From positions 100,378,001 through 100,442,000 of the forward strand of contig NC_135805.1 in the NCBI RefSeq assembly GCF_964213995.1: a stretch of 64,000 bases of DNA, read 5' to 3'. The position numbers and the translations under genes are program-made. How positions within the stretch are numbered: position 1 is the first letter of the stretch; each line of letters starts with the position of its first letter. The notes under the pieces were generated by a model. It did not search any database and was not told the origin of the DNA. It worked only from the letters and a program-made list of their open reading frames with translations. This document shows positions 1 through 64,000 of the stretch, piece after piece. The stretch is from Mustelus asterias. Its lineage: Eukaryota.

Positions 1-559
1 GTTGGATGAGTTGATTTAAAACTGTGGTGGGAACATATTTATTTTACTTTGTTCGAACTACCAATAGGAGTTAAACTAATCCATTTTGTAACACCTATTA
101 TAGATATATTTTGTAGCACATTTACCTGCTGAAAGTGGTTTCCAAGCAGCACACTCCCTTTCTGACATTGTAGTTTCAGGCCAAGTACTAACATTTCCAA
201 GATAAAAGAAAGGGAACCTGTTCTATACTTTTTATATACTTCTGCATTAAATTGGAAACCCAAATGAGCTTTCAAGACAGACAGGTATGCGTCTCTCAAA
301 TATCAGACCAGTTATAGGAGACCTTGTAAGGGACTAAGACCTAGATTTTTGTATAATTATAGAGCCATGCTCATTGCTATTTCTCAAATTTCAAATCTGG
401 GCAAAGACCTAAAATGGCTGAAGGTTCCAGGAGGTTGGGGGTAAGAGCAACTTGACACTGTCCACTGGGTGGGGCCTATTGGGGATAATCAATTGGGGTG
501 GGGAGACCTGCTGCCACTCTGCACGTAGGATGACTGGGAGAGGGAGGGAGAAGGTGATT

Positions 560-1055
560 AGGGCTGGCCATCTGGGTTGGGGCTGGTCGGCGGCCGGGAG
601 GGGGGAGGGCGGTGTGCAGCAGCGTTCGAAATCGGGGCTGGCCAGGTTGGGGAGATCAGGACTGGTGGGGGGGGGGGGGGGGGGGGGAGGGAGATTGGGG
701 GGGGGCACTGGGGCTTGCCTGGGGAGTCCCAGGAGGCCAGCAATGGGGGGGGGGGTTTGTGGGGCTGGCCAGCAATCTGGAGGCCGACAAAGAAAGGCCA
801 CTGCATGTGCGCCAATCTCTGTGCTGACAGATCGGCGCATGTGCAGTGGCCCACTCAGCATTATGCTGCCAGTGTCTCAGGTGGGAATATGTGCTGCCCC
901 CTGATTTTCAAAGTGAATCACGCTAGGGCACTCCGTGGTGCACAGTGTCTCGGAGATTCATTCTGGAAATCACACTTTTTAAAAAAAAACAGTGGGATTT
1001 ACTCCCATTGTCCTGCATATTGGGGACTTAGAATTTGTTTGGGAGAATCCCAGCC
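560..1055. mobile_element. GC-rich non-autonomous DNA transposon (Harbinger-like MITE), partial
   Basis: Ends in GGGAGAATCCCAGCC, the same terminal motif as 27749-27763. 796-1055 is homologous in inverted orientation to 26116-26336. Internal hairpin at 796-851. Left end not found. Confidence 0.55.
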
Positions 1056-3515
1056 ATTATCTCTGAAGAGTTACCAACCATATATTGTGGGCAGCACAGC
1101 CAAAATTCAGAGAACTATACAAAGGCCATCTACACTTCATAACCCAGGTTGGCCAACAAACTCCGTCCATCATAATAAAGGACCTCTCAATCTTCCTTTC
1201 AATTCTTAATGGTTGCGACATTCAAATGAGGAATACACACTGTAAAGAGGTGTGAGTCATGTGACATGGACTCGTTTGTCTTGCTATACTGCAAAGTCGC
1301 AGTCTGCCATTTTGCCATCTAATTAGCAGCATCATAAACAAGAGTTCTGACTCAGGTTGTTCATCTTTGCATGACTGTTTCATTGTGTGAAGTCAACACT
1401 GTCGGAAAAGTGAACTATCCAGCATCGGTTTTCAACTCACTGACCTCTGTGAAAGAATACATCATTAGACTTAGATGCTGGATTCTGGAACCTGTAACCT
1501 CCTGGCTTGCCAGTGTCTGATTTGGGGGGAACCCCAAAGATGCATGGGAAATCCCTCTTGGAAGTTCCCAGGTAAGGATTTGCATGGCAATTGCCCATAC
1601 ATGCTAACTTCCTCTGGGAAAATTGGCTGTGCTGGAAACTGTCTGAAAAAGTGATTTAAATCGCTAACTTAGTCTAATAGTTATTTAGAAAAAGTTAGAA
1701 GAATAAAACCTCTTTTAACTTTGTATAACTATTTTAAGGACCCAAACAGATCCCTGCACGGGACCCACACCCCTCCCGAACCTGACCTCACTCTTGTGAT
1801 GTCTAACCCCCAGTGTTTTACGGTTCTCTTCAGTAGGATTTTATAATCCAGAAATTGAGCAAATTTGCTCTTGGTCCAGTTTTGCTCAGTAAAAATGTAT
1901 ATTGGAAAATGAGGGTAGGGGTTAGCTTGTCCAATTTGCAGCAACCCCAGTTTCCCGGTTATTGAAATAAATGTCCAAAAACCAGGAGTGTCGTGAATTA
2001 TCAAGCAGTTGTTCTTGTAATGTCAGGTTTCTAATTTTAGTGGATGGCTGGAGCTGGTATGATATTGGTCATTATTGTCGTCGTAGTGAGGTGGTATTCA
2101 CTGAACACTCTGATTTATAACAGATTACAGAGCTACATATGAATTACTGCAAGAGACTATGTTTTACAAGAATACTTTTATAGAAATGATGCCTTTGAGA
2201 CAAAAAATGTGCTCTTACTGAGTGGTCAATGCACTCTTTCCAAATCAGGAAATTGAGATGATGTTTGCATGGTTTTCTTGTCTGTATTGAAAACCTTCCT
2301 CTCCTGTCTGATGATAATTAAACATAAAATACTTGTGTTTTATTAATGTCAAATAGCAGAACTGTTGAGTACTTTTTCCCCCGTTACTATAATGTTGATG
2401 ACTGTAACATTAAAGATGGTAATTTTTCAGTATTTTTGAGTGACATCATTAGTATATCACAGCTCACAGAATTATTCTACTCTTGCTGCATGTTAAAGAT
2501 GAATACAGTACTGCAAGGGAAGTGTGAAGCGGGACCTGAATTATGTAGCTGGAGTCAAACAGAACTCTCATTTACATGGTTGATATGTGGGAGGCATATT
2601 GAAATGCCGATTTATATGCGAATACGATACCAACAATGAATGGCTGAATATGCAAGCAAGTGGTGGTATGCATGTTTCATATCTATAAGTTGCTGTGTGC
2701 TGAGAGTCCTCAATAGACCAATTGATACGAAAATCTGTGATAGTAAATATTGGCTAAGAAAGTCTTCAACATACAAATAAAAAGACTGTTTCTCTTCGTT
2801 TCTCATCCCCACACCCCCTTCCCACACCCACACATACACGCATACAGTGTATTTTCCTCTAGCATGTTGTCATGGAAACTCATATTTCAGTAGGCAATTG
2901 AAGGTGGATTCTTAAATAATGCTCCTTGAGCTGCTTCTGTATTTTAGGAGCTATACTGTGGGTGTGTTGGGGGTGGGATGGGAGATGAGAGCATATGTGC
3001 ACACATCTTAATTCAGCTTTCTGTAAAGGAAATGTATAACCATTGTGGTCCTCAGCAACTTCCTCATGTCTCTGACTATATAAGGTAAAGAACAAAGTTG
3101 CTTGAATTTTCTCCAGAGTTAAACTACAGATCACATTATCGGTGGCTTAAAAAACTGTTATTTATTGGTCGTCTTTGTGTTTATTTTAATCAACTTGTTA
3201 AAAACAGTATACGTGATTTTTGAATATCAAGGTGAATAGTGAAGCCGCTGTAAATCAGAATGTGCCGCCATTGTACTTTGGCACTGCAAACCCTAGAAGA
3301 GAGAAAATGTGAGGGGGACATTGTGCTACTTTTATATTTTGCATTTCAAACGCATACAGACTTTTAAATTCTTCCTTCTCTTTCCCACCCCCATTCCGTG
3401 CCCTCAGCTCAGGAATCCAGAGGCCTGCAAAGTCCGTTTGACTGTTTTATGAGTTTACACAGTAAGAAGCCTCAACACCAGGTTAAAGTCCAACAGGATT
3501 ATTTGGTAGCAAAAA

Positions 3516-3552
3516 CCACTAGCTTTCGGAGCGCTGCTCCTTCATCAGGTGA
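3516..3552 (-). ncRNA. Minimal type I hammerhead ribozyme motif in PLE pLTR
   Basis: Minus strand reads TCAC-CTGATGA-AGGAGCAGCGCTCC-GAAA-GC-TA-GTGG. Confidence 0.65.
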
Positions 3553-4812
3553 GTAAGATTTCAGTTCACAAACAGGGCATATAAAGACACAAACTCAATT
3601 TACAAAATAATGGTTGGAATGCGAGCTTTTACAGGTAATCAAGTCTTAAAGGTACAGACAATGTGAGTGGAGAGAGGGTTAAGCACAGGCACTTCACTGT
3701 ACCGCAAACCCATGGATAACTTCACGATGCTCCACTTCTCCAGCTTCCACCCTAAACACGTTAAAGAAGCCATCCCCTATGGACATGCCCTCCATATACA
3801 CAGGATCTGCTCAGATGAGGAGGATCACAACAGACACCTCCAGACGCTGAAAGATGCCCTCATAAGAACAGGATATGGCGCTCGACTCATCGATGGACAG
3901 TTCCGACGCACCACCGCGAAAAACCGCACTGACCTCCTCAAAAGACAAACACAGGACACGGCGGACAGAGTACCCTTCGTCGTCCAGTTCTTCCCCAGAG
4001 CGGAGAAGCTACGACATCTTCTCTGAAGCTTTCAACATGTCATTGATGAAGATGAACATCTTGCCAAGGCTATCCCCACACCTCCACTTCTTGCCTTCAA
4101 ACAACCGGACAACCTCAAACAGACCATTGTCCGCAGCAAACTACCCAGCCTTCAGGAGAACAGTGACCACAACACCACACAACCCTGCCACAGCAACCTC
4201 TGCAAGACGTGCCGGTTCATCGACACAGATGCCATCATCTCGCGTGAGAACACCATCCACCAGTTACACGGTACATACTCTTGCAACTCGGCCAACGTTG
4301 TCTACCTGATACGCTGCAGGAAAGGATGTCCCAAGGCATGGTACATTGCGGAGACCATGCAGACGCTAGGACAACGGATGAATGAACACCGCTCGACAAT
4401 CACCAGGCAAGAGTGTTCTCTTCCTGTTGGGGAACACTTCAGCGGTCACGGGCATTCGGCCTCTGATCTTCGGGTAAGCGTTCTCCAAGGCGGCCTTCAC
4501 GACACATGACAACGCAGAGTTGCTGAGCAGAGACTGATAGCCAAGTTCCGCACACATGAGGACGGCCTCAACCGGGATCTTGGGTTCATGTCACACTATC
4601 TGTAACCCCCACGGCTTGTCTGGCTTGCAAAATCTCACTAACTGTCCTGGCTGGAGACAATACACATCTCTTTAACCTGTGCTTAACCCTCTCTCCACTC
4701 ACATTGTCTGTACCGTTGAGACTTGATTACCTGTAAAGACTCGCATTCCAACCATTATTTTGTAAATTGAGTTTGTGTCTTTATATGCCCTGTTTGTGAA
4801 CTGAAATCCCAC

Positions 4813-4849
4813 TCGCCTGATGAAGGAGCAGCGCTCCGAAAGCTAGTGG
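4813..4849 (+). ncRNA. Minimal type I hammerhead ribozyme motif in PLE pLTR
   Basis: TCGC-CTGATGA-A-GGAGC-AGC-GCTCC-GAAA-GC-TA-GTGG: core boxes, stem II and palindromic AGCT in place of stem III. Confidence 0.65.
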
Positions 4850-7020
4850 CTTTTGCTACCAAATAAACCTGTTGGTCTTTAACCTGGTGTTGTGAGACTT
4901 CTTACTGTGTTTACCCCAGTCTAGCGCCGACATCTCCACATCATTACTAGTTTACACCATGAACTGTAACTAAATCAAAGGATTCCTCAGTGTTTTTAAA
5001 TCTGGGTGAAATTGTTCTTGAGTTAGACTCCTTGACTATTCTTAAGATTGTTTGAGCCTGCCTTCTCCAGGAATGTGTCACTGCTTCCGTCTAATTTTTG
5101 GATCTGACCTGAGCAGCATTCTCACGTTGTGGCAATGAGATTGCATAAATTGGTAAGTTAACAAAACTGGGCTTGTTCGCATTTGAAAAGAGCTGTGACC
5201 AATGGAAGTTTGCAACATCATGAACGGATTGATGAAATTGATCTGGAACATTGTTCATAGAATGATACAACCCAGAAGGAAGCCATGTGACCCATTGTTC
5301 CTGTGCTGGTTGTTTAAAAAGGCTGTCTAATTCATCCTGCGTGCGTGCATGCAAGTGGGTGCCTGTTGTTATACTCAAAAAATGATTTGGTTGGAGAATT
5401 GTTTCACACTGGTCTTTGGGTTCAAGCTATTTTATTGTAAACCTCTACTTCAGAGCTGCCAGCCATGACACAATCAATGTTACAGGTTCTACTGGCAATT
5501 CTCTTAACGAGGTGATTGCCACACTCTGATTAGTAGTACATTGTCACCTACATTTGGGGAGTAGGTGTTTGTTGCGCTTACATGTTGGGTGTTGTGTGGA
5601 AATACACATTTATCCGTTATTTTGATTTAAACTTGCAAGTAAGCCTGATCGTGCCTGTGCATGTCACAGCACTCAAAAAGGTTAAAATACTCTTCAAATG
5701 TGAAACTTGTTGCAGTCAGCTGAGAGGTGAGAAAGGGAGTAAAATTATCCTGCACCTTTCCTGCTCGGTAACAATATTGGTTTAAACTTTACAGTGCAGC
5801 TCACACGGTTCCATGCTAGAATATATCTCTGAATTTGGTTGTTAACTTAAACTTGCAAAAGCTAGTTGCTGAATTGTTCAATTGGAACACGCTCTCCACA
5901 GTCACATGCCTTGTTCCATAAAAACATACTTATTATGGGTTGTGAGGGAGCATGTCATGGAGGTTTATAGCATGGAAACAGGCCCTTCGGCCCAACTTGT
6001 CCACGCTGCCTTTTTTTAAAAAACCTCTAAGCAAATCCCAGTTGCCCGCATTTGGCCCATATCCCTCTATACCCATCGTACTCATGTAACTATCTAAATG
6101 CTTTTTAAAAGACAAAATTGTACCCGCCTCTACAACTACCTCTGGCAGCTTGTTCCAGACATTCACCACCCTCTTTCTGAAAAAATTACCCCTCTGGACA
6201 CTTTTGTATCTCTCCCCTTTCACCTTAAACCTATGCCCTCTAGTTTTAGACTCCCCTAAAAAAGATATTGACTATCTAGCTGATCTGTGCCCCTCATTAT
6301 TTTATAGACCTCTATAAGATCACCCCTCAGCCTCCTACGCTCCAGAGAAAAAAAATCCCAGTCTACCCAGCCTCTCCTTATAACTCAAGCCATCAAGTCC
6401 CGGTAGCATCCTAGTAAATCTTTTCTGCACTCTTTTTAGTTTAATAATATCTTTTCTATAATAGGGTGACCAGAATTGCACACAGTATTCCAAGTGTGGC
6501 CTTACCAACGTCTTGTACAACTTCAACAAGACGTTCCAGCTCCTGTATTCAATGTTCTGACCGATGAAACCAAGCATGCCAAATGCCTTCTTCACCACTC
6601 TGTCCACCTGTGACTCCTCTTTCAAGGAGCTATGAACATGTACCCCTCGATCTCTTTGCCCTGTAACTCTCCCCAATGCCCTACCATTAACTGAGTAAGT
6701 CCTGCCCCGGTTCAATCTACCAAAATGCATCACCTCGCATTTGTCTAAATTAAACTCCATCTGCCATTCGTCAGTCCACTGGCCCAATTGATCAAGATCC
6801 TGTTGCAATTGGAGATAACTTTCTTCACTGTCCACTATGCCACCAATCTTAGTGTCATCTGCAAACTTACTAACCTTGCCTCCTATATTCTTATCCAAAT
6901 CATTAATATAAATGACAAATAACAGTGGACCCAACACTGATCCCTGAGGCACACCGCTGGTCACAGGCCTCCAGTTTGAAAAGCAACTCTTTACAACCAC
7001 CCTCTGGCTTCTGTCAAGAA

Positions 7021-7976
7021 ACACGGGACACGGTGGACAGAGTACCCTTTGTCGTCCAGTACTTCCCCGGAGCGGAGAAGCTACGGCATCTCCTCCGGAG
7101 CCTTCAACATGTCATTGATGAAGACGAACATCTCGCCAAGGCCATCCCCACACCCCCACTTCCTGCCTTCAAACAACCACGCAACCTCAAACAGACCATT
7201 GTCCGCAGCAAACTACCCAGCCTTCAGGAGAACAGTGACCATGACACCACACAACCCTGCCACAGCAACCTCTGCAAGACGTGCCGGATCATCGACACGG
7301 ATGCCATCATCTCACGTGAGAACACCATCTGCCAGGTACACGGTACATACTCTTGCAACTCGGCCAATGTTGTCTACCTGATACGCTGCAGGAAAGGATG
7401 TCCCGAGGCATGGTACATTGGGGAAACCATGCAGACGCTACGACAACGGATGAATGAACACCGCTCGACAATCACCAGGCAAGACTGTTCTCTTCCTGTG
7501 GGGGAGCACTTCAGCAGTCACGGGCATTCAGCCTTGGATCTTCAGGTAAGCGTTCTCCAAGGCGGCCTTCACGACACACGACAGCGCAGAGTCGCTGAGC
7601 AGAAACTGATAGCCAAGTTCCGCACACATGAGGACGGCCTAAACCGGGATGTTGGATTTATGTCACATTATCAGTAACCCCCACAGCTCGCCCCTGGTCT
7701 TGCATAATCTCACCAGCTGTTCTGTCTGGAGACAATACACATCTCTTTGACCTGTGTTTAATGTTCCCTCCAACCACATTATCTGTACCTTTTAAGACCT
7801 GGCTGGCTGTAGAGATTTGCATTCTAATTAGTATTCTGTAACTTGATTTCTGTGTCTGTGCACTGTTGGAGAACAGAGACCACTCCATCTGACGAAGGAG
7901 CAGCAAGCTCAGAAAGCTTATGGTATTTGCTACCAAATAAACCTGTTGGACTTTAACCTGGTGTTGTGAGACTTCT
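7021..7976 (+). mobile_element. Penelope-like element, 5'-truncated, open GIY-YIG endonuclease frame
   Basis: The frame is open to 7677 (PCHSNLCKTC, NVVYLIRCRKGCPEAWYIGET, RMNEHR, GLNRD). 12-bp TSD TTCTGTCAAGAA at 7009-7020 and 7977-7988. Confidence 0.93.
7885..7923 (+). ncRNA. Minimal hammerhead ribozyme motif, variant stem I
   Basis: CCAT-CTGACGA-AGGAGCAGCAAGCTCA-GAAA-GC-TT-ATGG. Confidence 0.55.
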
Positions 7977-9647
7977 TTCTGTCAAGAAGCCAGCTTTGTA
8001 TCCATTTAGATACCTCACCCTGGATCCTGTGAGATTTAACCTTATGCAACAACCTCAAACGCCTTGCTAAAGTCCATGTCGACAACATCAACTGCACTGC
8101 CCTCATCTATCTTCTTGGATATTCTGTCTGGGACAGAATAATCGAGGGTGTAGTTTTAGGAATGCCAAAAAGGTGTGATGAGCTATAGTGAAATGAGAAA
8201 ATAACTGTATAAAGCATGGCTCGGTCAGCAGTCAATTATAAATTGGTAAGTTAGCAAATACAGTTTTTTATAAATAGTGAAAATATTTCACAAAGTCTAT
8301 GGAACAATAATAGAATCATGTAAAATTAAATCATGTAAATCATGTAAAGCTAAAACTTATTTTTTGAAAATGTGTTGGTGATATCCTATTTAACGAATTA
8401 AATTGGACATATAATAAAACATCTGGACTGGTTGCTCACTAAACAATTGCCACCATCTTGAGGGCAACTGATTCACAAAGCATTTCATCTTAATCACGTT
8501 TTCCCTCCAACATCAAGCTCTACATAAACGACGAGTCAAGAAGCAGTTCTTGAAGGTTTTTACCAAAAACATACACAAAAGTGTACCTTTTATAGATTGT
8601 GTTTATGCTGCATATGCAATGTAATACTAGCTGTGATGTTCTCACCTTGATCTGGAATGCCGATGGATCATTTTGAATATTAGAGTTGTGCTTATAAAAA
8701 TCCAGGCATTTCTGCGTCTAACTCAGACTGTAAACATGACTGCATATCTAGTATTTTGTCCCCAGCTGGACACTATTAGTATAAAATTTAATAGTAAAAT
8801 GCTATTCCCAATACATGAGACATCCATTGAGCAGAAATGCCCCTGTTTCTTGTGATATTAGCACACTCTTCGGAATGATGTGATTCCATTAATAATGGAC
8901 TGGACACTGTCATCCCGCTGTTGCTGATTGAATGAAAGTGATCTGTTTATATTGTTCATTTTTAATTGAATAGATCCTTGGATAATTCTGTTCACCTTCA
9001 TGTACTACAGATCAATGTCAACAATGTAGAAAATGATTGCTCATTGGAGTGGGGTTTTGGGTTCTGAAGTAAAACAGGCCAAAAGAGAAGATGCAATGGC
9101 CAGAGTGAGATTGAGAGTTTTTTTATTGCTTTGCTGCTGAGTTGATCATTGTAATTCAGGAACAACTGCATGTATAAAATCCTTTTAAATGTTGTATGCA
9201 AGAACAACTTGGATGTCTGAAAAATATCTGCATAAGTCACTAATGTACAAAATGTTATACTGATCTGTACAAGATAGCTATAAAAATAGTAATATGTAGC
9301 AATCAATGCAATCCTCAGATATTTCTAATCATTATTGTAAGTGCTGTATCCTAAATAATTGGTGGTGGGGAGAAGGATAAAATCATTCCACCCCCTACCC
9401 CCCAGTATGTCTTTTTCTCTGAATTAACTGGTTGCTCACATAGAGGAGGAATTGATAATTGTCCGCTCAAATATGAATTGTATGCAGTGTGTATAATGTG
9501 GCATGAATATACCTTTCAAAGGATGCATCATTGTTGTCTGATAAGTGATGAACCTACTCACTAACCTAAGTGTGGTGCTGAACCCTAGAGAATCCTGTCA
9601 TTTGGAATGAGTTGAATTCACCAACTGGGACAGTATAGTTCATTTGT

Positions 9648-10145
9648 GCTCCTCGAATTCTGGCTTCTTGCACATCCCCAATTTTAATTGCTGCATAATT
9701 GGAACCTGTGCCTTCAGTAGTCTAAACCCCAGGGTGAAACCATGATCACCTTCTCGGCCTTTTGGCTGAATCAAGCGTCAGCTCAAGCCCAAGATCAGGT
9801 GCAGTGCCTTTTCTTGTCTCTCTTAAGGGACCATGAATTGGATTCAATTTGAATTGGGTTTTTGGAGCAAGCAAGGAGATAGATTAAAGTCTTGACTGAT
9901 CCACTCTGCGCATTAACTTTGTAACTTTAAGAATGGAGTAAAAATTAAACCCCAAGCTCTGGAATTCCCTTCCCCCTCTCTCTTTTTTTCTCCCTTTCAC
10001 TTAAAACACCATCTTGTTGACCAGGCTTTTGGTCATCTGACCTAATGTCTCTTTTTGTGGCTCATTGTCATACTTTGTTCTATAATGTGAAGCACCATGG
10101 GATGTTTCAATACATTATAAGTGCTACAGAAATATAAGTTGTTGA
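9648..10145 (+). mobile_element. L2-type LINE 3' tail, interrupted by a U2-derived insertion
   Basis: Homologous to 58435-58705 (TCTGGC..CTTG..CATCCC..TTTTAATTG through CTA..AAATA..AGTTGT). Resembles vertebrate L2 3' ends. Confidence 0.65.
9732..9945 (+). pseudogene. U2 snRNA-derived retroposed element (rearranged pseudogene or SINEU-like)
   Basis: ATCACCTTCTCGGCCTTTTGGCT..ATCAAG matches the U2 5' end. There is a second AAGATCAGGTGCAGT, an Sm-site region GGTTTTTGGAGCA, and GGAGAT..TCCACTCTGCGCAT resembling U2 stem III/IV. TSD TAAACCCCA at 9723-9731 and 9946-9954. Confidence 0.8.
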
Positions 10146-12016
10146 TGCATTGGTAATCCTGAATTAGGATTGGAATTACCAGTGATACTCTTCGCGATGA
10201 AATAGCCTCCTTGCGCTCCCTCCTGAGACACTCGCACAACAGATACCTACTGGGGCTAGCTCTGAATGTTGCTGTTGCCAAAATTCCAGTTTAGGTAATG
10301 CCTACAGGAGAAATATAGATTTTTAAAAATCTTTAAAAATCATTATGAATTTAAAGTGATTTGAACAAACAAAACTTTCTAAATTTTAAAGTTTTTTATT
10401 TTGGCAGTTTTTCTTTTGAAAAATCCTTTCGTGGAGCAGGACAGTAAGACTTTGTTTTTTCACATGTCTTATGCAACAGATGTGGAACTGTTTCTTTTGA
10501 GAGCAATACTAAAAGTAAAGTGAGCCAGGAAGTGGTGCAACCAAGCTCCATTCATGTTTTGATCTGAGGTATGCTGCGTTCTAATTTACTAAGCCAATAG
10601 TCAGCCTAAAAGTTTTGCATCACTTGAGTTACATTACAGTGCTGTTGTGGTCTCAAGAAATGCAGTATGGCTACTGTAACATGCAATATCTATTCACTGG
10701 CTCAATCAATCCATTGCTTCAATTTTGTTTTTATTTTATTGCATGAAAGTTGTTTCATATTTGACCTGGAGCCAAAATCAAGTTTATTTGCAGCCTGTTC
10801 AAATATCAACAGCAATCTGTTTTGATCCCTTTCACATCACATGGAGCTCTGCCTTATCTGCTCTGCTAAAACCACCTGAGTAATAATGAAGGCACCATTA
10901 CACCACATGTAATGTGGTGTTTAGTAGTTATATATTGCTGTTGATCATGAGAGATGAACAGTTCCTACTTTAAATTGAAAACTGTTTTGTGCTAACAAGA
11001 TGGTTTCCAGGCTAACAGGCCCCTGCTGAATTCCTTTTCTTCATAATTCAGTATATTGCCATCCTTCTTACTCCTATTGTTTGCATAACAGACTTTAGCT
11101 CAATCTACATGTTCAAGCTATCTGGATACATCATAATGACACTTCCCACATTCTGCCCCCATGCTTTCTCAAATTTTGTACTGTTTGTGATATCTCTAAT
11201 TCTGCTCTCGTTTCCATGATTCACCTTCCATTACATTATTTTTAGTGTTAAGATGGAATTACACTGAATGAATGCTTCCACTCTTCAAGCTTGAAGCAGA
11301 CTTATTTAAGTACACAGTGTCCAAATCGCACTGCAGCCTTTGCCCACTGGACTTCAGTGTGCTAATGACTTCCCGGCTGTACCCTGCAGCTGTGGTGTCT
11401 TGGGCAGAAATATGCTGTCCATTGGTCAAATCTTATTTCCTGCTGGTTTCTTGGTTTTGCTGTTACCTCCACTATGCTGCTGCATTTAACTGAGACTATT
11501 CTCTGCTGAACTACTTCTATTTCATTACCTGGTTTACTTCTGGTGTGTCCTCTATTACTACTACATTAAGTTCAAGGGTCGTTAATGGCAAACGGTTTAG
11601 CTGTTTATTGCCAGATCTGAGTGGGCTGTATAAAGCAATATTGTATCTTGTTCTCCTCTGCCAAAATTGCTCGCTATTGCAAGATCATCCTGGAATGCTA
11701 AGATAATCCCTGGCTTCTCTTCAATGCAAATTGTCTTCTTCAGCCTCTCTCCTACATCCTTACCTCATAAGAGACATGAGGAGCTCATTACCTTTTTGTT
11801 ACTTGCCTTTAAGACATCTATATTGATCCTGTGGATTTATCTTTCGCATACGCTCATCACCAACAGGATAGAGATCAATTACAGCAATGTAAACCACTTT
11901 GCCACGTCCTCAAGTCTTGAACACTGCAGAACCCTCAGTGTTGCTTCTTCAGAGATCTGCTAATTCAATTCAGACCAGGAATCACACTTGCAACCTTTTG
12001 GTCCATGTGCCTCAGT

Positions 12017-13630
12017 CATAGAGTGATAGAGGTTTTACAGCATGGAAATAGGCCCTTCGGCCCAACTTGTCCATGCTGCCCAATTTTGACCATGAAGCTA
12101 GTCCCATTTGCCTGCGTTTGGCCCATATCCCTCTATACCCATCTTACCCATGTAACTGTCTAAATGCTTTTTAAAAAACAAAATTGTACTCGCCTCCACT
12201 ACTATCTTAGAATCTTAGAAACCCTACAGCACAGAAAGAGGCCATTCGGCCCATCGAGTCTGCACCGACCACAGTCCCACCCAGGCCCTACCCCCATATC
12301 CCTAGATATTTACCCACTAATCCCTCTAACCTACGCATCCCAGGACACTAAGGGCAATTTTTTAGCATGGCCAATCAACCTAACCCACACATCTTTGGAC
12401 TGTGGGAGGAAACCGGAGCACCCGGAGGAAACCCACGCTGACACAAGGAGAATGTGCAAACTCCACACAGACAGTGACCCAAGCCGAGAATCGAACCCAG
12501 GTCCCTGGAGCTGTGAAGCAGCAGTGCTAACCACTGTGCTACCGTGCCACACTCTGCCAGCTCGTTCCAGACAGTCATCACCCTCTATTAAAAAATTGCC
12601 CCTCTGGACCCTTTTGTATCTCTCCCCTCTCACCTTAAACCTATGCCCTCTAGTTTCAGACTCCCCTACTTTTGGGAAAGGATATTGACTATCTACCTTA
12701 TCTATGCCCCTCATTATTTTACAGACCTCTATAAGATCACCCCTAAGCCTCCTATGCTCCAGGGAAAGAAGTCCCAATCTATCCAGCCTCTCCTTGTAAC
12801 TCAAGCCATCAAGTCCTGGTAGCGTCCCAAAAAATCTTTTCTGTGCTCTTTCTAGTTTAATAATATCCTTTCTATAATAGGGTGACCAGAATTGTACACA
12901 GTATTCCAAGTGTGGCTTGACCAATGTCTTGTACAACTTCAACAAGATGCCGCAACTCCTGTATTCAATGTTCTGACCAATGAAACCAAGCATGCCAAAT
13001 GCTGCCTTCACCACCCTGTCCACCTGTGACTCCACTTTCGAGGAGCTATGAACATGAACCCTTAGATCTCTCTGTTCTATATAACTCCCCAACGCCCTAC
13101 CATTAACTGAGTAAGTCGTGCCCCAGTTCGATCTACCAAAATGTATTCACTTCGAATTTATCTAAATTAAACTCCATCTGCCACTCGTCAGCCCACTGGC
13201 CCAATTGATCAAGATCCCGTTGCAATCCTAGATAGCCGCCTTCACTGTCCACTATGCCACCAATCTTGGTGTCATCTGCAAACTTACTAACCATGCCTCC
13301 TAAATTCTCATCCAAATCATTAATATAAATGACAAATAACAGTGGACCCAGCACCGATCCCTGAGGCACACGTTGGCCACAGGCCTCCAGTTTGAAAAAC
13401 AACTCTCTAGAACCACCCTGTCGTCAAGCCAGTTTTGTATCCAATTGGTAACCTCACTGTGGATCCCGTGAGATTTAACCTTGTGCAACAACCTACCATG
13501 AGGTACACTGTCAAAGGCCTTGCTAAAGTCCATGTAGACGCCTTCATCTACTTTTGTGGTTACCCCTTCAAAAAAACGTAGTGAGACATGATTTTCCACT
13601 CAACGAAGCCATGGCTGACTGCCCCAATTA
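12017..13630 (-). mobile_element. CR1 LINE 3' fragment with nested SINE
   Basis: RT motifs in ORFs 13300-13599 (YMDFSKAFD), 13133-13402 (PQGSVLGP, FADD) and 12331-13092. Same subfamily as 5955-8117. Confidence 0.92.
12207..12550 (-). mobile_element. tRNA-derived V-SINE (HE1-like)
   Basis: A/B-box head (GGTAGCACAGTGG..GGTTCGATTC), V-domain body GTGGAGTTTGCACATTCTCC..GGTTTCCTCC, CR1-like tail with TTCTAAGA repeats. Confidence 0.9.
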
Positions 13631-13775
13631 GTCAGCCAATAAGTTTGTTGAATGATGCAAATAATTGTGTTATTGTGTTATTTTGGCATTTATGAATTCT
13701 GTTGGGTAGTTGTGAAAATACAAATCCAGGAAAAGGCCTTACCAGTAATCTGTTTCATTGTCATGTGCTTTACAG

Positions 13776-13834
13776 GTGCTGATATTAATACCTGCAAACA
13801 GCCCTTTGGCTCCTTCCGGCAAGAAATTGTTCAT
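13776..13834 (+). other. Candidate 59-nt internal exon of an unidentified gene
   Basis: Acceptor tgtgctttacag|G and donor CAT|gtaagt in unique sequence. Two frames are open (xADINTCKQPFGSFRQEIVH or VLILIPANSPLAPSGKKLF). No homolog recognised. Confidence 0.35.
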
Positions 13835-15611
13835 GTAAGTTTATAATCCTCTTTTTTTTGTTCGCCTTGCTCTTTTTATAGCATCCAATTTAACTGTACC
13901 AAAGCAATGCATAGTTTTTATCCTTTTACTGCACAATCAGACAGGCCAATTCGAACTTTTGGTGCCTAAAATTGAGAGATCCTACTTTTACTCTTGTTTG
14001 CTTTTGACAATGTGTGATAAATTTAGACTTAGAACAGCATGTTTTCGGTTTGTAGGTGATAGTTATCCCACTTTAGCTGCCAAGTATTGTTACAGTTTGG
14101 GCTTCCTCCCAACACTCTTTGTTCATGGTTACAGCAACATGGCAGCAGGCCCACACCTCCTGTGAATTGGAACTTGTATCCCTCAAGCAGAGTGAATGGA
14201 TTAGCACACACCAAGATTGACAATTCCAATAGACAGAAAAGCAGCATGCTGACGAATCAAGCAGCTATGAATATTGTTGACTATAAAGGATAATTTTACA
14301 CAGAATCATTGCAGGGTGATATAGTATTTCAGTTTCTTGGTGAATACTTGCTGGCTTGTGTAATGAATAAGTGATTTGCTGAGTATCTGGAATGGAGAGC
14401 TGGCTCAGGTTCTAGCTGGGGAGATAACTTTACATTGCAAGTCTGAGGCAATGTGGCTCCTGGGCTAGTTTTGGTCACAAAAGGTTTGGAGAAGAATTTT
14501 CCAGACATTTTTCCTTAATTACGAATAGGATTACATTGGATTACAAAGGAGAGTTGGCACTGAGACAGGCAAACCCAAGCAGGAAATGTCAGATGCCACT
14601 GGCCTAGCTTTTTACTTTTCTTTTGGTCATCATCCAAAAGATTGCATGGCTCTGGATAGCTAGAGAGCATCACAACTGTGTGGGGCAGACCTTTACTCGA
14701 GCTTCTTTAGATTCCTGCATTAGATCTTTAATGGAACTGATGTGGACATTTCAGTTCCACTTTGGTCTTGGATTCCAGTTTGGCTAATTGACTTAAAAGG
14801 AGTCACAAAAGCTAACAGTAAACAGACCTGTTCTAGATGGCTTCTGATGTTTCTTGATCCAAAGTACACTCATCAAAATAGGCTTATTCTATCTCAACAG
14901 CCTGATGATGCATATCAGTTATTTTTATGATTCTGAGTTGAGATTGGGACAGAGATCAGCCAAGTAGATTACTACATTTGTGATTATAGCCTCTGGGAAT
15001 TTTATGTCCCAACAGTTAACTTCCAAACTCCCAAGTCTTTTCTGAAGCATTGTATACCATCCAATGTCATCAGAGAGACATTCTGAACAGGACACCTCCA
15101 TTTTCTAATTTGCAGTAACAAACTATCGGGGGAGAATTAAACTGCTGAGCCCCTGGAAGGTGTGAATGATAGTTATGAATAACATCAAGATGTTTGACAA
15201 AGGAAATGCACATGGAAAGATGAATAATGGGGGTAGATGGGCGAGTCAGTTAATGTTGAAAGTTCATTGACAGTGCTGCAGAGAGAAGGTCATGAAGAGA
15301 AGGGATGAATACAGACAAATATTGTTAGGAACTGACTTAAAAGTTAAATTTTCAACATCCGAGCAGGAAGTAATTTTGTTTTTATTAATTCAAGGGATGC
15401 TGTGGGCATTGCTGGCTAGACTAGCATCTAGTGCCTTGGACACCATCCTGAGGTACTTCTGCAGTGATGCCCTGGAACTGAGACCTCCAACAACCACAAA
15501 ATCTTCCTTTGTGCTATGTATGACTAACCAACGAAACGTTTTCCTCTTGATTCCCATTGACTTCAGCTTTTTCTAGGGCTCTTTGATACCACACTCAGTC
15601 AAATGTGGCCT

Positions 15612-17729
15612 TAGAATAAGGGAGATGGCTGAGTCGGTTTAGAGCAAAAGGCGTGCACCGTTCAAAATGATGAGCATAGCTGGAACTTAGGAGGTGGGGG
15701 ATGTATTAAGGAACAATTGATAAGGCTGCAGGATAGGCATGTGCCTGTAAAAAGGAAGGATAGGAAAGGTAGGATTCGAGAGCCATGGATAACCAGGGAA
15801 ATTGAGGATCTGATTAAAATGAAAAGGGAGGCGTACGTTAAGTCCAGGCAACTGAAAACAGATGGAGCTCTGGAGGAATACAGAGAGAGTAGGAAAGAAC
15901 TCAAACGGGGAGTTAGAAGGGCAAAAAGAGGTCACGAGATGTTCTTGGCAGGCAGGATTAAGGAGAATCCGAAGGCATTCTATTCATACGTTAGGAACAA
16001 AAGAGTTGTCAGGGAGAAAATTGGACCTCTCCGGGACAAAGGAGGGGAACTATGCTTAGAACCCAAGGGAATAGGGGAGATCCTAAATGAATACTTTGCA
16101 TCGGTATTCACGAAGGAGAGGGACGTGTTAACCGGGAGTGTCTCGGAGGGAGGTGTTGACCCGTTAGAGAAAATCTCCATTACAAGGGAGGAAGTGTTAG
16201 GTTTTTTAGGGAACATTAAAACTGACAAAGCCCCAGGGCCTGATGGCATCTATCCAAGACTGCTCAGGGAGACGAGAGAGGAAATTGCTGGGCCTCTGAC
16301 GGAAATCTTTGTCACTTCTTTGGACACAGGTGAGGTCTCTGAGGATTGGAGGATAGCGAATGTGGTCCCGTTGTTTAAGAAGGGTAGCAGGGATAACCCG
16401 GGAAATTATAGGCAGGTGAGCTTGACGTCCGCGGTAGGGAAGTTGTTGGAGAAGATTCTTAGAGATAGGATGTATGTGCATTTAGAACGGAACAATCTCA
16501 TTAGTGACAGACAGCATGGTTTTGTAAGAGGGAGGTCATGCCGTACAAATTTGGTGGAGTTTTTTGAGGAAGTGACAAAAACGGTTGACGAAGGGCGGGC
16601 CATGGATGTCGTCTATATGAATTTCAGTAAGGCATTTGACAAAGTCCCACATGGCAGGTTGGTTAAGAAGGTTAAGGCTCATAGGATACAAGGAGAAGTG
16701 GCTAGATGGGTGGAGAACTGGCTTGGCCATAGGAGACAGAGGGTAGCGGTCGAAGGGTCTTTTTCCGGCTGGAGGTCTGTGACCAGTGGTGTTCCGCGGG
16801 GCTCCATACTGGGACCTCTGCTATTTGTGATATATATAATTGATTTGGAAGAAGGTGTAACTGGTGTTATCAGCAAGTTTGTGGATAACACGAAGATGGC
16901 TGGACTTGCGGATAGCGATGAGCATTGTCGGGCAATACAGCAGGATATAGATAGGCTGGAAAATTGGGCGGAGAGGTGGCAGATGGAATTTAATCCAGAT
17001 AAATGCGAAGTGATGCATTTTGGAAGAAATAATGTAGGGAGGAGTTATACAATACATGGCAGAGCCATCAAGAGTATAGAAACACAGAGGGACCAAGGTG
17101 TGCAAGTCCACAAACCCTTGAAGGTGGCAACACAGGTGGAGAAGGTGGTGAAGAAGGCATATGGTATGCTTGCCTTTATAGGACGGGGTATAGAGTATAA
17201 AAGCTGGAGTCTGATGATGCAGCTGTATAGAATGCTGGTTAGGCCTCATTTGGAGTACTGCGTCCAGTTCTGGCGTTAGAGTACAGGATGTTGCCTGGTA
17301 TGGAGGGTCTTAGCTATGAGAAGAGATTGGGTAAACTGGGGTTGTTCTCCCTGGAAAAACGGAGAATGAGGGGATATCTAATAGAGGTGTACAAGATTAT
17401 GAAGGGGATAGATAGGGTGAATGGTGGGAAGCTTTTTCCCAGATCAGAAGTGACGATCGCGAGGGGTCATGAGCTCAAGGTGAGAGGGGCGAAGTATAAC
17501 TCGGATATCAGAGGGATGTTTGTTACACAGAGGGTGGTGAGGGCCTGGAATGCGCTGCCAAGTTGGGTGGTGGAGGCAGGCACGCTGACATCGTTTAAGA
17601 CTTACCTGGATAGTCACATGAGCAGCCTGGGAATGGAGGGATACAAACGATTGGTCTAGTTGGACCAAGGAGCGGCACAGGCTTAGAGGGCCAAAGGGCC
17701 TGTTTTCCTGTGCTGTACTGTTCTTTGTA
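15612..17729 (+). mobile_element. CR1 LINE, 5'-truncated, long RT frame
   Basis: ORF 15717-17279 (KAPGPDGIYP, QHGF, YMNFSKAFD, GVPRGSILGP) is followed by a short deletion, the C-terminal ORF 17288-17659 and a CR1 3' UTR. Catalytic motifs are degraded (FVDN). Confidence 0.93.
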
Positions 17730-17919
17730 TAATGACATGACGAGTGGCAACAATAGACAAGGCTGACCTCTCTGGATAGCCGGAAGTTAGACAACTCTCA
17801 CTGCGTATATTGAGGTGGAATCTAGAGGAAGTGAGAGAAATTAACAGATCGTTCAGGAGGGAAGCAACTTTAGCCTGATGAGGCTGAAAATTGTTCAGGC
17901 TGCTGTTCGAGGAAAAAGT

Positions 17920-19163
17920 ACAGTAAGAAGTCTCACAACACCAGGTTAAAGTCCAACAGGTTTATTTGGAATCACGAGCTTTCAGAGGGTTGCTCCTTCA
18001 TCAGTTGAAGGAGAGGAATGTTCACAAACACGGTGTTGTGGGAAATTACCACCGGAGTCAGACTGGAGGTTCGACAACACAGTTTTATTTCGGACACGAA
18101 GCTTCGGGGAGAAAGCACTGGTACTCCGCAGTACTTGGCAGCTACCTTCTCAATAATACAATCGCAGTTGATCATTTTTATATCTTTTAGACAATGGATA
18201 GTCCGGACATTAGCCGTTTAACACATCGTTATAGTTGAGTAGACAGATCATGGTGATCGATAGTTAACACATCGTTATAATCAGACAGGTACAGACATGG
18301 GCGTTTAACATCGCATTGTTCATTGAGTGGATACATTTCCTCTATCAATGACTGGTTTCGATCTATACATACAGTGATTGGTTTTGCTGTATTTATGTTC
18401 CCATCTGTGACTGATCTTATTATCAGACCCTATTGTCCTGGGTCTGTCCTTATCTTTAAAATGCCTCAAGCTCTGACTAGCTTCCTGCAGTATTTTGGTC
18501 ATTGCATGTTTTAACTTTTTAAGTGACTGTCTGTGCTGCATGTTTTAACTTAAAGTAGCTGTCTGTGCTAAAAGCCAGTGCCTACTTAATGTCTCTTCCC
18601 AGGTAACCATTTTGTGTGCCAGGCAACCATTTTGTGTGTCAGGTAACCATTTTATAATTTTCCCCACTTCAGCGGTATATATAGGCAAAGACACAATTGC
18701 AAGATAATTACAGATTGGAAGAATGGTTGGAATGCGAGTCTCCGACAAAGAGTCATCGAAACGTCAGCTCCTTTCTCTCCTTGCAGATGCTGCCAGACCT
18801 GCTGAGATTTTCCAGCATTTTCTCTTTAGGTTAAGGAGGTGTGAAGTGTCTGACTGGCTTGAGACAATTCATTCCTCTTTAACCTGTGATCATCCCTCTC
18901 TCCACTCGCACTGTCTGTACCTGCAAAGACTTGATTTTCTGTAAAGACTTGCATTTCAACCATTCTTCACACTCCAATCTATAATTACCTTGCAATTGTG
19001 TCTTTGCCTACATATGCTGTGTTTGTGAACTAACCTCTCCACTCACCTGATAAAGGAGCAGCGCTCCGAAAGCTTGTGATTCCAAATAAACCTGTTGGAC
19101 TTTAACCTGGTATGGTGAGACTTACTGTGCCCTCTCCTGTCCAACACCGGCATTTCCACATCA
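17920..19163. mobile_element. Non-coding PLE derivative made of two inverted pLTRs, with nested insertions
   Basis: The left arm (17920-18033 plus 18672-18741) is the reverse complement of the right arm (~18940-19130). Hammerhead motifs at 17972-18008 (-) and 19043-19079 (+). Confidence 0.85.
18034..18671 (-). mobile_element. Solo LTR (ERV-like)
   Basis: TG...CA ends with inverted termini TGTTGTGGGAAATTA / TAATTTTCCCCACTTCA. 4-bp TSD ACGG/GCGG. Minus-strand AATAAA near 18087-18092. 20-bp tandem repeats at 18600-18653. It interrupts the pLTR cleanly. Confidence 0.75.
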
Positions 19164-19464
19164 AGGAGGAAATGAGGAGTCTAGAGTCCAGTTCTGATGA
19201 AAGTTCCATCAACCTGAAATAGATGACTCCAGTTCCCATTCCAAAAAGTGCTGCCTGACTTGCTGTGTCCAGAATTTTCTGCTTTTTAGTTTAGAGACTG
19301 TCATGGTGAGAGAAGAAAATATAGATTGACCGACAGTACATCAATAGCAAAAAAAGAGACCATTAGAGATGGAAAATTTGAAATTGTGAAAATAGTATAA
19401 GAATTAACTGATAATTACCTGATGTAGATGGATAAAGAATAGAAAAGAGGGTGAGAATGAATGG

Positions 19465-19756
19465 GCCGGCACAGAGGTTAGCACCGCTGCCGCACAGCGC
19501 CGGGGACATGGGTTGTTGTCTGTGTGGAGTTTGCACATTCTCCCTGAGTCTGCGTGGGTTTCCTCCAGGTGCTCTGGTTTCCTCCCACAGTCCAAAAATA
19601 TGTGTGGGTTAGGTGGATTGGCAATGTTAAATTACCCCTTGGTGTCAGGGGGACTAGCTAGGGTAAATGCATGTGGTTATGTGGCTCGGGCCTTGGTGGG
19701 ATCATTGTCGGTGCAGATCGATCGGCCGAATGGCCTCCTTCTGCATTGTAGGATTG
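19465..19756 (+). mobile_element. HE1-like V-SINE
   Basis: Same head, body and CR1-type tail as 12207-12550. Confidence 0.85.
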
Positions 19757-20019
19757 TTGAGTACAGATAACAGGAAATTAGTTTGTTTCAGTTTGTTCTT
19801 GTCTCACCAATCAATTTACTAGGGCAGACCTGTTGTGTATTTTCAGCATTTTGTTTTTATTTCCCATTTCCAGCATTTACAGGTTTTTCTTTGTATTAAA
19901 TAATATTCTATTTCATTCAGGTAGGAAAATTATTAATATTTGATAAAGACTTGTGTTGGTAACAAGTAAACAGGAGAGACCAGTATTGCCATTCATAAAC
20001 GTGTAACTGTATCATTGAA

Positions 20020-20332
20020 TTAAAGAATCCCCACAGTGCAGAAAGAGGCCATTCGGCCATCAAGTCTGCACCAAATCTTACCCAGGCCTACCTCGGAACC
20101 ACATGTATTTAACCTGCAAAACCCCCTTACCTTATCTATATCTTGGGATGCTAAGGGGAAATTTAGTATGGCCAATCCACCTAACCTGCACATCTTTGGA
20201 CTGTGGGAGGAAACCGGAGCACCCAGAAAAAGCCCATGCAGACACAAGGAGAATGTGCAAACTTCACACAGTCACCAACGGTCGGAATTGAACCTGGGTG
20301 CTGCGAGGCTGCATTGCTAACCAACATGCCAC
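20020..20332 (-). mobile_element. HE1-like V-SINE
   Basis: GGACTGTGGGAGGAAACCGGAGCACCC core and CR1-type tail. Confidence 0.85.
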
Positions 20333-21125
20333 TCTTTCATCTGTCACTAATGTGTCACTAATCTGTCACTGCAGGATTTGCTAATCCTGCAGACCTGCAG
20401 ATTGTTTGTATCAAACAACACATTCATCTGATTATTTAATTTCAAATGTTATTTGTTTTTAACCTCTAATTTATTTTTAATTAAACAAATTTAATCTCAA
20501 ATAATGTAACTTGCTGAAAGTCCTTATGTCCAGTAAGTAATTAGCATTTCTAAACAACAGTCGTTTGATCTTCTGAAATTAAAAAAAACTCTTCAAAAAC
20601 TCATTTTAATAAGCCTTTTAAAGCCCTCCCACATATTACTAATATTTTCTTTTCATGGCTATCCCTTTATTCAGAAACACTGCAATTCTACTGACACTAT
20701 GCAGTTCTGCCCCATAATAGTAGTGTTCTATGTTTCCATTCTTTTCAATATCAAAGCGAGTGTGTTCATGTTGAAAATGGGACGCTTTCTCTTTCAGTCC
20801 CCCAATCAAAGCATCAAATGCTCCTAAATCAGTCCAAATATAGTCAGATACAGGGGAAAGCTTAATCTTCTCTGTCCCAAGAATGCATCTTGGATCTAAA
20901 CTCAGTAAAGCTCTCCTTACTGAATGAGTTTGACAATATCATCCATCTTGAGTCTATACTATATTGCCATTTATTGTTGAATTAGGAAGGGCATTGTGCA
21001 GTATATCCATGACCACTCTGAAATAGGTAAAAATGTCACTAATTTTACACAGCAATCACCTGTGTTTAGTTAATCTCTTTAACACAGAGAAACATCTAGG
21101 CACTTCACAGAGGAAAAAAAACTAG

Positions 21126-21330
21126 ACACGGTGGTGCAGTGGTGAGCACTGCTGCCTCACAGCGCCAGGGACTCAGGTTCAATTCCCGGCTTGGGTCACT
21201 GTCTGTGTGGAGTTTGCACATTCTCCCCGTGTCTGCATGGGTTTCCTCTGGGTGCTTCCGTTTCCTTCCACATGCCAAAGATATGCAGGTTAGGTGGATT
21301 GGCCATGCTAAATTGCCCCTTAGGATTCTA
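21126..21330 (+). mobile_element. HE1-like V-SINE, short form
   Basis: tRNA head CACGGTGGTGCAGTGG..GGTTCAATTCC and V-domain body. The tail is abbreviated. Confidence 0.85.
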
Positions 21331-23922
21331 TTTAAAAAAAATGTCACAATAGGAGAGGAGTAATCAAAAGCTTGGTCAAAGATTTTCACAGGAGATTAGA
21401 ATCATTGGAACACACCACGAAGGAGGCTTGTACAGTTGGCGAGGTAGGAAGAGGAGATGGAAAGATTTAAAGCCAAGGGCAAGAATTTCTAATTCTAATT
21501 GAAGTGTTGGAAGCCATTATAGGTTAGCAAAGGCAGGGGTGAAGGGAGAGTTATGGAAGGAACTTCAATGTTTTAGGCAAGTTGCAGGATATGAATGATG
21601 GGAACACAGCAAGAAAAGCATTGGAGTAATTGACTGGACATGGCAAAAGCATGTATGTATATAGGGTTTCAGTGGTATATGAAGTAAGGGTAGTAGAGGT
21701 GAAAATGTTATGGAAGTAGATACTCTTTTTGTGACGGAGTAGATCTGGTGAACAGAAACAGGGTTAAGTCAAGCATGGCGCTGAGGTTCTAATCTATGTG
21801 GTTCATCTTAAGATTGTGACTCAGGAGTCTTGGTGAAGGGACAGAATGCCTGGGAACTGTTAATGGCTTTTGTCTTCTATTATTTAATGCAACGGACGTT
21901 AGCCAGATCTAATACACAGTGTTAGACAGGTAGCCTTGACTGCGCAGAGACAGTAAAGGCGATGAAGAGGTGACTAGAGATGGTTCTGTTAGAAGAGTTG
22001 GCATTGCAGAAATAGGAAAGGAAGCCGTTGCATTGTTTGGGTTGTTGATACCAGGAAGTTATAGTTCATATAAAATGTTCTAAATGCAGTATAGCATACG
22101 AAAGATAGAGAATAAAGTTCATCCATCTCTGCTCCTGTGAAATGTTTGAACCTACTTCAAGAGAATTATATATACCAAAGGAGAACTATATTTGGCCAAG
22201 TATCCTATTGAGTGAGATTATGAGTCACTTTTAAGTTAGAGCCAGTTTTGTGTTCAAGTCCTGACCCAATGGAGACTGGGAAAACTCATTTAACATTGGA
22301 ATTTCATGTTCATGAGAGACTAAGATTTCGTATCATTCGATTTAAGTGAAATGAAACACTGATCCTAGAGGAACAACATTCGTGTGTTAATCACTGTGAA
22401 ATCTGACCCTTTACATATTGTTTTTCAATATGTAAAATGTTAGCTATAAATTGGCTTCACCAAACCAAGAAAAATCAATGCATTAGGCATTTCTCTAGTT
22501 TTTTTTTCATGCTTCTGAAGCATTGGTACAAAAAGCAAAGAATTGTTTTTTTTTAGAATTCAACCTTTCTAGCAACATTTTTGTTTGCAATACTGTTCAA
22601 GACTTGGTGAATAAAAATTTACATTTTTAATGCTAAAGAATTATTCATGCAAAAATAATGAGCACTGAAGATTTAAATAAAACTATAAGCGGCGTATTAG
22701 CTCTGGTGAGAGATCTCTGTTTTCATTATGTATTCCATAATAACATGAGACAGCTTGGAGTTGATACTTTAATATCTATGACAGTAAATGCTATTATATT
22801 GGAAAGGATGATTATTGCTGAAGACCACATCTTGCAGATGTTAACTCATGAAATTCAAATTAACCTCAATGTTAAACAGCTTGAGGGGTTTGTTAATGGA
22901 TCACTTTTAGCTGTGTAGCATTGTGGGTGGATTAGAATGGATTAATTACTGTAAAATGCATGAGAAGTAGTGAGTGCAACTGCTACATATAAGTTTGAGT
23001 TAAAATGTTTATGATCTTGAGGGAGACCATTGTTACGATCCTGTTAGGAACAACTTTTCTAGAAGAAATTGGAACATCCGGTAACTAATTTACAGAACTA
23101 TGCCACAAGATTTCACATTTTTTTAAAAACAACACACCTTATTGTATATCAAACCTTCCTCAGAAGATATAAAGGAACTAAATAAAATAACCTTCTAATT
23201 AAGGCTCTACTCTGAATTACTATGTTCTTGGCAATTTCACAAACCCAAGAGAAATGAAATTTAATTACCTTTCATTTCCAAAGTTTTCTTTGATTCTGGG
23301 AAATCATATGAATAATTTCTATCTCTAATTGAGTTTTAGAACCATCTTTCCTCGAATTGCTAGCAGTTAGCCTCTTGGAAATAATGAAACACCCTGGCTC
23401 TACCAAGAGATCCAGAAATGGACCATTCATTAAATGTTTACACCTCTCCCTATGACTCATTAAGATAAAGATAGGGTAGCTTTTAACTAATTAATTCCCA
23501 GCTTGTTTGAATTGCAGTCACTTCAGAATTACTACCAGTTTCTTGATCAGGATTTTCATTTATCTTGTATTTAACACTTGAATCTCCTAAAGCTGAATGC
23601 GACATTCTAACACATATAAATGATAAACTAGGTACTCACAGCACGATTAACTATTAAAAAGGAAATTCAAACTCCCAGTTTTAATTGAAATCATACCACA
23701 AAATATCATGTTTTGAACAAAAATATGTACTGTACAAGAGTTAAACAAAACAACACAATGACCGGAACTTTTTTTTATTCATTCGTGGGACATGCTGGCT
23801 GGCCAGCATTTATTGCCTATCCCTCGTTGCCCTTGTTCAGAGGGCAGTTGAGAGTCAATCACATTGCTGTGGCTCTGCAGTCACATGTAGGCCAGACCAG
23901 GTGAGGACGGCAGATTTCCTTC

Positions 23923-25153
23923 TGTAGCAGGATCCCTCTTTTTAACTCCACTGGGCTTATTTTAGGTTTGGTCCTCCGTCACCCAAAACCCCACCAATGC
24001 CCGAGTGATTCTCTCTCTTGCCGATGGAACAATGGCCACCTTGCGTCTACTTCACTAGAGTAGCGCTCCCAAGAGAGAGAAAAGGAAACTGCTGCCTATC
24101 CACTACCTGGCAGCCTTTCCTGAGTGGGCGGTTTCGAAGGGCCCAGGGTACCCTCAGTTCGAGACTCCGGAATTATGGTAAGGAATATTTATATTGTGAC
24201 TTAGTCAGAGATCATTGGTGAGAAATTGAAAAGATCAAAACGGACTCCAACGGAAGTCAAAGATATATATATAAAAACATCAAGGTCAAAGGTCACCAAA
24301 CACCAGGAAAACAACACACCATGCCTTATGCTCTATAAGACTATAACTAAACGGACGCAACGGAATTCTTACTTTATACAAGTTTACCAGTGTCTTAAAC
24401 TATGAAAGATGCATGCAAAAGCCCCCCCCTTTCCCCAAAGCCTCATCCACTATGATGATCTCGAGAACTTCGCGAATTACCAGGGGATACTCACGATCCT
24501 AGTTTAAATTGCTCAGTGGGCTTCGGGCTGCGTGCTGAACGAGAGGCAGGAACAGGAGAGTGCTGTCATGCTGGTCCGAAGAGAAAAGAGCAAGCAATGG
24601 TCGGCCTGGCCATCCTTTTATATTGTAAACTTGAATTCTTTTCCTGCCAACTCCGCCCCCCTTCCAACCGGCAGTTCCACAGACAAAGGCTTGCTAGGGT
24701 TATCTGCAGCTGCGATCTTACAGTCCATAGAGACCAGATGGTCCCATCCCAGGTGATAGGTCCCTTGCTGTCCTGTATTGTTCCATCGGAGATCGTTTAA
24801 TTGTTTTCCCATTAGGGAAATGGGCTTCTCCTCGCTCTGGGACAAGGCCATTATCACCTGTATTGAATCCAGACCAGGTGCATTGTCTTGCTGCCGGCCT
24901 AGTCTGGTGATGTCGTCAGGTCCTTTTGTGCTGCTGATAACCTAATCAGCAGTCTGTCTGGTTTCTGGCTGCTTGCAATTTTTGGACTGGGCCCCTTCAC
25001 ACACACACACACACACACACACAGGCTGGCTGGGCTCCCTGGGACATTTTTGGTCAAGTCCTACAGCCAAGTGTGGCCACTTTCACAGTTCTTTAGGGTT
25101 CAAGTCCTTTTCCCAGCTCATAAAAAAGGCCTGAGTTGCCCGAAAAACTTACA
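23923..25153 (-). mobile_element. Long solo LTR (1231 bp)
   Basis: Ends TGTAGC...CTTACA. Exact 4-bp TSD CTTC at 23919-23922 and 25154-25157. Non-coding. Minus-strand TATAAAA near 24616-24622, so orientation is tentative. Confidence 0.8.
24998..25023. repeat. (CA)n microsatellite
   Basis: Perfect CA run inside the LTR. Confidence 0.95.
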
Positions 25154-26115
25154 CTTCCCAAAAGACATTAGTGAACCCAATGGGTTTCTCCAACTTTCAA
25201 GAATGGTTTCATGGTCGTCGGTAAATTCCTAATTCCAGATATTTTTTAATGAATTCAAATACCATCATCTACCATGGTAGGATTCGAACCCGAGTCTTCA
25301 GGACATTAGCTGAGTTCCTGGATTAATTATCCAGCAATAATCATCTCTCATCACCTCTCCTGGTCCTGTCGATGGTCTACTCCTGGCGCAGGTTTCAATG
25401 GGAACTCCCATTGATGGCAGCGTAACTAGAAGATCCTGCCGCTGGTTAACGGCGAGTCACCTCCCACAATCAAGAAACATGCCATGGGGAGGCCAGAGAA
25501 TCTAGCCCAATATTATTTTGTAAACACTTGGATGTTGAACCCAAAAATCTCAACAGACCACTTCCTGCCTTGCTTTTAATTCCAGCCAAGAATTTCCTAT
25601 CCGTTACAGAATTTTGTGGGTTCCATCACTTTGGGACCAAACCAAGATATGCCACAGGTCTTTGATGCTCCTCAGTTTTCTGATCTGGCATTTTGGCTCC
25701 TAAAATACACTCCTCCTTCCCCCTACCGGGAGATAACATACACAACTGCTTTTTCTTTCAGTCTCCCAAGCTGACTTAACTGCATCTGTAAAAAAGCAGG
25801 GATAAAATCAAAACTAAAGGGTAGTTCCCCGTAACCTATCCCTGGAGCAATGTAGCATACCTAGGATGCCCTAGATAGAGATTTAAAATAATTAACTTTA
25901 ATTTTAAATCTGTTTTTGGATCTGAAAAGTATGGGGGTACATTGGAAGACTCAGAGAAGAGCCACCTGTGTTTACATTTTCTCAGTTCTAACTTTGACCT
26001 TATTAAATAAACATAGCACACACTTTAAATTGCAATCACTTTATTACCCCTCACACTAAATGCTTCCGTTACCTTATTTTGTAAAAAAAAACTTGATCTT
26101 TGAACTAAAGATTAT

Positions 26116-27763
26116 GACCAGGGTTCTCCCAAACCAAAACTAAGTGCCCAACAGGCAGGAAAGCAGGAGTATTTTTTGGGCATACTTACCAGAATGAATC
26201 TCCAACATTGAACAGTACAGAGTGCCTCAGCGTGATTCATTCTGGAAAGTGGTGGGCGGGGCCTCATCGCGCCTGAAAGGCCGGCAGCAGAATGCTGAGC
26301 GGGCCATTGCGCATGCACCAATCTGTCAGTACGGAGGTAAGAACATAAGAACTAGGAGCAGGAGTAGGCCATCTAGCCCCTCGAGCCTGCTCCGCCATTC
26401 AATAAGATCATGGCTGATCTTTTTGTGGACACAGTTCCACTTACCCGCCCACTCACCATAACCCTTAATTCCTTTACTGTTCAAAAATGTATCTATCCTT
26501 GCCTTAAAAACATTCAATGAGGTAGCCTCAACTGCTTCACTGGGCAGGGAATTCCACAGATTCACAACCCTTTAGCTGAAGAAGTTCCTCCTCAACTCAG
26601 TCCTAAATCTGCTTCCCCTTATTTTGAGGCTATACCCCCCTAGTTCTAGTTTCACCCGCCAGTGGAAACAATTTCCCTGCTTCTATCTTATCTATTCCCT
26701 TCATAATCTTTTGTTTCTATAAGATCTCCCCTCATTCTTTTGAATTCCAATGAGTATAGATCCAGTCTACTCAGTCTCTCCTCCATAAGCCAACCCTCTC
26801 AACTCCGGAATCGACCGAGTGAATCTCCTCTGCACCCCCTCCAGTGCCAGTATATCCTTTCTCAAGTAAGGAGACCAAAACTGTACACAGTACTCCAGGT
26901 GTGGCCTCACCAGCACCTTATACAGCTGCAACGTAACCTCGCTGTTTTTAAACTCCAACACTCTAGCAATGAAGGACAAAATTCCATTTGCCTTCTTAAT
27001 TACCTGCTGCACATGCAAACCAACTCCTTGAGATTCCTGCACAAGGACACCCAGGTCCCTCTGCACAGCAGCATGCTGCAATATTTTACCATTTAAATAA
27101 TAGTCCATTTTGCTGTTATTCCGACCAAAATGGATGACCTCACATTTACCAACATTGTACTCCATCTGCCAGATCCTCGCACACTCACTTAGATTATCTA
27201 TATCCAGATCAGTCCATCTGCATTCACCCCTCCATCGCCGGCATTCCCAACACCTCCCCACCAATGACCAGCCCCGGTCGCCTATTTTCTCTCTCCCACC
27301 GATCCCACCGATGGGCAGTGCCAAGGTGCCCGGCAATGCCATTTCCCCTTGGGCAGTGCCATGGTGCCAGGTTCGCACTGCCCAAGGAACAACCCCCTTG
27401 CCCCCCGACCTACCGGAGGGGGGGGGCGAGGGTGTGGTGCTCAATGGCACCTGTCCCCACCAGCAGGGTGAAGACGTCTGTTCCCTGTTAATGGGGAGCA
27501 GTTGTAAACCCAGTTGTTAGGAACCACTCCTGGTGGGGGAGAGTCGCTCGCATGCCCGGGATACCGTGCCAGTCCCGCTAATCATATGAAAATGTCAATT
27601 TCCAAATGACAATCAGCTCTGCGCTGATTCTTGGAGTGCAGCTGATTACACTACAAAAAACTACATCAGAGACTCGCGATGAGCTGGACACCAGTTGCGA
27701 ACGTCGCTAAAGACCCCCTGCTGTTGTCTTCCAGCCCGCTGCACTGCTGGGAGAATCCTGTCC
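26116..27763. mobile_element. Harbinger-like MITE split by a CR1 insertion
   Basis: Imperfect 16-bp TIRs, GACCAGGGTTCTCCCA vs GGACAGGATTCTCCCA (13/16). 3-bp TSD TAT at 26113-26115 and 27764-27766. Confidence 0.7.
26337..27205 (-). mobile_element. CR1 LINE 3' fragment
   Basis: (TTCTTATG)-type tail. ORF contains WQMEYNVGKCEVIHFG and RPHLEYCVQFWSP. Confidence 0.92.
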
Positions 27764-28189
27764 TATATTCTTACAAAATATGAATCCGGCAATGAGAATT
27801 TAGCAACATTGGGTACCCTAAGCCTTAGATATGACCCATAGCTGAGACCCAATGTAGATAAAGAACTTGCTGCAAAAAATACCTGAAGTAAAATTCAAAC
27901 TCACCCTTTCATCATTTTATATTGTTTAGAAACATTATATTTTCAGGAACCATTTGTTTTCTGATCCTCTAATAAGCCAGAACAGGAGGATTTAGTGTGG
28001 TGTGGCAAAAAGTATAATTATACAGCAAAAAAGGAAACTAGTTGGCCCAACATGGCTATACCAGCTGTTTTAAGAGTTATCCATTCCCCTGTTGCTTACT
28101 CATAACCTTGAAATGTTTCCCCTTCCAACGATATTCAATTCTCTTATGGAAATTATTGAATCTGCTTCCACCAGCTGCCTCCCTTCTTC

Positions 28190-29140
28190 CACCCCCCCCC
28201 CTTCCTCTTCTCCACTCCCCCCCCCCCCCCCCCCCGTTTTCACCTCCCCCCTTTCACCTTCTCTCCCCCCCCCCCGCCCCCCCCTCCCGGTCCCCGCCCC
28301 CCCTTCCCGGTCCCCCCCCCCCTCCCGGTCCCCGCCCCCCCCTCCCGGTCCCCGCCCCACCCCTCCCGGTCCCCGCCCCCCCCCCCTCTCCCGGTCCCCG
28401 TCCCCCCCCTCTCCCGGTCCCCGCCCCCCCCCCTCTCCCGGTCCCCGCCCCCCCCCCTCCCGGTCCCCGCCCCCCCTCCCGGTCCCCGCCCCCCTCCCGG
28501 TCCCCGCCTCCCGGTCCCCGCCCCCCCCCCCCTCCCGGTCCCCGCCCCTCCCGGTCCCCGCCCCCCCCCTCCCGGTCCCCGCCCCCCCCCTCCCGGTCCC
28601 CGCTCCCGGTCCCCGCCCCCCCCCCTCCCGGTCCCCGCCCCCCCCCTCCCGGTCCCCGCCCCCCCTCCCGGTCCCCGCCCCCCCCTCCCGGTCCCCGCCC
28701 CCCCCCTCCCGGTCCCCGCCCCCCCTCCCGGTCCCCGCCCCCCCCTCCCGGTCCCCGCCCCCCCCTCCCGGTCCCCGCCCCCCCCTCCCGGTCCCCGCCC
28801 CCCCCTCCCGGTCCCCGCCCCCCCCTCCCGGTCCCCGCCCCCCCCTCCCGGTCCCCGCCCCCCCCCTCCCGGTCCCCGCCCCCCCCTCCCGGTCCCCGCC
28901 CCCCCCTCCCGGTCCCCGCCCCCCCCCTCCCGGTCCCCGCCCCCCCCCTCCCGGTCCCCGCCCCCCCCCTCCCGGTCCCCGCCCCCCCCCTCCCGGTCCC
29001 CGCCCCCCCTCCCGGTCCCCATCCCCCCCCCCCCCCCTCCCCGGTCCCCGGCCCCCTCCCCTGTCCCCGGCCCCCTCCCCGGTCCCGGCCCCGTCCCTTC
29101 CCGTTCCCAGCCCCTTGGGCCCCACCCCCACCCCCGTGCC
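28190..29140. repeat. C-rich minisatellite, unit CCCGGTCCCCG(C)nT of ~19-22 bp
   Basis: Roughly 35-40 tandem units with variable C-run length and degenerate flanks. It sits within an old CR1-like 3' remnant. Confidence 0.95.
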
Positions 29141-29507
29141 TCTCCCCTCACCTGCCACTAAAAACAATCGCCCTCTATTTAGTCTTATCAAAACATCTCT
29201 CATAACTATGAACATCTTTATTAAATGTCTGTTTAATCTTCTCTTTCAGGTGAACACCCGAAGCTTCTCTTCTTTCTCAACAAAAGTGAAGGTTCTCATT
29301 GCTGGTATTATTCTGGTAAGTCTCCTCTGCACCCACCAAAGCCTGACCATCAATAATGACTCGGTGAAATACAGATGGAAGCACAGGGTATCTCAGACAG
29401 CTCCTTTTACATTTCTGCATTTAATTACTAATGCAAAATTGTTGGAAGTTGTTGTCCAATTTCCATTTGGTCTGACAATCTGGTGCAGTGTAGATACTAA
29501 GATAAAA

Positions 29508-29665
29508 TCAAAATACTGCTGATGCTGGAATAGGGAACAAAAACAGAAAATGCTGGAAAATCTTAGCAGGTCTGACACCTCTGATGAAGGGTCTTCCTGA
29601 CTTGAAACGTTGGAACTATTCTCATTCCACAGATTCAGTCAGACCTGCTGAGATTTTCCCTTATT
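29508..29665. mobile_element. Short palindromic non-autonomous element with hammerhead-like core
   Basis: Arms GGAAAATCTTAGCAGGTCTGAC and GTCAGACCTGCTGAGATTTTCC flank CTGATGA-AGGGTC-TTCCT-GACTT-GAAA-CGTT. Related pieces at ~18742-18828, 19190-19290, 19825-19890 and 55870-55962. Confidence 0.7.
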
Positions 29666-30294
29666 TTGATGTTCTAATTCTCGGCCAATCTAGATATTCA
29701 AAGGGTGGAATTTTCCATTTCCATTAAGTGCGGCGGTGGGTGGGAAAGTTGGCATGATTCCCGTTGGGCGGCAGAATGGATAAACACTGCGATCTTCCAT
29801 ATTTCAGTGCATTAATTATGCATTAACGAGGAGCTTGGTGGATCTCGTGATGGGGCGGGCAGTAAATCTCTCATACTTTCATGGGTTTGAAGGTCCTGGT
29901 GCCAGATTTAAATGACACCTGGACAGACATTCACTCTCGCATGGATAGTCTTTTAATTCTTGCTTTTGGACAGTCTTTAACTCTTCGAATCTGTTCCTTG
30001 ACAATGTCCCCCACCAAATCCTGCCTCCATCTCACCCCTCCTTGCTTGTCATGCATTCCATGTCAGTCTTGGTGCAGATGGTGCCCTAGACCATATTTAA
30101 CAGTTAGCATGTTAAAGGGAGGCGAAAACAGCACCTACTGACCTGCAAGTTGTGATTGAAGTGACGCTTACCAGTGCACGCCACTTATATACAGTTGTTA
30201 AACAGACCATTCTAATTATTCACTAGCTGAAGCACTTAATTTGGAGGTGCAACGATTCTGGATGAGTTTCTCCCAGGACCCAAAGTCAATTGGA

Positions 30295-33200
30295 CCAAAA
30301 GTGAAGCTTTAAGAGTATCCTTGTAGCATTTCTTTTGATTGCAACAGGAGCATACCCCAGACTCCAGCTCTCCATTGAAGATTTGCTTTGCTCATCTGGT
30401 ATCAGACATGTCAGCTCAGGTTAGCACCTTGGTGCCTGATATTTTGTCCTGCATCCTGAAGCTTCTGAAGGCAGCTCAATTGAAAGTGGTTGAGCTACTT
30501 GGCATGACACTTGTATAGAGTCCAAGTCTCTCATGCATAGAACAGAGTGGGCAGAACTATTGGTATATGGACTTGCAGTTTGGTAGGCAGACTTACTCCG
30601 CTTCATTCCCAGACTGATGCTTGAAGTCTGCTGCAGGCTTACACTTGCTTTGGCGTTTCTTTGCCTGAATGCACGAAGCATTCGAAACAAAGTAAATGAG
30701 TTGATGGCACAAATCCAAACAAATGAGTATGATCTAGTGGCCATCACAGAAACGTGGTTGCAGGGTGACCGAGACTGGGAACTGAATATCCAGGGGTATC
30801 AGACATTTAGGAAGGATAGACAGGTAGAAAAAGGAGGTGGGGTAGCTCTGTTAATAAAGGGATAATATCAGGACGGTAGTGAGAGACGACATAGGCTCTA
30901 AGGAGCAAAACGTGGAATCGTTGTGAGTGGAGATAGGGAATAGTAGGGGAGAAAAGACACTGGTAGGCGTGGTCTGTAGGTCCCCAAATAATAACTTAGA
31001 GGTGGGGAGGGCTATAAACAAGCAAATAATGGATGCGTGCAAAAACGGAACGGCAATAATCATGGGGGATTTTAACCTGCATATTGATTGGTCAACTCAA
31101 ATTGGACGTGGAGGGCTTGAGGAAGAGTTCTTAGAATGCTGTCGGGATAGTTTCATTGAACAGTATGTTACAGAACCTACGAGAGAGCGAGTTATCTTAG
31201 ATCTGGTACTGTGTAATGAGACAGGTAGAATTAAGGATCTTCTTGTGAGGGATCCTCTTGGGTTGAGTGATCATAATATGGTTGAATTTCTGATACAGAT
31301 GGAGGGTGAGAAAGTAGGATCCCAAACCAGTGTCCTCTGCTTGTTCAGAGGGGAGTACGATAGGATGAGGGCGGAATTGGCTAATGTAGACTGGGTGAGC
31401 AGACTGGTAGGTAGGACAGCTGAGGAACAGTGGAGGAGTTTTAAGGAGATTTTTTAAAGTACTCAGCAAAAATATATTCCAGTGATAAAGAAGGACTGTA
31501 AGAAAAGGGATAACCAGACGTGGATAACAAAAGAAATAAAGCAGAGTATTAAAATAAAAACAGATACGTACAGAGTGGCCAAAAATAGTGGAGAATTAGT
31601 GGATTGGGAAAGCTTTAAAAAAACAACAAAGAACGACTAAGGAAGCGATTAAGAAAGGAAAGCTAGATTATGAAATTAAACTAGCTCAAAATATAAAAAA
31701 TGATAGTAAAAGTTTTTACAAATATATAAAAAGGAATAGAGTGGCTAGAGTGAATGTTGGACCCTTGGAGAACGAGAGGGGGGATTTAATAGTGGAAAAC
31801 GAGGAAATGGCTGAGACTTTAAATAAGTTCTTTGTGTCGGTCTTCACAGTGGAAGACACAAATAGTTTGCCGAATATTAGAGATCGAGAGTTGGTGGGAG
31901 GGGAGGTCCTTAATACAATTACTGTTACTAAAGAGGTAGTGCTTGGTAGACTAATGGGACTGAAGGTAGACAAGTCCCCGGGCCCGGATGGAATGCATCC
32001 CAGGGTACTGAAAGAAATGGCTGAGGTAATAGTAGATGCGTTAGTAGTTTATTTATCAAAATTCGCTGGACTCTGGGGTAGTGCCGGACTCGCTGGACTC
32101 TGGGGTAGCTGATTGGAAAACAGCTACTGTTACGCCGCTGTTGAAAAAAGGAAGTAAACAAAAGGTGGGTAACTACAGGCCGGTTAGCTTAACGTCCGTA
32201 GTTGGGAAGCTGCTGGAGTCCATTATTAAAGAGGAAATAGCAGAGCACCTGGATAAGAATGGTTCGATCAGGCAGACGCAGCATGGATTCATGAAGGGAA
32301 AGTCGTGTTTGATGAATTTACTGGATTTTTATGAAGATGTGACTAGTGCGGTTGACAGAGGGGAACCGGTGGATGTGGTGTTTTTGGATTTCCAGAAGGC
32401 ATTTGATAAGGTGCCTCACAAAAGGTTGCTGCAGAAGATTGGGGTACATGGAGTTGGGGGTAAGGTGTTGGCGTGGATTGGGGATTGGCTATCTAACAGG
32501 AAGCAGAGAGTTGGAATAAATGGGTGCTTTTCTGGTTGGCAGTTGGTGACCAGTGGCGTGCCGCAGGGATCGGTGCTGGGGCCTCAACTGTTTACCATTT
32601 ACGTAGATGATCTGGAGGAGGGGACTGAGTGTAGGGTATCAAAGTTTGCTGATGACACGAAGATGAGTGGGAAAGCGAATTGCGTGGAGGACGCGGAAAG
32701 TCTGCAGAGAGATTTGGATAGGCTGAGCGAGTGGGCGAGGATCTGGCAGATGGAATATAACGTTGGCAAATGTGAGGTTATCCACTTTGGAAGAAATGAT
32801 AGTGAATTGGAATATTATTTAAATGGAGAAAATTACATCATGCTACTGTGTAGAGGGACCTGGGGGTCCTTGTGCACGAATCGCAAAAACTCAGTCTGCA
32901 GGTGCAGCAGGTGATCAAGAAGGCGAATGGAATGTTGGCCTTTATCGCGAGGGGGATAGAATATAAAAGCAGGGAGGTCTTGCTGCAACTATACAAGGCA
33001 CTGGTGAGTCCGCAACTGGAGTACTGTGTGCAGTTTTGGTCCCCTTATTTGCGAAAGGATATATTGGCCTTGGAGGGAGTGCAGAGAAGGTTCACCAGGT
33101 TGATACCGGAGATGAGGGGTGTAGCTTATGAGGAGAGATTGAACAGATTGGGTCTGCACTCGTTGGAGTTTAGAAGGCTGAGGGGTGATCTTATAGAGAC

Positions 33201-34255
33201 ATATAAGATAATGAAGGGGCTGGATAGGGTAGAGGTAGAGAGATTCTTTCCACTTAGAAGGGAAACCAGAACTAGAGGGCACAGCCTCAAAATAAGTGGG
33301 GGCCGGTTCAGAACAGAGTTGAGGGGGAACTTCTTCTCTCAGAGGGTAGTGAATCTCTGGAATTTTCTGCCCATTGAAGTGGTGAAGGCTTCCTCGTTGA
33401 ATATGTTTAAATCACGGGTAGATAGATTTCTGATCGATAAGGGAATTAAGGGATATGGGGAGCAGGCGAGTAAGTGGAATTGATTCGCTTCAAATCAGCC
33501 ATGATCTTGTTGAATGGCGGGGCAGGCTCAAGGGACTAGATGGCCTACTCCTGCTATTTCTTATGTTCTTATGTTCTTATCAAGAATAGATAGCTTGAGA
33601 GAGAGTGTGCTTTCTTGATAAATGAACCTTCCACTGCTGACAATTTCTAGTCATGGACTGAAATCTTGGGCTCGAGATGGGGCCTTCCTGGAGCAGGATA
33701 GTACATTACTTCAGTTTTCTTTGTGCTGAACATAAGGGCGAAGTTGTTATATACATTGGAGAACAAGCCCGTGCTACATAACATCCAACTTTGACCGGCA
33801 GCTGGTGCACAGCCATCGGCAAACAGGAAATCGTGAAGTATATTTCAACTTGTATGTACTCCAAAGTTCCACAATGCTCATTTATGTAGCCCGCATCAAA
33901 ACATAAGGACACCCTGCTTCTAGATCAGAGAATCTTAAGTGCTAAAGTCCTGGGCCTCAGAAGTAGTTGGCCACCTTGCTAAACAATGATACTGGTATCT
34001 ACCCAAAATGTGGAAAGTGTACCCCCAAAATACAGGTCAAATCTAAGTGGACTTCTTAGCAACCTATCAATCTTCTGTATTATTGAAAATGTAATGAAAG
34101 AAATCCTCAATCCTGCCATCAATCGACTGCAACCTGTCAACAAGCATTTCATTGATGCTCAGTTTGAGAAGAACCATCCTGCACCAGATGTCTGCTTTGA
34201 TCCAGATGCTCGGGCTCAATATTTTCACTCCTGTGGCTTTATAATACCATTTTAG
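30295..34255 (-). mobile_element. Decayed RTE-clade LINE remnant split by CR1
   Basis: Minus-strand peptides KQIFNGELESG..QKKCYKDTLKAS (~30300-30390), ETWTLY (~30510-30530) and ISTKKTEVMYYPAPG (~33685-33730) are typical of the RTE ORF. Confidence 0.65.
30652..33580 (+). mobile_element. CR1 LINE with near-complete ORF2 (APE endonuclease + RT), pseudogenised
   Basis: APE motifs LNARSI, AITETWL, IMGDFN, SDHNM. RT motifs KSPGPDG, FLDFQKAFD, PQGSVLGP, FADD. Has stops and frameshifts. Tail (TTCTTATG)n at 33558-33580. Confidence 0.95.
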
Positions 34256-35569
34256 CATTTTGGTGAGTTCGGCGGGGGGGGGGGGGGGAGACTATGTTTG
34301 TGGAGTAATTTTGTTTGTCGGGGTAATTTTCCAACATTGTGCTCCTGGTGAAAAGCCTCACCTGTAAAGCGTGCATTGTAAATTTGAGCAAGCACCGCTT
34401 ACAATTTTCCAAACGTTTTAAAATTGAACCTGAACTGTAAACTAGGCTATGTGTATTATGTATTTATTATGCTGAAGTATTAGAAACTTCTTACCATGGC
34501 AAAAACATTCTCAAATATTTAGAGAGAGCTTTGGAAGGAATACATGCATGGAAACTGAAACCCCTCTGGAGAGATTGTGAGCACTTTGCCAAATGTATCA
34601 AAGCCTGTGAAGAATTCTACATTGGTTCTTGATTATTTTTGTTGTCTGATGTGTTATCTTAATTTTTAGCTGTACAATTGTGGACTGAATTAAACTTGAC
34701 TAGCAGCAAGTGGCCTTGAAAAAAAAGTGTCACCGCAAGTGCCATTGAGGCAAACAAGATTTAAATACTTTAATGTTTAATTGTATTGTTGGTTGGAAGA
34801 GATTTTTTTTCTTCTTTCAGCACTATATATTTAGAAAATATGTCAAGGTTTTTATTGCTGGTGGCTTGAGGTCCACCTGTGAGGTAGAAACTTAACAGAA
34901 TGGTGCATCTACTTGTTACAACCTATATTTCATTTTGTACCTTCAAAAAGTTCAGGTCAGTGTGCTGATGTAGTAAAACCAGTGGAGCACATCTGTCATT
35001 GATCATGTCTTATTTGAGTGAGCCAGTAAAATCTTGTACGGCTTTGTAGTAACAGTCATCTGATTATGGAGACCACATGTGAAGTAATCCTCAAAGAACA
35101 CATTGAGCTTCATGCAGAGAATGCCTTCCAGTGAATTGGACAATAATCTGACCTGAGTTGTGAAGGACAAGTATGGGTGAAGAGGAAAATATGATTTTTT
35201 TTCCAAGTATGGTATAGCGCAAATTATTGCATATAACAATAATAGCTTCTTATGTTGTCAGAGAATGTGTTTTGAATTTATTTGGTTACCCAAGGTGCAC
35301 ATCAACTGTCCTGAGGAAAACCAAAGGTTCACTATACAATGCATAACATAGTGTTCTCAGTTGGACAACAATCAAGGCCACAGAATTGCAATTGGAATTA
35401 AATCCTTAAATTAGCAATAAAGATCCTAGGATCCAATGTAATAAAACAGAATTTGGAGCAATAATCTGTAGTCTCTAAATTTGTTGTTCTAGCTGAAAAG
35501 AATTCATATGTACTTATAAGTCTAAACCGCATCAATGTTAACGGTAAATCCTAGTCTGGCAATATATCT

Positions 35570-35632
35570 TTAACCTGGTGTTGTTAAACTTCTTACTGTG
35601 TTTACCCCAGTCCAACGCCGGCATCTCCACAT
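35570..35632 (+). mobile_element. 63-bp PLE 3' terminus
   Basis: Matches 4878-4942. 10-bp TSD CAATATATCT at 35560-35569 and 35633-35642. Confidence 0.85.
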
Positions 35633-36227
35633 CAATATATCTGATCACATGCAATCATTTCAAGCCTGCAGGCATTATTACTTGGAGTATCAAAATATTC
35701 AATAGGAGGAACAGTGAAAAGTGTGCAATTTCCTCTCTTGCAGCACCAATTTAAAAGTAGTAATACAAGCACATAACTTGTTAATGTGCTGAATTTTTGT
35801 GTTTATTGCATGCCTTAATAACATTCTGTAATTGCCCAGTTCACTAAAACGTAGCAATTTTCTGATTTGTGCAAATGTTTATAATATTTGAGTGAAAATC
35901 ATTTGCTTTATCATTTGAAGAAAAACAAAATGCATTTTAAACTCATCGTCATATTTGCAAATGTTTCTTGGGACTCAAATCCAAGTTGAGTACATGTTTC
36001 CCCTATTGTGTGTGATGAGTAATTTTTTTTTGCTCTGGCCCAGCATCTTTATAAAAAGGAGTAATGTTCCTTGGCATCATTGACCCAAACTACCTACTGA
36101 CAAACTGATCTGAGTTCTTCTGATTTTTTTTTAAGCAATGGATATATAAAAGTGCCTTTATTTAATAGCACTATGGGACTGTGTGCATCAGTTCAAGGCC
36201 AGCCTTCTTACTGTATCTGAGAAAAAG

Positions 36228-36615
36228 GCTTCTATTTATATAGCATCTTATTATGTCTAGCAGAAAATTTCTCACACGTTGAATTATTTTAGAGCATTGA
36301 GAGTGTTAAGTAGGCAAAAGGGTGCCTGTTTTGCATATCCAGTAAACAACCAGCTATTTTTTTTCTAGCTATGTTGACTGAGGGAGTAATGTTAACTTGA
36401 AGATTGGAAGAGGGATCTGTTCTTCAGGTAGCCGCATGGAATATTTAATAGCCAATTTAATAATCTTTAGAACAGGCAAATGAGGGAAGGTAAGTGACAC
36501 TTTGTCAGTCCTGCAATGAAATGTGCTCCCGTCCTGGCATGAAATTTGATTCCACAACCCTGACTCAGAAGTAAGAGTGAGATGTGAGAAAACATTGAGC
36601 GATGCCTCATGTGAA
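36228..36615 (-). mobile_element. Old Deu-domain SINE (AmnSINE/SacSINE-like), degraded
   Basis: Diverged reverse-complement similarity to 37885-38560, including the tail TTTATATAGCA. Confidence 0.5.
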
Positions 36616-37884
36616 CCAAGTGTGAAAGAACATACAGCTGGAAATTGAACAAACCAGATGTGCTTCATTACAAATAGTCTGTTACTGGGTTGTTTATACT
36701 GAAGCAAATATTTAAAATGATAGTCTGTTGCATGCAAAAATTCAGCCCTTCAGTAAGTTCAAAGGTAGATTGCAGTTTTAAACTTTTTTTTCTTGACAAA
36801 ATTATAAGATTTACTGGTAAGTAACATATGGGCTTTATATATTTCAAAATTAAAGATCCTGGGCCATTTCTACTAACATTGCACTGTTGGTGTAATTTGA
36901 TGCGTGCTTGGGTCCAGTGAGTGCACCTTCTCCAGAACAGCAAACAGAGCTCCTTTTTTTAATATTGTAGTAATATTATCCAGGATCCTGATCAGTTGCA
37001 GAGAATTGCACTTAAAAAAAAAAAGCAACCGTCAGAACTTTTGAACATTGTTTAAACAAGTACTGTAAGTTACTGCTACTTTTAAAAAAAATAATAAATT
37101 GAGATGTCTGCGAAAGTAAAGACAACCAGTGCCTAGGATCTGAGTCATTCAGATGGATTTATAGAGGTGTTAGAGACTTTTTAGTTTTGACAGTGTCGTT
37201 ATAGTTAGGACTTGGTTCAGGTTGTACTTTATAGTAGTAAATCTGAAGACTTGAGTCATTGAAATCTCGCAAGTAACAGAAAATCTTATTTTCTTTATCA
37301 ATGAATTACATTGGATGCTTGTATTGCAGTTCCAGATTGTATTTTTGTTGGTTCATTTTAAATTGTATTAGTAATGAAAAGTACTATTTTTGAAAGTATT
37401 CATCATTTTTGCAGAATATTGATGCTTCAGAAGAATTGATTGGTTGAATTTACTGTACAAATATTTAACGTATAAAATTATCTAGTGCATTGTTCAAGGT
37501 TAAGGACTAAATTTTCCTAACTGGGTCATCTGATGTAAGGGAGCAGCCTTGTGACCTCTTGTCTGCACTACAGTATTCTTGTACAGCTACCTCTCCATCA
37601 ATGTGGCAATTGCCTATTAAAATCCGAGATGCTCCACTGAAGTGATCTAATAATTTGGATTTTAGCACTAAATTATTTTCTTTATTTTACATTGCTTAAA
37701 TCATCTTATTACATATTTCAAAAATGTGCAGCACACAAAACATTATAAATGTTGATAAAGTATTATCAGGAGTTGGTTAAATATCTGAATTCTGTTTGCT
37801 GCTCTGCAGTGAACTGGGTGAGACAAGTGTTGAGTGTGTGAGCATTCCCAGATTTTTCCTGGCTTTTTCTCTAACTAGTCTCAC

Positions 37885-38560
37885 ACCATGTCAGCTGGGC
37901 CTTGGTTGGTAGCACTCTCATCTCTGAGTCAGCATTAAATCGAGGCTGACATTAGAGAACAATAGTGAGAGAGTGCTGCAAACTTGGAAATGCTGTCTCG
38001 TGGATGAGATGTTAAACCAAGGCTCTGTCTGCAGCCACACTTGCACAGCCCCCCCCCCCCCCCCAAAAGTTGGATGTAAAATATCCCTTAGCACTATTTA
38101 AGTTTATTTATTACCATCACAAGTCGGTTTTCATTAACACTGCAGTGAAGTTATTGTGAAAATCCCCGAGTCGCCACACTCCAGCGCCTGTTCGGGTACA
38201 CTGAGGAAGAAGTTAGCATGACCAATGCACCTAACCAGCATGTCTTCTGGACTGTGGGCGGAAACCAGAGCTCCCGGAAGAAACCCACGCAGACGCTGGG
38301 AGAACGTGCAGACTCTGCCCAGACAGTGACCCAAGCCAGGAATCGAACCTGGGTCCCTGGCTTTTGAAGCAAAGCTGGTTGTCCTGACCAATATTCATCT
38401 CTCAGTCAACTTCACATAGAGATTCTCTAGTCATTATTACTGAGCTTGCTGTGTGCAAATTGGTATTTCCTACATATTATAACAGAGTGCACTTGAAAAG
38501 TGATTCAGTAGCATTTTGAAACATCCTGTGATCATGAAAGGTGCTGTATAAATGCAAACC
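37885..38560 (+). mobile_element. Deu-domain SINE with nested HE1-like SINE
   Basis: GGATGAGATGTTAAACCAAGG, GGATGTAAAA, GCTTGCTGTGTGCAAATTGG and 3' end GAAAGGTGCTGTATAAATGCAA. Confidence 0.7.
38099..38372 (-). mobile_element. HE1-like SINE, alternative-tail subfamily
   Basis: V-SINE body with a tail reading GTACCCGAACAGGCG..GGGATTTTCAC..TTGTGA..AATAAATAAAC on the minus strand. Confidence 0.85.
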
Positions 38561-40559
38561 TTATGTTGAGCATGTATATCCCTCATATTTTCTAGTGTGC
38601 AACATCTTTTTGAATACATTGAAAAAAGTCTTTGATATTTATAAATTTGATGACAATACTTGATGTTCAGCATTTCACTTGCAAATATGCCTCATTTAAA
38701 AGACTGTGGACCATTTTATAGCAAGGTCCTAGAATTTTGAATGATGCATTCCCTTCTTGTATAATTTGTTAAAATTACTTATTGGTCTGTTACTTCCTAC
38801 CAGTAGCTTTTACTCAAAGATTCTTGTGCATTTATGGTTTCCTTGTTATATTTTTTGTTAGTCAGCTGGGCCTACTTGAACCTGTCACCATGTTTCAATC
38901 AACTGTCGAGTTACTAAGAAAACCCACCTCCGTTATTTCCTTGTGATCAGTATGGAGTATACACTTAGCCAATTACAGAGCATTTCAGCATAGGCTGATT
39001 ACTGGCAGGTAACATTTGTGTCAAGTAAGTGCCAGGCACTGATCATCTTCAGTAAGAAAAGGTCCAATCACAGTGCCATATAGTGTTGACGCTCACGCAA
39101 GCTGTTTTAAGGTGCCTGATTTATCGTGAGGCAATTTTATTGTCAACATGACATTCTGTTATTGTCACTGACTGATGAAATTGACAGGAACGTTGTAACG
39201 ATGCACATTCTTGTTAACATGCTTTGCTATATAGTAGATTATAACTCTTGTAGGGAACAGTGTCATAATGTGTTAGTGTTAAACAATTTTTAAAACTCTA
39301 CTGTATTCTTTGAAAATTTTAATAAAAATTTGGTAGTGATAGTGAAATATTTTACCTTGCTATAAAATGGTCCTCAGCTTCTTAAATAAGGCACATTTGC
39401 ATAAAAAAAGCTGAACATTTTAATTACATTTGGTGTCAATAATTGAAGGTAGGAAGGAACATTAATAGCTTTGAAAGGAAAGTTTCTGAGCTAGAAGGGA
39501 AGTATTGACAAGGGGAAAAGCATTTGCGGTTTTGATAGTGTAAACCACTTGTGTTTCAATGTCCCTTTCAATGTAACTTTTGTACTGAATGTCCTCTTTT
39601 CTCGTGCACAGCATGATTTCTATAATGGTAAGAAAATTAGCATTTTGAACTTTTCTATATCCTCATCACATGTTATCCCTGCTCTGCCTAAAAGTATTGA
39701 TTTCTTGATGGCTACAAATTCGTTGACATTCTCTCGTATCTTCCCTAAGTGCTATAATTCTTGTGTTTGCCCTGTCAATGACTGTTAGCAGGCTGTTCAC
39801 CACAGGGGACATCATAAGCAGAAAATAATTCTGTCCACATGTAAGTACTTGCAGAAAGGGTCACTGGATAGCAATTGGGACAGGAACTCTAGCAATTGGC
39901 TGATACGAACACATCATTATGGACACAAAAATGGCTTTATCCCTAACTGCACACTGTTGAGGAACTGTTGAAGCATTACAAGGCTCACAACCATGATTAA
40001 AGGTGTAATTTTAAATTAACCTGCCTAACAGAGGGGTGTCAATATCCACCTCCATTTTGCATCTTGCACAATTTAGTGAATTTTCTTGCTTTCAAATGTT
40101 TTGTCAACCCCAATAATCCAATAAATTATTTGAAAAGAAACAATGTGTAAATAAGTTATACCTAATAATTTAAATTACTATGGATCTCCTGGTATAGAAA
40201 ACATCATGGAATGCTGTTCAGAGAGGGGGATCATGAAGGAAAAAGGGAGGGAGAAAAAAAATAGTGATTAGGGAAGAGGAAGAACAGCCAGAGGGAAATG
40301 GTTTAAGGGATTTTTGATGGTGTGGGAAAGTGGTGGTGGGACAAATAGAAGGAGATCCAGAGGATGAGAAGGACTGTAGCAAAAACAGAGTTATAGTTAA
40401 ACAACAGGAGCAGGAATCACCAGTAGAGGAGCAGGTTGCTTATAAGGGTAAAAAGCTAGACGAGATTGTGGATATATAGTGGATTTGACTGTGAGGCCAG
40501 TGGTCATATAATTAATCCGTTGAGAAAAGCGCTGTTGTCCTAAACAGATCAGTTTACCT

Positions 40560-41150
40560 CCTAAGAAGCAGGAGTGACACCCTTGGATCAATACTTGGTC
40601 AGGATAAAGAGCGGAAGCAGCATTGGTCTCAAATACCGTGTTCAGTTCTCAGCATCAAATTTCAGGAAAGCTACCAGTATATTGGCCTTGGAGAGGGATG
40701 ATGCAGATTCACAAGAACGATGCTAGGATTTAGAAGGCATGTTACTTAACTGTGGCTTGTATGCCTTAGCAATGATCCTTAATTTGTATTCTGTTGAATT
40801 TAGATGGTTGCTGGATGATGTAACTGGGGTGTTTAAAATAATGTTGAGATTTGATAGGATAGATTCAGAGAGAAAATAACCTTTAATGGGGTGGGTCTAG
40901 AACAAGTGGACATAATGGCTAGACTATTGTTGAGTAAAATTGGGAAGCATTTTTCCATGTAAAGGGTAGTGGAAATCTGGAACTCCCCATAAGCTGTGGA
41001 TATTGGTTTAATTGAAATTTCAAGGATTGACATTCATGTATTTTCTTTTGGCTAAGGGTTTTAATGGATATTTGAGCAAAGGCAGTTGAGGTGCAATTAG
41101 GACATCTGCTAACTGAAATTAGAACTAGCTCAAAAGGATGAGTAGTATAC
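40560..41150 (+). mobile_element. Old degraded CR1 3' fragment
   Basis: Remnants ATATTGGCCTTGGAG and AGGGTAGTGGAAATCTGGAACTC align by eye with the 3' part of 30652-33580. Confidence 0.65.
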
Positions 41151-43685
41151 ACTTATTTTTATTCATTAAATCGATCAACCTGTTTAAGTATATGATCTAG
41201 CAGTGGTCATTGATATACCTCCTGAATGCTGATGGATTTGGTCACCTTTCTTGATCGCCATCAACTTACTTCTCATGGACTATAAAGTTCAACTTTTTTC
41301 CATATGTCTTGGCCTCAAACCACCTGAATTGTCATTTTAGGTGTATTGAAGAGGTGTAGAATTTTGAAACACTGATCTAAACTTAGCTTTCTTCGCCACG
41401 CACATTCCGTTACCAAGTCAGCTTGCCTTCATTTTGCACTATTGCCTACCTTCAGTTGTGAGTGTTTTCCACTGCTGCTAAAACCTGAAACATTTAAGTA
41501 ATCCAGAAGTGGATCAATTTCTCAAATGCTCTCATACCTGACCTCTAGCTTTTACAAATTAGCAGTTCATTAGGGTTGGATTTTTAAAAAAGGTTGGGGT
41601 CTGGTTTGGAGAGCTCACAATTTGGTGTCCGCGGCCGCTATCCTGTTTTCCTCATCACGAGGGCAATTACAATTGATTAATTCAGGTCCTGTACCCATGT
41701 CAACTCAGATTTCCAGTTGGCAACATGGGCAGCCCATATTGACCTGAACTGTTCAGGCCAACATGCTAGATGAGGGTGATGCCACAATTTTTTACTAGAG
41801 GAAAACCACCTTCCCTGGACCCATAAACAGCCTCTAATCCACTGGCTGTCCCCTGGAGGGATTGTCCCTCCAGAATCATGGCTAGACAGCTGTATTGTTT
41901 GAAAAAGGAAAATAACAGTACTAGCAACTGTCTCTTATTGTCTGCAATCTCACATGGACAACTTCCATCTTGGCTGGTGGGGCTGCCGAACGCTGGAGGG
42001 CCTCTCTTTGACCCTCCAGTGCCAGAAGCCGATCTGCCGTCCTGATTGAATGGCTAGCGTGCTTTCTGGCATTAATTGATAGGAGCTTTGGAATTGTGGT
42101 GAGTGTATCTAAAGTATGCTCTGCAGGGTTGGGACTTTGAACTAGCCTCCATGTCATGTTCCTGACACCTGTTTAAAAATCCGGCCCGAATGTCTTCTCC
42201 TGTTTTTGCCTCCTCAGTGATCACCTTACTTAAGTTGTTACTCTTGACATGCGCATTATAGAAATGTAAGTTATTAGAAATTAATTAATCTGGAAACAGT
42301 TTTCTGTTGGCATTTCTTTTGCTAAGGAAGGATTTACTGAGGACTTTTTGGAGTTGAAATAGTCCTCTGACATAAAGCCACTGAACATGATCTCTTCGAT
42401 TTTATTAATGTATAAAGAGGGATCAGTTTTACGGCTATCATTTATCAACATAAATAACATGATGCAGCAAAACTGGACCTAAGCAAAACTTCCTGGGTTT
42501 GCAAAGGTCAGTGGCAGAAGATGCAGTTTTTGACTTTGCTTTCCTGCCTCGTAACCCATGCTGTGGAAATAATTCAGTCAGTTATGAACTGAAAGGTATA
42601 CTTGTCATGAAACTTAACTGCCTGAAAACCTTCTACTGGATTAAAATTAATGTAATGTTCAGAACACTTAACTAAGTCAGTGCTTTCTTTAAATATTGGG
42701 GATAAAGGTTCTCACAAATGTAGTTAACTTTTCAAAACACTTTCATTGGCCTATTTTGTACTGTTAGATGAGCCATGAATCCTGCTTCAATCACCCAGAT
42801 GTTAGGCACCACAAGATTTGAGGTGGACAGATGCAGATGGCAGCCAGGCTTTATGGCTATTAATTTCTCCTGTCTGCTGGTTAAAATATTGTGCAATGTA
42901 AGCCAGTTTGTTTGATCACCAGCAGGACAAAACTACAAAAGTAGAGAGCTACTTGTAGTATAAAGAATTAATGACTATTATGCTAATTGTTTGAATGCAT
43001 CATCAGTGATCTCAGATCACATGAAACTGGAACTTGAGGGAAGAAAGTTTGAATGGAATCCTGCTGAAGTCCATCCCAATAAACAGTGTAAATAGTCAAT
43101 AAATGTTCGCTAGTTTGCAACAGCATAGTTTTCAGATCTCTTCTAGTAAAGGCACCCAGAGCCAGGGCTGTGATATTAATACATGGTGGCAGCAGTCTGT
43201 GAATCGTTTTATAAGGATCCCTGTCAACGGCAAGAAAGGTGGAAAAGCAGTCAGCTCAGCAGAGCACACTCAAGTAATGCTCATGGCTGCAAACTGAGCA
43301 ACAACCCGTTACTGGAATCCAACTGCAGTCAAAAATAGGTGCACACAGATGTGAAAAATGTCTGACCCCATCCCATACCCCTGCATCACACGGAGGGCCT
43401 TGACTCGGCTGTGTAATTGATCAAATGGTGCCACTGCTTCCATTGCTACTGTACTACCTCTGAATTCATGGAGAAACCAGATCAGAATCAGATCAGTCTA
43501 TTATTAGCAATCCACAGCAGACCTGAAGACATTTTAATGTGGCAGCATGTTGATGGGGAAAAATTTAAACATCGGCAACGAGTATTGATTACTTTCAAAA
43601 TGATTGTTATCGATTGCCAGTTCAGAGGGAATTTGACAGGGCACCCAGCATGCCCGCTAACGAGCAGAGCAGGAAGAGATGAGCC

Positions 43686-44778
43686 ACATCTTTAAGTTTG
43701 CTGAAGACACCACCGTAGTGGGTCGGATCTCAAACAATGAAGAGACAGACTACAGGAATGCGATAGAGAATCTGGTGAACTGGTGTGACAACAATAATCT
43801 CCCTGTGGTGGACTTCAGTTGTGCTTTTGTCCTGCCTGGACCACCGTTGTGTATTTGTCATGCCTGGACACATCCCCTGCCGGCTCGGCTCCTCCCCTTG
43901 TCACCTAGTATAAAGGTGGCTGTCTCCTCCCCCTTGTTCAGTTCGGGTCGGTTATCTGTTGGGATGTGCTCCTGGTTCTGTAATGAATAAAAGCCTACAG
44001 TTGTATTGGCACACAAGTAGTCTTTTGCCTAATTAATAGCGCATCACTCCCTCAATGTCAATAAAACAAAGGAGATTGTCATTGACTTCAGGAAGCATAG
44101 TGGAGAACATGCCTCTGTCTACATTAGTGGGGATGAAGTAGAAATGGTAGAGAACTTCAAGTTCTTAGGTGTCCAGATCACCAACCACCTGTCCTAGTTC
44201 TTCATGCTGACACTATAGGTAAAAAAGCCCACCAACACCTCCACTTTCTGAGAAGACTAAGGAAGTTTGGCATGTCAGCTACGACTCTCACCAACCTTTA
44301 CAGATGCACCATAGAAAGCATTCTTTCTGATTGTATCACAGCTTGGTATGGCTCATGCTCTGTCCAAGACTGCAAGAAACTACAAAAGGTCATGAATGTA
44401 GCCCAATGCATCACGCAAACCAGCCTCCCGTCTATTGACTCTGCCTACACTTCCTGTTGCATCGGGAAAAGTAGCCAGCATAATTAAGGACTGCACGCAA
44501 CTCGGACATACTCTCTTCCACCTTCTTCTGTCAGGAAAAAGATACAAAAGTCTGAGGTCACGTACCAACCGACTCAAGAACAGCTTCTTCCCTGCTGCCA
44601 TCAGACTTTTGAATGGACCTACCTTGCATTAAGTTGATCTTTCTCTCCACTAGCTATGATTGTAACACTAAATTCTGCACTCTCTCCTTCTCTATAAATG
44701 GTATACTTTGTGTAGCATTCAAGAAACAATACTTTTCACTGTATACTAATCCATGTGACAAATCAAATCAAACAAACA
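43686..44778 (+). mobile_element. Rex1/Babar-clade LINE 3' fragment
   Basis: FKFAEDTTVVGRI, WCDNNNLSLNVNKTKEIVIDFRK (rejoined across the LTR insertion), YRCTIESIL and RLKNSFFPAAIRLLN. CAAAT-type tail. Confidence 0.88.
43804..44046 (+). mobile_element. Solo LTR (243 bp, Gypsy-like)
   Basis: TG...CA ends, exact 5-bp TSD CTCCC at 43799-43803 and 44047-44051, TATAAA near 43909 and AATAAA near 43987. Confidence 0.88.
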
Positions 44779-46919
44779 GTCATTGCCATTGTTAGTGTCT
44801 GTTGTGGTGGGATGTGATCATCACCACCACATTTGTGTAGCCATGAACACAGAGTCCCACTTTGCTACATATTTTCATATATTCAGGTCAGAAATTTGAA
44901 CATGCTACCCCGACAACAACTTCTAAAGTACTATAAAACCCTTGAGTATCGACTTTTTTTTAGCTGAGGTCACAAAATCCAAAGGACACTTTTAAACCAC
45001 CACCACCCAAATAATGGTTAAAGGCCTCACAATAGCTTTTAAATTGAATACAGGAGGGAGATTGTCCATGCTTTCTGATAACAGAATCTGGCTGAAACCT
45101 GAGTTCCTCTAGCCACCCACCACTTGTCGCCATGATCCAGTGGGCATTCCACTGATGGGACAAGGCAAGATGACTACCATTCTTCATTATAAAGGAAGAG
45201 AAATTACTGAAATCCTTTAAGCCATCCACAATCAGGAGTTCTCCCGACTGAACCATAGAATCATATATGTCACCACTGGCAAATGGTGAGGCCGAATGGG
45301 GGGTTTGTATGGTCATGGCACTGTTGCAGAAAAAAGAATCAACTTCACCTTACTTACTGGTCAACACTTTTGCATAACAGTCTGATTCCTTTGGAACTCC
45401 TAATTGGTAGGAGGTTACTTATCCATCTCCCTCATACTTCGACCAGGTATCACTGAGACCAACCTGGATGAGGTTTGGCAGGAGGAGGATCACTATTGTA
45501 CAAAACAAGCTGTCACCTACAACTGCTGCCATAAGGTGCAGGAACTGCCAGCTTTCTAACCTGGGATGTCTGTCTGGATCCTACCACAGAACCAACTTGG
45601 CGGAGTTTTGAGTCCGTTGGTTCATCCTTATTCTTAATCAATGTTGACCGCAGTATCCTCAGACGCAATAGATCAGCAGCATTGGTTTTCCACAAGCGAA
45701 CAATCATTGGCTTGGATTGACTGCCCAGATGAAAGGGGAAATGTCCTGACGACCTCTGTAGACAATTCACATCTTTCCTATCCTTCCTCCGCAAGAACTG
45801 AGGACCCATTCAGACAAATTCATTAAGACACCAGAGTGTCTTTCCCTCCGATATATTTTCTTCTGGTTCAGAGGGGACAAGGACTTTGGATGGGGATGGG
45901 CAGAGTAGGAAAAAAGGGTTGAGGGAGGTCTAGTATAAGGAGCTAATGACTATTATGTGCATCATAAGAGTACATAATCAGAAATGTCAGATCACACACA
46001 ACAAGAACCTGAGGGAAGAAGGTTCTGGCTGAGTCCTGCTAAGGTCTGTCTCTCTAGTCAATAAATATTCGTTAGTTTGCAACAGCATGGTTTCCAGCTC
46101 TCTTCTGTCGAAGGCACCCAGAGCCAGGTCTGTGATATTAAGGCATTTCTGAAAATTAAATACAAAAGAACTAGGAAAAAACATTGTGAAAATATGACAT
46201 TGACATTGAAACATTTTCAATGTATTTGAAGATAAATGCTGCAAAGTTCTGTAGTGTCATTTAGATGATCCAAATAACCGACATTAGAGTTATTCTGCAA
46301 AACTGGTAGTGTTAGAACTACAAGAGGCTTCAATGAATGAAATTTCCCTCCTAATTTATCTAAGTACTTGTGTCAATTCACATATTTGGATCCTTTGTGA
46401 AAAATATAGTAAAACATTTTGTTAAGCATTGCATCCTAATAGAATTTAACGAGAATATTGTCCAAGCCACAAATAAGTTGCTTTATGACACTTTTAAAAA
46501 AAAACTTATTGGGTCGCATACTAATTATAAAGTGAAGGCTGTATTTGTCAGGACTTGGCATGATAGACCTGGAAGGGTCTCCAAAACATTTGAAAGATGG
46601 TAAAAGTTCTGGTAAACTCTGATGTTTTTCTGGTTACATTATGTTTCTGGAACAATGGTATCAGTTCCTAGAACAGACCAATATTGTTATGGTGCTGGGA
46701 TGGCTAACTAGCAGTGAAAAGTTAATGTTATCTAGCTTCATTGTCGAGCACAATGCCAAACATGCATGCTTGGGGATTGGAAAAGCTGTTTGAGAAGTGT
46801 GGTCTCAGGAGAGAAAAGGGGACAGGCAAAGGACTGCATGAAAGCTCATCAACTAAATTACTTCAAAAATAATTTATAATAACCCCTAATGAAACTTCTT
46901 CAGCTGATAAATATAATAA

Positions 46920-47196
46920 AGTTAAAGTTTATTTGAGTGCCACAAGTAGGCTTACTGCAATGAAATTACTGAAAATCCCCTAGTCACCACACTCCGGCGC
47001 CTGTTCGGGTACACTGATGGAGAATTTAGCATGGCCAATGCACCTAACCAGCACGTCTTTCAGACTGTGGGAGGAAACCGGAGCACCCGGAGGAAACCCA
47101 TGCAGACACATGGAGAACGTGCAGACTCCGTACAGACAGTGACCCAAGCTGGGAATCTGTGAGGCAGCAGTGCTAACCACTGTGCACCGTGCCGCC
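46920..47196 (-). mobile_element. HE1-like SINE, alternative-tail subfamily
   Basis: Same structure as 38099-38372 with a complete tRNA head start (GGGCGGCACGGTG). Confidence 0.88.
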
Positions 47197-49554
47197 CTTA
47201 ATTGTTTAAATAATTTAAATTTTTAATGGGTAACAAAGTTCTCAAAACTGAGGAAATGAACATTCACTGCAGGTGGTGGAATGGGGGAAGGCCATTACAG
47301 GTGAAGGAAATGACTGACTAGGTGAGCAATGCTAAAAGGAGGCTGTACCTTCAATATTCCATGTTCAGCGAGTTTGCAGGGGCTAAAGTAGAGATGCTAC
47401 CAATCCACTCATGTCAGTCTCTAAATGCAGTAAGATCTTCTGGAGGAATCACAAAGCCATCTGGGGTGAAGGATTCTACAGAGAAGTGTTCTATCGAGGA
47501 CTGAATTTAACTGTTCCAATCTGTGACTGAACACTTCCTTTTGTTATTGGCAGTGGATATTAATGTTTACTGTAATTCAGTTGCACTCCATATTTTATCC
47601 TGTATTTTGCTCTTGGGAATATAGCTAAAGATTGGAAAAAAATATTAACTTTAGTCGTATATAACATTAATTATGTTTGGAAATATTGGTCTAATACTTG
47701 GCATTTGATGACAATATTATGCTGTGTTCTATGCACAGTATATCTTAATTTATAAATAGTAAGTTAAATAGAAAGAAATGTTACATTGCATGCAGTGTAC
47801 ATATTTGAAAAATCGTGAAAGGAATTGTGCACATCTTTAGCTTGCAAGTTCTATTTGAGAACATGTCCGTGTTTCAAGGCTGTCCTGAATATAGCACTGC
47901 AGGTTTTGGATGGGTTAAATGATTATCTGGGAAGATGCCGAGCATAGGATGGATTTTTGTAAGACCAATGTTATTGCTGCTAAACTGATATTTCTCATTC
48001 AGTGGAATGCGGATAAACTGATTTGGAAAATTGAATTGTTTCATTGCTCAGATGCACTTTATGGTGAATTTATATTTTCTGTGGAATTATCTTCAGGGTA
48101 ACATCTTAAACTCAAGAATAGCATGGTAGATTGCAATAAGGAAGAATGAAATGTAATAGAGTGAAAGTTAAATGGTGTGTTTTGTTATTACAGCAACACA
48201 TTGTACTGTGTCACTGCAGGTGAAATTACTCCTGTACATGTATTCTATACACCAGACTAGAATTATCCTGCTATGAATTATAGTTTGCTGTTATGTTGAT
48301 ATTACCGTGTTTGATTTTTCTTATCACATAAGCGATATATCTTTACAAGTTATGTTGAATACATTTTCCCTATATTCCTGGCATGGAAATCCACCTTTTA
48401 AGTTCTAGCAGCTCAGCACCAAGCATTTGAGAGGCTGAACAAGTGACCTTTTCCCAAGACGCTGCCAGTTGCTGCTCTGCAGCTGATCTTAGGGAGGTGT
48501 GAAAGATTAGCCCAGCTTGTTTTCCAGTTTTTAACAGTTGCCATTGACCATGTGGTAACTCATTATTTGGAGAGAATATAAAGAAAGGTAGAAGAGAACA
48601 GGCTATTTGACTTATTGATACATGAGTATTTCTTCTTGGTATCGAGTTGTATTTTGAATAACCTCAATGTTTTTGCCTTTATTGCTTTCGTATGTTCTGG
48701 GGGAGAAACTTTCATGTCAATCTGTTCCAAATTTATTTTTTGTTCACTTTCATGTCTTCTTGGCTTTTGTTAAATCAAAATTTAAATTCAGGGTTTTCAC
48801 TGCTACTGTAACCTCAATGCTACTGTGACTAAGATGATCTAACTCATCAAAACTAAGGATCAAAATTGAAATCTTGCTTTCTACACTTCAGTGTACTCCA
48901 ACATATAGTACTATTTTGTGATTTTTTTCCCCCCCCCTCCTGGACCACCAGGAGATTCCTATATTTACATTTTCAAAGTACTTTTGGAGTAAATATTTAA
49001 CACAAGAAATACTGTACATGAAATTTGAAATTGAAGCTACTTTAAATTGAGTCACAAGAAATGGATTACAATGAACATTCTGTCAGGCTATAGAAGAGTA
49101 GAGCTTTGAAAAAATATTTGTAAATTAATGTACAGTGGTAGCAATCTTTGGGACAGGGCCTCTCATTTATTGTGTTTTGTGACTAATATTGCTATTATTA
49201 GCTATGCAGGCAGGCAGAGTAACATCAAAAGACAGTTTAGTTATTGGTCAACATGTTTGGAGCTGGTAACCTAGCACCGATAATGGATTGACGAACTGAA
49301 AATAAATAAATCGAAAATAATTCGGCTTGACCTTGATCTCCACTATTACCAGATGCTTCATATACTTATCACAGCAAAGGTTGCAGCTAGTTTTATAACT
49401 TTAGCCTGCAGGTATCCGAGTCAGTGAAATAATATTTCTTCTCCCAGGGCCTAGCATGCTGCAAGTATGTCTTGAGGATCTTGTATTTTATATTTCATTT
49501 TTTGTATATCCCTGTATTGGTTGATTTGCCAGCACCTGGCTTGTTACTACCAGC

Positions 49555-51017
49555 ATAGAACATAAAACAAATACAGCACAAACAGGCCCTTCGGCCCACA
49601 AGTTGCGCCGGTCATGTCCCTACCTACCTAGGCTTATATATAGGCTGACCTATAACCCTCAATCCTATTAAGTTCCATGTACTCATCCAGAAGTCTCTTA
49701 AAAAACCCTATCGAGTTTGCCGCCTCCACCACCACTGACGGCAACCGATTCCACTCACCCACCACCCTCTGAGTGAAAAACATACCCCTGACATCTCCTC
49801 TGTACCTACTCCCCAGCACCTTAAACCTGTGTCCTCTCGTAGCAGCCATTTCACCCCTCGGAAAAAGCCTCCGAGAATCCACCCGACCTATACCTCTCAA
49901 CATCTTGTACACCTCTATCAGGTCACCTCTCATCCTTCGTCTCTCCAAGGAGAAAACACCGAGCTCCCTCAACCTATCCTCATAAGGCATGCCAACCAAT
50001 CCAGGCAACATCCTTCTAAATCCTCTCTGCACCCTTTCAATCATTTCCACATCCCTCCTGTAATGAGGTGACCAGAACTGAGCACAGTACTCCAAGTGGA
50101 GTCTGACGAGGGTCTTATAAAGCTGCATCATTATCTCCCGACTCCTAAACTCAATCCCTCGATTGATGAAGGCCAGCACACCATACGCCTTCTTAACCAC
50201 CTCCTCTATCTGCGAGGCCGATTTAAGAATCCTATGGACCCGGACCCCAAGGTCCTTCTGATCCTCTACATTGCTAAGAGTCTTACCCTTGATATTATAC
50301 TCCTTCATCCCATTTGACCTGCCAAAATGGACCACTACACATTTATCCGGGTTGAAGTCCATCTGCCACTTCTCCGCCCAGTCTTGCATCCTATCTATGT
50401 CACGCTGCAGCTTCTGACATCCCTCCAAACTATCCATAACACCACCAACCTTCGTGTTGTCGGCAAACTTACCAACCCATCCCTCCACTTCCTCATCCAG
50501 GTCATTTATGAAAATGACAAACAGCAAGTGTCCCAGAACAGATCCCTGGGGCGCTTCACTGGTGACCGACCTCCATTCAGAAAAGGACCCATCTACAGCC
50601 ACTCTCTGCCTTCTGCAGGCAAGCCAGTTCTGGATCCACAAGGCAACAGCCCCTTGGATCCCATGCCCTCTCATTTTCCCCAAGAAGTCTTGCATGGGGG
50701 ACCTTATCGAATGCCTTGCTGAAGTCCATGTAAACCGCATCTACCGCTTTTCCTTCGTCAATGTGTTTAGTCACTTTTCAAAGAACTCCACCAGGCTCGT
50801 AAGGCACGATTTGCCTTTGACAAAGCCGTGCTGACTACTTTTGAGCATACTAAACTTCTCTAAATGTTCATAAATCCTGTCCCTCAGGATCTTCTCCATC
50901 AACTTACCAACCACTGAGGTTAGACTCACCGGTCGGTAATTTCCTGGGCTATCCCTATTCCCTTTCTTGAATATGGGAACCACATCCGCAATCCTCCAAA
51001 ACCACATCCGCAATCCT
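49555..51017 (-). mobile_element. CR1 LINE, 5'-truncated
   Basis: ORFs 50771-51013 (NYRPVSLTS, QHGF) and 49634-50740 (PQGSVLG, FADN), followed by a CR1 3' UTR. Confidence 0.93.
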
Positions 51018-52277
51018 ACAACAGCAGTACTGTTGTTTGGTTAGTTGACTATGTTATGGAAGTTAAGATATAATTCCCTGATTATGTGACAAAATTTCCA
51101 GGGGCTGTCCTCACAGAGAAATTTGCAAATCAGTACATCCAGGATTAATGCAGTCTGATCTTGTGTTTCCCTATTTGTTTGTAAGATTACTTTCCTGACG
51201 GATAGCCCACATTCATTATAGCTGATTCTTACCTTTTTTTGGCAGACCGATCTACGTTGAATGGAAGTCCTGACAGTACATAGGGTTGTTTTGAATATGG
51301 CCCTTCATTGTTTTTGACCCAATACATAAACCAACACACATTATGAGTTGATGTACCACAAACCCAAGGTTTGACTGCTGCGGTCTCCATTCATTCTTAA
51401 TTTTGAGTTGATATTAATCATTTCATCCCCCTTCCCTTCACACACCCCCCCCCCCTTTTTTTTATTCAGAGGGAAGGAGAGGGAGCTAACAGGAAATCAC
51501 AGTGCATGACATGTTGATGGAATATTTAAAACTCTTGTACTCATTGTTATAGCAACCTCTGGGGAAACCTGACTGCCTTAAATATGTTAAGCGATATGCC
51601 ATCTGTTAAAGCTATATTTTATCAATTGTTGAACCTTTATCTGCAGATTAGGGATACTGTCCTTTTATAAGTCTGTTATGGTTTCAAGTCCTTGAGTACA
51701 GACTGTTCTCTTTAGCTATCAAAACATTCACCACTTGGTTATAGTTGTCCACACTTGGCAATTCCACCATTTTGTGTTTAATCTTTCAAAGTCCAAGCTT
51801 CAGTGCTTTACATTCTGGTGGAAATTACATTTTTAACTCCATTTGCCACGAAATGCTTCCTCTTTGCATGCAAACTTTCAGGAATGCAGCCTGATCAGAT
51901 TCTTCCAAAAAATTTTATTGCACTAAGCTGCCACCAAGTTTTCTATGTTGGAATGAATGATATAGGCACTCCAAGGTCCTACAGAGAAAACTTTGGCAGA
52001 TGGCTAGATAAAAGTTGCAAGTATGTGCAATTGGGGGGTGCTTCTTGATGCTTAGTCAATGATTTTTGTAAAATTGTATAATCGTGTAGTTAGAAGTTTA
52101 GTACATAAGGAATTTGCTAGGTTGAAAAGTGTGCTGATTCTTTGACAAGATATATTTAACAGAGTATACCAGAGTATATAGGGACTAAAGAATAGTACTC
52201 AAGTTCTTTATATAAACCAAATGCTGGTAGTACACATCAACAATTGAAAAGAGAAAAACAAAGTAATGTCTTGCGTA

Positions 52278-52397
52278 GGGGATTTTCACAGCAACTTAAT
52301 TGCAGTACTAATATAGCCTACTTGTGACAGAAATCAATAAAGGTTTATTTATTAGTGTCACAAGTAGGTTTACATTAACACTGCAATGAAGTTACTG
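52278..52397. repeat. Inverted pair of SINE 3' tails
   Basis: CAGCAACTTAATTGCAGT..CCTACTTGTGACA and TGTCACAAGTAGG..ACTGCAATGAAGTTACTG are complementary. Both match the tail of 46920-47196. Confidence 0.75.
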
Positions 52398-52534
52398 AAT
52401 AAAGCTAAGTAAGGTAGTGAAAAGGGATAAGAAAGATACACTTTAAATTGGATGGAAAGAAGTTGAAATGTGGATGGAGGAAAAAGACAGAGACAAGGGG
52501 GGCATTAAAGTTTAAATTGAATAAAATAAGTGGT

Positions 52535-53430
52535 CATACAAGTTATAGAGCTTTACAGCATGGAAACAGGCCCTTCGGCCCAACTTGTCCATGCCGCCCC
52601 TTTTTATTTTAAACCCCTAAGCTAGTCCCAATTGCCCGCGTTTGGCCCATATCCATCTTACCCATGTAACTGTCTAAACGCTTTTCAAAAGATAAAATTG
52701 TACCCTCCTCGACGACTACCTCTGGCAGCTTGTTTCAGACACTCACCACCCTCTGTTAAAAAATTGCCCCTCTGGACCCATTTGTATCTCTCCCCTCTCA
52801 CTTTAAACCTATGCCCTTTAGTTTTAGACTCCCCTACCTTTGGGAAAAGATATTGACTATCTAGCTGATCTATGCCCCTCATTATTTTATAGACCTCTAT
52901 AAGATCACCCCTAAGCCTCCTATGCTCCAGAGGAAAAGAGTCCCAGTCTATCCAGCCTCTCCTTATAACTCAAACCATCAAGCCCCGGTAGCAACCTAGT
53001 AAATCTTTTCTGCACTCTTTCTATTTTAATAATATCCTTTCTATAATAGGGTGACCAGAACTGTACACAGTATTCCAAGTGTGGCCTTACCAATGTCTTG
53101 TACAACTTCAACAAGACATCCCAACTCCTGTATTCAATGTTCCGACCAAGGAAACCAAGCATGCCGAATGCCGCCTTCACCACTCTGTCCACCTGTGCCT
53201 CCATTTTCAAGGAGCTATGAACCAGTACCCCTAGTTCTCTTTATTCTGTAACTCTCCCCACCCCCTATTATTAACAGAGTAAGCCCTGCCCTGGTTCAGT
53301 CAACCAAAATGCATTACCTCATATTTATCTAAATTAAACTCCATCTGCCATTCATTAGCCCACTGGCCCAATTGGTCAAGATCCTGTTGCAATCCTAGAA
53401 AACCTTCTCCACTATGCCACCAATCTTGGT
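52535..53430 (-). mobile_element. CR1 LINE 3' fragment
   Basis: Same subfamily as 5955 and 12017. Contains RPHLEYCVQFWSPYYRKDII. Confidence 0.92.
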
Positions 53431-53749
53431 CCTTCATAGAGCTTCCCCAAGTGTTTTCCTTCGCGTACAATCAGCGATCCAGGACAAATGCACTAGTTTT
53501 GCGACATGAATTTCTTGCTTGAATTTCCCCTCAAACTCATTTGTCTAGTGCCAAATATAAAATCTTCCATAAACTGTCTAATTGTGGAGCATTTTAGAAC
53601 TTTTTTTTAATTGAATTTTAAAAATTCCTTAATATATTTAAGAATGGAAACCTGGCATAGTTTTATCCTTAAAACTGAAAATGGGTTTATTATAAGAAAT
53701 ATGCATTTTCAATCTGTGCCTAGCCACTTACCTCTGAGTAACCCTGCAG

Positions 53750-53974
53750 TGTCTTGAGTGATTGGCAACCACCAAGTTGAGTAACAAAGGACTATTATAG
53801 TAACATGAACTGTATACCAGAGTGCTAGTACATGTCCCCATCTACTCTGGCTCTCAGCCCCATCCTGCCCGGAAAACGCCTGGGCTCAGCACGGATTTGC
53901 ATGTTCCAGCAAGATTGACCGGTCAGGTCACATGATCCTCAGCGATCTCACCCTTTAAGGGGCCATCTACTATA
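53750..53974 (-). mobile_element. Possible old solo LTR
   Basis: TG start and degenerate end. Has CCCTTTAAGGG near one terminus, as in the LTRs at 59895 and 61053. No TSD seen. Confidence 0.35.
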
Positions 53975-54448
53975 AACTTGATACTTGAATAACTGAAAAG
54001 GACTTTACAAAACTATACAGAACCATTTTTTAGTTGCAATGATGTACGGTAGCCATTTTCATGTTAAATTAAAGAATATTTAAAATGTTCTTTTTAGTGT
54101 CTTTACATTGGGGAAAAAAAAGCTTAATTTTAAGAGCCTCTCCGAAGGACAACAGGTGCAATTATCGGAAGCTCTCCAGTGGGGCTCATTTAATCTGGGG
54201 CAATGAAAAGATTTGTGGGCGAGGCCAACTTTCAATGAGATGAATTTCAAATTTGCTTGGAAAGATTGCAGAAGCTCAGTTTGCCTGGATGCAATTTGCA
54301 TTTGAAATTTATGACATTTTGCACTAAATTTGCTTATTCTTGGGCAAGTTGTGCTGGAAATACCAGTATAGCCAAGTGGAAACTCCAGGCCCTTATGAAG
54401 AAATTGATCTTGGCAACAGAAGAGGTAATGACAAAGGAATACTTAATA

Positions 54449-54907
54449 AGAAGTGGTTAAGAAGGCGTATGGTGTGCTGGCCTTTATCAATCGAGGGATT
54501 GAGTTTAGGAGTCCGGGGATAATGATGCAGCTATATAAGACCCTCGTCAGACCCCACTTGGAGTACTGTGCTCAGTTCTGGTCGCCTCATTACAGGAAGG
54601 ATGTAGAAAAGATTGAAAGGGTGCAGAGGAGATTTACAAGAATGTTGCCTGGATTGAGTGGCATGCCTTATGCGGATAGGCTGAGGGAGCTCACTGCTAC
54701 ACTTATCTACACTGCTAAGAGTCTTACCCTTGATATTATACTCCTTCATCCCATTTGACCTGCCAAAATGTACCACTACACATTTATCCGGGTTGAAGTC
54801 CATCTGCCACTTCTCCGCCCAGTCTTGCATCCTATCTATGTCACGCTGCAGCTTCTGGCATCCCTCCAAACTATCCACAACACCACCAACCTTTGTGTCG
54901 TCGGCAC
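54449..54907. mobile_element. Rearranged CR1: two adjacent ORF2 pieces in convergent orientation
   Basis: 54449-54692 (+) encodes VKKAYG..DRLREL. 54704-54907 (-) encodes ADDTK..TLSSVD. Both are nearly identical to the 49555-51017 subfamily. Confidence 0.85.
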
Positions 54908-55277
54908 GATCTATTTCAATGCACATCTCGTTAACTCAATTGTCTTCTCACTGCCTTCCTACCATCCCTAACCTCTTATTGCATTGGGCAGCAAAGGTGT
55001 CAGGCAACATGCCCACCCTTATTGAAGCCATTTAAGGGACAAATTCAGCCTCTGCTGCTATTTTTCCACAGCAAGGGAAGGTGCAAATAAGATGGAGGGC
55101 CTGGTAGCTTAGCGTGTGGGCTGGTGACAGGCAAGAGACACTCATTTGGGGAGGGTCCCTTTGCCCATCAATGACACACCCACGATCATATCCCACAACC
55201 CTCCCTGGGATTTTCAAATTGCCTTCACCCATCTTGCTGGGGTATGCCAGCCACATCCATGAATAATCCCAGACTTT

Positions 55278-55580
55278 CATAGAATCCCTACAGTGTAGAA
55301 GCAGGCCATTTGGCCTATCGAGTCTGCACTGACCACAAGCCCTACTCCCGCAACCCCACATATTTACCCTGCTAATCTGCCTGACACTAGGGTCAACTTA
55401 GCATGGCCAATCAACCTAACCCCTACATCTTTGGACTGTGGGAGGAAACCAGAGCACCTGGAGGAGACCCACGCAGACACGGGGAGAATGTACAAACTCC
55501 ACACAGACAGTGACCCGAGGCCGGAGTTGAACCCGGGTCACTGGCGCTATGAGGCAGCAATGCTAGTCACTGTACCGCCC
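55278..55580 (-). mobile_element. HE1-like V-SINE
   Basis: Complete body and CR1-type tail (CATAGAATCCCTACAGTG on the + strand). Confidence 0.88.
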
Positions 55581-57919
55581 TGAGACACTCCGCCCCATAC
55601 TTTGAAGTCCAAGCCCATTTACTTTGGAGCTACCTGTAATCTCAGCAGTGGCCGCCACTCGAAACTGGCGCTGCTGACTCTACAGAACTAGTTGTCAATC
55701 CTCCTGGTTATGGGACAGGAGTCTCGCCCTGAAACAATTAAGGTTGTTAGCAGTGTAAAATGACTACTGGGCAACTGGCTTTTGGGTGGGCAGGCTCACG
55801 ACCAACTTTTTCAGTCCTGAGTGGTTTGAGGGCAGGAAACACCCTGTAAATTCCAGCCCTTTAATTCTCTTTCACTCTCCACAGATGCTGCCTGACCCGC
55901 TGAGTATTTCCAGCATTTTTTGTTCTTATTTCAGATTTCCAGCATCTGAAGTATTTTGCTTTAGCATAACAAAGCTTTGTTTCTGTTTAATATAAGAGAT
56001 GAAATGAAGGACCTGAAGGAATGAATGGAATTATAAGGTCAATGCAATTAGCTTAATATATATAGTTAAGATAAAAGGTTCAATATTGATTTCATATAGC
56101 TGGGTTAAAATGTTTAGAATGGATAGGTGGAACTCCAGAGGTAGGACGGAGGAAGAAATAGTTTTACCAAATGAGAGAAACTTTGGATCTCAAACTACTC
56201 AAGTTTCAGTGTGGTTTGAGAGAAAATCTGACAGCATATTTTTCTATTCACTTTTCTCTCATGTACTCAACTCAGTTATTTGCTTCACCCACAGTGGTCA
56301 TGAGATTGAATTCTAACCATTCTAAGTGATTAATTGTCTTTATTTTTCCTTCCAGTGTGCATCACCTCATATTTATCTATGTTAATGTTTATTTGCCACT
56401 TATATACCCAGTCCTCCCAAGTTTCATTATGTTGCATTCTTCTTCAGCATTAGCTACTAAATTGGTAGCATCTGAAAATTTTAATGTTGAGTTACTTGTT
56501 TCTAAGTCCAAATCATTTAGGTAAATTATGAATCATAGTAGCCCCACCACCGATCATTTCTACCTTCCTCCAATCTAATTAACCACCCTTTATTACCATG
56601 TAAAGGAAGGATTGGTGGGGTCATCAGTTACTGGTGATTGATGGCACAGAGTACTCAGCCCTGCAGATCAGGAAGGTGCCAGAGTGTGATCATTATGCTG
56701 AGGTGGTAGATTTCAGTTGCACTGCTGACAGGGACATTCCATATTAACCTTATGGTCCCTGGGCTAAAGAGAAGATTAATCATCCAATGGTTGAATTCCT
56801 GCTTGCCATCCAGTCAACCTTACTTGCAACCGTAACTTTTGGGATGGAGACGAGATTGGGCTAGCCTGGATTTATAGCTTGACAACCCTCATCGAGCTGT
56901 GAGCTGATAAAATTCATCCGGTGGAGGTCAGGAAACTGAAATGGAAGCTAGAGCATGCGTTTCTACTTGACTCTTAATTGGCAGTCTAACATCACCAGCG
57001 CTGCTTATCTGCCCCCTGATCTTCAGTTCTTTGTGCTGGTTGTGTGGGCCACATAATAATGACTTTTGTCCCTGCCATTTGGCAGTCTTTAATTATTATT
57101 GGCACAGACATTACTGCTGAATCCAGTATTCTTTAGTCAACAGGAAAACACATTTTGAAAGTAAATGAAAGAGCAACACACTATCATGAGTGTGATATCC
57201 TGCAATATTCTGTCCTTTCATAAGGTAACTTCAAAAGTATTCAGTACTCGGCAAAAAACTCTTTCACAACAAAAACCCACAGTGGCAAGCTAACGTCAGA
57301 GCTTAATTGACATATCCAAAACTGTTTGGTGTTATATACACAAGGTACTGTTCTTAAATTCCAGCAGATATTCTTTTGTAACCTTGTTCCAAAATTCTGT
57401 TCACATCTGTGAATAATCTTGAGAACATGACTGAATAAATGTCACACGGAAAACAGTCTTATTTTCAAATGCCAACATTTCTGTATGTTTCACTCAAGTT
57501 AGAATATATCCTCAGGATGGAATTTTATAAACTAACAATGCTCATAAAATTGGTGCGATTTCTATGCATATTGAGCTACAGTTCATGTTAGACTGAAGGA
57601 ATGAATTAATTGGGATATGTATGTAATTAGCCCTTTTGAGCAATAAACCCTTCTAAGGACTCTTCAGTTTGATCTATTGAAGGACGTCATAGACTTTGGA
57701 ACTTTTTCCACTTCAAAAGTCAAATGACACTTTTAAAATGTGTTTTTTTCTAAAATAACCTGATGTTACTTGATAATGATCAGTTGCAGGAAAATACCAT
57801 TTCCTAATGGAAGTATTAATAAGTCATGAAAGAAATGTGCATTTTGCACAATTACACAGTGCTGTTGATTCACTCAGCAACATGATTAATAAACTCTACT
57901 AGTTGTTTCTTAACTGGCA

Positions 57920-58705
57920 GCAAGTCCTGTTTTCCCCCATTATCCCTGTGCTCACTGACCTACAGTGGCTTCCAGTCAAGCAGCATCTTGATTTTAACGT
58001 TCTCATCCTTGTTTCTATCTCTAATCTCTTCCAGCCCCACAACCCTCCAAGATATTGCTGAGGGATATATGCCCAATGTTTTTTGTCTTTCACTCATCAA
58101 ATAAAGACGAATGCCAGATTTGGGGCGATCACAACAATTTATACCACAGGATCCCATTTTGTGCAAATAAAGGAATATGTTCAAGCCTTGCACCTTTTTT
58201 CAATTATCTGAAAGCATAGTGAGGCCATCACTCCCCTTCGCTTTTCCATGGTAACGCCTCATTGATTAGAATCATTTTGTCAGCAATCAGCTTTTTCCCT
58301 ATTGGCAAATTGTTGTGATTGCTTGAAATTAGGCACATTTTTGTTTGTCCTGATGAATACTAGATGAAAAACCTCTGCAACATGTCTCCCTTTTCAGCAG
58401 TATTCAAGTTCTGAACTACCAACCTCCAAGATATCTGTGCTCCTCTAATTCTGGCCTCTTATGCACCCCAATTTTAATTGCACCACTGTTGCTGGCTGTG
58501 CCATCAGTTACCTAGGCCCCAAGCACTGGAAAACACTTTCTTTGCCTCACTTTCCTCCTGTAAGATACTCAAAACCTCCCCCCTGGACCCAACTTTTAGT
58601 CATTTATCTTAATATCTCCTAAACAAATTGGACTTATTTTATAATTTCCTATGAAGCATCTCAGAAAATTTTATTATATTAAAGGTGCTATGTAAATATA
58701 GTTGT
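57920..58705 (+). mobile_element. L2-type LINE 3' fragment split by an insertion
   Basis: IIPVLTDLQWLPV-like remnant plus the 3' tail shared with 9648-10145. Confidence 0.7.
58056..58422. mobile_element. Non-autonomous PLE-like insertion with degenerate inverted ends
   Basis: 12-bp TSD CCTCCAAGATAT at 58044-58055 and 58423-58434. CTGATGA..GAAA at 58350-58369, with a weak inverted counterpart at ~58056-58100. Confidence 0.6.
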
Positions 58706-59894
58706 GGTTTTGCAGACTTCAGCCAGTGAATTGTATAGAATTCAGCTGCTTTTGGAAGTCCTTTGCTCACTAATTGAAAGGCAAAATCTATTCTGTGGGT
58801 GATGTTTGTCTGTGATTTTTACATTTTTACTTTATATATCAGGGCAAAAGCAGTTATTTTTAACCTTAATGATCTTAAAATGAAAGTCCACACATTTCAA
58901 TGTCTGGAACGTGGGTTTGAAATTGTCCAAAATTTCAAACCTATCTGATCTAAATTTGACACAACATTTAGGCTTCACTGTGTTCCAGAAATAGCCTCTT
59001 CTGTTTTACGTATGTTGCTAATTTTGTATATTCATACATATAACAGGAGAGAACATTTTTTTAGATAATACAATAAATTAGAATAATGTTGGTTAAAAGC
59101 CAAGTCTACTTATTTAGTGTTTAAAGCATGATGCACTGTCAAAGACAATATTCTAAAGTAATTGGAAAGACTTTTTTTTTCTTTTCAATCAAAGTCAGTT
59201 TTTATGTAAGACTGAAATAAAGCTGTATTGAAGATACTAGTACGAAATAGAAATGTGGAGAATAATGATGTTGGGGATGGTGGTGGGAGTGCTTGAATCA
59301 ACAGCCTGCCCACCCACCATTATTGACTTGGATAATATGCTGCCCACACTGTGTGGCGACTGAACTGGCCAGCTGAACGGAATGGGCAGGCTGTTTTTTT
59401 ATGGCCCAGATTGAAAAGGGCGGGATGGGGACTAGTTACCTCATTTGGAGGATGCCCTTCATGGATCGGGGTGTCACCTGCCCTTCAAAGCCCTGCCCTC
59501 TACATGCACCCAACGCTTTCCAAAATAATATTGTGCATTATTGTATGTTAATTGCTTTGTTAAATTGCATGATTAACACAGGCTGGAGCTGGGCTCTGTT
59601 ATGGTATCTATGTTATTGAGACTGACCAGATCACAGGACATGGCCATGCTAATGACATGTTGCAACAAACTAATTAGAAGCCCACAAAAATATTCAAAGC
59701 AGCCACATTGGACACTGTGAGATCAAGTTTATTCTTGATACTAAACAATTAGTTAAAGTTGCTGATGAAAATAGGGAGGAGTACTTTGTAGATCAAATTG
59801 AATTTCCTTGTACCCTAATTTCCACATCCATAATCAAGAGAATCAAAGAGAAAGTAGAGCTGGCTAGCAATAAAGCAATAAGATGTGCAAATAT

Positions 59895-61235
59895 TGTGGT
59901 GTTTGTACCTTTAAGGGCAACACAGAAAAATAAGGATTACCTGGCCTGCATGACCAACCGGGACTTAGTGTCAAATCACCCCAAAATGAGAGAGATTCCT
60001 AGGCAGAGACATTTTGGGGGCTAGTTGCAGCTGCTGTATAGTTCTTATAAATGAATACATTTTTTGTTTATTAATGAAGTCTGTGAAAGTGCATCATTAC
60101 ATCTGGCGATAAGGACGAATTATCCTGACTCTGTCTCTAGCCTAACATGTGTATCCTGTTTTAAAATAAGTCGGGGGAAAAATATAGCAGGCATGCCTCT
60201 TTTTGGGCAAATCAACCCATTTGAGATATTGCCAGAGCCTGAGTAATGTAGAATCAGAAAGAATAGACAGTTACAAGATAGGTGAGCAACAAAGAGAACA
60301 CAGCCAGACCCCGGGTCAGAATCTACAAGAAAGATGAGAGAAACACACAAACGTACCTCTATTTATATTTTAGACTAAGCCATATTCAGCACTGCTGCCT
60401 CACAGTGCCAGGGACCCGGGTTCAATTCCGGCCTCAGGTGACTGTGTGGAGTTTGCACGTTCTCCTCGTGTCTGCGTGCATTTCCTCCAGGTGCTCCGGT
60501 TTCCTCCCACAGTCCAAAGATGTGCGTGTTAGCTTGATTGGCCATGCCAAATTGCTCCATTGTGTCAGAGGGACTATCAGGATATAAAATGTGTGGTTGG
60601 TGCAGACTTGATGGGCCGAATGGCCTCCTTCTGCACTGTAGGGATTCTATTCTATTCTATTCCATGTGGAAAGATAGATCATTTGTAAACATGTGGACCA
60701 CTTGAAGAATAGAGAAATGCTCCAGCAGTCAATGCTGCCATTAAGAAATGTATTTAAACCGGTAAGCACTGAAGTGCCTGATAGATCTGTTATCAACATA
60801 ACTAATGTCTTGTGGAAGCAAGTAGTACTGAACTGCCTGTGCCAGAAAGGGTACCCTGTTATTGAGGTTCCTATTAATGTCAATCCTGTGGAAGCATCTC
60901 AGACTACAGAATTGCACCGCTCTACAAGAAACAGAAAATCCCCTAAAATCTCAACTTATACTTGTCCAACTCATGTACATAATGTGTAGTTGGTATTTAG
61001 GACAGAGTGGATCAGTTATTGAAGATTGTGTAAAGGAGTTAATGGGGGTGGAAGTGGTGATTGTCCCTTTAAGGGAAACACAGCAGTATAAGGGTCACCT
61101 GGACTCATAATCATCCCATGGTGAGAAAGGCAGAGACATTTTGGGAACTAGCTACAGTCATATGGCTGCTGTAAATTCTTATTAATAAATACCTTTTGTG
61201 TTTATTAATGAAGTCTGTGAAAATGCATCATTACA
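59895..61235 (+). mobile_element. Internally deleted Gypsy LTR element
   Basis: LTRs at 59895-60101 and 61053-61235. PBS-like TGGCGATAAGG and PPT-like AATGGGGGTGGA. TSD AATAT/AACAT. Gag-start-like MPLFGQINPFE and integrase-tail-like KHVDHL..LHRSTRNRKSP. Confidence 0.8.
60387..60662 (+). mobile_element. HE1-like V-SINE nested in the LTR element
   Basis: tRNA B-box GGTTCAATTCC, V-domain body, (TTCTA)n tail. Confidence 0.88.
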
Positions 61236-62439
61236 AACATACATCAAATTGAATCAAGACAACATTGTGAAATGGTGAAAAATTACACAAATTAATGTAT
61301 CAGTGAAATGGAATCGGTATTGTATGTTGCAACATAAGCTAAGAGAACAGAAGAAAATATTGTGACAGAAGGAGGTAAAGTGGTATTGAGCAAGGACTAC
61401 ACTACTGAATTTACCCGAGTGGCAACAGGAGAGGCAAGAAACCAAATCTTTAAATGTAAGAACGATGCCATTGGAGATTGGAATAGTAGTTGTAAATGTC
61501 GAAGGATGATTCAGGCAGCAAATCTGTACATAAAATCAAAATGACCCTCATATTTTTCCTGAATTATAGGAATAAATGTTAATTAGAGAGCTCTAGCTTT
61601 GGAAATTGGAGAGCATTTTAGCCTTGGATAACATTAATTATCCAGCGAGTTGGCTGTAACTGTGATGCACTTAATGCATAAGCATAGTAGATTATGTGGG
61701 AGTCCAAGCATATCAAATGGATTTAGTGAGGCAGATGATTGTTGTACAACAGGTGCATTCTGCACTAAAATTGTTTCTTAATTATTTTGGCTTTATGAAA
61801 CTATAGTGTAGAACTTGCAGTAAACGGTGCTTACTCAGAAACATATGGCCTGCTACTCGCCGAATCTGTTATTCATTGTTTTTATTTTTTTACATTATGC
61901 AAGCAACTGCTGCCTTTCCAAACAAAAGCTGAGTTTTTCCGCCAACTGGTTAAGAGCCAGCTACTAAATATGACTGACAATCGATGGATGACAGAAAATG
62001 TTGTGTACCCTTTGTTTAATATTGTGTAAAAATACTTGATTCGGGTGAAGATATTTCTGTTTGGCAGATATATCCTATGGACAAAGCAAAGCTTGTTAAA
62101 AGCACAGAATGCAACACAGTGCAAGCTTGATTGGAACGAGTTTCTAGTTAAACATCCAGGAGACAAATAAAAATTATACGTTTTCCTGCTGTTCATGTGT
62201 GCATTCATCAAGGTACGGCATGTCAACACGGTGTATTTCCACTGTCTGCATCAAGGACCTCCGGGTTAAATTATACAAATTACATTCAAACTAAGTTATT
62301 TATTTTGTGTTAGCTTTACTATATCCCCAATATCAGAAGCCCAACTACCACTCGCCTCACTTCCCATCAAGTCCATTCTGTTGAGTGAAATTGCAGATGT
62401 GCATCTATTTGTGCTGTGGGACCACACCCACTGGGAACT

Positions 62440-62950
62440 GGGTTAGAAACGAAAGCAGGCTATTCAGCCCATTGTGCCTGCTCCGCCACTCCATATAATC
62501 ATGATGTAGCGATGCCAGTGTTGGACTGGGATGGGCACAGTAAGAAGTCCCACAACACCAGGTTGAAGTCCAACAGATTTATTTTGAATCACAAGCTTTT
62601 GGAGCACTGCTCCTGATGAAGGAGCGCTCCTAATTAAAAATAAACCTGTTGGACTTTAATCTGGTGTTGTGAGACTTCTTACTGTGCCCATATAATCATG
62701 TCTGATCGTCCACTTCAATGCTTTTTTTCCCCCACACTATCCCAATATCTTTGATATTGGTGTTTAAAAATCTGTCAATCTTTTAACATGCTCAATGACT
62801 GTATTTCCATAGCCCTCTGGGATAGAGAATGCCAAAGATTCACAACATTCTAACTTTAAAAAGAAAATTCACCTCATCCTGGTCTAAGTGATTTGCCCCT
62901 TATTTTGAAATTGTATCCTCGGACTCTAGACTCCCCTACCAGAGGAAACA
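62440..62950 (-). mobile_element. CR1 3' fragment hosting a mini-PLE
   Basis: Similar to the 3' end of 26337-27205 (GCCTGCTCCGCCA..ATCATG..CTGATC). Confidence 0.75.
62504..62687. mobile_element. 184-bp palindromic PLE pLTR derivative
   Basis: Two inverted pLTR ends are fused at the hammerhead motif. 13-bp TSD CCATATAATCATG at 62491-62503 and 62688-62700. Confidence 0.88.
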
Positions 62951-62954
62951 AAGA

Positions 62955-63990
62955 GCAGGACAGGAACAGGCCTGTGTGCCAACACAGATGTCTCTCTAAT
63001 CTAAAATTTTCTTGCCTCTACATGTCCATATCCCTCTATTCCCTGCCTATTCATGTATCTATCCAGCTGCCTTTTGAACGTTGTTATAGAATCTGCTTCC
63101 ACCACCTCCTCCGGCAGCATATTCCAGGAATTCACCACCCGCTGTGTGGAAAACCCCGTCCCTTACATCTCTTCTAAACATCCCCCCCCCCCCCCCCTCA
63201 CTTTCAACCTGTGCCCCCTAATGATTGACCTTTCGATCTGGGAAAAAGATTCTGACTATCCACTCTATCCAAGCCTGTCGTAATCTTGTAAACCTCTCTC
63301 CGGTTCCCCCTCATCCTCCAATGAAAACAATCCAAGTTTGTTCAATCTTTCTTCATGGTTCATATCCTCTAAACCAGGCAATGTCCTGGTAAATCTCTTC
63401 TGCACCCTTTCCAATGCATCAACATCCTTCTGGTGGTGTGGCGATCAGAATTGTACACAATACTCCAAATGCGGCCTAACCAAAGTCTTTTATAGCTGCA
63501 ACATGATTTTCCAATTCCTATACTCGACGCCCTGACTGACGAAGGCCAGCATACCATGCGCAGCCTTGACAACTTTGTCCACCTGAATTGCCACCCTTAG
63601 GGAACTGTGGATCTGCATGCCTTGATCCCTCTGTATGCTAATATTTCTAAGGGCTCTACCATTTACTGTATACTTTTCTTCTTAGTCGACCTTCAAAATC
63701 GCATCATCTCACACTTGTCCAGGTTAAATTCCATCTGCCATCTTTCAGCCCAGGCCTCCAGCTGATTTATATCCTGCTGTATCCTCTGACAATCCTCCTC
63801 ACTACTGCTACTTCCCTAACTTTTGTATCATCTGCAAGTTTACTAATCAGACCACCTATATTTTCTTCCAAATCATTGAGATTACGAACACCGCTCGTCA
63901 CACACCTTCAGTTAGCAAAGTACCTTTCCACTGCTCCTCTGTTTTCTATGCCTTGCCAGTTTTGTGCCCATCTTACCAGCTCACCTCATA
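62955..63990 (-). mobile_element. CR1 LINE fragment, diverged
   Basis: Minus strand encodes RPHLEYCVQF and WQMEFNLDKCE-like RT region, with frameshifts. Confidence 0.85.
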
Positions 63991-64000
63991 TGACTTCACC

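What the first reader, a model, noticed from the sequence alone, without database searches (positions are those of the whole stretch)
3461..19163. Covarying minimal hammerhead ribozymes in Penelope-like terminal repeats
Seen: five pLTR copies (3516-3552 -, 4813-4849 +, 7885-7923 +, 17972-18008 -, 19043-19079 +) carry stemI-CTGANGA-stemII(GGAGC/GCTCC)-GAAA-GC-TH-stemI'. Stem I covaries between subfamilies: TCAC/GTGA at 19043 and CCAT/ATGG at 7885. Stem III is reduced to the palindrome AGCT. The 19043 copy has a core G-to-A change. Established: PLEs carry minimal type I hammerheads thought to cleave as dimers from tandem pLTRs. Inference: this shark PLE lineage used self-cleavage to define its RNA ends, and selection kept the fold while the neighbouring 3' UTR diverged.
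Basis: partly seen in the sequence, partly recalled or inferred. Interest (0 to 1): 0.7.

Follow-up and report, generated by a model that had tools for sequence, protein, structure and literature searches.

The report
Penelope hammerheads with fossil RNA ends
These five motifs are copies of the tiny "hammerhead" self-cutting RNA shape already known from Penelope-like jumping genes, present over 137,000 times in this genome, and many shortened genomic copies begin exactly at the predicted cut site or at a likely capped RNA start just before the motif, a likely fossil record of the ribozyme cutting the front of the element's RNA in the animal.

Summary
All five motifs are present at the stated coordinates, in truncated copies of a GIY-YIG Penelope-like retrotransposon (Neptune-type linker). 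Minimal type I hammerheads in PLE pLTRs are published, so the kind is known. The family has 137,572 intact-core matches genome-wide (reversed control 0). Selection acted on source lineages: 0 changes at 14 core sites on internal branches against 118 at 175 UTR sites (p=0.005), while N7 and H17 vary freely. Inserted copies decay neutrally; the G8A at 19052 is private. Two-sided stem covariation is real but rests on few events, and the youngest subfamily breaks the fourth stem I pair. The cut does not set the 3' ends of insertions: 0 of 175 end there; they end about 60-70 or 100 nt downstream. It does leave a 5' trace: 1,594 copies of the youngest subfamily start exactly at the predicted cut, against 161 at a position 4 nt upstream. 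Another 5,937 matches begin 6 nt before the core, 83 of 100 with an extra G, 29 nt behind a TATA-like box. The scan has noted this motif and both end signals before, in this genome and others; I re-tested them. No cleavage assay or RNA-end data were available.

The parts
3461..4948 (+). Insertion E1: 5'-truncated PLE with inverted pLTR arm, ORF 3' part and direct pLTR with long tail; candidate target-site duplication AGTTTACAC at 3452-3460 and 4949-4957
   Evidence: (89% to a tandem array unit)
3461..3689 (-). Inverted pLTR arm of E1, ending at the short 3' end
3516..3552 (-). Minimal hammerhead, intact core, stem I UCAC/GUGG; predicted cut after H17=A at 3520
3690..4608 (+). ORF remnant: end of RT, CX4CXXC linker and GIY-YIG endonuclease, with two in-frame stops
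   Evidence: frame translation; match to the 775-aa ORF
4782..4787 (+). TATA-like box, 29 nt before the inferred transcription start at A4811
   Evidence: start inferred
4813..4849 (+). Minimal hammerhead, intact core, stem I UCGC/GUGG; predicted cut after H17=A at 4845
4856..4948 (+). Conserved downstream tail with a predicted hairpin; holds the two 3' end sites (about 4908 and 4945); in full-length copies the ORF ATG follows the long end
7021..7976 (+). Insertion E2: truncated PLE (GIY-YIG part plus pLTR, short 3' end) inserted into a LINE RT gene; candidate target-site duplication TTCTGTCAAGAA
   Evidence: (PF01541 E=5e-4, below Pfam cut-off; RVT_1 on the minus strand)
7885..7923 (+). Minimal hammerhead of the CCAU/AUGG subfamily, 5-nt loop II, private C11.1-to-A mismatch; predicted cut after H17=U at 7919
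17920..19163 (+). Insertion E3: old pLTR-only inverted insertion without ORF; inverted arm 17920-18033 plus 18677-18741, direct arm 18831-19163
17972..18008 (-). Decayed hammerhead: intact core, but mismatches in stem I and II; not predicted to fold
18034..18671 (.). Unrelated ~640-bp repeat with TG...CA ends (solo-LTR-like) that splits the inverted arm of E3
19043..19079 (+). Minimal hammerhead with UCAC/GUGA stem I and private G8-to-A core change at 19052, likely inactive
   Evidence: its inverted partner keeps G8
35567..35637 (+).
62502..62686 (.).

Best explanation
The motifs are minimal type I hammerheads in the pLTR of a very abundant Penelope-like retrotransposon, likely of the Neptune clade; the motif likely forms the capped first 35-37 nt of the element's RNA and likely cuts a minority of RNAs in vivo, whereas the 3' ends of genomic copies lie downstream of the cut. 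Shown: motif, element anatomy, copy number, core conservation among source lineages, neutral decay after insertion, two 3' end sites, and two sharp 5' start peaks. Inferred: a TATA/Inr-like promoter in the upstream pLTR starts transcription 6 nt before C3; the ORF ATG follows about 100 nt after the cut. Reverse transcription would start inside the tail. When it starts at the 5' tail it runs off the RNA front and leaves stubs that begin at the cap (extra G) or at the cut (no G bias). Long ORF-bearing copies need a template whose 3' motif was not cut (or a circle). Cleavage would remove the cap and cut tandem read-through transcripts; it probably needs a partner motif (AGCU helix III) or the element's protein. 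The five window copies are dead.
For: Anatomy. Not chance. Selection: core 0 internal / 9 terminal changes at 14 sites vs UTR 118 / 145 at 175 sites, Fisher p=0.005; N7 and H17 together 7 internal changes; H17 is U, A or C in all but one of 80 insertions; 92.7% of cells paired, 3 of 9 pairs with two-sided change. Neutral decay. 3' ends: 0 of 175 within 3 nt of the cut, peaks at about +60-70 and +96-105; 46 of 60 inverted pairs have one long and one short end, none two long. Cut trace: 1,594 junction matches at +1 vs 422 at -2 and 161 at -4; 30 of 30 fetched loci (29 insertions) lack the upstream motif; the inverted partner passes the cut in 2 of 27 vs 28 of 46 for off-peak starts (p=5e-6). Cap trace: 5,937 matches, G in 83 of the first 100 vs 38 of 100 at the cut (both counted by eye); 40 of 40 fetched G loci are junctions, 16 scored solo; TATA-like box 29 nt upstream.
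Against: No cleavage assay and no raw RNA reads. The unbiased 1.58-Mb sample shows no excess at the cut (2 of 80 starts, 3.0 expected), so cut-derived copies are at most a few percent. The cut peak was tested in one subfamily against two control positions only, with ±1 ambiguity from microhomology. Pair-keeping on internal vs terminal branches does not differ (9/12 vs 22/35, p=0.5), and 74 of 500 shuffles reach the count of two-sided pairs. The youngest subfamily has a U-U mismatch at stem I pair 4. In 70-nt context stem I is predicted in only 2 of 6 cases. Some extra Gs could be templated by the partner arm, and no neighbouring-position control was run for the cap peak. In Anolis, no RNA-seq reads ended at the cut and ribozyme mutants inserted normally in vitro (PMC11167929).
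Confidence: 0.7

Rival explanations
1. One reading: cleavage at tandem pLTRs defines both ends of the transposition RNA; a cut-to-cut monomer, probably circularised, is the main template.
For: A tandem array with four motifs and a 2,991-bp period exists; the cut leaves a 5' trace; the model is proposed in PMC4209133. Internal priming on a circle would also put 3' ends in the tail.
Against: No 3' end at the cut (0 of 175). The cap-type peak is larger than the cut peak (not the same subfamily pool). Array units differ: units 1 and 2 share a 17-bp gap absent from unit 3, which one circular template would not give. No circular RNA data.
Confidence: 0.15
2. The motif is conserved as a protein-binding or promoter element rather than as a catalyst; the +1 peak comes from RT pausing, fold-back or microhomology at the GUGUGG/hairpin sequence.
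For: The tail is conserved too (8 internal changes at 45 sites). The motif lies just downstream of the inferred start. Stem I often loses to other folds. Most +1 copies are inverted junctions. Earlier, unchecked scan notes report PLE families in other genomes that spread with altered cores.
Against: Variation is confined to N7, H17 (not G), loop II and stems, the pattern that hammerhead chemistry allows (rule recalled). A stall at stem I would be expected near +4, not +1 (inference). Partner arms respect the same boundary.
Confidence: 0.1
3. The ribozyme is a passenger that cuts but does not help the element, or limits it by decapping its mRNA.
For: PMC8557442 notes that HHR-less Naiads proliferate well and that HHRs may parasitise PLEs; cut RNAs visibly yield short stubs.
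Against: Purifying selection on the core across all source lineages is hard to explain without a benefit in cis.
Confidence: 0.05

Closest known systems
Minimal hammerheads (min-HHR) in pLTRs of metazoan PLEs, Cervera and De la Pena 2014 (PMC4209133; parts 1-2 of 4 read; supplements not seen)
   Same: Type I topology, 4-5 bp helix I, extra base between 9 and 10.1, G10.1-C11.1 pair, palindromic 15.2-16.2, location in pLTRs, many single or opposite-strand copies, several covarying families per genome.
   Different: Helix II is 5-6 bp. Copy number is 137,572 by a different pattern, against about 4,000 (coelacanth) and 9,000 (Xenopus). No shark is named in the parts read. That paper has no in vivo evidence; here 5' ends pile up at the predicted cut.
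PAc Poseidon element of Anolis carolinensis, Frangieh et al. 2024 (PMC11167929; parts 1-2 of 4 read)
   Same: Hammerhead in the pLTR; two 3' end sites (the tail) downstream of the cut, assigned there to internal RT initiation; uncut RNA as main template.
   Different: In PAc the ORF starts inside stem II; here the ATG is about 100 nt after the cut. PAc RNA-seq showed no ends at the cut. The protein here has the CX2-5CxxC linker that Poseidon lacks.
Neptune-clade EN+ PLEs (PMC8557442; passages read)
   Same: RT with DKG motif, C-terminal GIY-YIG with CCHH, CX4CXXC linker, partial tandems, inverted truncated copy at the 5' end, 30-40-bp tail at one end only.
   Different: No phylogeny against named elements was run, so Nematis is not excluded. 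Flanks looked like ordinary sequence with 7-13-bp duplications rather than microsatellites (few cases).
Axolotl non-LTR retrozymes (PMC7229834, passages; bioRxiv 10.64898/2026.07.22.740005, part 1 of 5 and passages)
   Same: Type I hammerheads in very high number (126,247) that cleave better as dimers; proposed PLE origin; retrozymes and PLEs reported in the one chondrichthyan sampled by the preprint.
   Different: Those are short tandem non-coding repeats with canonical motifs and circular RNAs; these are dispersed ends of an autonomous element.
Drosophila virilis Penelope promoter (PMC2377424; passages read)
   Same: Transcription starts in the pLTR, a short way upstream of the hammerhead region.
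   Different: That promoter is internal and TATA-less with an intron; here a TATA-like box lies 29 nt upstream and no intron was seen.

Membership tests
Minimal type I hammerhead (min-HHR) | Core CUGANGA...GAAA...UH | tested here: met
   4 of 5 window copies intact, 19043 has G8A; core nearly invariant in 80 insertions
Minimal type I hammerhead (min-HHR) | Helix I closes both ends; helix II present | tested here: met
   Predicted in 4 of 5 isolated motifs; 90% and 95% of cells paired in 61 variants
Minimal type I hammerhead (min-HHR) | Helix III reduced to a palindrome; extra base 9.1; G10.1-C11.1 | tested here: met
   AGCT in 37 of 37 descriptor hits; A9.1 in 80 of 80, G-C or G-U at II.1 in all but two cells
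Minimal type I hammerhead (min-HHR) | Covariation in helices | tested here: inconclusive
   Two-sided changes at I.1, II.3, II.4 but few independent events; 74 of 500 shuffles reach the pair count; R-scape not available
Minimal type I hammerhead (min-HHR) | Self-cleavage at H17, as dimer or with protein | not testable with these tools
   Only indirect: 5' junction peak at +1; co-folding gives an intermolecular AGCU helix in 4 of 6 dimers but with stem II swapped
Canonical hammerhead families in Rfam 15 | Match to an Rfam hammerhead model | tested here: not met
   No hammerhead family among 8 matches at E<=5; the minimal form lacks helix III
EN+ Penelope-like element | Single ORF with RT and C-terminal GIY-YIG | tested here: met
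   775-aa ORF with RVT_1 E=1.8e-7; GIY-YIG E=5e-4 in the window copy, below cut-off, and not scored in the 775-aa ORF; frame open over 500 codons from the tail ATG in 3 of 20 loci
EN+ Penelope-like element | pLTRs from tandems, inverted truncated copies, tail at one end | tested here: met
   Tandem array; 60 inverted pairs, 46 long/short
Neptune clade | CX2-5CxxC linker plus CCHH endonuclease | tested here: met
   CHSNLCKTC and CCHH-type residues read from the ORF; definition from PMC8557442; shared with Nematis
Neptune clade | RT phylogeny groups with named Neptune elements | not tested
   No reference set was at hand
Non-LTR retrozyme | Short non-coding tandem units each with a hammerhead | tested here: not met
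   Window copies are dispersed or inverted ends of ORF-bearing elements; the E3 filler is an unrelated repeat

The most novel reading that the evidence does not exclude
The genome holds a fossil 5'-end map of the element's RNA: thousands of stubs start at a capped site 6 nt before the hammerhead core and over a thousand start at the ribozyme cut. This would be direct genomic evidence that a metazoan PLE minimal hammerhead cleaves in the germ line, and that it works as a self-decapping switch at the front of the mRNA, about 100 nt before the start codon, rather than as a 3'-end former.
Probability: 0.55. Interest if true: 0.7.

Novelty: new member of a known kind. Interest (0 to 1): 0.5.

Why it matters
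Whether the weak minimal hammerheads of animal PLEs cut in vivo, and why, is stated as open in the papers read (PMC4209133, PMC8557442, PMC11167929). A family with over 137,000 intact copies gives enough insertion junctions to read RNA ends from DNA, and gives exact sites for 5'-OH and cap mapping. The motif itself is of a published kind. Searches 'hammerhead ribozyme + shark + Penelope' (1 irrelevant hit), 'Penelope + Neptune + shark + genome + transposable' (1 irrelevant) and 'Penelope-like + ribozyme cleavage site + truncated + insertions' (0) found no report of a shark PLE hammerhead or of a cleavage footprint in the held library; Repbase, subscription papers and supplements were not seen.

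Tried and rejected
Rfam scan: no hammerhead hit. Second independent origin of the U-A pair in the old lineage: rejected, counts fit independent decay (C-G 6,308, C-A 1,684, U-G 391, U-A 120). E3 as a non-autonomous PLE or retrozyme with its own internal sequence: rejected, the filler occurs alone in 4 of 5 other loci and beside a separate PLE stub in the fifth. G8A as a C3/G8 covariant: rejected, all 5 G8A cases are singletons with C3, 4 at a CpG. My first reading, that no ends lie at the cut, came from an underpowered sample and was overturned by genome-wide counts. A subfamily-aware recount of starts in the sample (third part) was unreliable because deletion-type references shift positions; not used. 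RNA evidence: no RNA holder listed; contigs of four coded runs from four organisms carry the motif and tail but cannot show ends or expression. RNAalifold over the wider region recovered stem II and the tail hairpin but not stem I, which was misaligned by indels. Lunse et al. 2016 was not held and is known only through the review PMC6765202 (passages). PMC6155905 mentions 'shark' only for the shape of the motif. No protein homologue search, structure or complex prediction was run.
Full report
Observation. The five motifs are present as described. They belong to three insertions: E1 (3461-4948, an inverted and a direct pLTR around an ORF remnant), E2 (7021-7976, inside a LINE RT gene) and E3 (17920-19163, pLTR arms only). 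Stem II is GGAGC/GCTCC in three of them; the 7885 and 17972 copies carry private mismatches. Four of five isolated motifs fold into stems I and II, with weak z-scores. Rfam has no hammerhead match at E<=5. A descriptor search of 800 kb of the genome (80 stretches, 10 of them near the window) gave 37 hits, all of this family and all with AGCT, against 0-1 per simulation. A tight intact-core pattern has 137,572 matches in the 3.68-Gb genome, reversed control 0.

The element. E1 and E2 encode the end of an RT, a CX4CXXC linker and a GIY-YIG domain. A pattern across the tail and start codon has 521 matches and led to a tandem array with four motifs, period 2,991 bp, and a 775-aa open frame with RVT_1. 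In 3 of 20 such loci the frame is open for over 500 codons from an ATG directly behind the long tail, each preceded by a whole pLTR and an upstream ORF end. The linker and CCHH motif fit Neptune or Nematis as defined in PMC8557442 (passages); no phylogeny was run. The filler in E3 (18034-18671) is a separate TG...CA repeat that split the inverted arm. The host taxon was not tested.

Selection. From 158 sampled stretches (1.58 Mb) plus the window I took 184 pLTR segments; 107 spanned the motif and parsed, 3 did not, in 80 insertions. Core positions are nearly invariant; departures are scattered and mostly at CpGs. N7 takes all four bases; H17 is U, A or C, with one G where a base is deleted. 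On a tree of the 44 insertions with near-full pLTRs, built from flanks only, 14 core sites show 0 internal and 9 terminal changes, the far UTR 118 and 145 over 175 sites, the tail 8 and 22 over 45, N7 and H17 7 and 7 (Fisher p=0.005). The tree is fitted to the UTR columns, which may inflate that contrast. Two-sided changes: I.1 C-G to U-A in one clade (5 insertions, support 100), II.3 A-U/G-U/G-C, II.4 G-C to A-U in 2 insertions; I.4 moves among U-G, C-G and U-A but is U-U in the youngest subfamily and U-C in another. Over 61 distinct motifs 92.7% of cells pair, but 74 of 500 shuffles reach the number of covarying pairs, and pair-keeping on internal and terminal branches does not differ. In the old H17=C lineage the I.1 pair varies independently over 8,503 copies (odds ratio 1.15), so inserted copies decay neutrally. 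E1 against E2: ORF 92.6%, UTR 75.7%, motif 76.9%, tail 96.2%.

3' ends. None of 175 sampled segments ends within 3 nt of the cut; ends cluster about 60-70 and 96-105 nt downstream. Of 60 inverted pairs, 46 have one long and one short end, 3 two short, none two long, 11 unclassified. This is the known PLE tail, assigned to internal RT initiation in PMC11167929 (parts 1-2 read). Templates of motif-bearing copies were therefore uncut at their 3' motif, or circular.

5' ends. The sample showed 20 of 80 starts between -40 and -32 but no excess at the cut (2 of 80). Earlier scan notes (1,136 findings in at least 37 genomes hold the search words) pointed to a cap signal and a cut signal, which I tested genome-wide. 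Cut: in the youngest subfamily 1,594 matches start at +1 behind two non-templated letters, against 422 at -2 and 161 at -4. Both controls are inflated: at least one -2 match is the partner arm of a +1 junction, and several -4 loci are local duplications. All 30 fetched +1 loci (the first 30 of 1,594; 29 insertions) lack the upstream motif, and the inverted partner passes the cut in 2 of 27, against 28 of 46 for off-peak starts. Cap: 5,937 matches start at the A six bases before C3; the letter before is G in 83 of the first 100, against 38 of 100 at the cut (both counted by eye, one third expected). All 40 fetched G loci (40 of the first 41) are junctions; 16 scored solo, about 3 of which carry a short inverted tail piece. 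Most full pLTRs have a TATA-like box 29 nt upstream of that A; it is weak or absent in the CCAU subfamily. That an extra G marks reverse transcription of a cap, and the TATA/Inr spacing, are recalled, not taken from a call.

Mechanism. Most likely the pLTR promoter starts a capped RNA whose first 35-37 nt are the hammerhead up to its cut; the tail and then the ORF follow. RT primes in a tail: the 3' tail gives long copies, the 5' tail gives stubs that run off the cap or the cut end. Cleavage is likely occasional, since cut-type stubs are a few percent at most, stem I competes with other folds, and published min-HHRs are slow and need a partner or protein (PMC4209133; PMC11167929; PMC6765202 passages). 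It would decap the mRNA and split tandem transcripts. Sequence patterns are shown; promoter use, cleavage and its purpose are inferred.

Comparison and verdict. The motif meets the sequence and structure features of the min-HHR of Cervera and De la Pena; catalysis is untested. The count is of the order of the 126,247 axolotl hammerheads (PMC7229834 passages). The finding is a new member of a known kind. Its interest lies in the 5'-end footprint, which bears on an open question, was not found in the paper searches and has been noted before by unchecked agents of this scan. Supplements of the cited papers were not seen and may list cartilaginous fish. Interest 0.5.

Noticed in passing
window 29581-29611 (+); decayed pieces at 18742-18830 and 19194-19290: A second, older hammerhead-like repeat family with an ACGT palindrome (CUGAUGA-A-GGGUC...GACUU-GAAACGU-U); 51 segments in the 1.58-Mb sample, 10 of 56 segments with a parsable core. 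Its parent element was not traced.
   Followed up: partly
window 18034-18671: About 640-bp repeat with TG...CA ends and a near 4-bp duplication, at least 40 copies at 90-93%; looks like a solo LTR.
   Followed up: partly
G000:C4:69471730-69481042 (L191, L192): Young tandem array of three PLE units and four hammerheads; all units share an early frameshift, units 1 and 2 share a 17-bp gap.
   Followed up: partly
window 4606-4810 vs 7678-7882: UTR/promoter is 76% identical between E1 and E2 while the ORF is 93% and the tail 96%: fast promoter turnover or exchange between subfamilies.
   Followed up: no
window 4844-4859: The 3' strand of stem I can form a competing GUGGC-UUUU-GCUAC hairpin in younger subfamilies; a possible off switch, untested.
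   Followed up: partly
window 4876-4926: Conserved tail hairpin (GUUGGACU/AGUCCAAC); the short 3' end lies in its loop and the long end behind it.
   Followed up: partly
window 9746-9946 (+): Weak match to U2 snRNA (E=0.01, below gathering score), probably a pseudogene.
   Followed up: no
window 6338-7003 (-), 15633-17279 (+), 30927-32914 (+), 49634-50740 (-): LINE fragments with RVT_1 and AP-endonuclease matches.
   Followed up: no
L192:1700-2200 against runs X1, X2, X5, X6: Contigs from four coded organisms carry the same motif and tail, so the family is shared among related species.
   Followed up: partly

What the first reader, a model, noticed from the sequence alone, without database searches (positions are those of the whole stretch)
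9732..9945. U2 snRNA-derived retroposon (candidate SINEU-like family) with 9-bp TSD
Seen: a 214-bp insert in an L2 tail, flanked by TAAACCCCA. It follows U2 snRNA from the 5' stem through the Sm-site region to stem III/IV. It has a partial duplication of the AAGATCAAGTGTAGT segment, a rewritten middle, a 13-nt non-U2 leader and an A-rich end. Established: U1/U2-derived SINEs (SINEU) are known from crocodilians, and ordinary U2 retropseudogenes are usually colinear truncated copies. Inference: the restructuring suggests a copy of an amplified snRNA-derived SINE or a variant U2 gene in chondrichthyans. I cannot see copy number from this window.
Basis: partly seen in the sequence, partly recalled or inferred. 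Interest (0 to 1): 0.7.

Follow-up and report, generated by a model that had tools for sequence, protein, structure and literature searches.

The report
U1-capped copy of U2-derived SINE family
This 214-base insert is one old copy of a jumping element built from a rearranged U2 splicing RNA and capped here with a piece of U1 RNA; the element has hundreds of counted and likely thousands of copies in this (likely shark) genome, was likely spread by a U2-targeting retrotransposon from RNA likely made off a U2 gene's promoter, and is of a kind I found in print only for crocodilians.

Summary
Confirmed, with a correction: the 'non-U2 leader' is U1 snRNA (17/17 identical to this genome's U1 nt 16-32). 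The insert is one decayed copy of a dispersed family (A): 752 and 658 exact hits to two diagnostic motifs (controls 0); 60 of 60 sampled motif hits carry family sequence; copies are about 90% identical to consensus; TSDs far exceed chance. Estimated 5,000-10,000 copies (rough). Two sister families share the core: C (U1-headed) and B (young, median 98% to consensus). A Keno-like Tx1 LINE inserts at U2 nt 38, carries a head matching A's beyond the U2 part (12/15), and has a similar tail. B copies sit at that same site in a U2 gene, one directly behind the U2 promoter region. So A was likely transcribed from a U2-gene source and moved by the Tx1 enzyme; for A both steps are inferred, and no source locus or RNA was seen. 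It works like crocodilian SINEU and probably arose separately. Repbase/Dfam and the host taxon were not testable. This scan noted these families before on other DNA, in this genome and in others.

The parts
9723..9731 (+). Left target-site duplication TAAACCCCA
   Evidence: Exact 9-bp repeat; paralogous host sites lack the insert
9732..9748 (+). U1 snRNA-derived 5' cap (U1 nt 16-32); its last ATC is shared with U2 nt 1-3 (microhomology junction)
   Evidence: 17/17 identity to the genome's U1 gene L062; same junction type in L013 and L301
9745..9778 (+). U2-derived head (U2 nt 1-34, stem I), one base deleted
   Evidence: U2 5-34 aligns to 9750-9778 at 90%; Rfam U2
9779..9794 (+). Family-specific segment that matches the continuation of the Keno-like Tx1 head; 5' arm of a new hairpin in the consensus
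   Evidence: Tx1 head 1-46 aligns to 9750-9794 at 82.6%; consensus vs Tx1 12/15 beyond the U2 part, each vs U2 5/15
9791..9915 (+). Second, diverged U2-derived part (about U2 nt 23-154: stem II region, degenerate Sm site, stem III), with a 19-nt deletion against the family consensus
   Evidence: Pairwise alignments to U2 and to consensus
9916..9945 (+). Family tail (TTTGTAAC...GAGTAAAAAT); its end resembles the Tx1 3' end
   Evidence: 658 exact genome hits to a 20-mer of the consensus tail, control 0; 19 of 25 columns match the Tx1 tail, mostly A/T
9946..9954 (+). Right target-site duplication
9640..10150 (+). Host repeat interrupted by the insert: 3' end of an L2-type LINE (label recalled)
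   Evidence: 398 candidates, 40 scored; colinear empty paralogues; flank translation

Best explanation
The insert is one old copy of a dispersed, multi-copy short retroposon built from rearranged U2 snRNA with an added U1 cap, which was likely transcribed from a source locus behind a U2 gene promoter and likely inserted by the enzymes of a Keno-like Tx1 LINE. Shown: family membership, dispersal, TSDs, U1 and U2 origin, a Tx1-type LINE at U2 nt 38 with a related head, and copies of sister family B at that same site, one behind the U2 promoter region. Inferred: (1) family A arose when a U2/Tx1-type head was joined at an AAGA microhomology to a second U2 piece and gained a Tx1-like tail; (2) Pol II made its RNA from a borrowed U2 promoter, which explains 5' ends at U2 +1 without any internal promoter; (3) Tx1 ORF2 reverse-transcribed it at staggered nicks; (4) the U1 cap came from a template switch onto U1 RNA at the ATC microhomology, at this insertion or in a parent copy. 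My odds by step: retroposon family 0.97, Tx1/Keno partner 0.8, U2-promoter source for family A 0.55. This copy is likely inert.
For: Family: 40 of 40 scored BLAST hits at 77-89% (self excluded: 39) on more than 20 contigs, 2665 candidates; 752 exact hits to an 18-mer of the rewritten middle and 658 to a tail 20-mer, reversed controls 0; 30 of 30 and 30 of 30 sampled hits align to the consensus. Median 90% to consensus over 59 copies. TSD score >=10 in 9 of 51 near-full-length A copies against 1 of 400 mismatched flank pairs; in 15 of 26 B copies against 3 of 400. In 30 tail-selected copies 14 start within 7 nt of U2 +1 and 5 carry U1 pieces. Tx1-type LINE: ORF1 with ZCCHC3-type RBDs and zinc knuckle, ORF2 pieces with APE endonuclease, RT and zf-RVT; its 3' end abuts U2 nt 38 with U2 38-58 duplicated. 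Head match 12/15 beyond U2. One stacked locus reads U2 promoter region, U2 1-40, B, U2 38-55-like, Tx1 fragment, U2 38-54, B, U2 38-191. B also abuts dispersed Tx1 ends (L136 group, L223). Consensus A folds at z -4.3 and its central hairpin recurs in B with two both-sided changes.
Against: No family-A copy was found inside a U2 gene or behind a U2 promoter in about 230 kb of U2 clusters read; the one A copy there has no promoter upstream. None of 92 dispersed full-head B copies (of 310) had a U1 or U2 promoter within 300 bases upstream. Extra U2 5' pieces are added upstream of some B copies (L234, L248, L252), so a start at U2 +1 can also come from template switching and does not prove promoter use. 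None of 30 tail-selected loci was a LINE sharing A's tail; the tail likeness to Tx1 is short and A/T-rich. The 15-nt head likeness could be convergent, since both heads repeat U2 words. The Tx1 found is young while A is old, so A's actual partner was not seen. Most A copies (37 of 51) show no TSD at score >=8. A and B are dispersed with no strict U2 target.
Confidence: 0.7

Rival explanations
1. Same retroposon family, but with no U2-promoter source: copies were made from read-through or intronic host transcripts, and the U2/U1 5' ends were restored again and again by template switching onto cellular snRNAs.
For: At least four different U1 junctions among A copies; extra U2 5' pieces on B copies and on L107; no A source locus found; Kojima 2015 proposes flanking promoters for crocodilian SINEU.
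Against: The U2-to-body junction is fixed across hundreds of copies (752 and 310 exact hits), and no shared non-snRNA 5' flank was seen among A copies other than common repeats. A B copy does lie behind a U2 promoter region.
Confidence: 0.2
2. The family is better read as a non-autonomous Tx1 (Keno) derivative: LINE head and LINE tail kept, interior replaced by U2 sequence, and transcribed however the LINE is.
For: Head 44 nt at 86% to the Tx1 head; tail 19/25; U1-headed Tx1 variants share 24 of 25 nt with family C's head.
Against: Apart from 15 nt of head and about 25 nt of tail there is no Tx1 sequence; 128 of 167 aligned bases are U2. The direction of head transfer cannot be told.
Confidence: 0.07
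3. Retropseudogenes of a functional variant U2 snRNA gene.
For: Nearly the whole body is U2-derived and the consensus is structured (z -4.3).
Against: GTAGTA branch-point pairing sequence and the A-T(4-6)-G Sm site are absent from copy and consensus, stem IV is replaced; no conserved or arrayed gene copy seen; highest pairwise identity 91% among 76 copies; Rfam score below cut-off.
Confidence: 0.02
4. An ordinary single decayed U2 pseudogene.
For: Local likeness to U2 only.
Against: Hundreds of dispersed copies share the same rearrangement.
Confidence: 0.01

Closest known systems
SINEU-3 of crocodilians (Kojima 2015, PMC4494074; parts 1-4 of 5 read; supplements not held)
   Same: Short retroposon made almost wholly of two U2 pieces plus a unique 3' part of about 35-40 nt; internal T runs; tandem copies sandwiching a TSD (seen here in A: L096; in B: L245, L274)
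   Different: SINEU-3 is an internally deleted U2 with a strong preference for Mariner-N4; family A has an overlap/duplication with a Tx1-like head segment, a new hairpin, and no target preference in the flanks compared. Sequences could not be compared directly.
SINEU-2 and SINEU-1 of crocodilians (same paper)
   Same: U1 joined 5' of U2; repeated 5' addition of U1 or U2 pieces at short microhomologies; partner Tx1 LINEs carrying U1/U2 heads
   Different: Here the U1 cap is optional (5 of 30 tail-selected A copies); the partner still targets U2 genes; a sister family is found inside a U2 gene behind its promoter region, which the paper did not report
Keno, U2-targeting Tx1 LINE (described in PMC4494074 and in passages of PMC4640811)
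   Same: The LINE at L069 has an APE endonuclease and inserts in U2 genes at one site (nt 38)
   Different: The same family is also dispersed outside U2 genes (L134-L146); clade membership was not tested by a tree
snRNA retropseudogenes and U6/L1-type chimeras (as summarised in PMC4494074)
   Same: TSD-flanked, template-switch junctions
   Different: Those are independent one-off copies; here a fixed rearrangement is shared by hundreds of copies

Membership tests
SINEU (Kojima 2015) | Head derived from U1 or U2 snRNA | tested here: met
   U2 1-34 head; U1 16-32 cap 17/17
SINEU (Kojima 2015) | Short (<500 bp), dispersed, many copies sharing one structure | tested here: met
   About 220 nt consensus; 752 and 658 exact motif hits
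SINEU (Kojima 2015) | 3' A-rich tail and target-site duplications | tested here: met
   A/T-rich tail in sampled copies; TSD 9 of 51 vs 1 of 400
SINEU (Kojima 2015) | Recurrent 5' addition of U1/U2 pieces | tested here: met
   At least four U1 junction types in nine copies shown; U2+U1 stack on L107
SINEU (Kojima 2015) | No internal Pol III promoter, internal oligo-T runs | tested here: inconclusive
   T4 and T5 runs present, no A box, one loose B-box-like 9-mer by a crude pattern
SINEU (Kojima 2015) | Mobilised by a Tx1-clade LINE | tested here: inconclusive
   Shared head, similar tail, shared U2 site for sister family B; no direct test, no coeval partner for A
SINEU-1/-2/-3 (the named crocodilian families) | Sequence descent from the crocodilian consensus sequences | not testable with these tools
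   No Repbase/Dfam; figures and supplements not held
SINEU-3 | Internal ~50-bp deletion of U2; preference for Mariner-N4 | tested here: not met
   A has an overlap and insertion instead; flank comparison of 59 copies shows only scattered common repeats at varied distance and orientation
Functional U2 snRNA gene | Branch-point pairing GUAGUA, Sm site, stems I-IV, Rfam score over cut-off | tested here: not met
Keno (for the candidate partner LINE, L069) | APE-type non-LTR element inserted at a fixed site in U2 genes | tested here: met
   Pfam domains; 3' junction at U2 nt 38
Keno (for the candidate partner LINE, L069) | RT phylogeny within the Keno/Tx1 clade | not tested
   No reference Tx1 sequences on hand; homologue search of ORF1 returned nothing at E<=1e-20

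The most novel reading that the evidence does not exclude
An independently evolved, long-lived radiation of snRNA-built SINEs outside crocodilians whose master copies live inside U2 genes at the Keno site, borrow the U2 promoter, are selected for a new RNA hairpin, and collect U1/U2 (possibly U4) modules by template switching; family A is an old wave and family B a recent, perhaps still active one. This would answer how promoter-less SINEU elements are transcribed.
Probability: 0.5. Interest if true: 0.78.

Novelty: new variant of a known kind. Interest (0 to 1): 0.6.

Why it matters
Kojima 2015 found SINEU only in crocodilians and left their transcription open because snRNA genes have no internal promoter. 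A second lineage, with a young sister family, a U2-targeting LINE and a copy lying behind a U2 promoter region, makes that question testable with capped-RNA sequencing and a retrotransposition assay. It also means that thousands of U1/U2 'pseudogene' calls in such genomes are mobile elements, and gives presence/absence markers. This particular copy is old and probably inert.

Tried and rejected
Variant U2 gene and single pseudogene: rejected (see rivals). A fixed U1 head for the whole family: rejected; the exact U1-junction pattern has only 2 genome hits, one being this copy, and U1 caps vary. A shared one-base deletion marking a U1-headed subfamily: seen in L003, L013, L027 but ambiguous in this copy, left open. 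Target preference for A: none seen in 300-base flanks of 59 copies. Search for an snRNA promoter upstream of 92 of 310 full-head B copies: none. Search for an A master in about 230 kb of U2 clusters: none. LINE sharing A's tail: 0 of 30 tail-selected loci. Folding of this copy alone: z -0.9, not significant. Pair counts over 116 copies gave 86% paired cells, which is what decay from a paired consensus gives and is not covariation evidence. U4 origin of the family B/C linker (lead from earlier notes): no U4 hit in six loci; a weak hit in L148, 15.9 bits, E 0.11; unresolved. Sequencing-run search with a B copy listed 20 holding rows under 13 organism labels, no RNA holder listed on record; none was laid, so it is used as no evidence of range or expression. 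No read-laying result is available, so expression and the state of the orthologous site in other species remain open. Homologue search for Tx1 ORF1 gave nothing at E<=1e-20; the atlas gave only generic endonuclease clusters. Earlier-findings look-ups by sequence and by relatives returned nothing.

Full report
Observation. The 9-mer TAAACCCCA lies at 9723-9731 and 9946-9954 and brackets a 214-bp insert. I fetched 14 paralogues of the host repeat (of 40 scored, 398 candidates); all lack the insert and run colinear across the site. The flanks translate as AFSSLNP and NPKLWNSLP, a motif I recall as the end of L2-type ORF2; that label comes from no call. Rfam finds U2 at 9746-9946 (32.3 bits, E 2.7e-4, under the cut-off of 46). 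True U2 and U1 genes were taken from tandem arrays in the same genome. Against them the insert reads: U1 nt 16-32 (17 of 17 identical), U2 nt 1-34, a short family-specific segment, a second diverged U2 piece from about nt 23 to 154, and a tail.

Family. A search of the genome with the insert gave 2665 candidates; all 40 scored matched, 39 of them other loci at 77-89%. An 18-mer from the rewritten middle has 752 exact hits and a tail 20-mer 658, with 0 for both reversed controls. All 30 loci fetched from each list align to the family consensus. Of the 30 middle-selected loci, 24 reach the family-A tail, 2 belong to family C and 4 break off at other sequence. Median identity to consensus is 90% over 59 copies (gaps not counted), and the highest pairwise identity among 76 near-full-length copies is 91%, so family A is old. 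Only 2 of 30 loci in each sample carried the other motif intact, which points to roughly 5,000-10,000 copies; that estimate rests on two events and on a 90% identity calculation, and the hard floor is 658. TSDs scoring 10 or more were found in 9 of 51 near-full-length copies against 1 of 400 mismatched flank pairs; 14 of 51 against 15 of 400 at score 8. Eight of the 59 copies were left out of that test as truncated or interrupted. Flank comparison showed no common target.

5' ends. Of 30 tail-selected copies, 14 start within 7 nt of U2 +1 and 5 carry U1 pieces. In the other 55 copies with intact heads 5 do, against 0 of 236 control flank windows; that set is enriched because my first query held the U1 cap, and the control windows were shorter than those used for the tail sample. 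At least four junction types occur: direct at ATC (this copy, L013, L301), through a short shared linker (L027, L107, L320, L325), U1 1-13 only (L326), and a family-C-type head (L002). The exact junction pattern has 2 genome hits. This is the recurrent 5' addition that Kojima describes for SINEU-2.

Sister families. Family C has a doubled U1-derived head, a linker and the same rearranged core (96% to A over 135 nt), ending after the Sm region; 1060 candidates, 85-94% to consensus in 30 loci. Family B is young: U2 1-39 head, 330 nt, 310 exact hits to its head junction, median 98% to consensus in 92 copies, TSDs in 15 of 26 against 3 of 400 (four duplicates of one locus dropped from 30). The consensus sequences fold better than shuffles (A z -4.3, B -8.8, C -3.3; 100 shuffles each), and the central hairpin of A recurs in B with two changes on both sides. 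The window copy itself has lost this (z -0.9).

Candidate partner. One U2 array unit holds a 5.6-kb non-LTR element with ZCCHC3-type ORF1 domains, APE endonuclease, RT and zf-RVT. Its 3' end abuts U2 nt 38 and U2 38-58 is duplicated. Keno is described as an APE-type Tx1 element that targets U2 genes; I did not test clade membership by a tree. The same family is also dispersed and always begins with a U2 head. That head aligns to A over 44 nt at 86%, including 12 of 15 bases beyond the U2 part, where each matches U2 at only 5 of 15. The tails agree at 19 of 25 mostly A/T columns. Some Tx1 copies carry U1 heads like family C's, as Tx1-Mar families do in crocodilians.

Source of transcripts. Earlier notes of this scan said that young copies sit inside U2 genes. 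I tested this on 200 kb of U2 clusters. One locus reads: 250 bp matching the U2 upstream region at 93%, U2 1-40, a B body, an A tail, a U2 38-55-like piece, a Tx1 fragment, U2 38-54, a second B, and U2 38-191. A transcript from that promoter would have the layout of dispersed B copies. For family A no such locus was found; the one A copy near the array has no promoter upstream. None of 92 dispersed B copies had an snRNA promoter upstream, and some carry extra U2 5' pieces, so starts at U2 +1 alone do not prove promoter use. No RNA evidence was obtained.

Reading. Family membership, dispersal and retroposition marks are shown. Tx1 mobilisation is inferred from shared head, tail and, for B, shared site. 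Promoter borrowing is supported by genome anatomy for B and extended to A by analogy. A functional variant U2 is rejected: GTAGTA and the Sm consensus are absent and stem IV is replaced.

Literature. PMC4494074: parts 1-4 of 5 read (abstract to discussion); it states that no SINEU was detected outside crocodilians and that transcription is an open question; its supplements and figures were not available and could bear on homology to SINEU-1/-2/-3. PMC4640811, PMC4758252, PMC5381603 and PMC5499810: passages only; the last has no mention of snRNA. All others: search listings only. Eight searches showed no report of a U1/U2-headed SINE outside crocodilians; the library lacks most subscription journals, and Repbase and Dfam could not be checked, so the family may already be catalogued there.

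Verdict. A real SINEU-like family, new variant of a known kind as far as searched, already noted by this scan on other DNA. Interest 0.6.

Noticed in passing
G000:C24 44.81-44.94 Mb (L069, L117-L132): An 8,035-bp tandem unit holding an intact U2 gene, a Keno-like Tx1 element and a U2 3' half is repeated about 16 times at near 100% identity; the LINE's ORF2 is broken by an inserted short repeat.
   Followed up: partly
L368 310-4360 (G000:C24 43,060,310-43,064,360): Three stacked insertions (family B, Tx1 fragment, family B) at the same U2 nt-38 site at the end of a 1,833-bp U2 array, behind a U2 promoter region.
   Followed up: yes
L136, L142-L144, L146, L182 (small contigs): One amplified locus in which a family-B copy is joined directly to the 5' head of a Tx1 element.
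   Followed up: partly
L301 (G000:C1 about 9,699,500): An unrelated locus with the same U1/U2 junction type as this copy and an almost identical TSD (TAAACCCA); the CA at the TSD end matches U1 nt 13-14, suggesting microhomology at the 5' joint.
   Followed up: partly
L216, L269, L276, L287; L227, L241, L245, L274, L288: Family-B copies often lie head-to-head or head-to-tail with another copy, some with a TSD between them.
   Followed up: partly
L148 1300-1850: A tandem stack of at least three snRNA-headed elements, with a U1-U2 chimera inserted into the head of another copy; a weak U4-like piece at 1563-1585 (15.9 bits, E 0.11).
   Followed up: partly
L098 about 1400-1465: A tRNA-like sequence (recalled as tRNA-Lys) directly upstream of a family-A copy.
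   Followed up: no
L070 7639-8870, L329-L334: Internally deleted Tx1 elements with a U1+U2 chimeric head in a second, decayed U2 cluster.
   Followed up: partly
window 28042-29522: A long GC-rich tandem repeat giving proline- and glycine-rich open frames.
   Followed up: no
window 6916-7677 (+): An open frame ending in a GIY-YIG-like motif (recalled Penelope-type element) overlapping a CR1-like RT fragment on the other strand.
   Followed up: no
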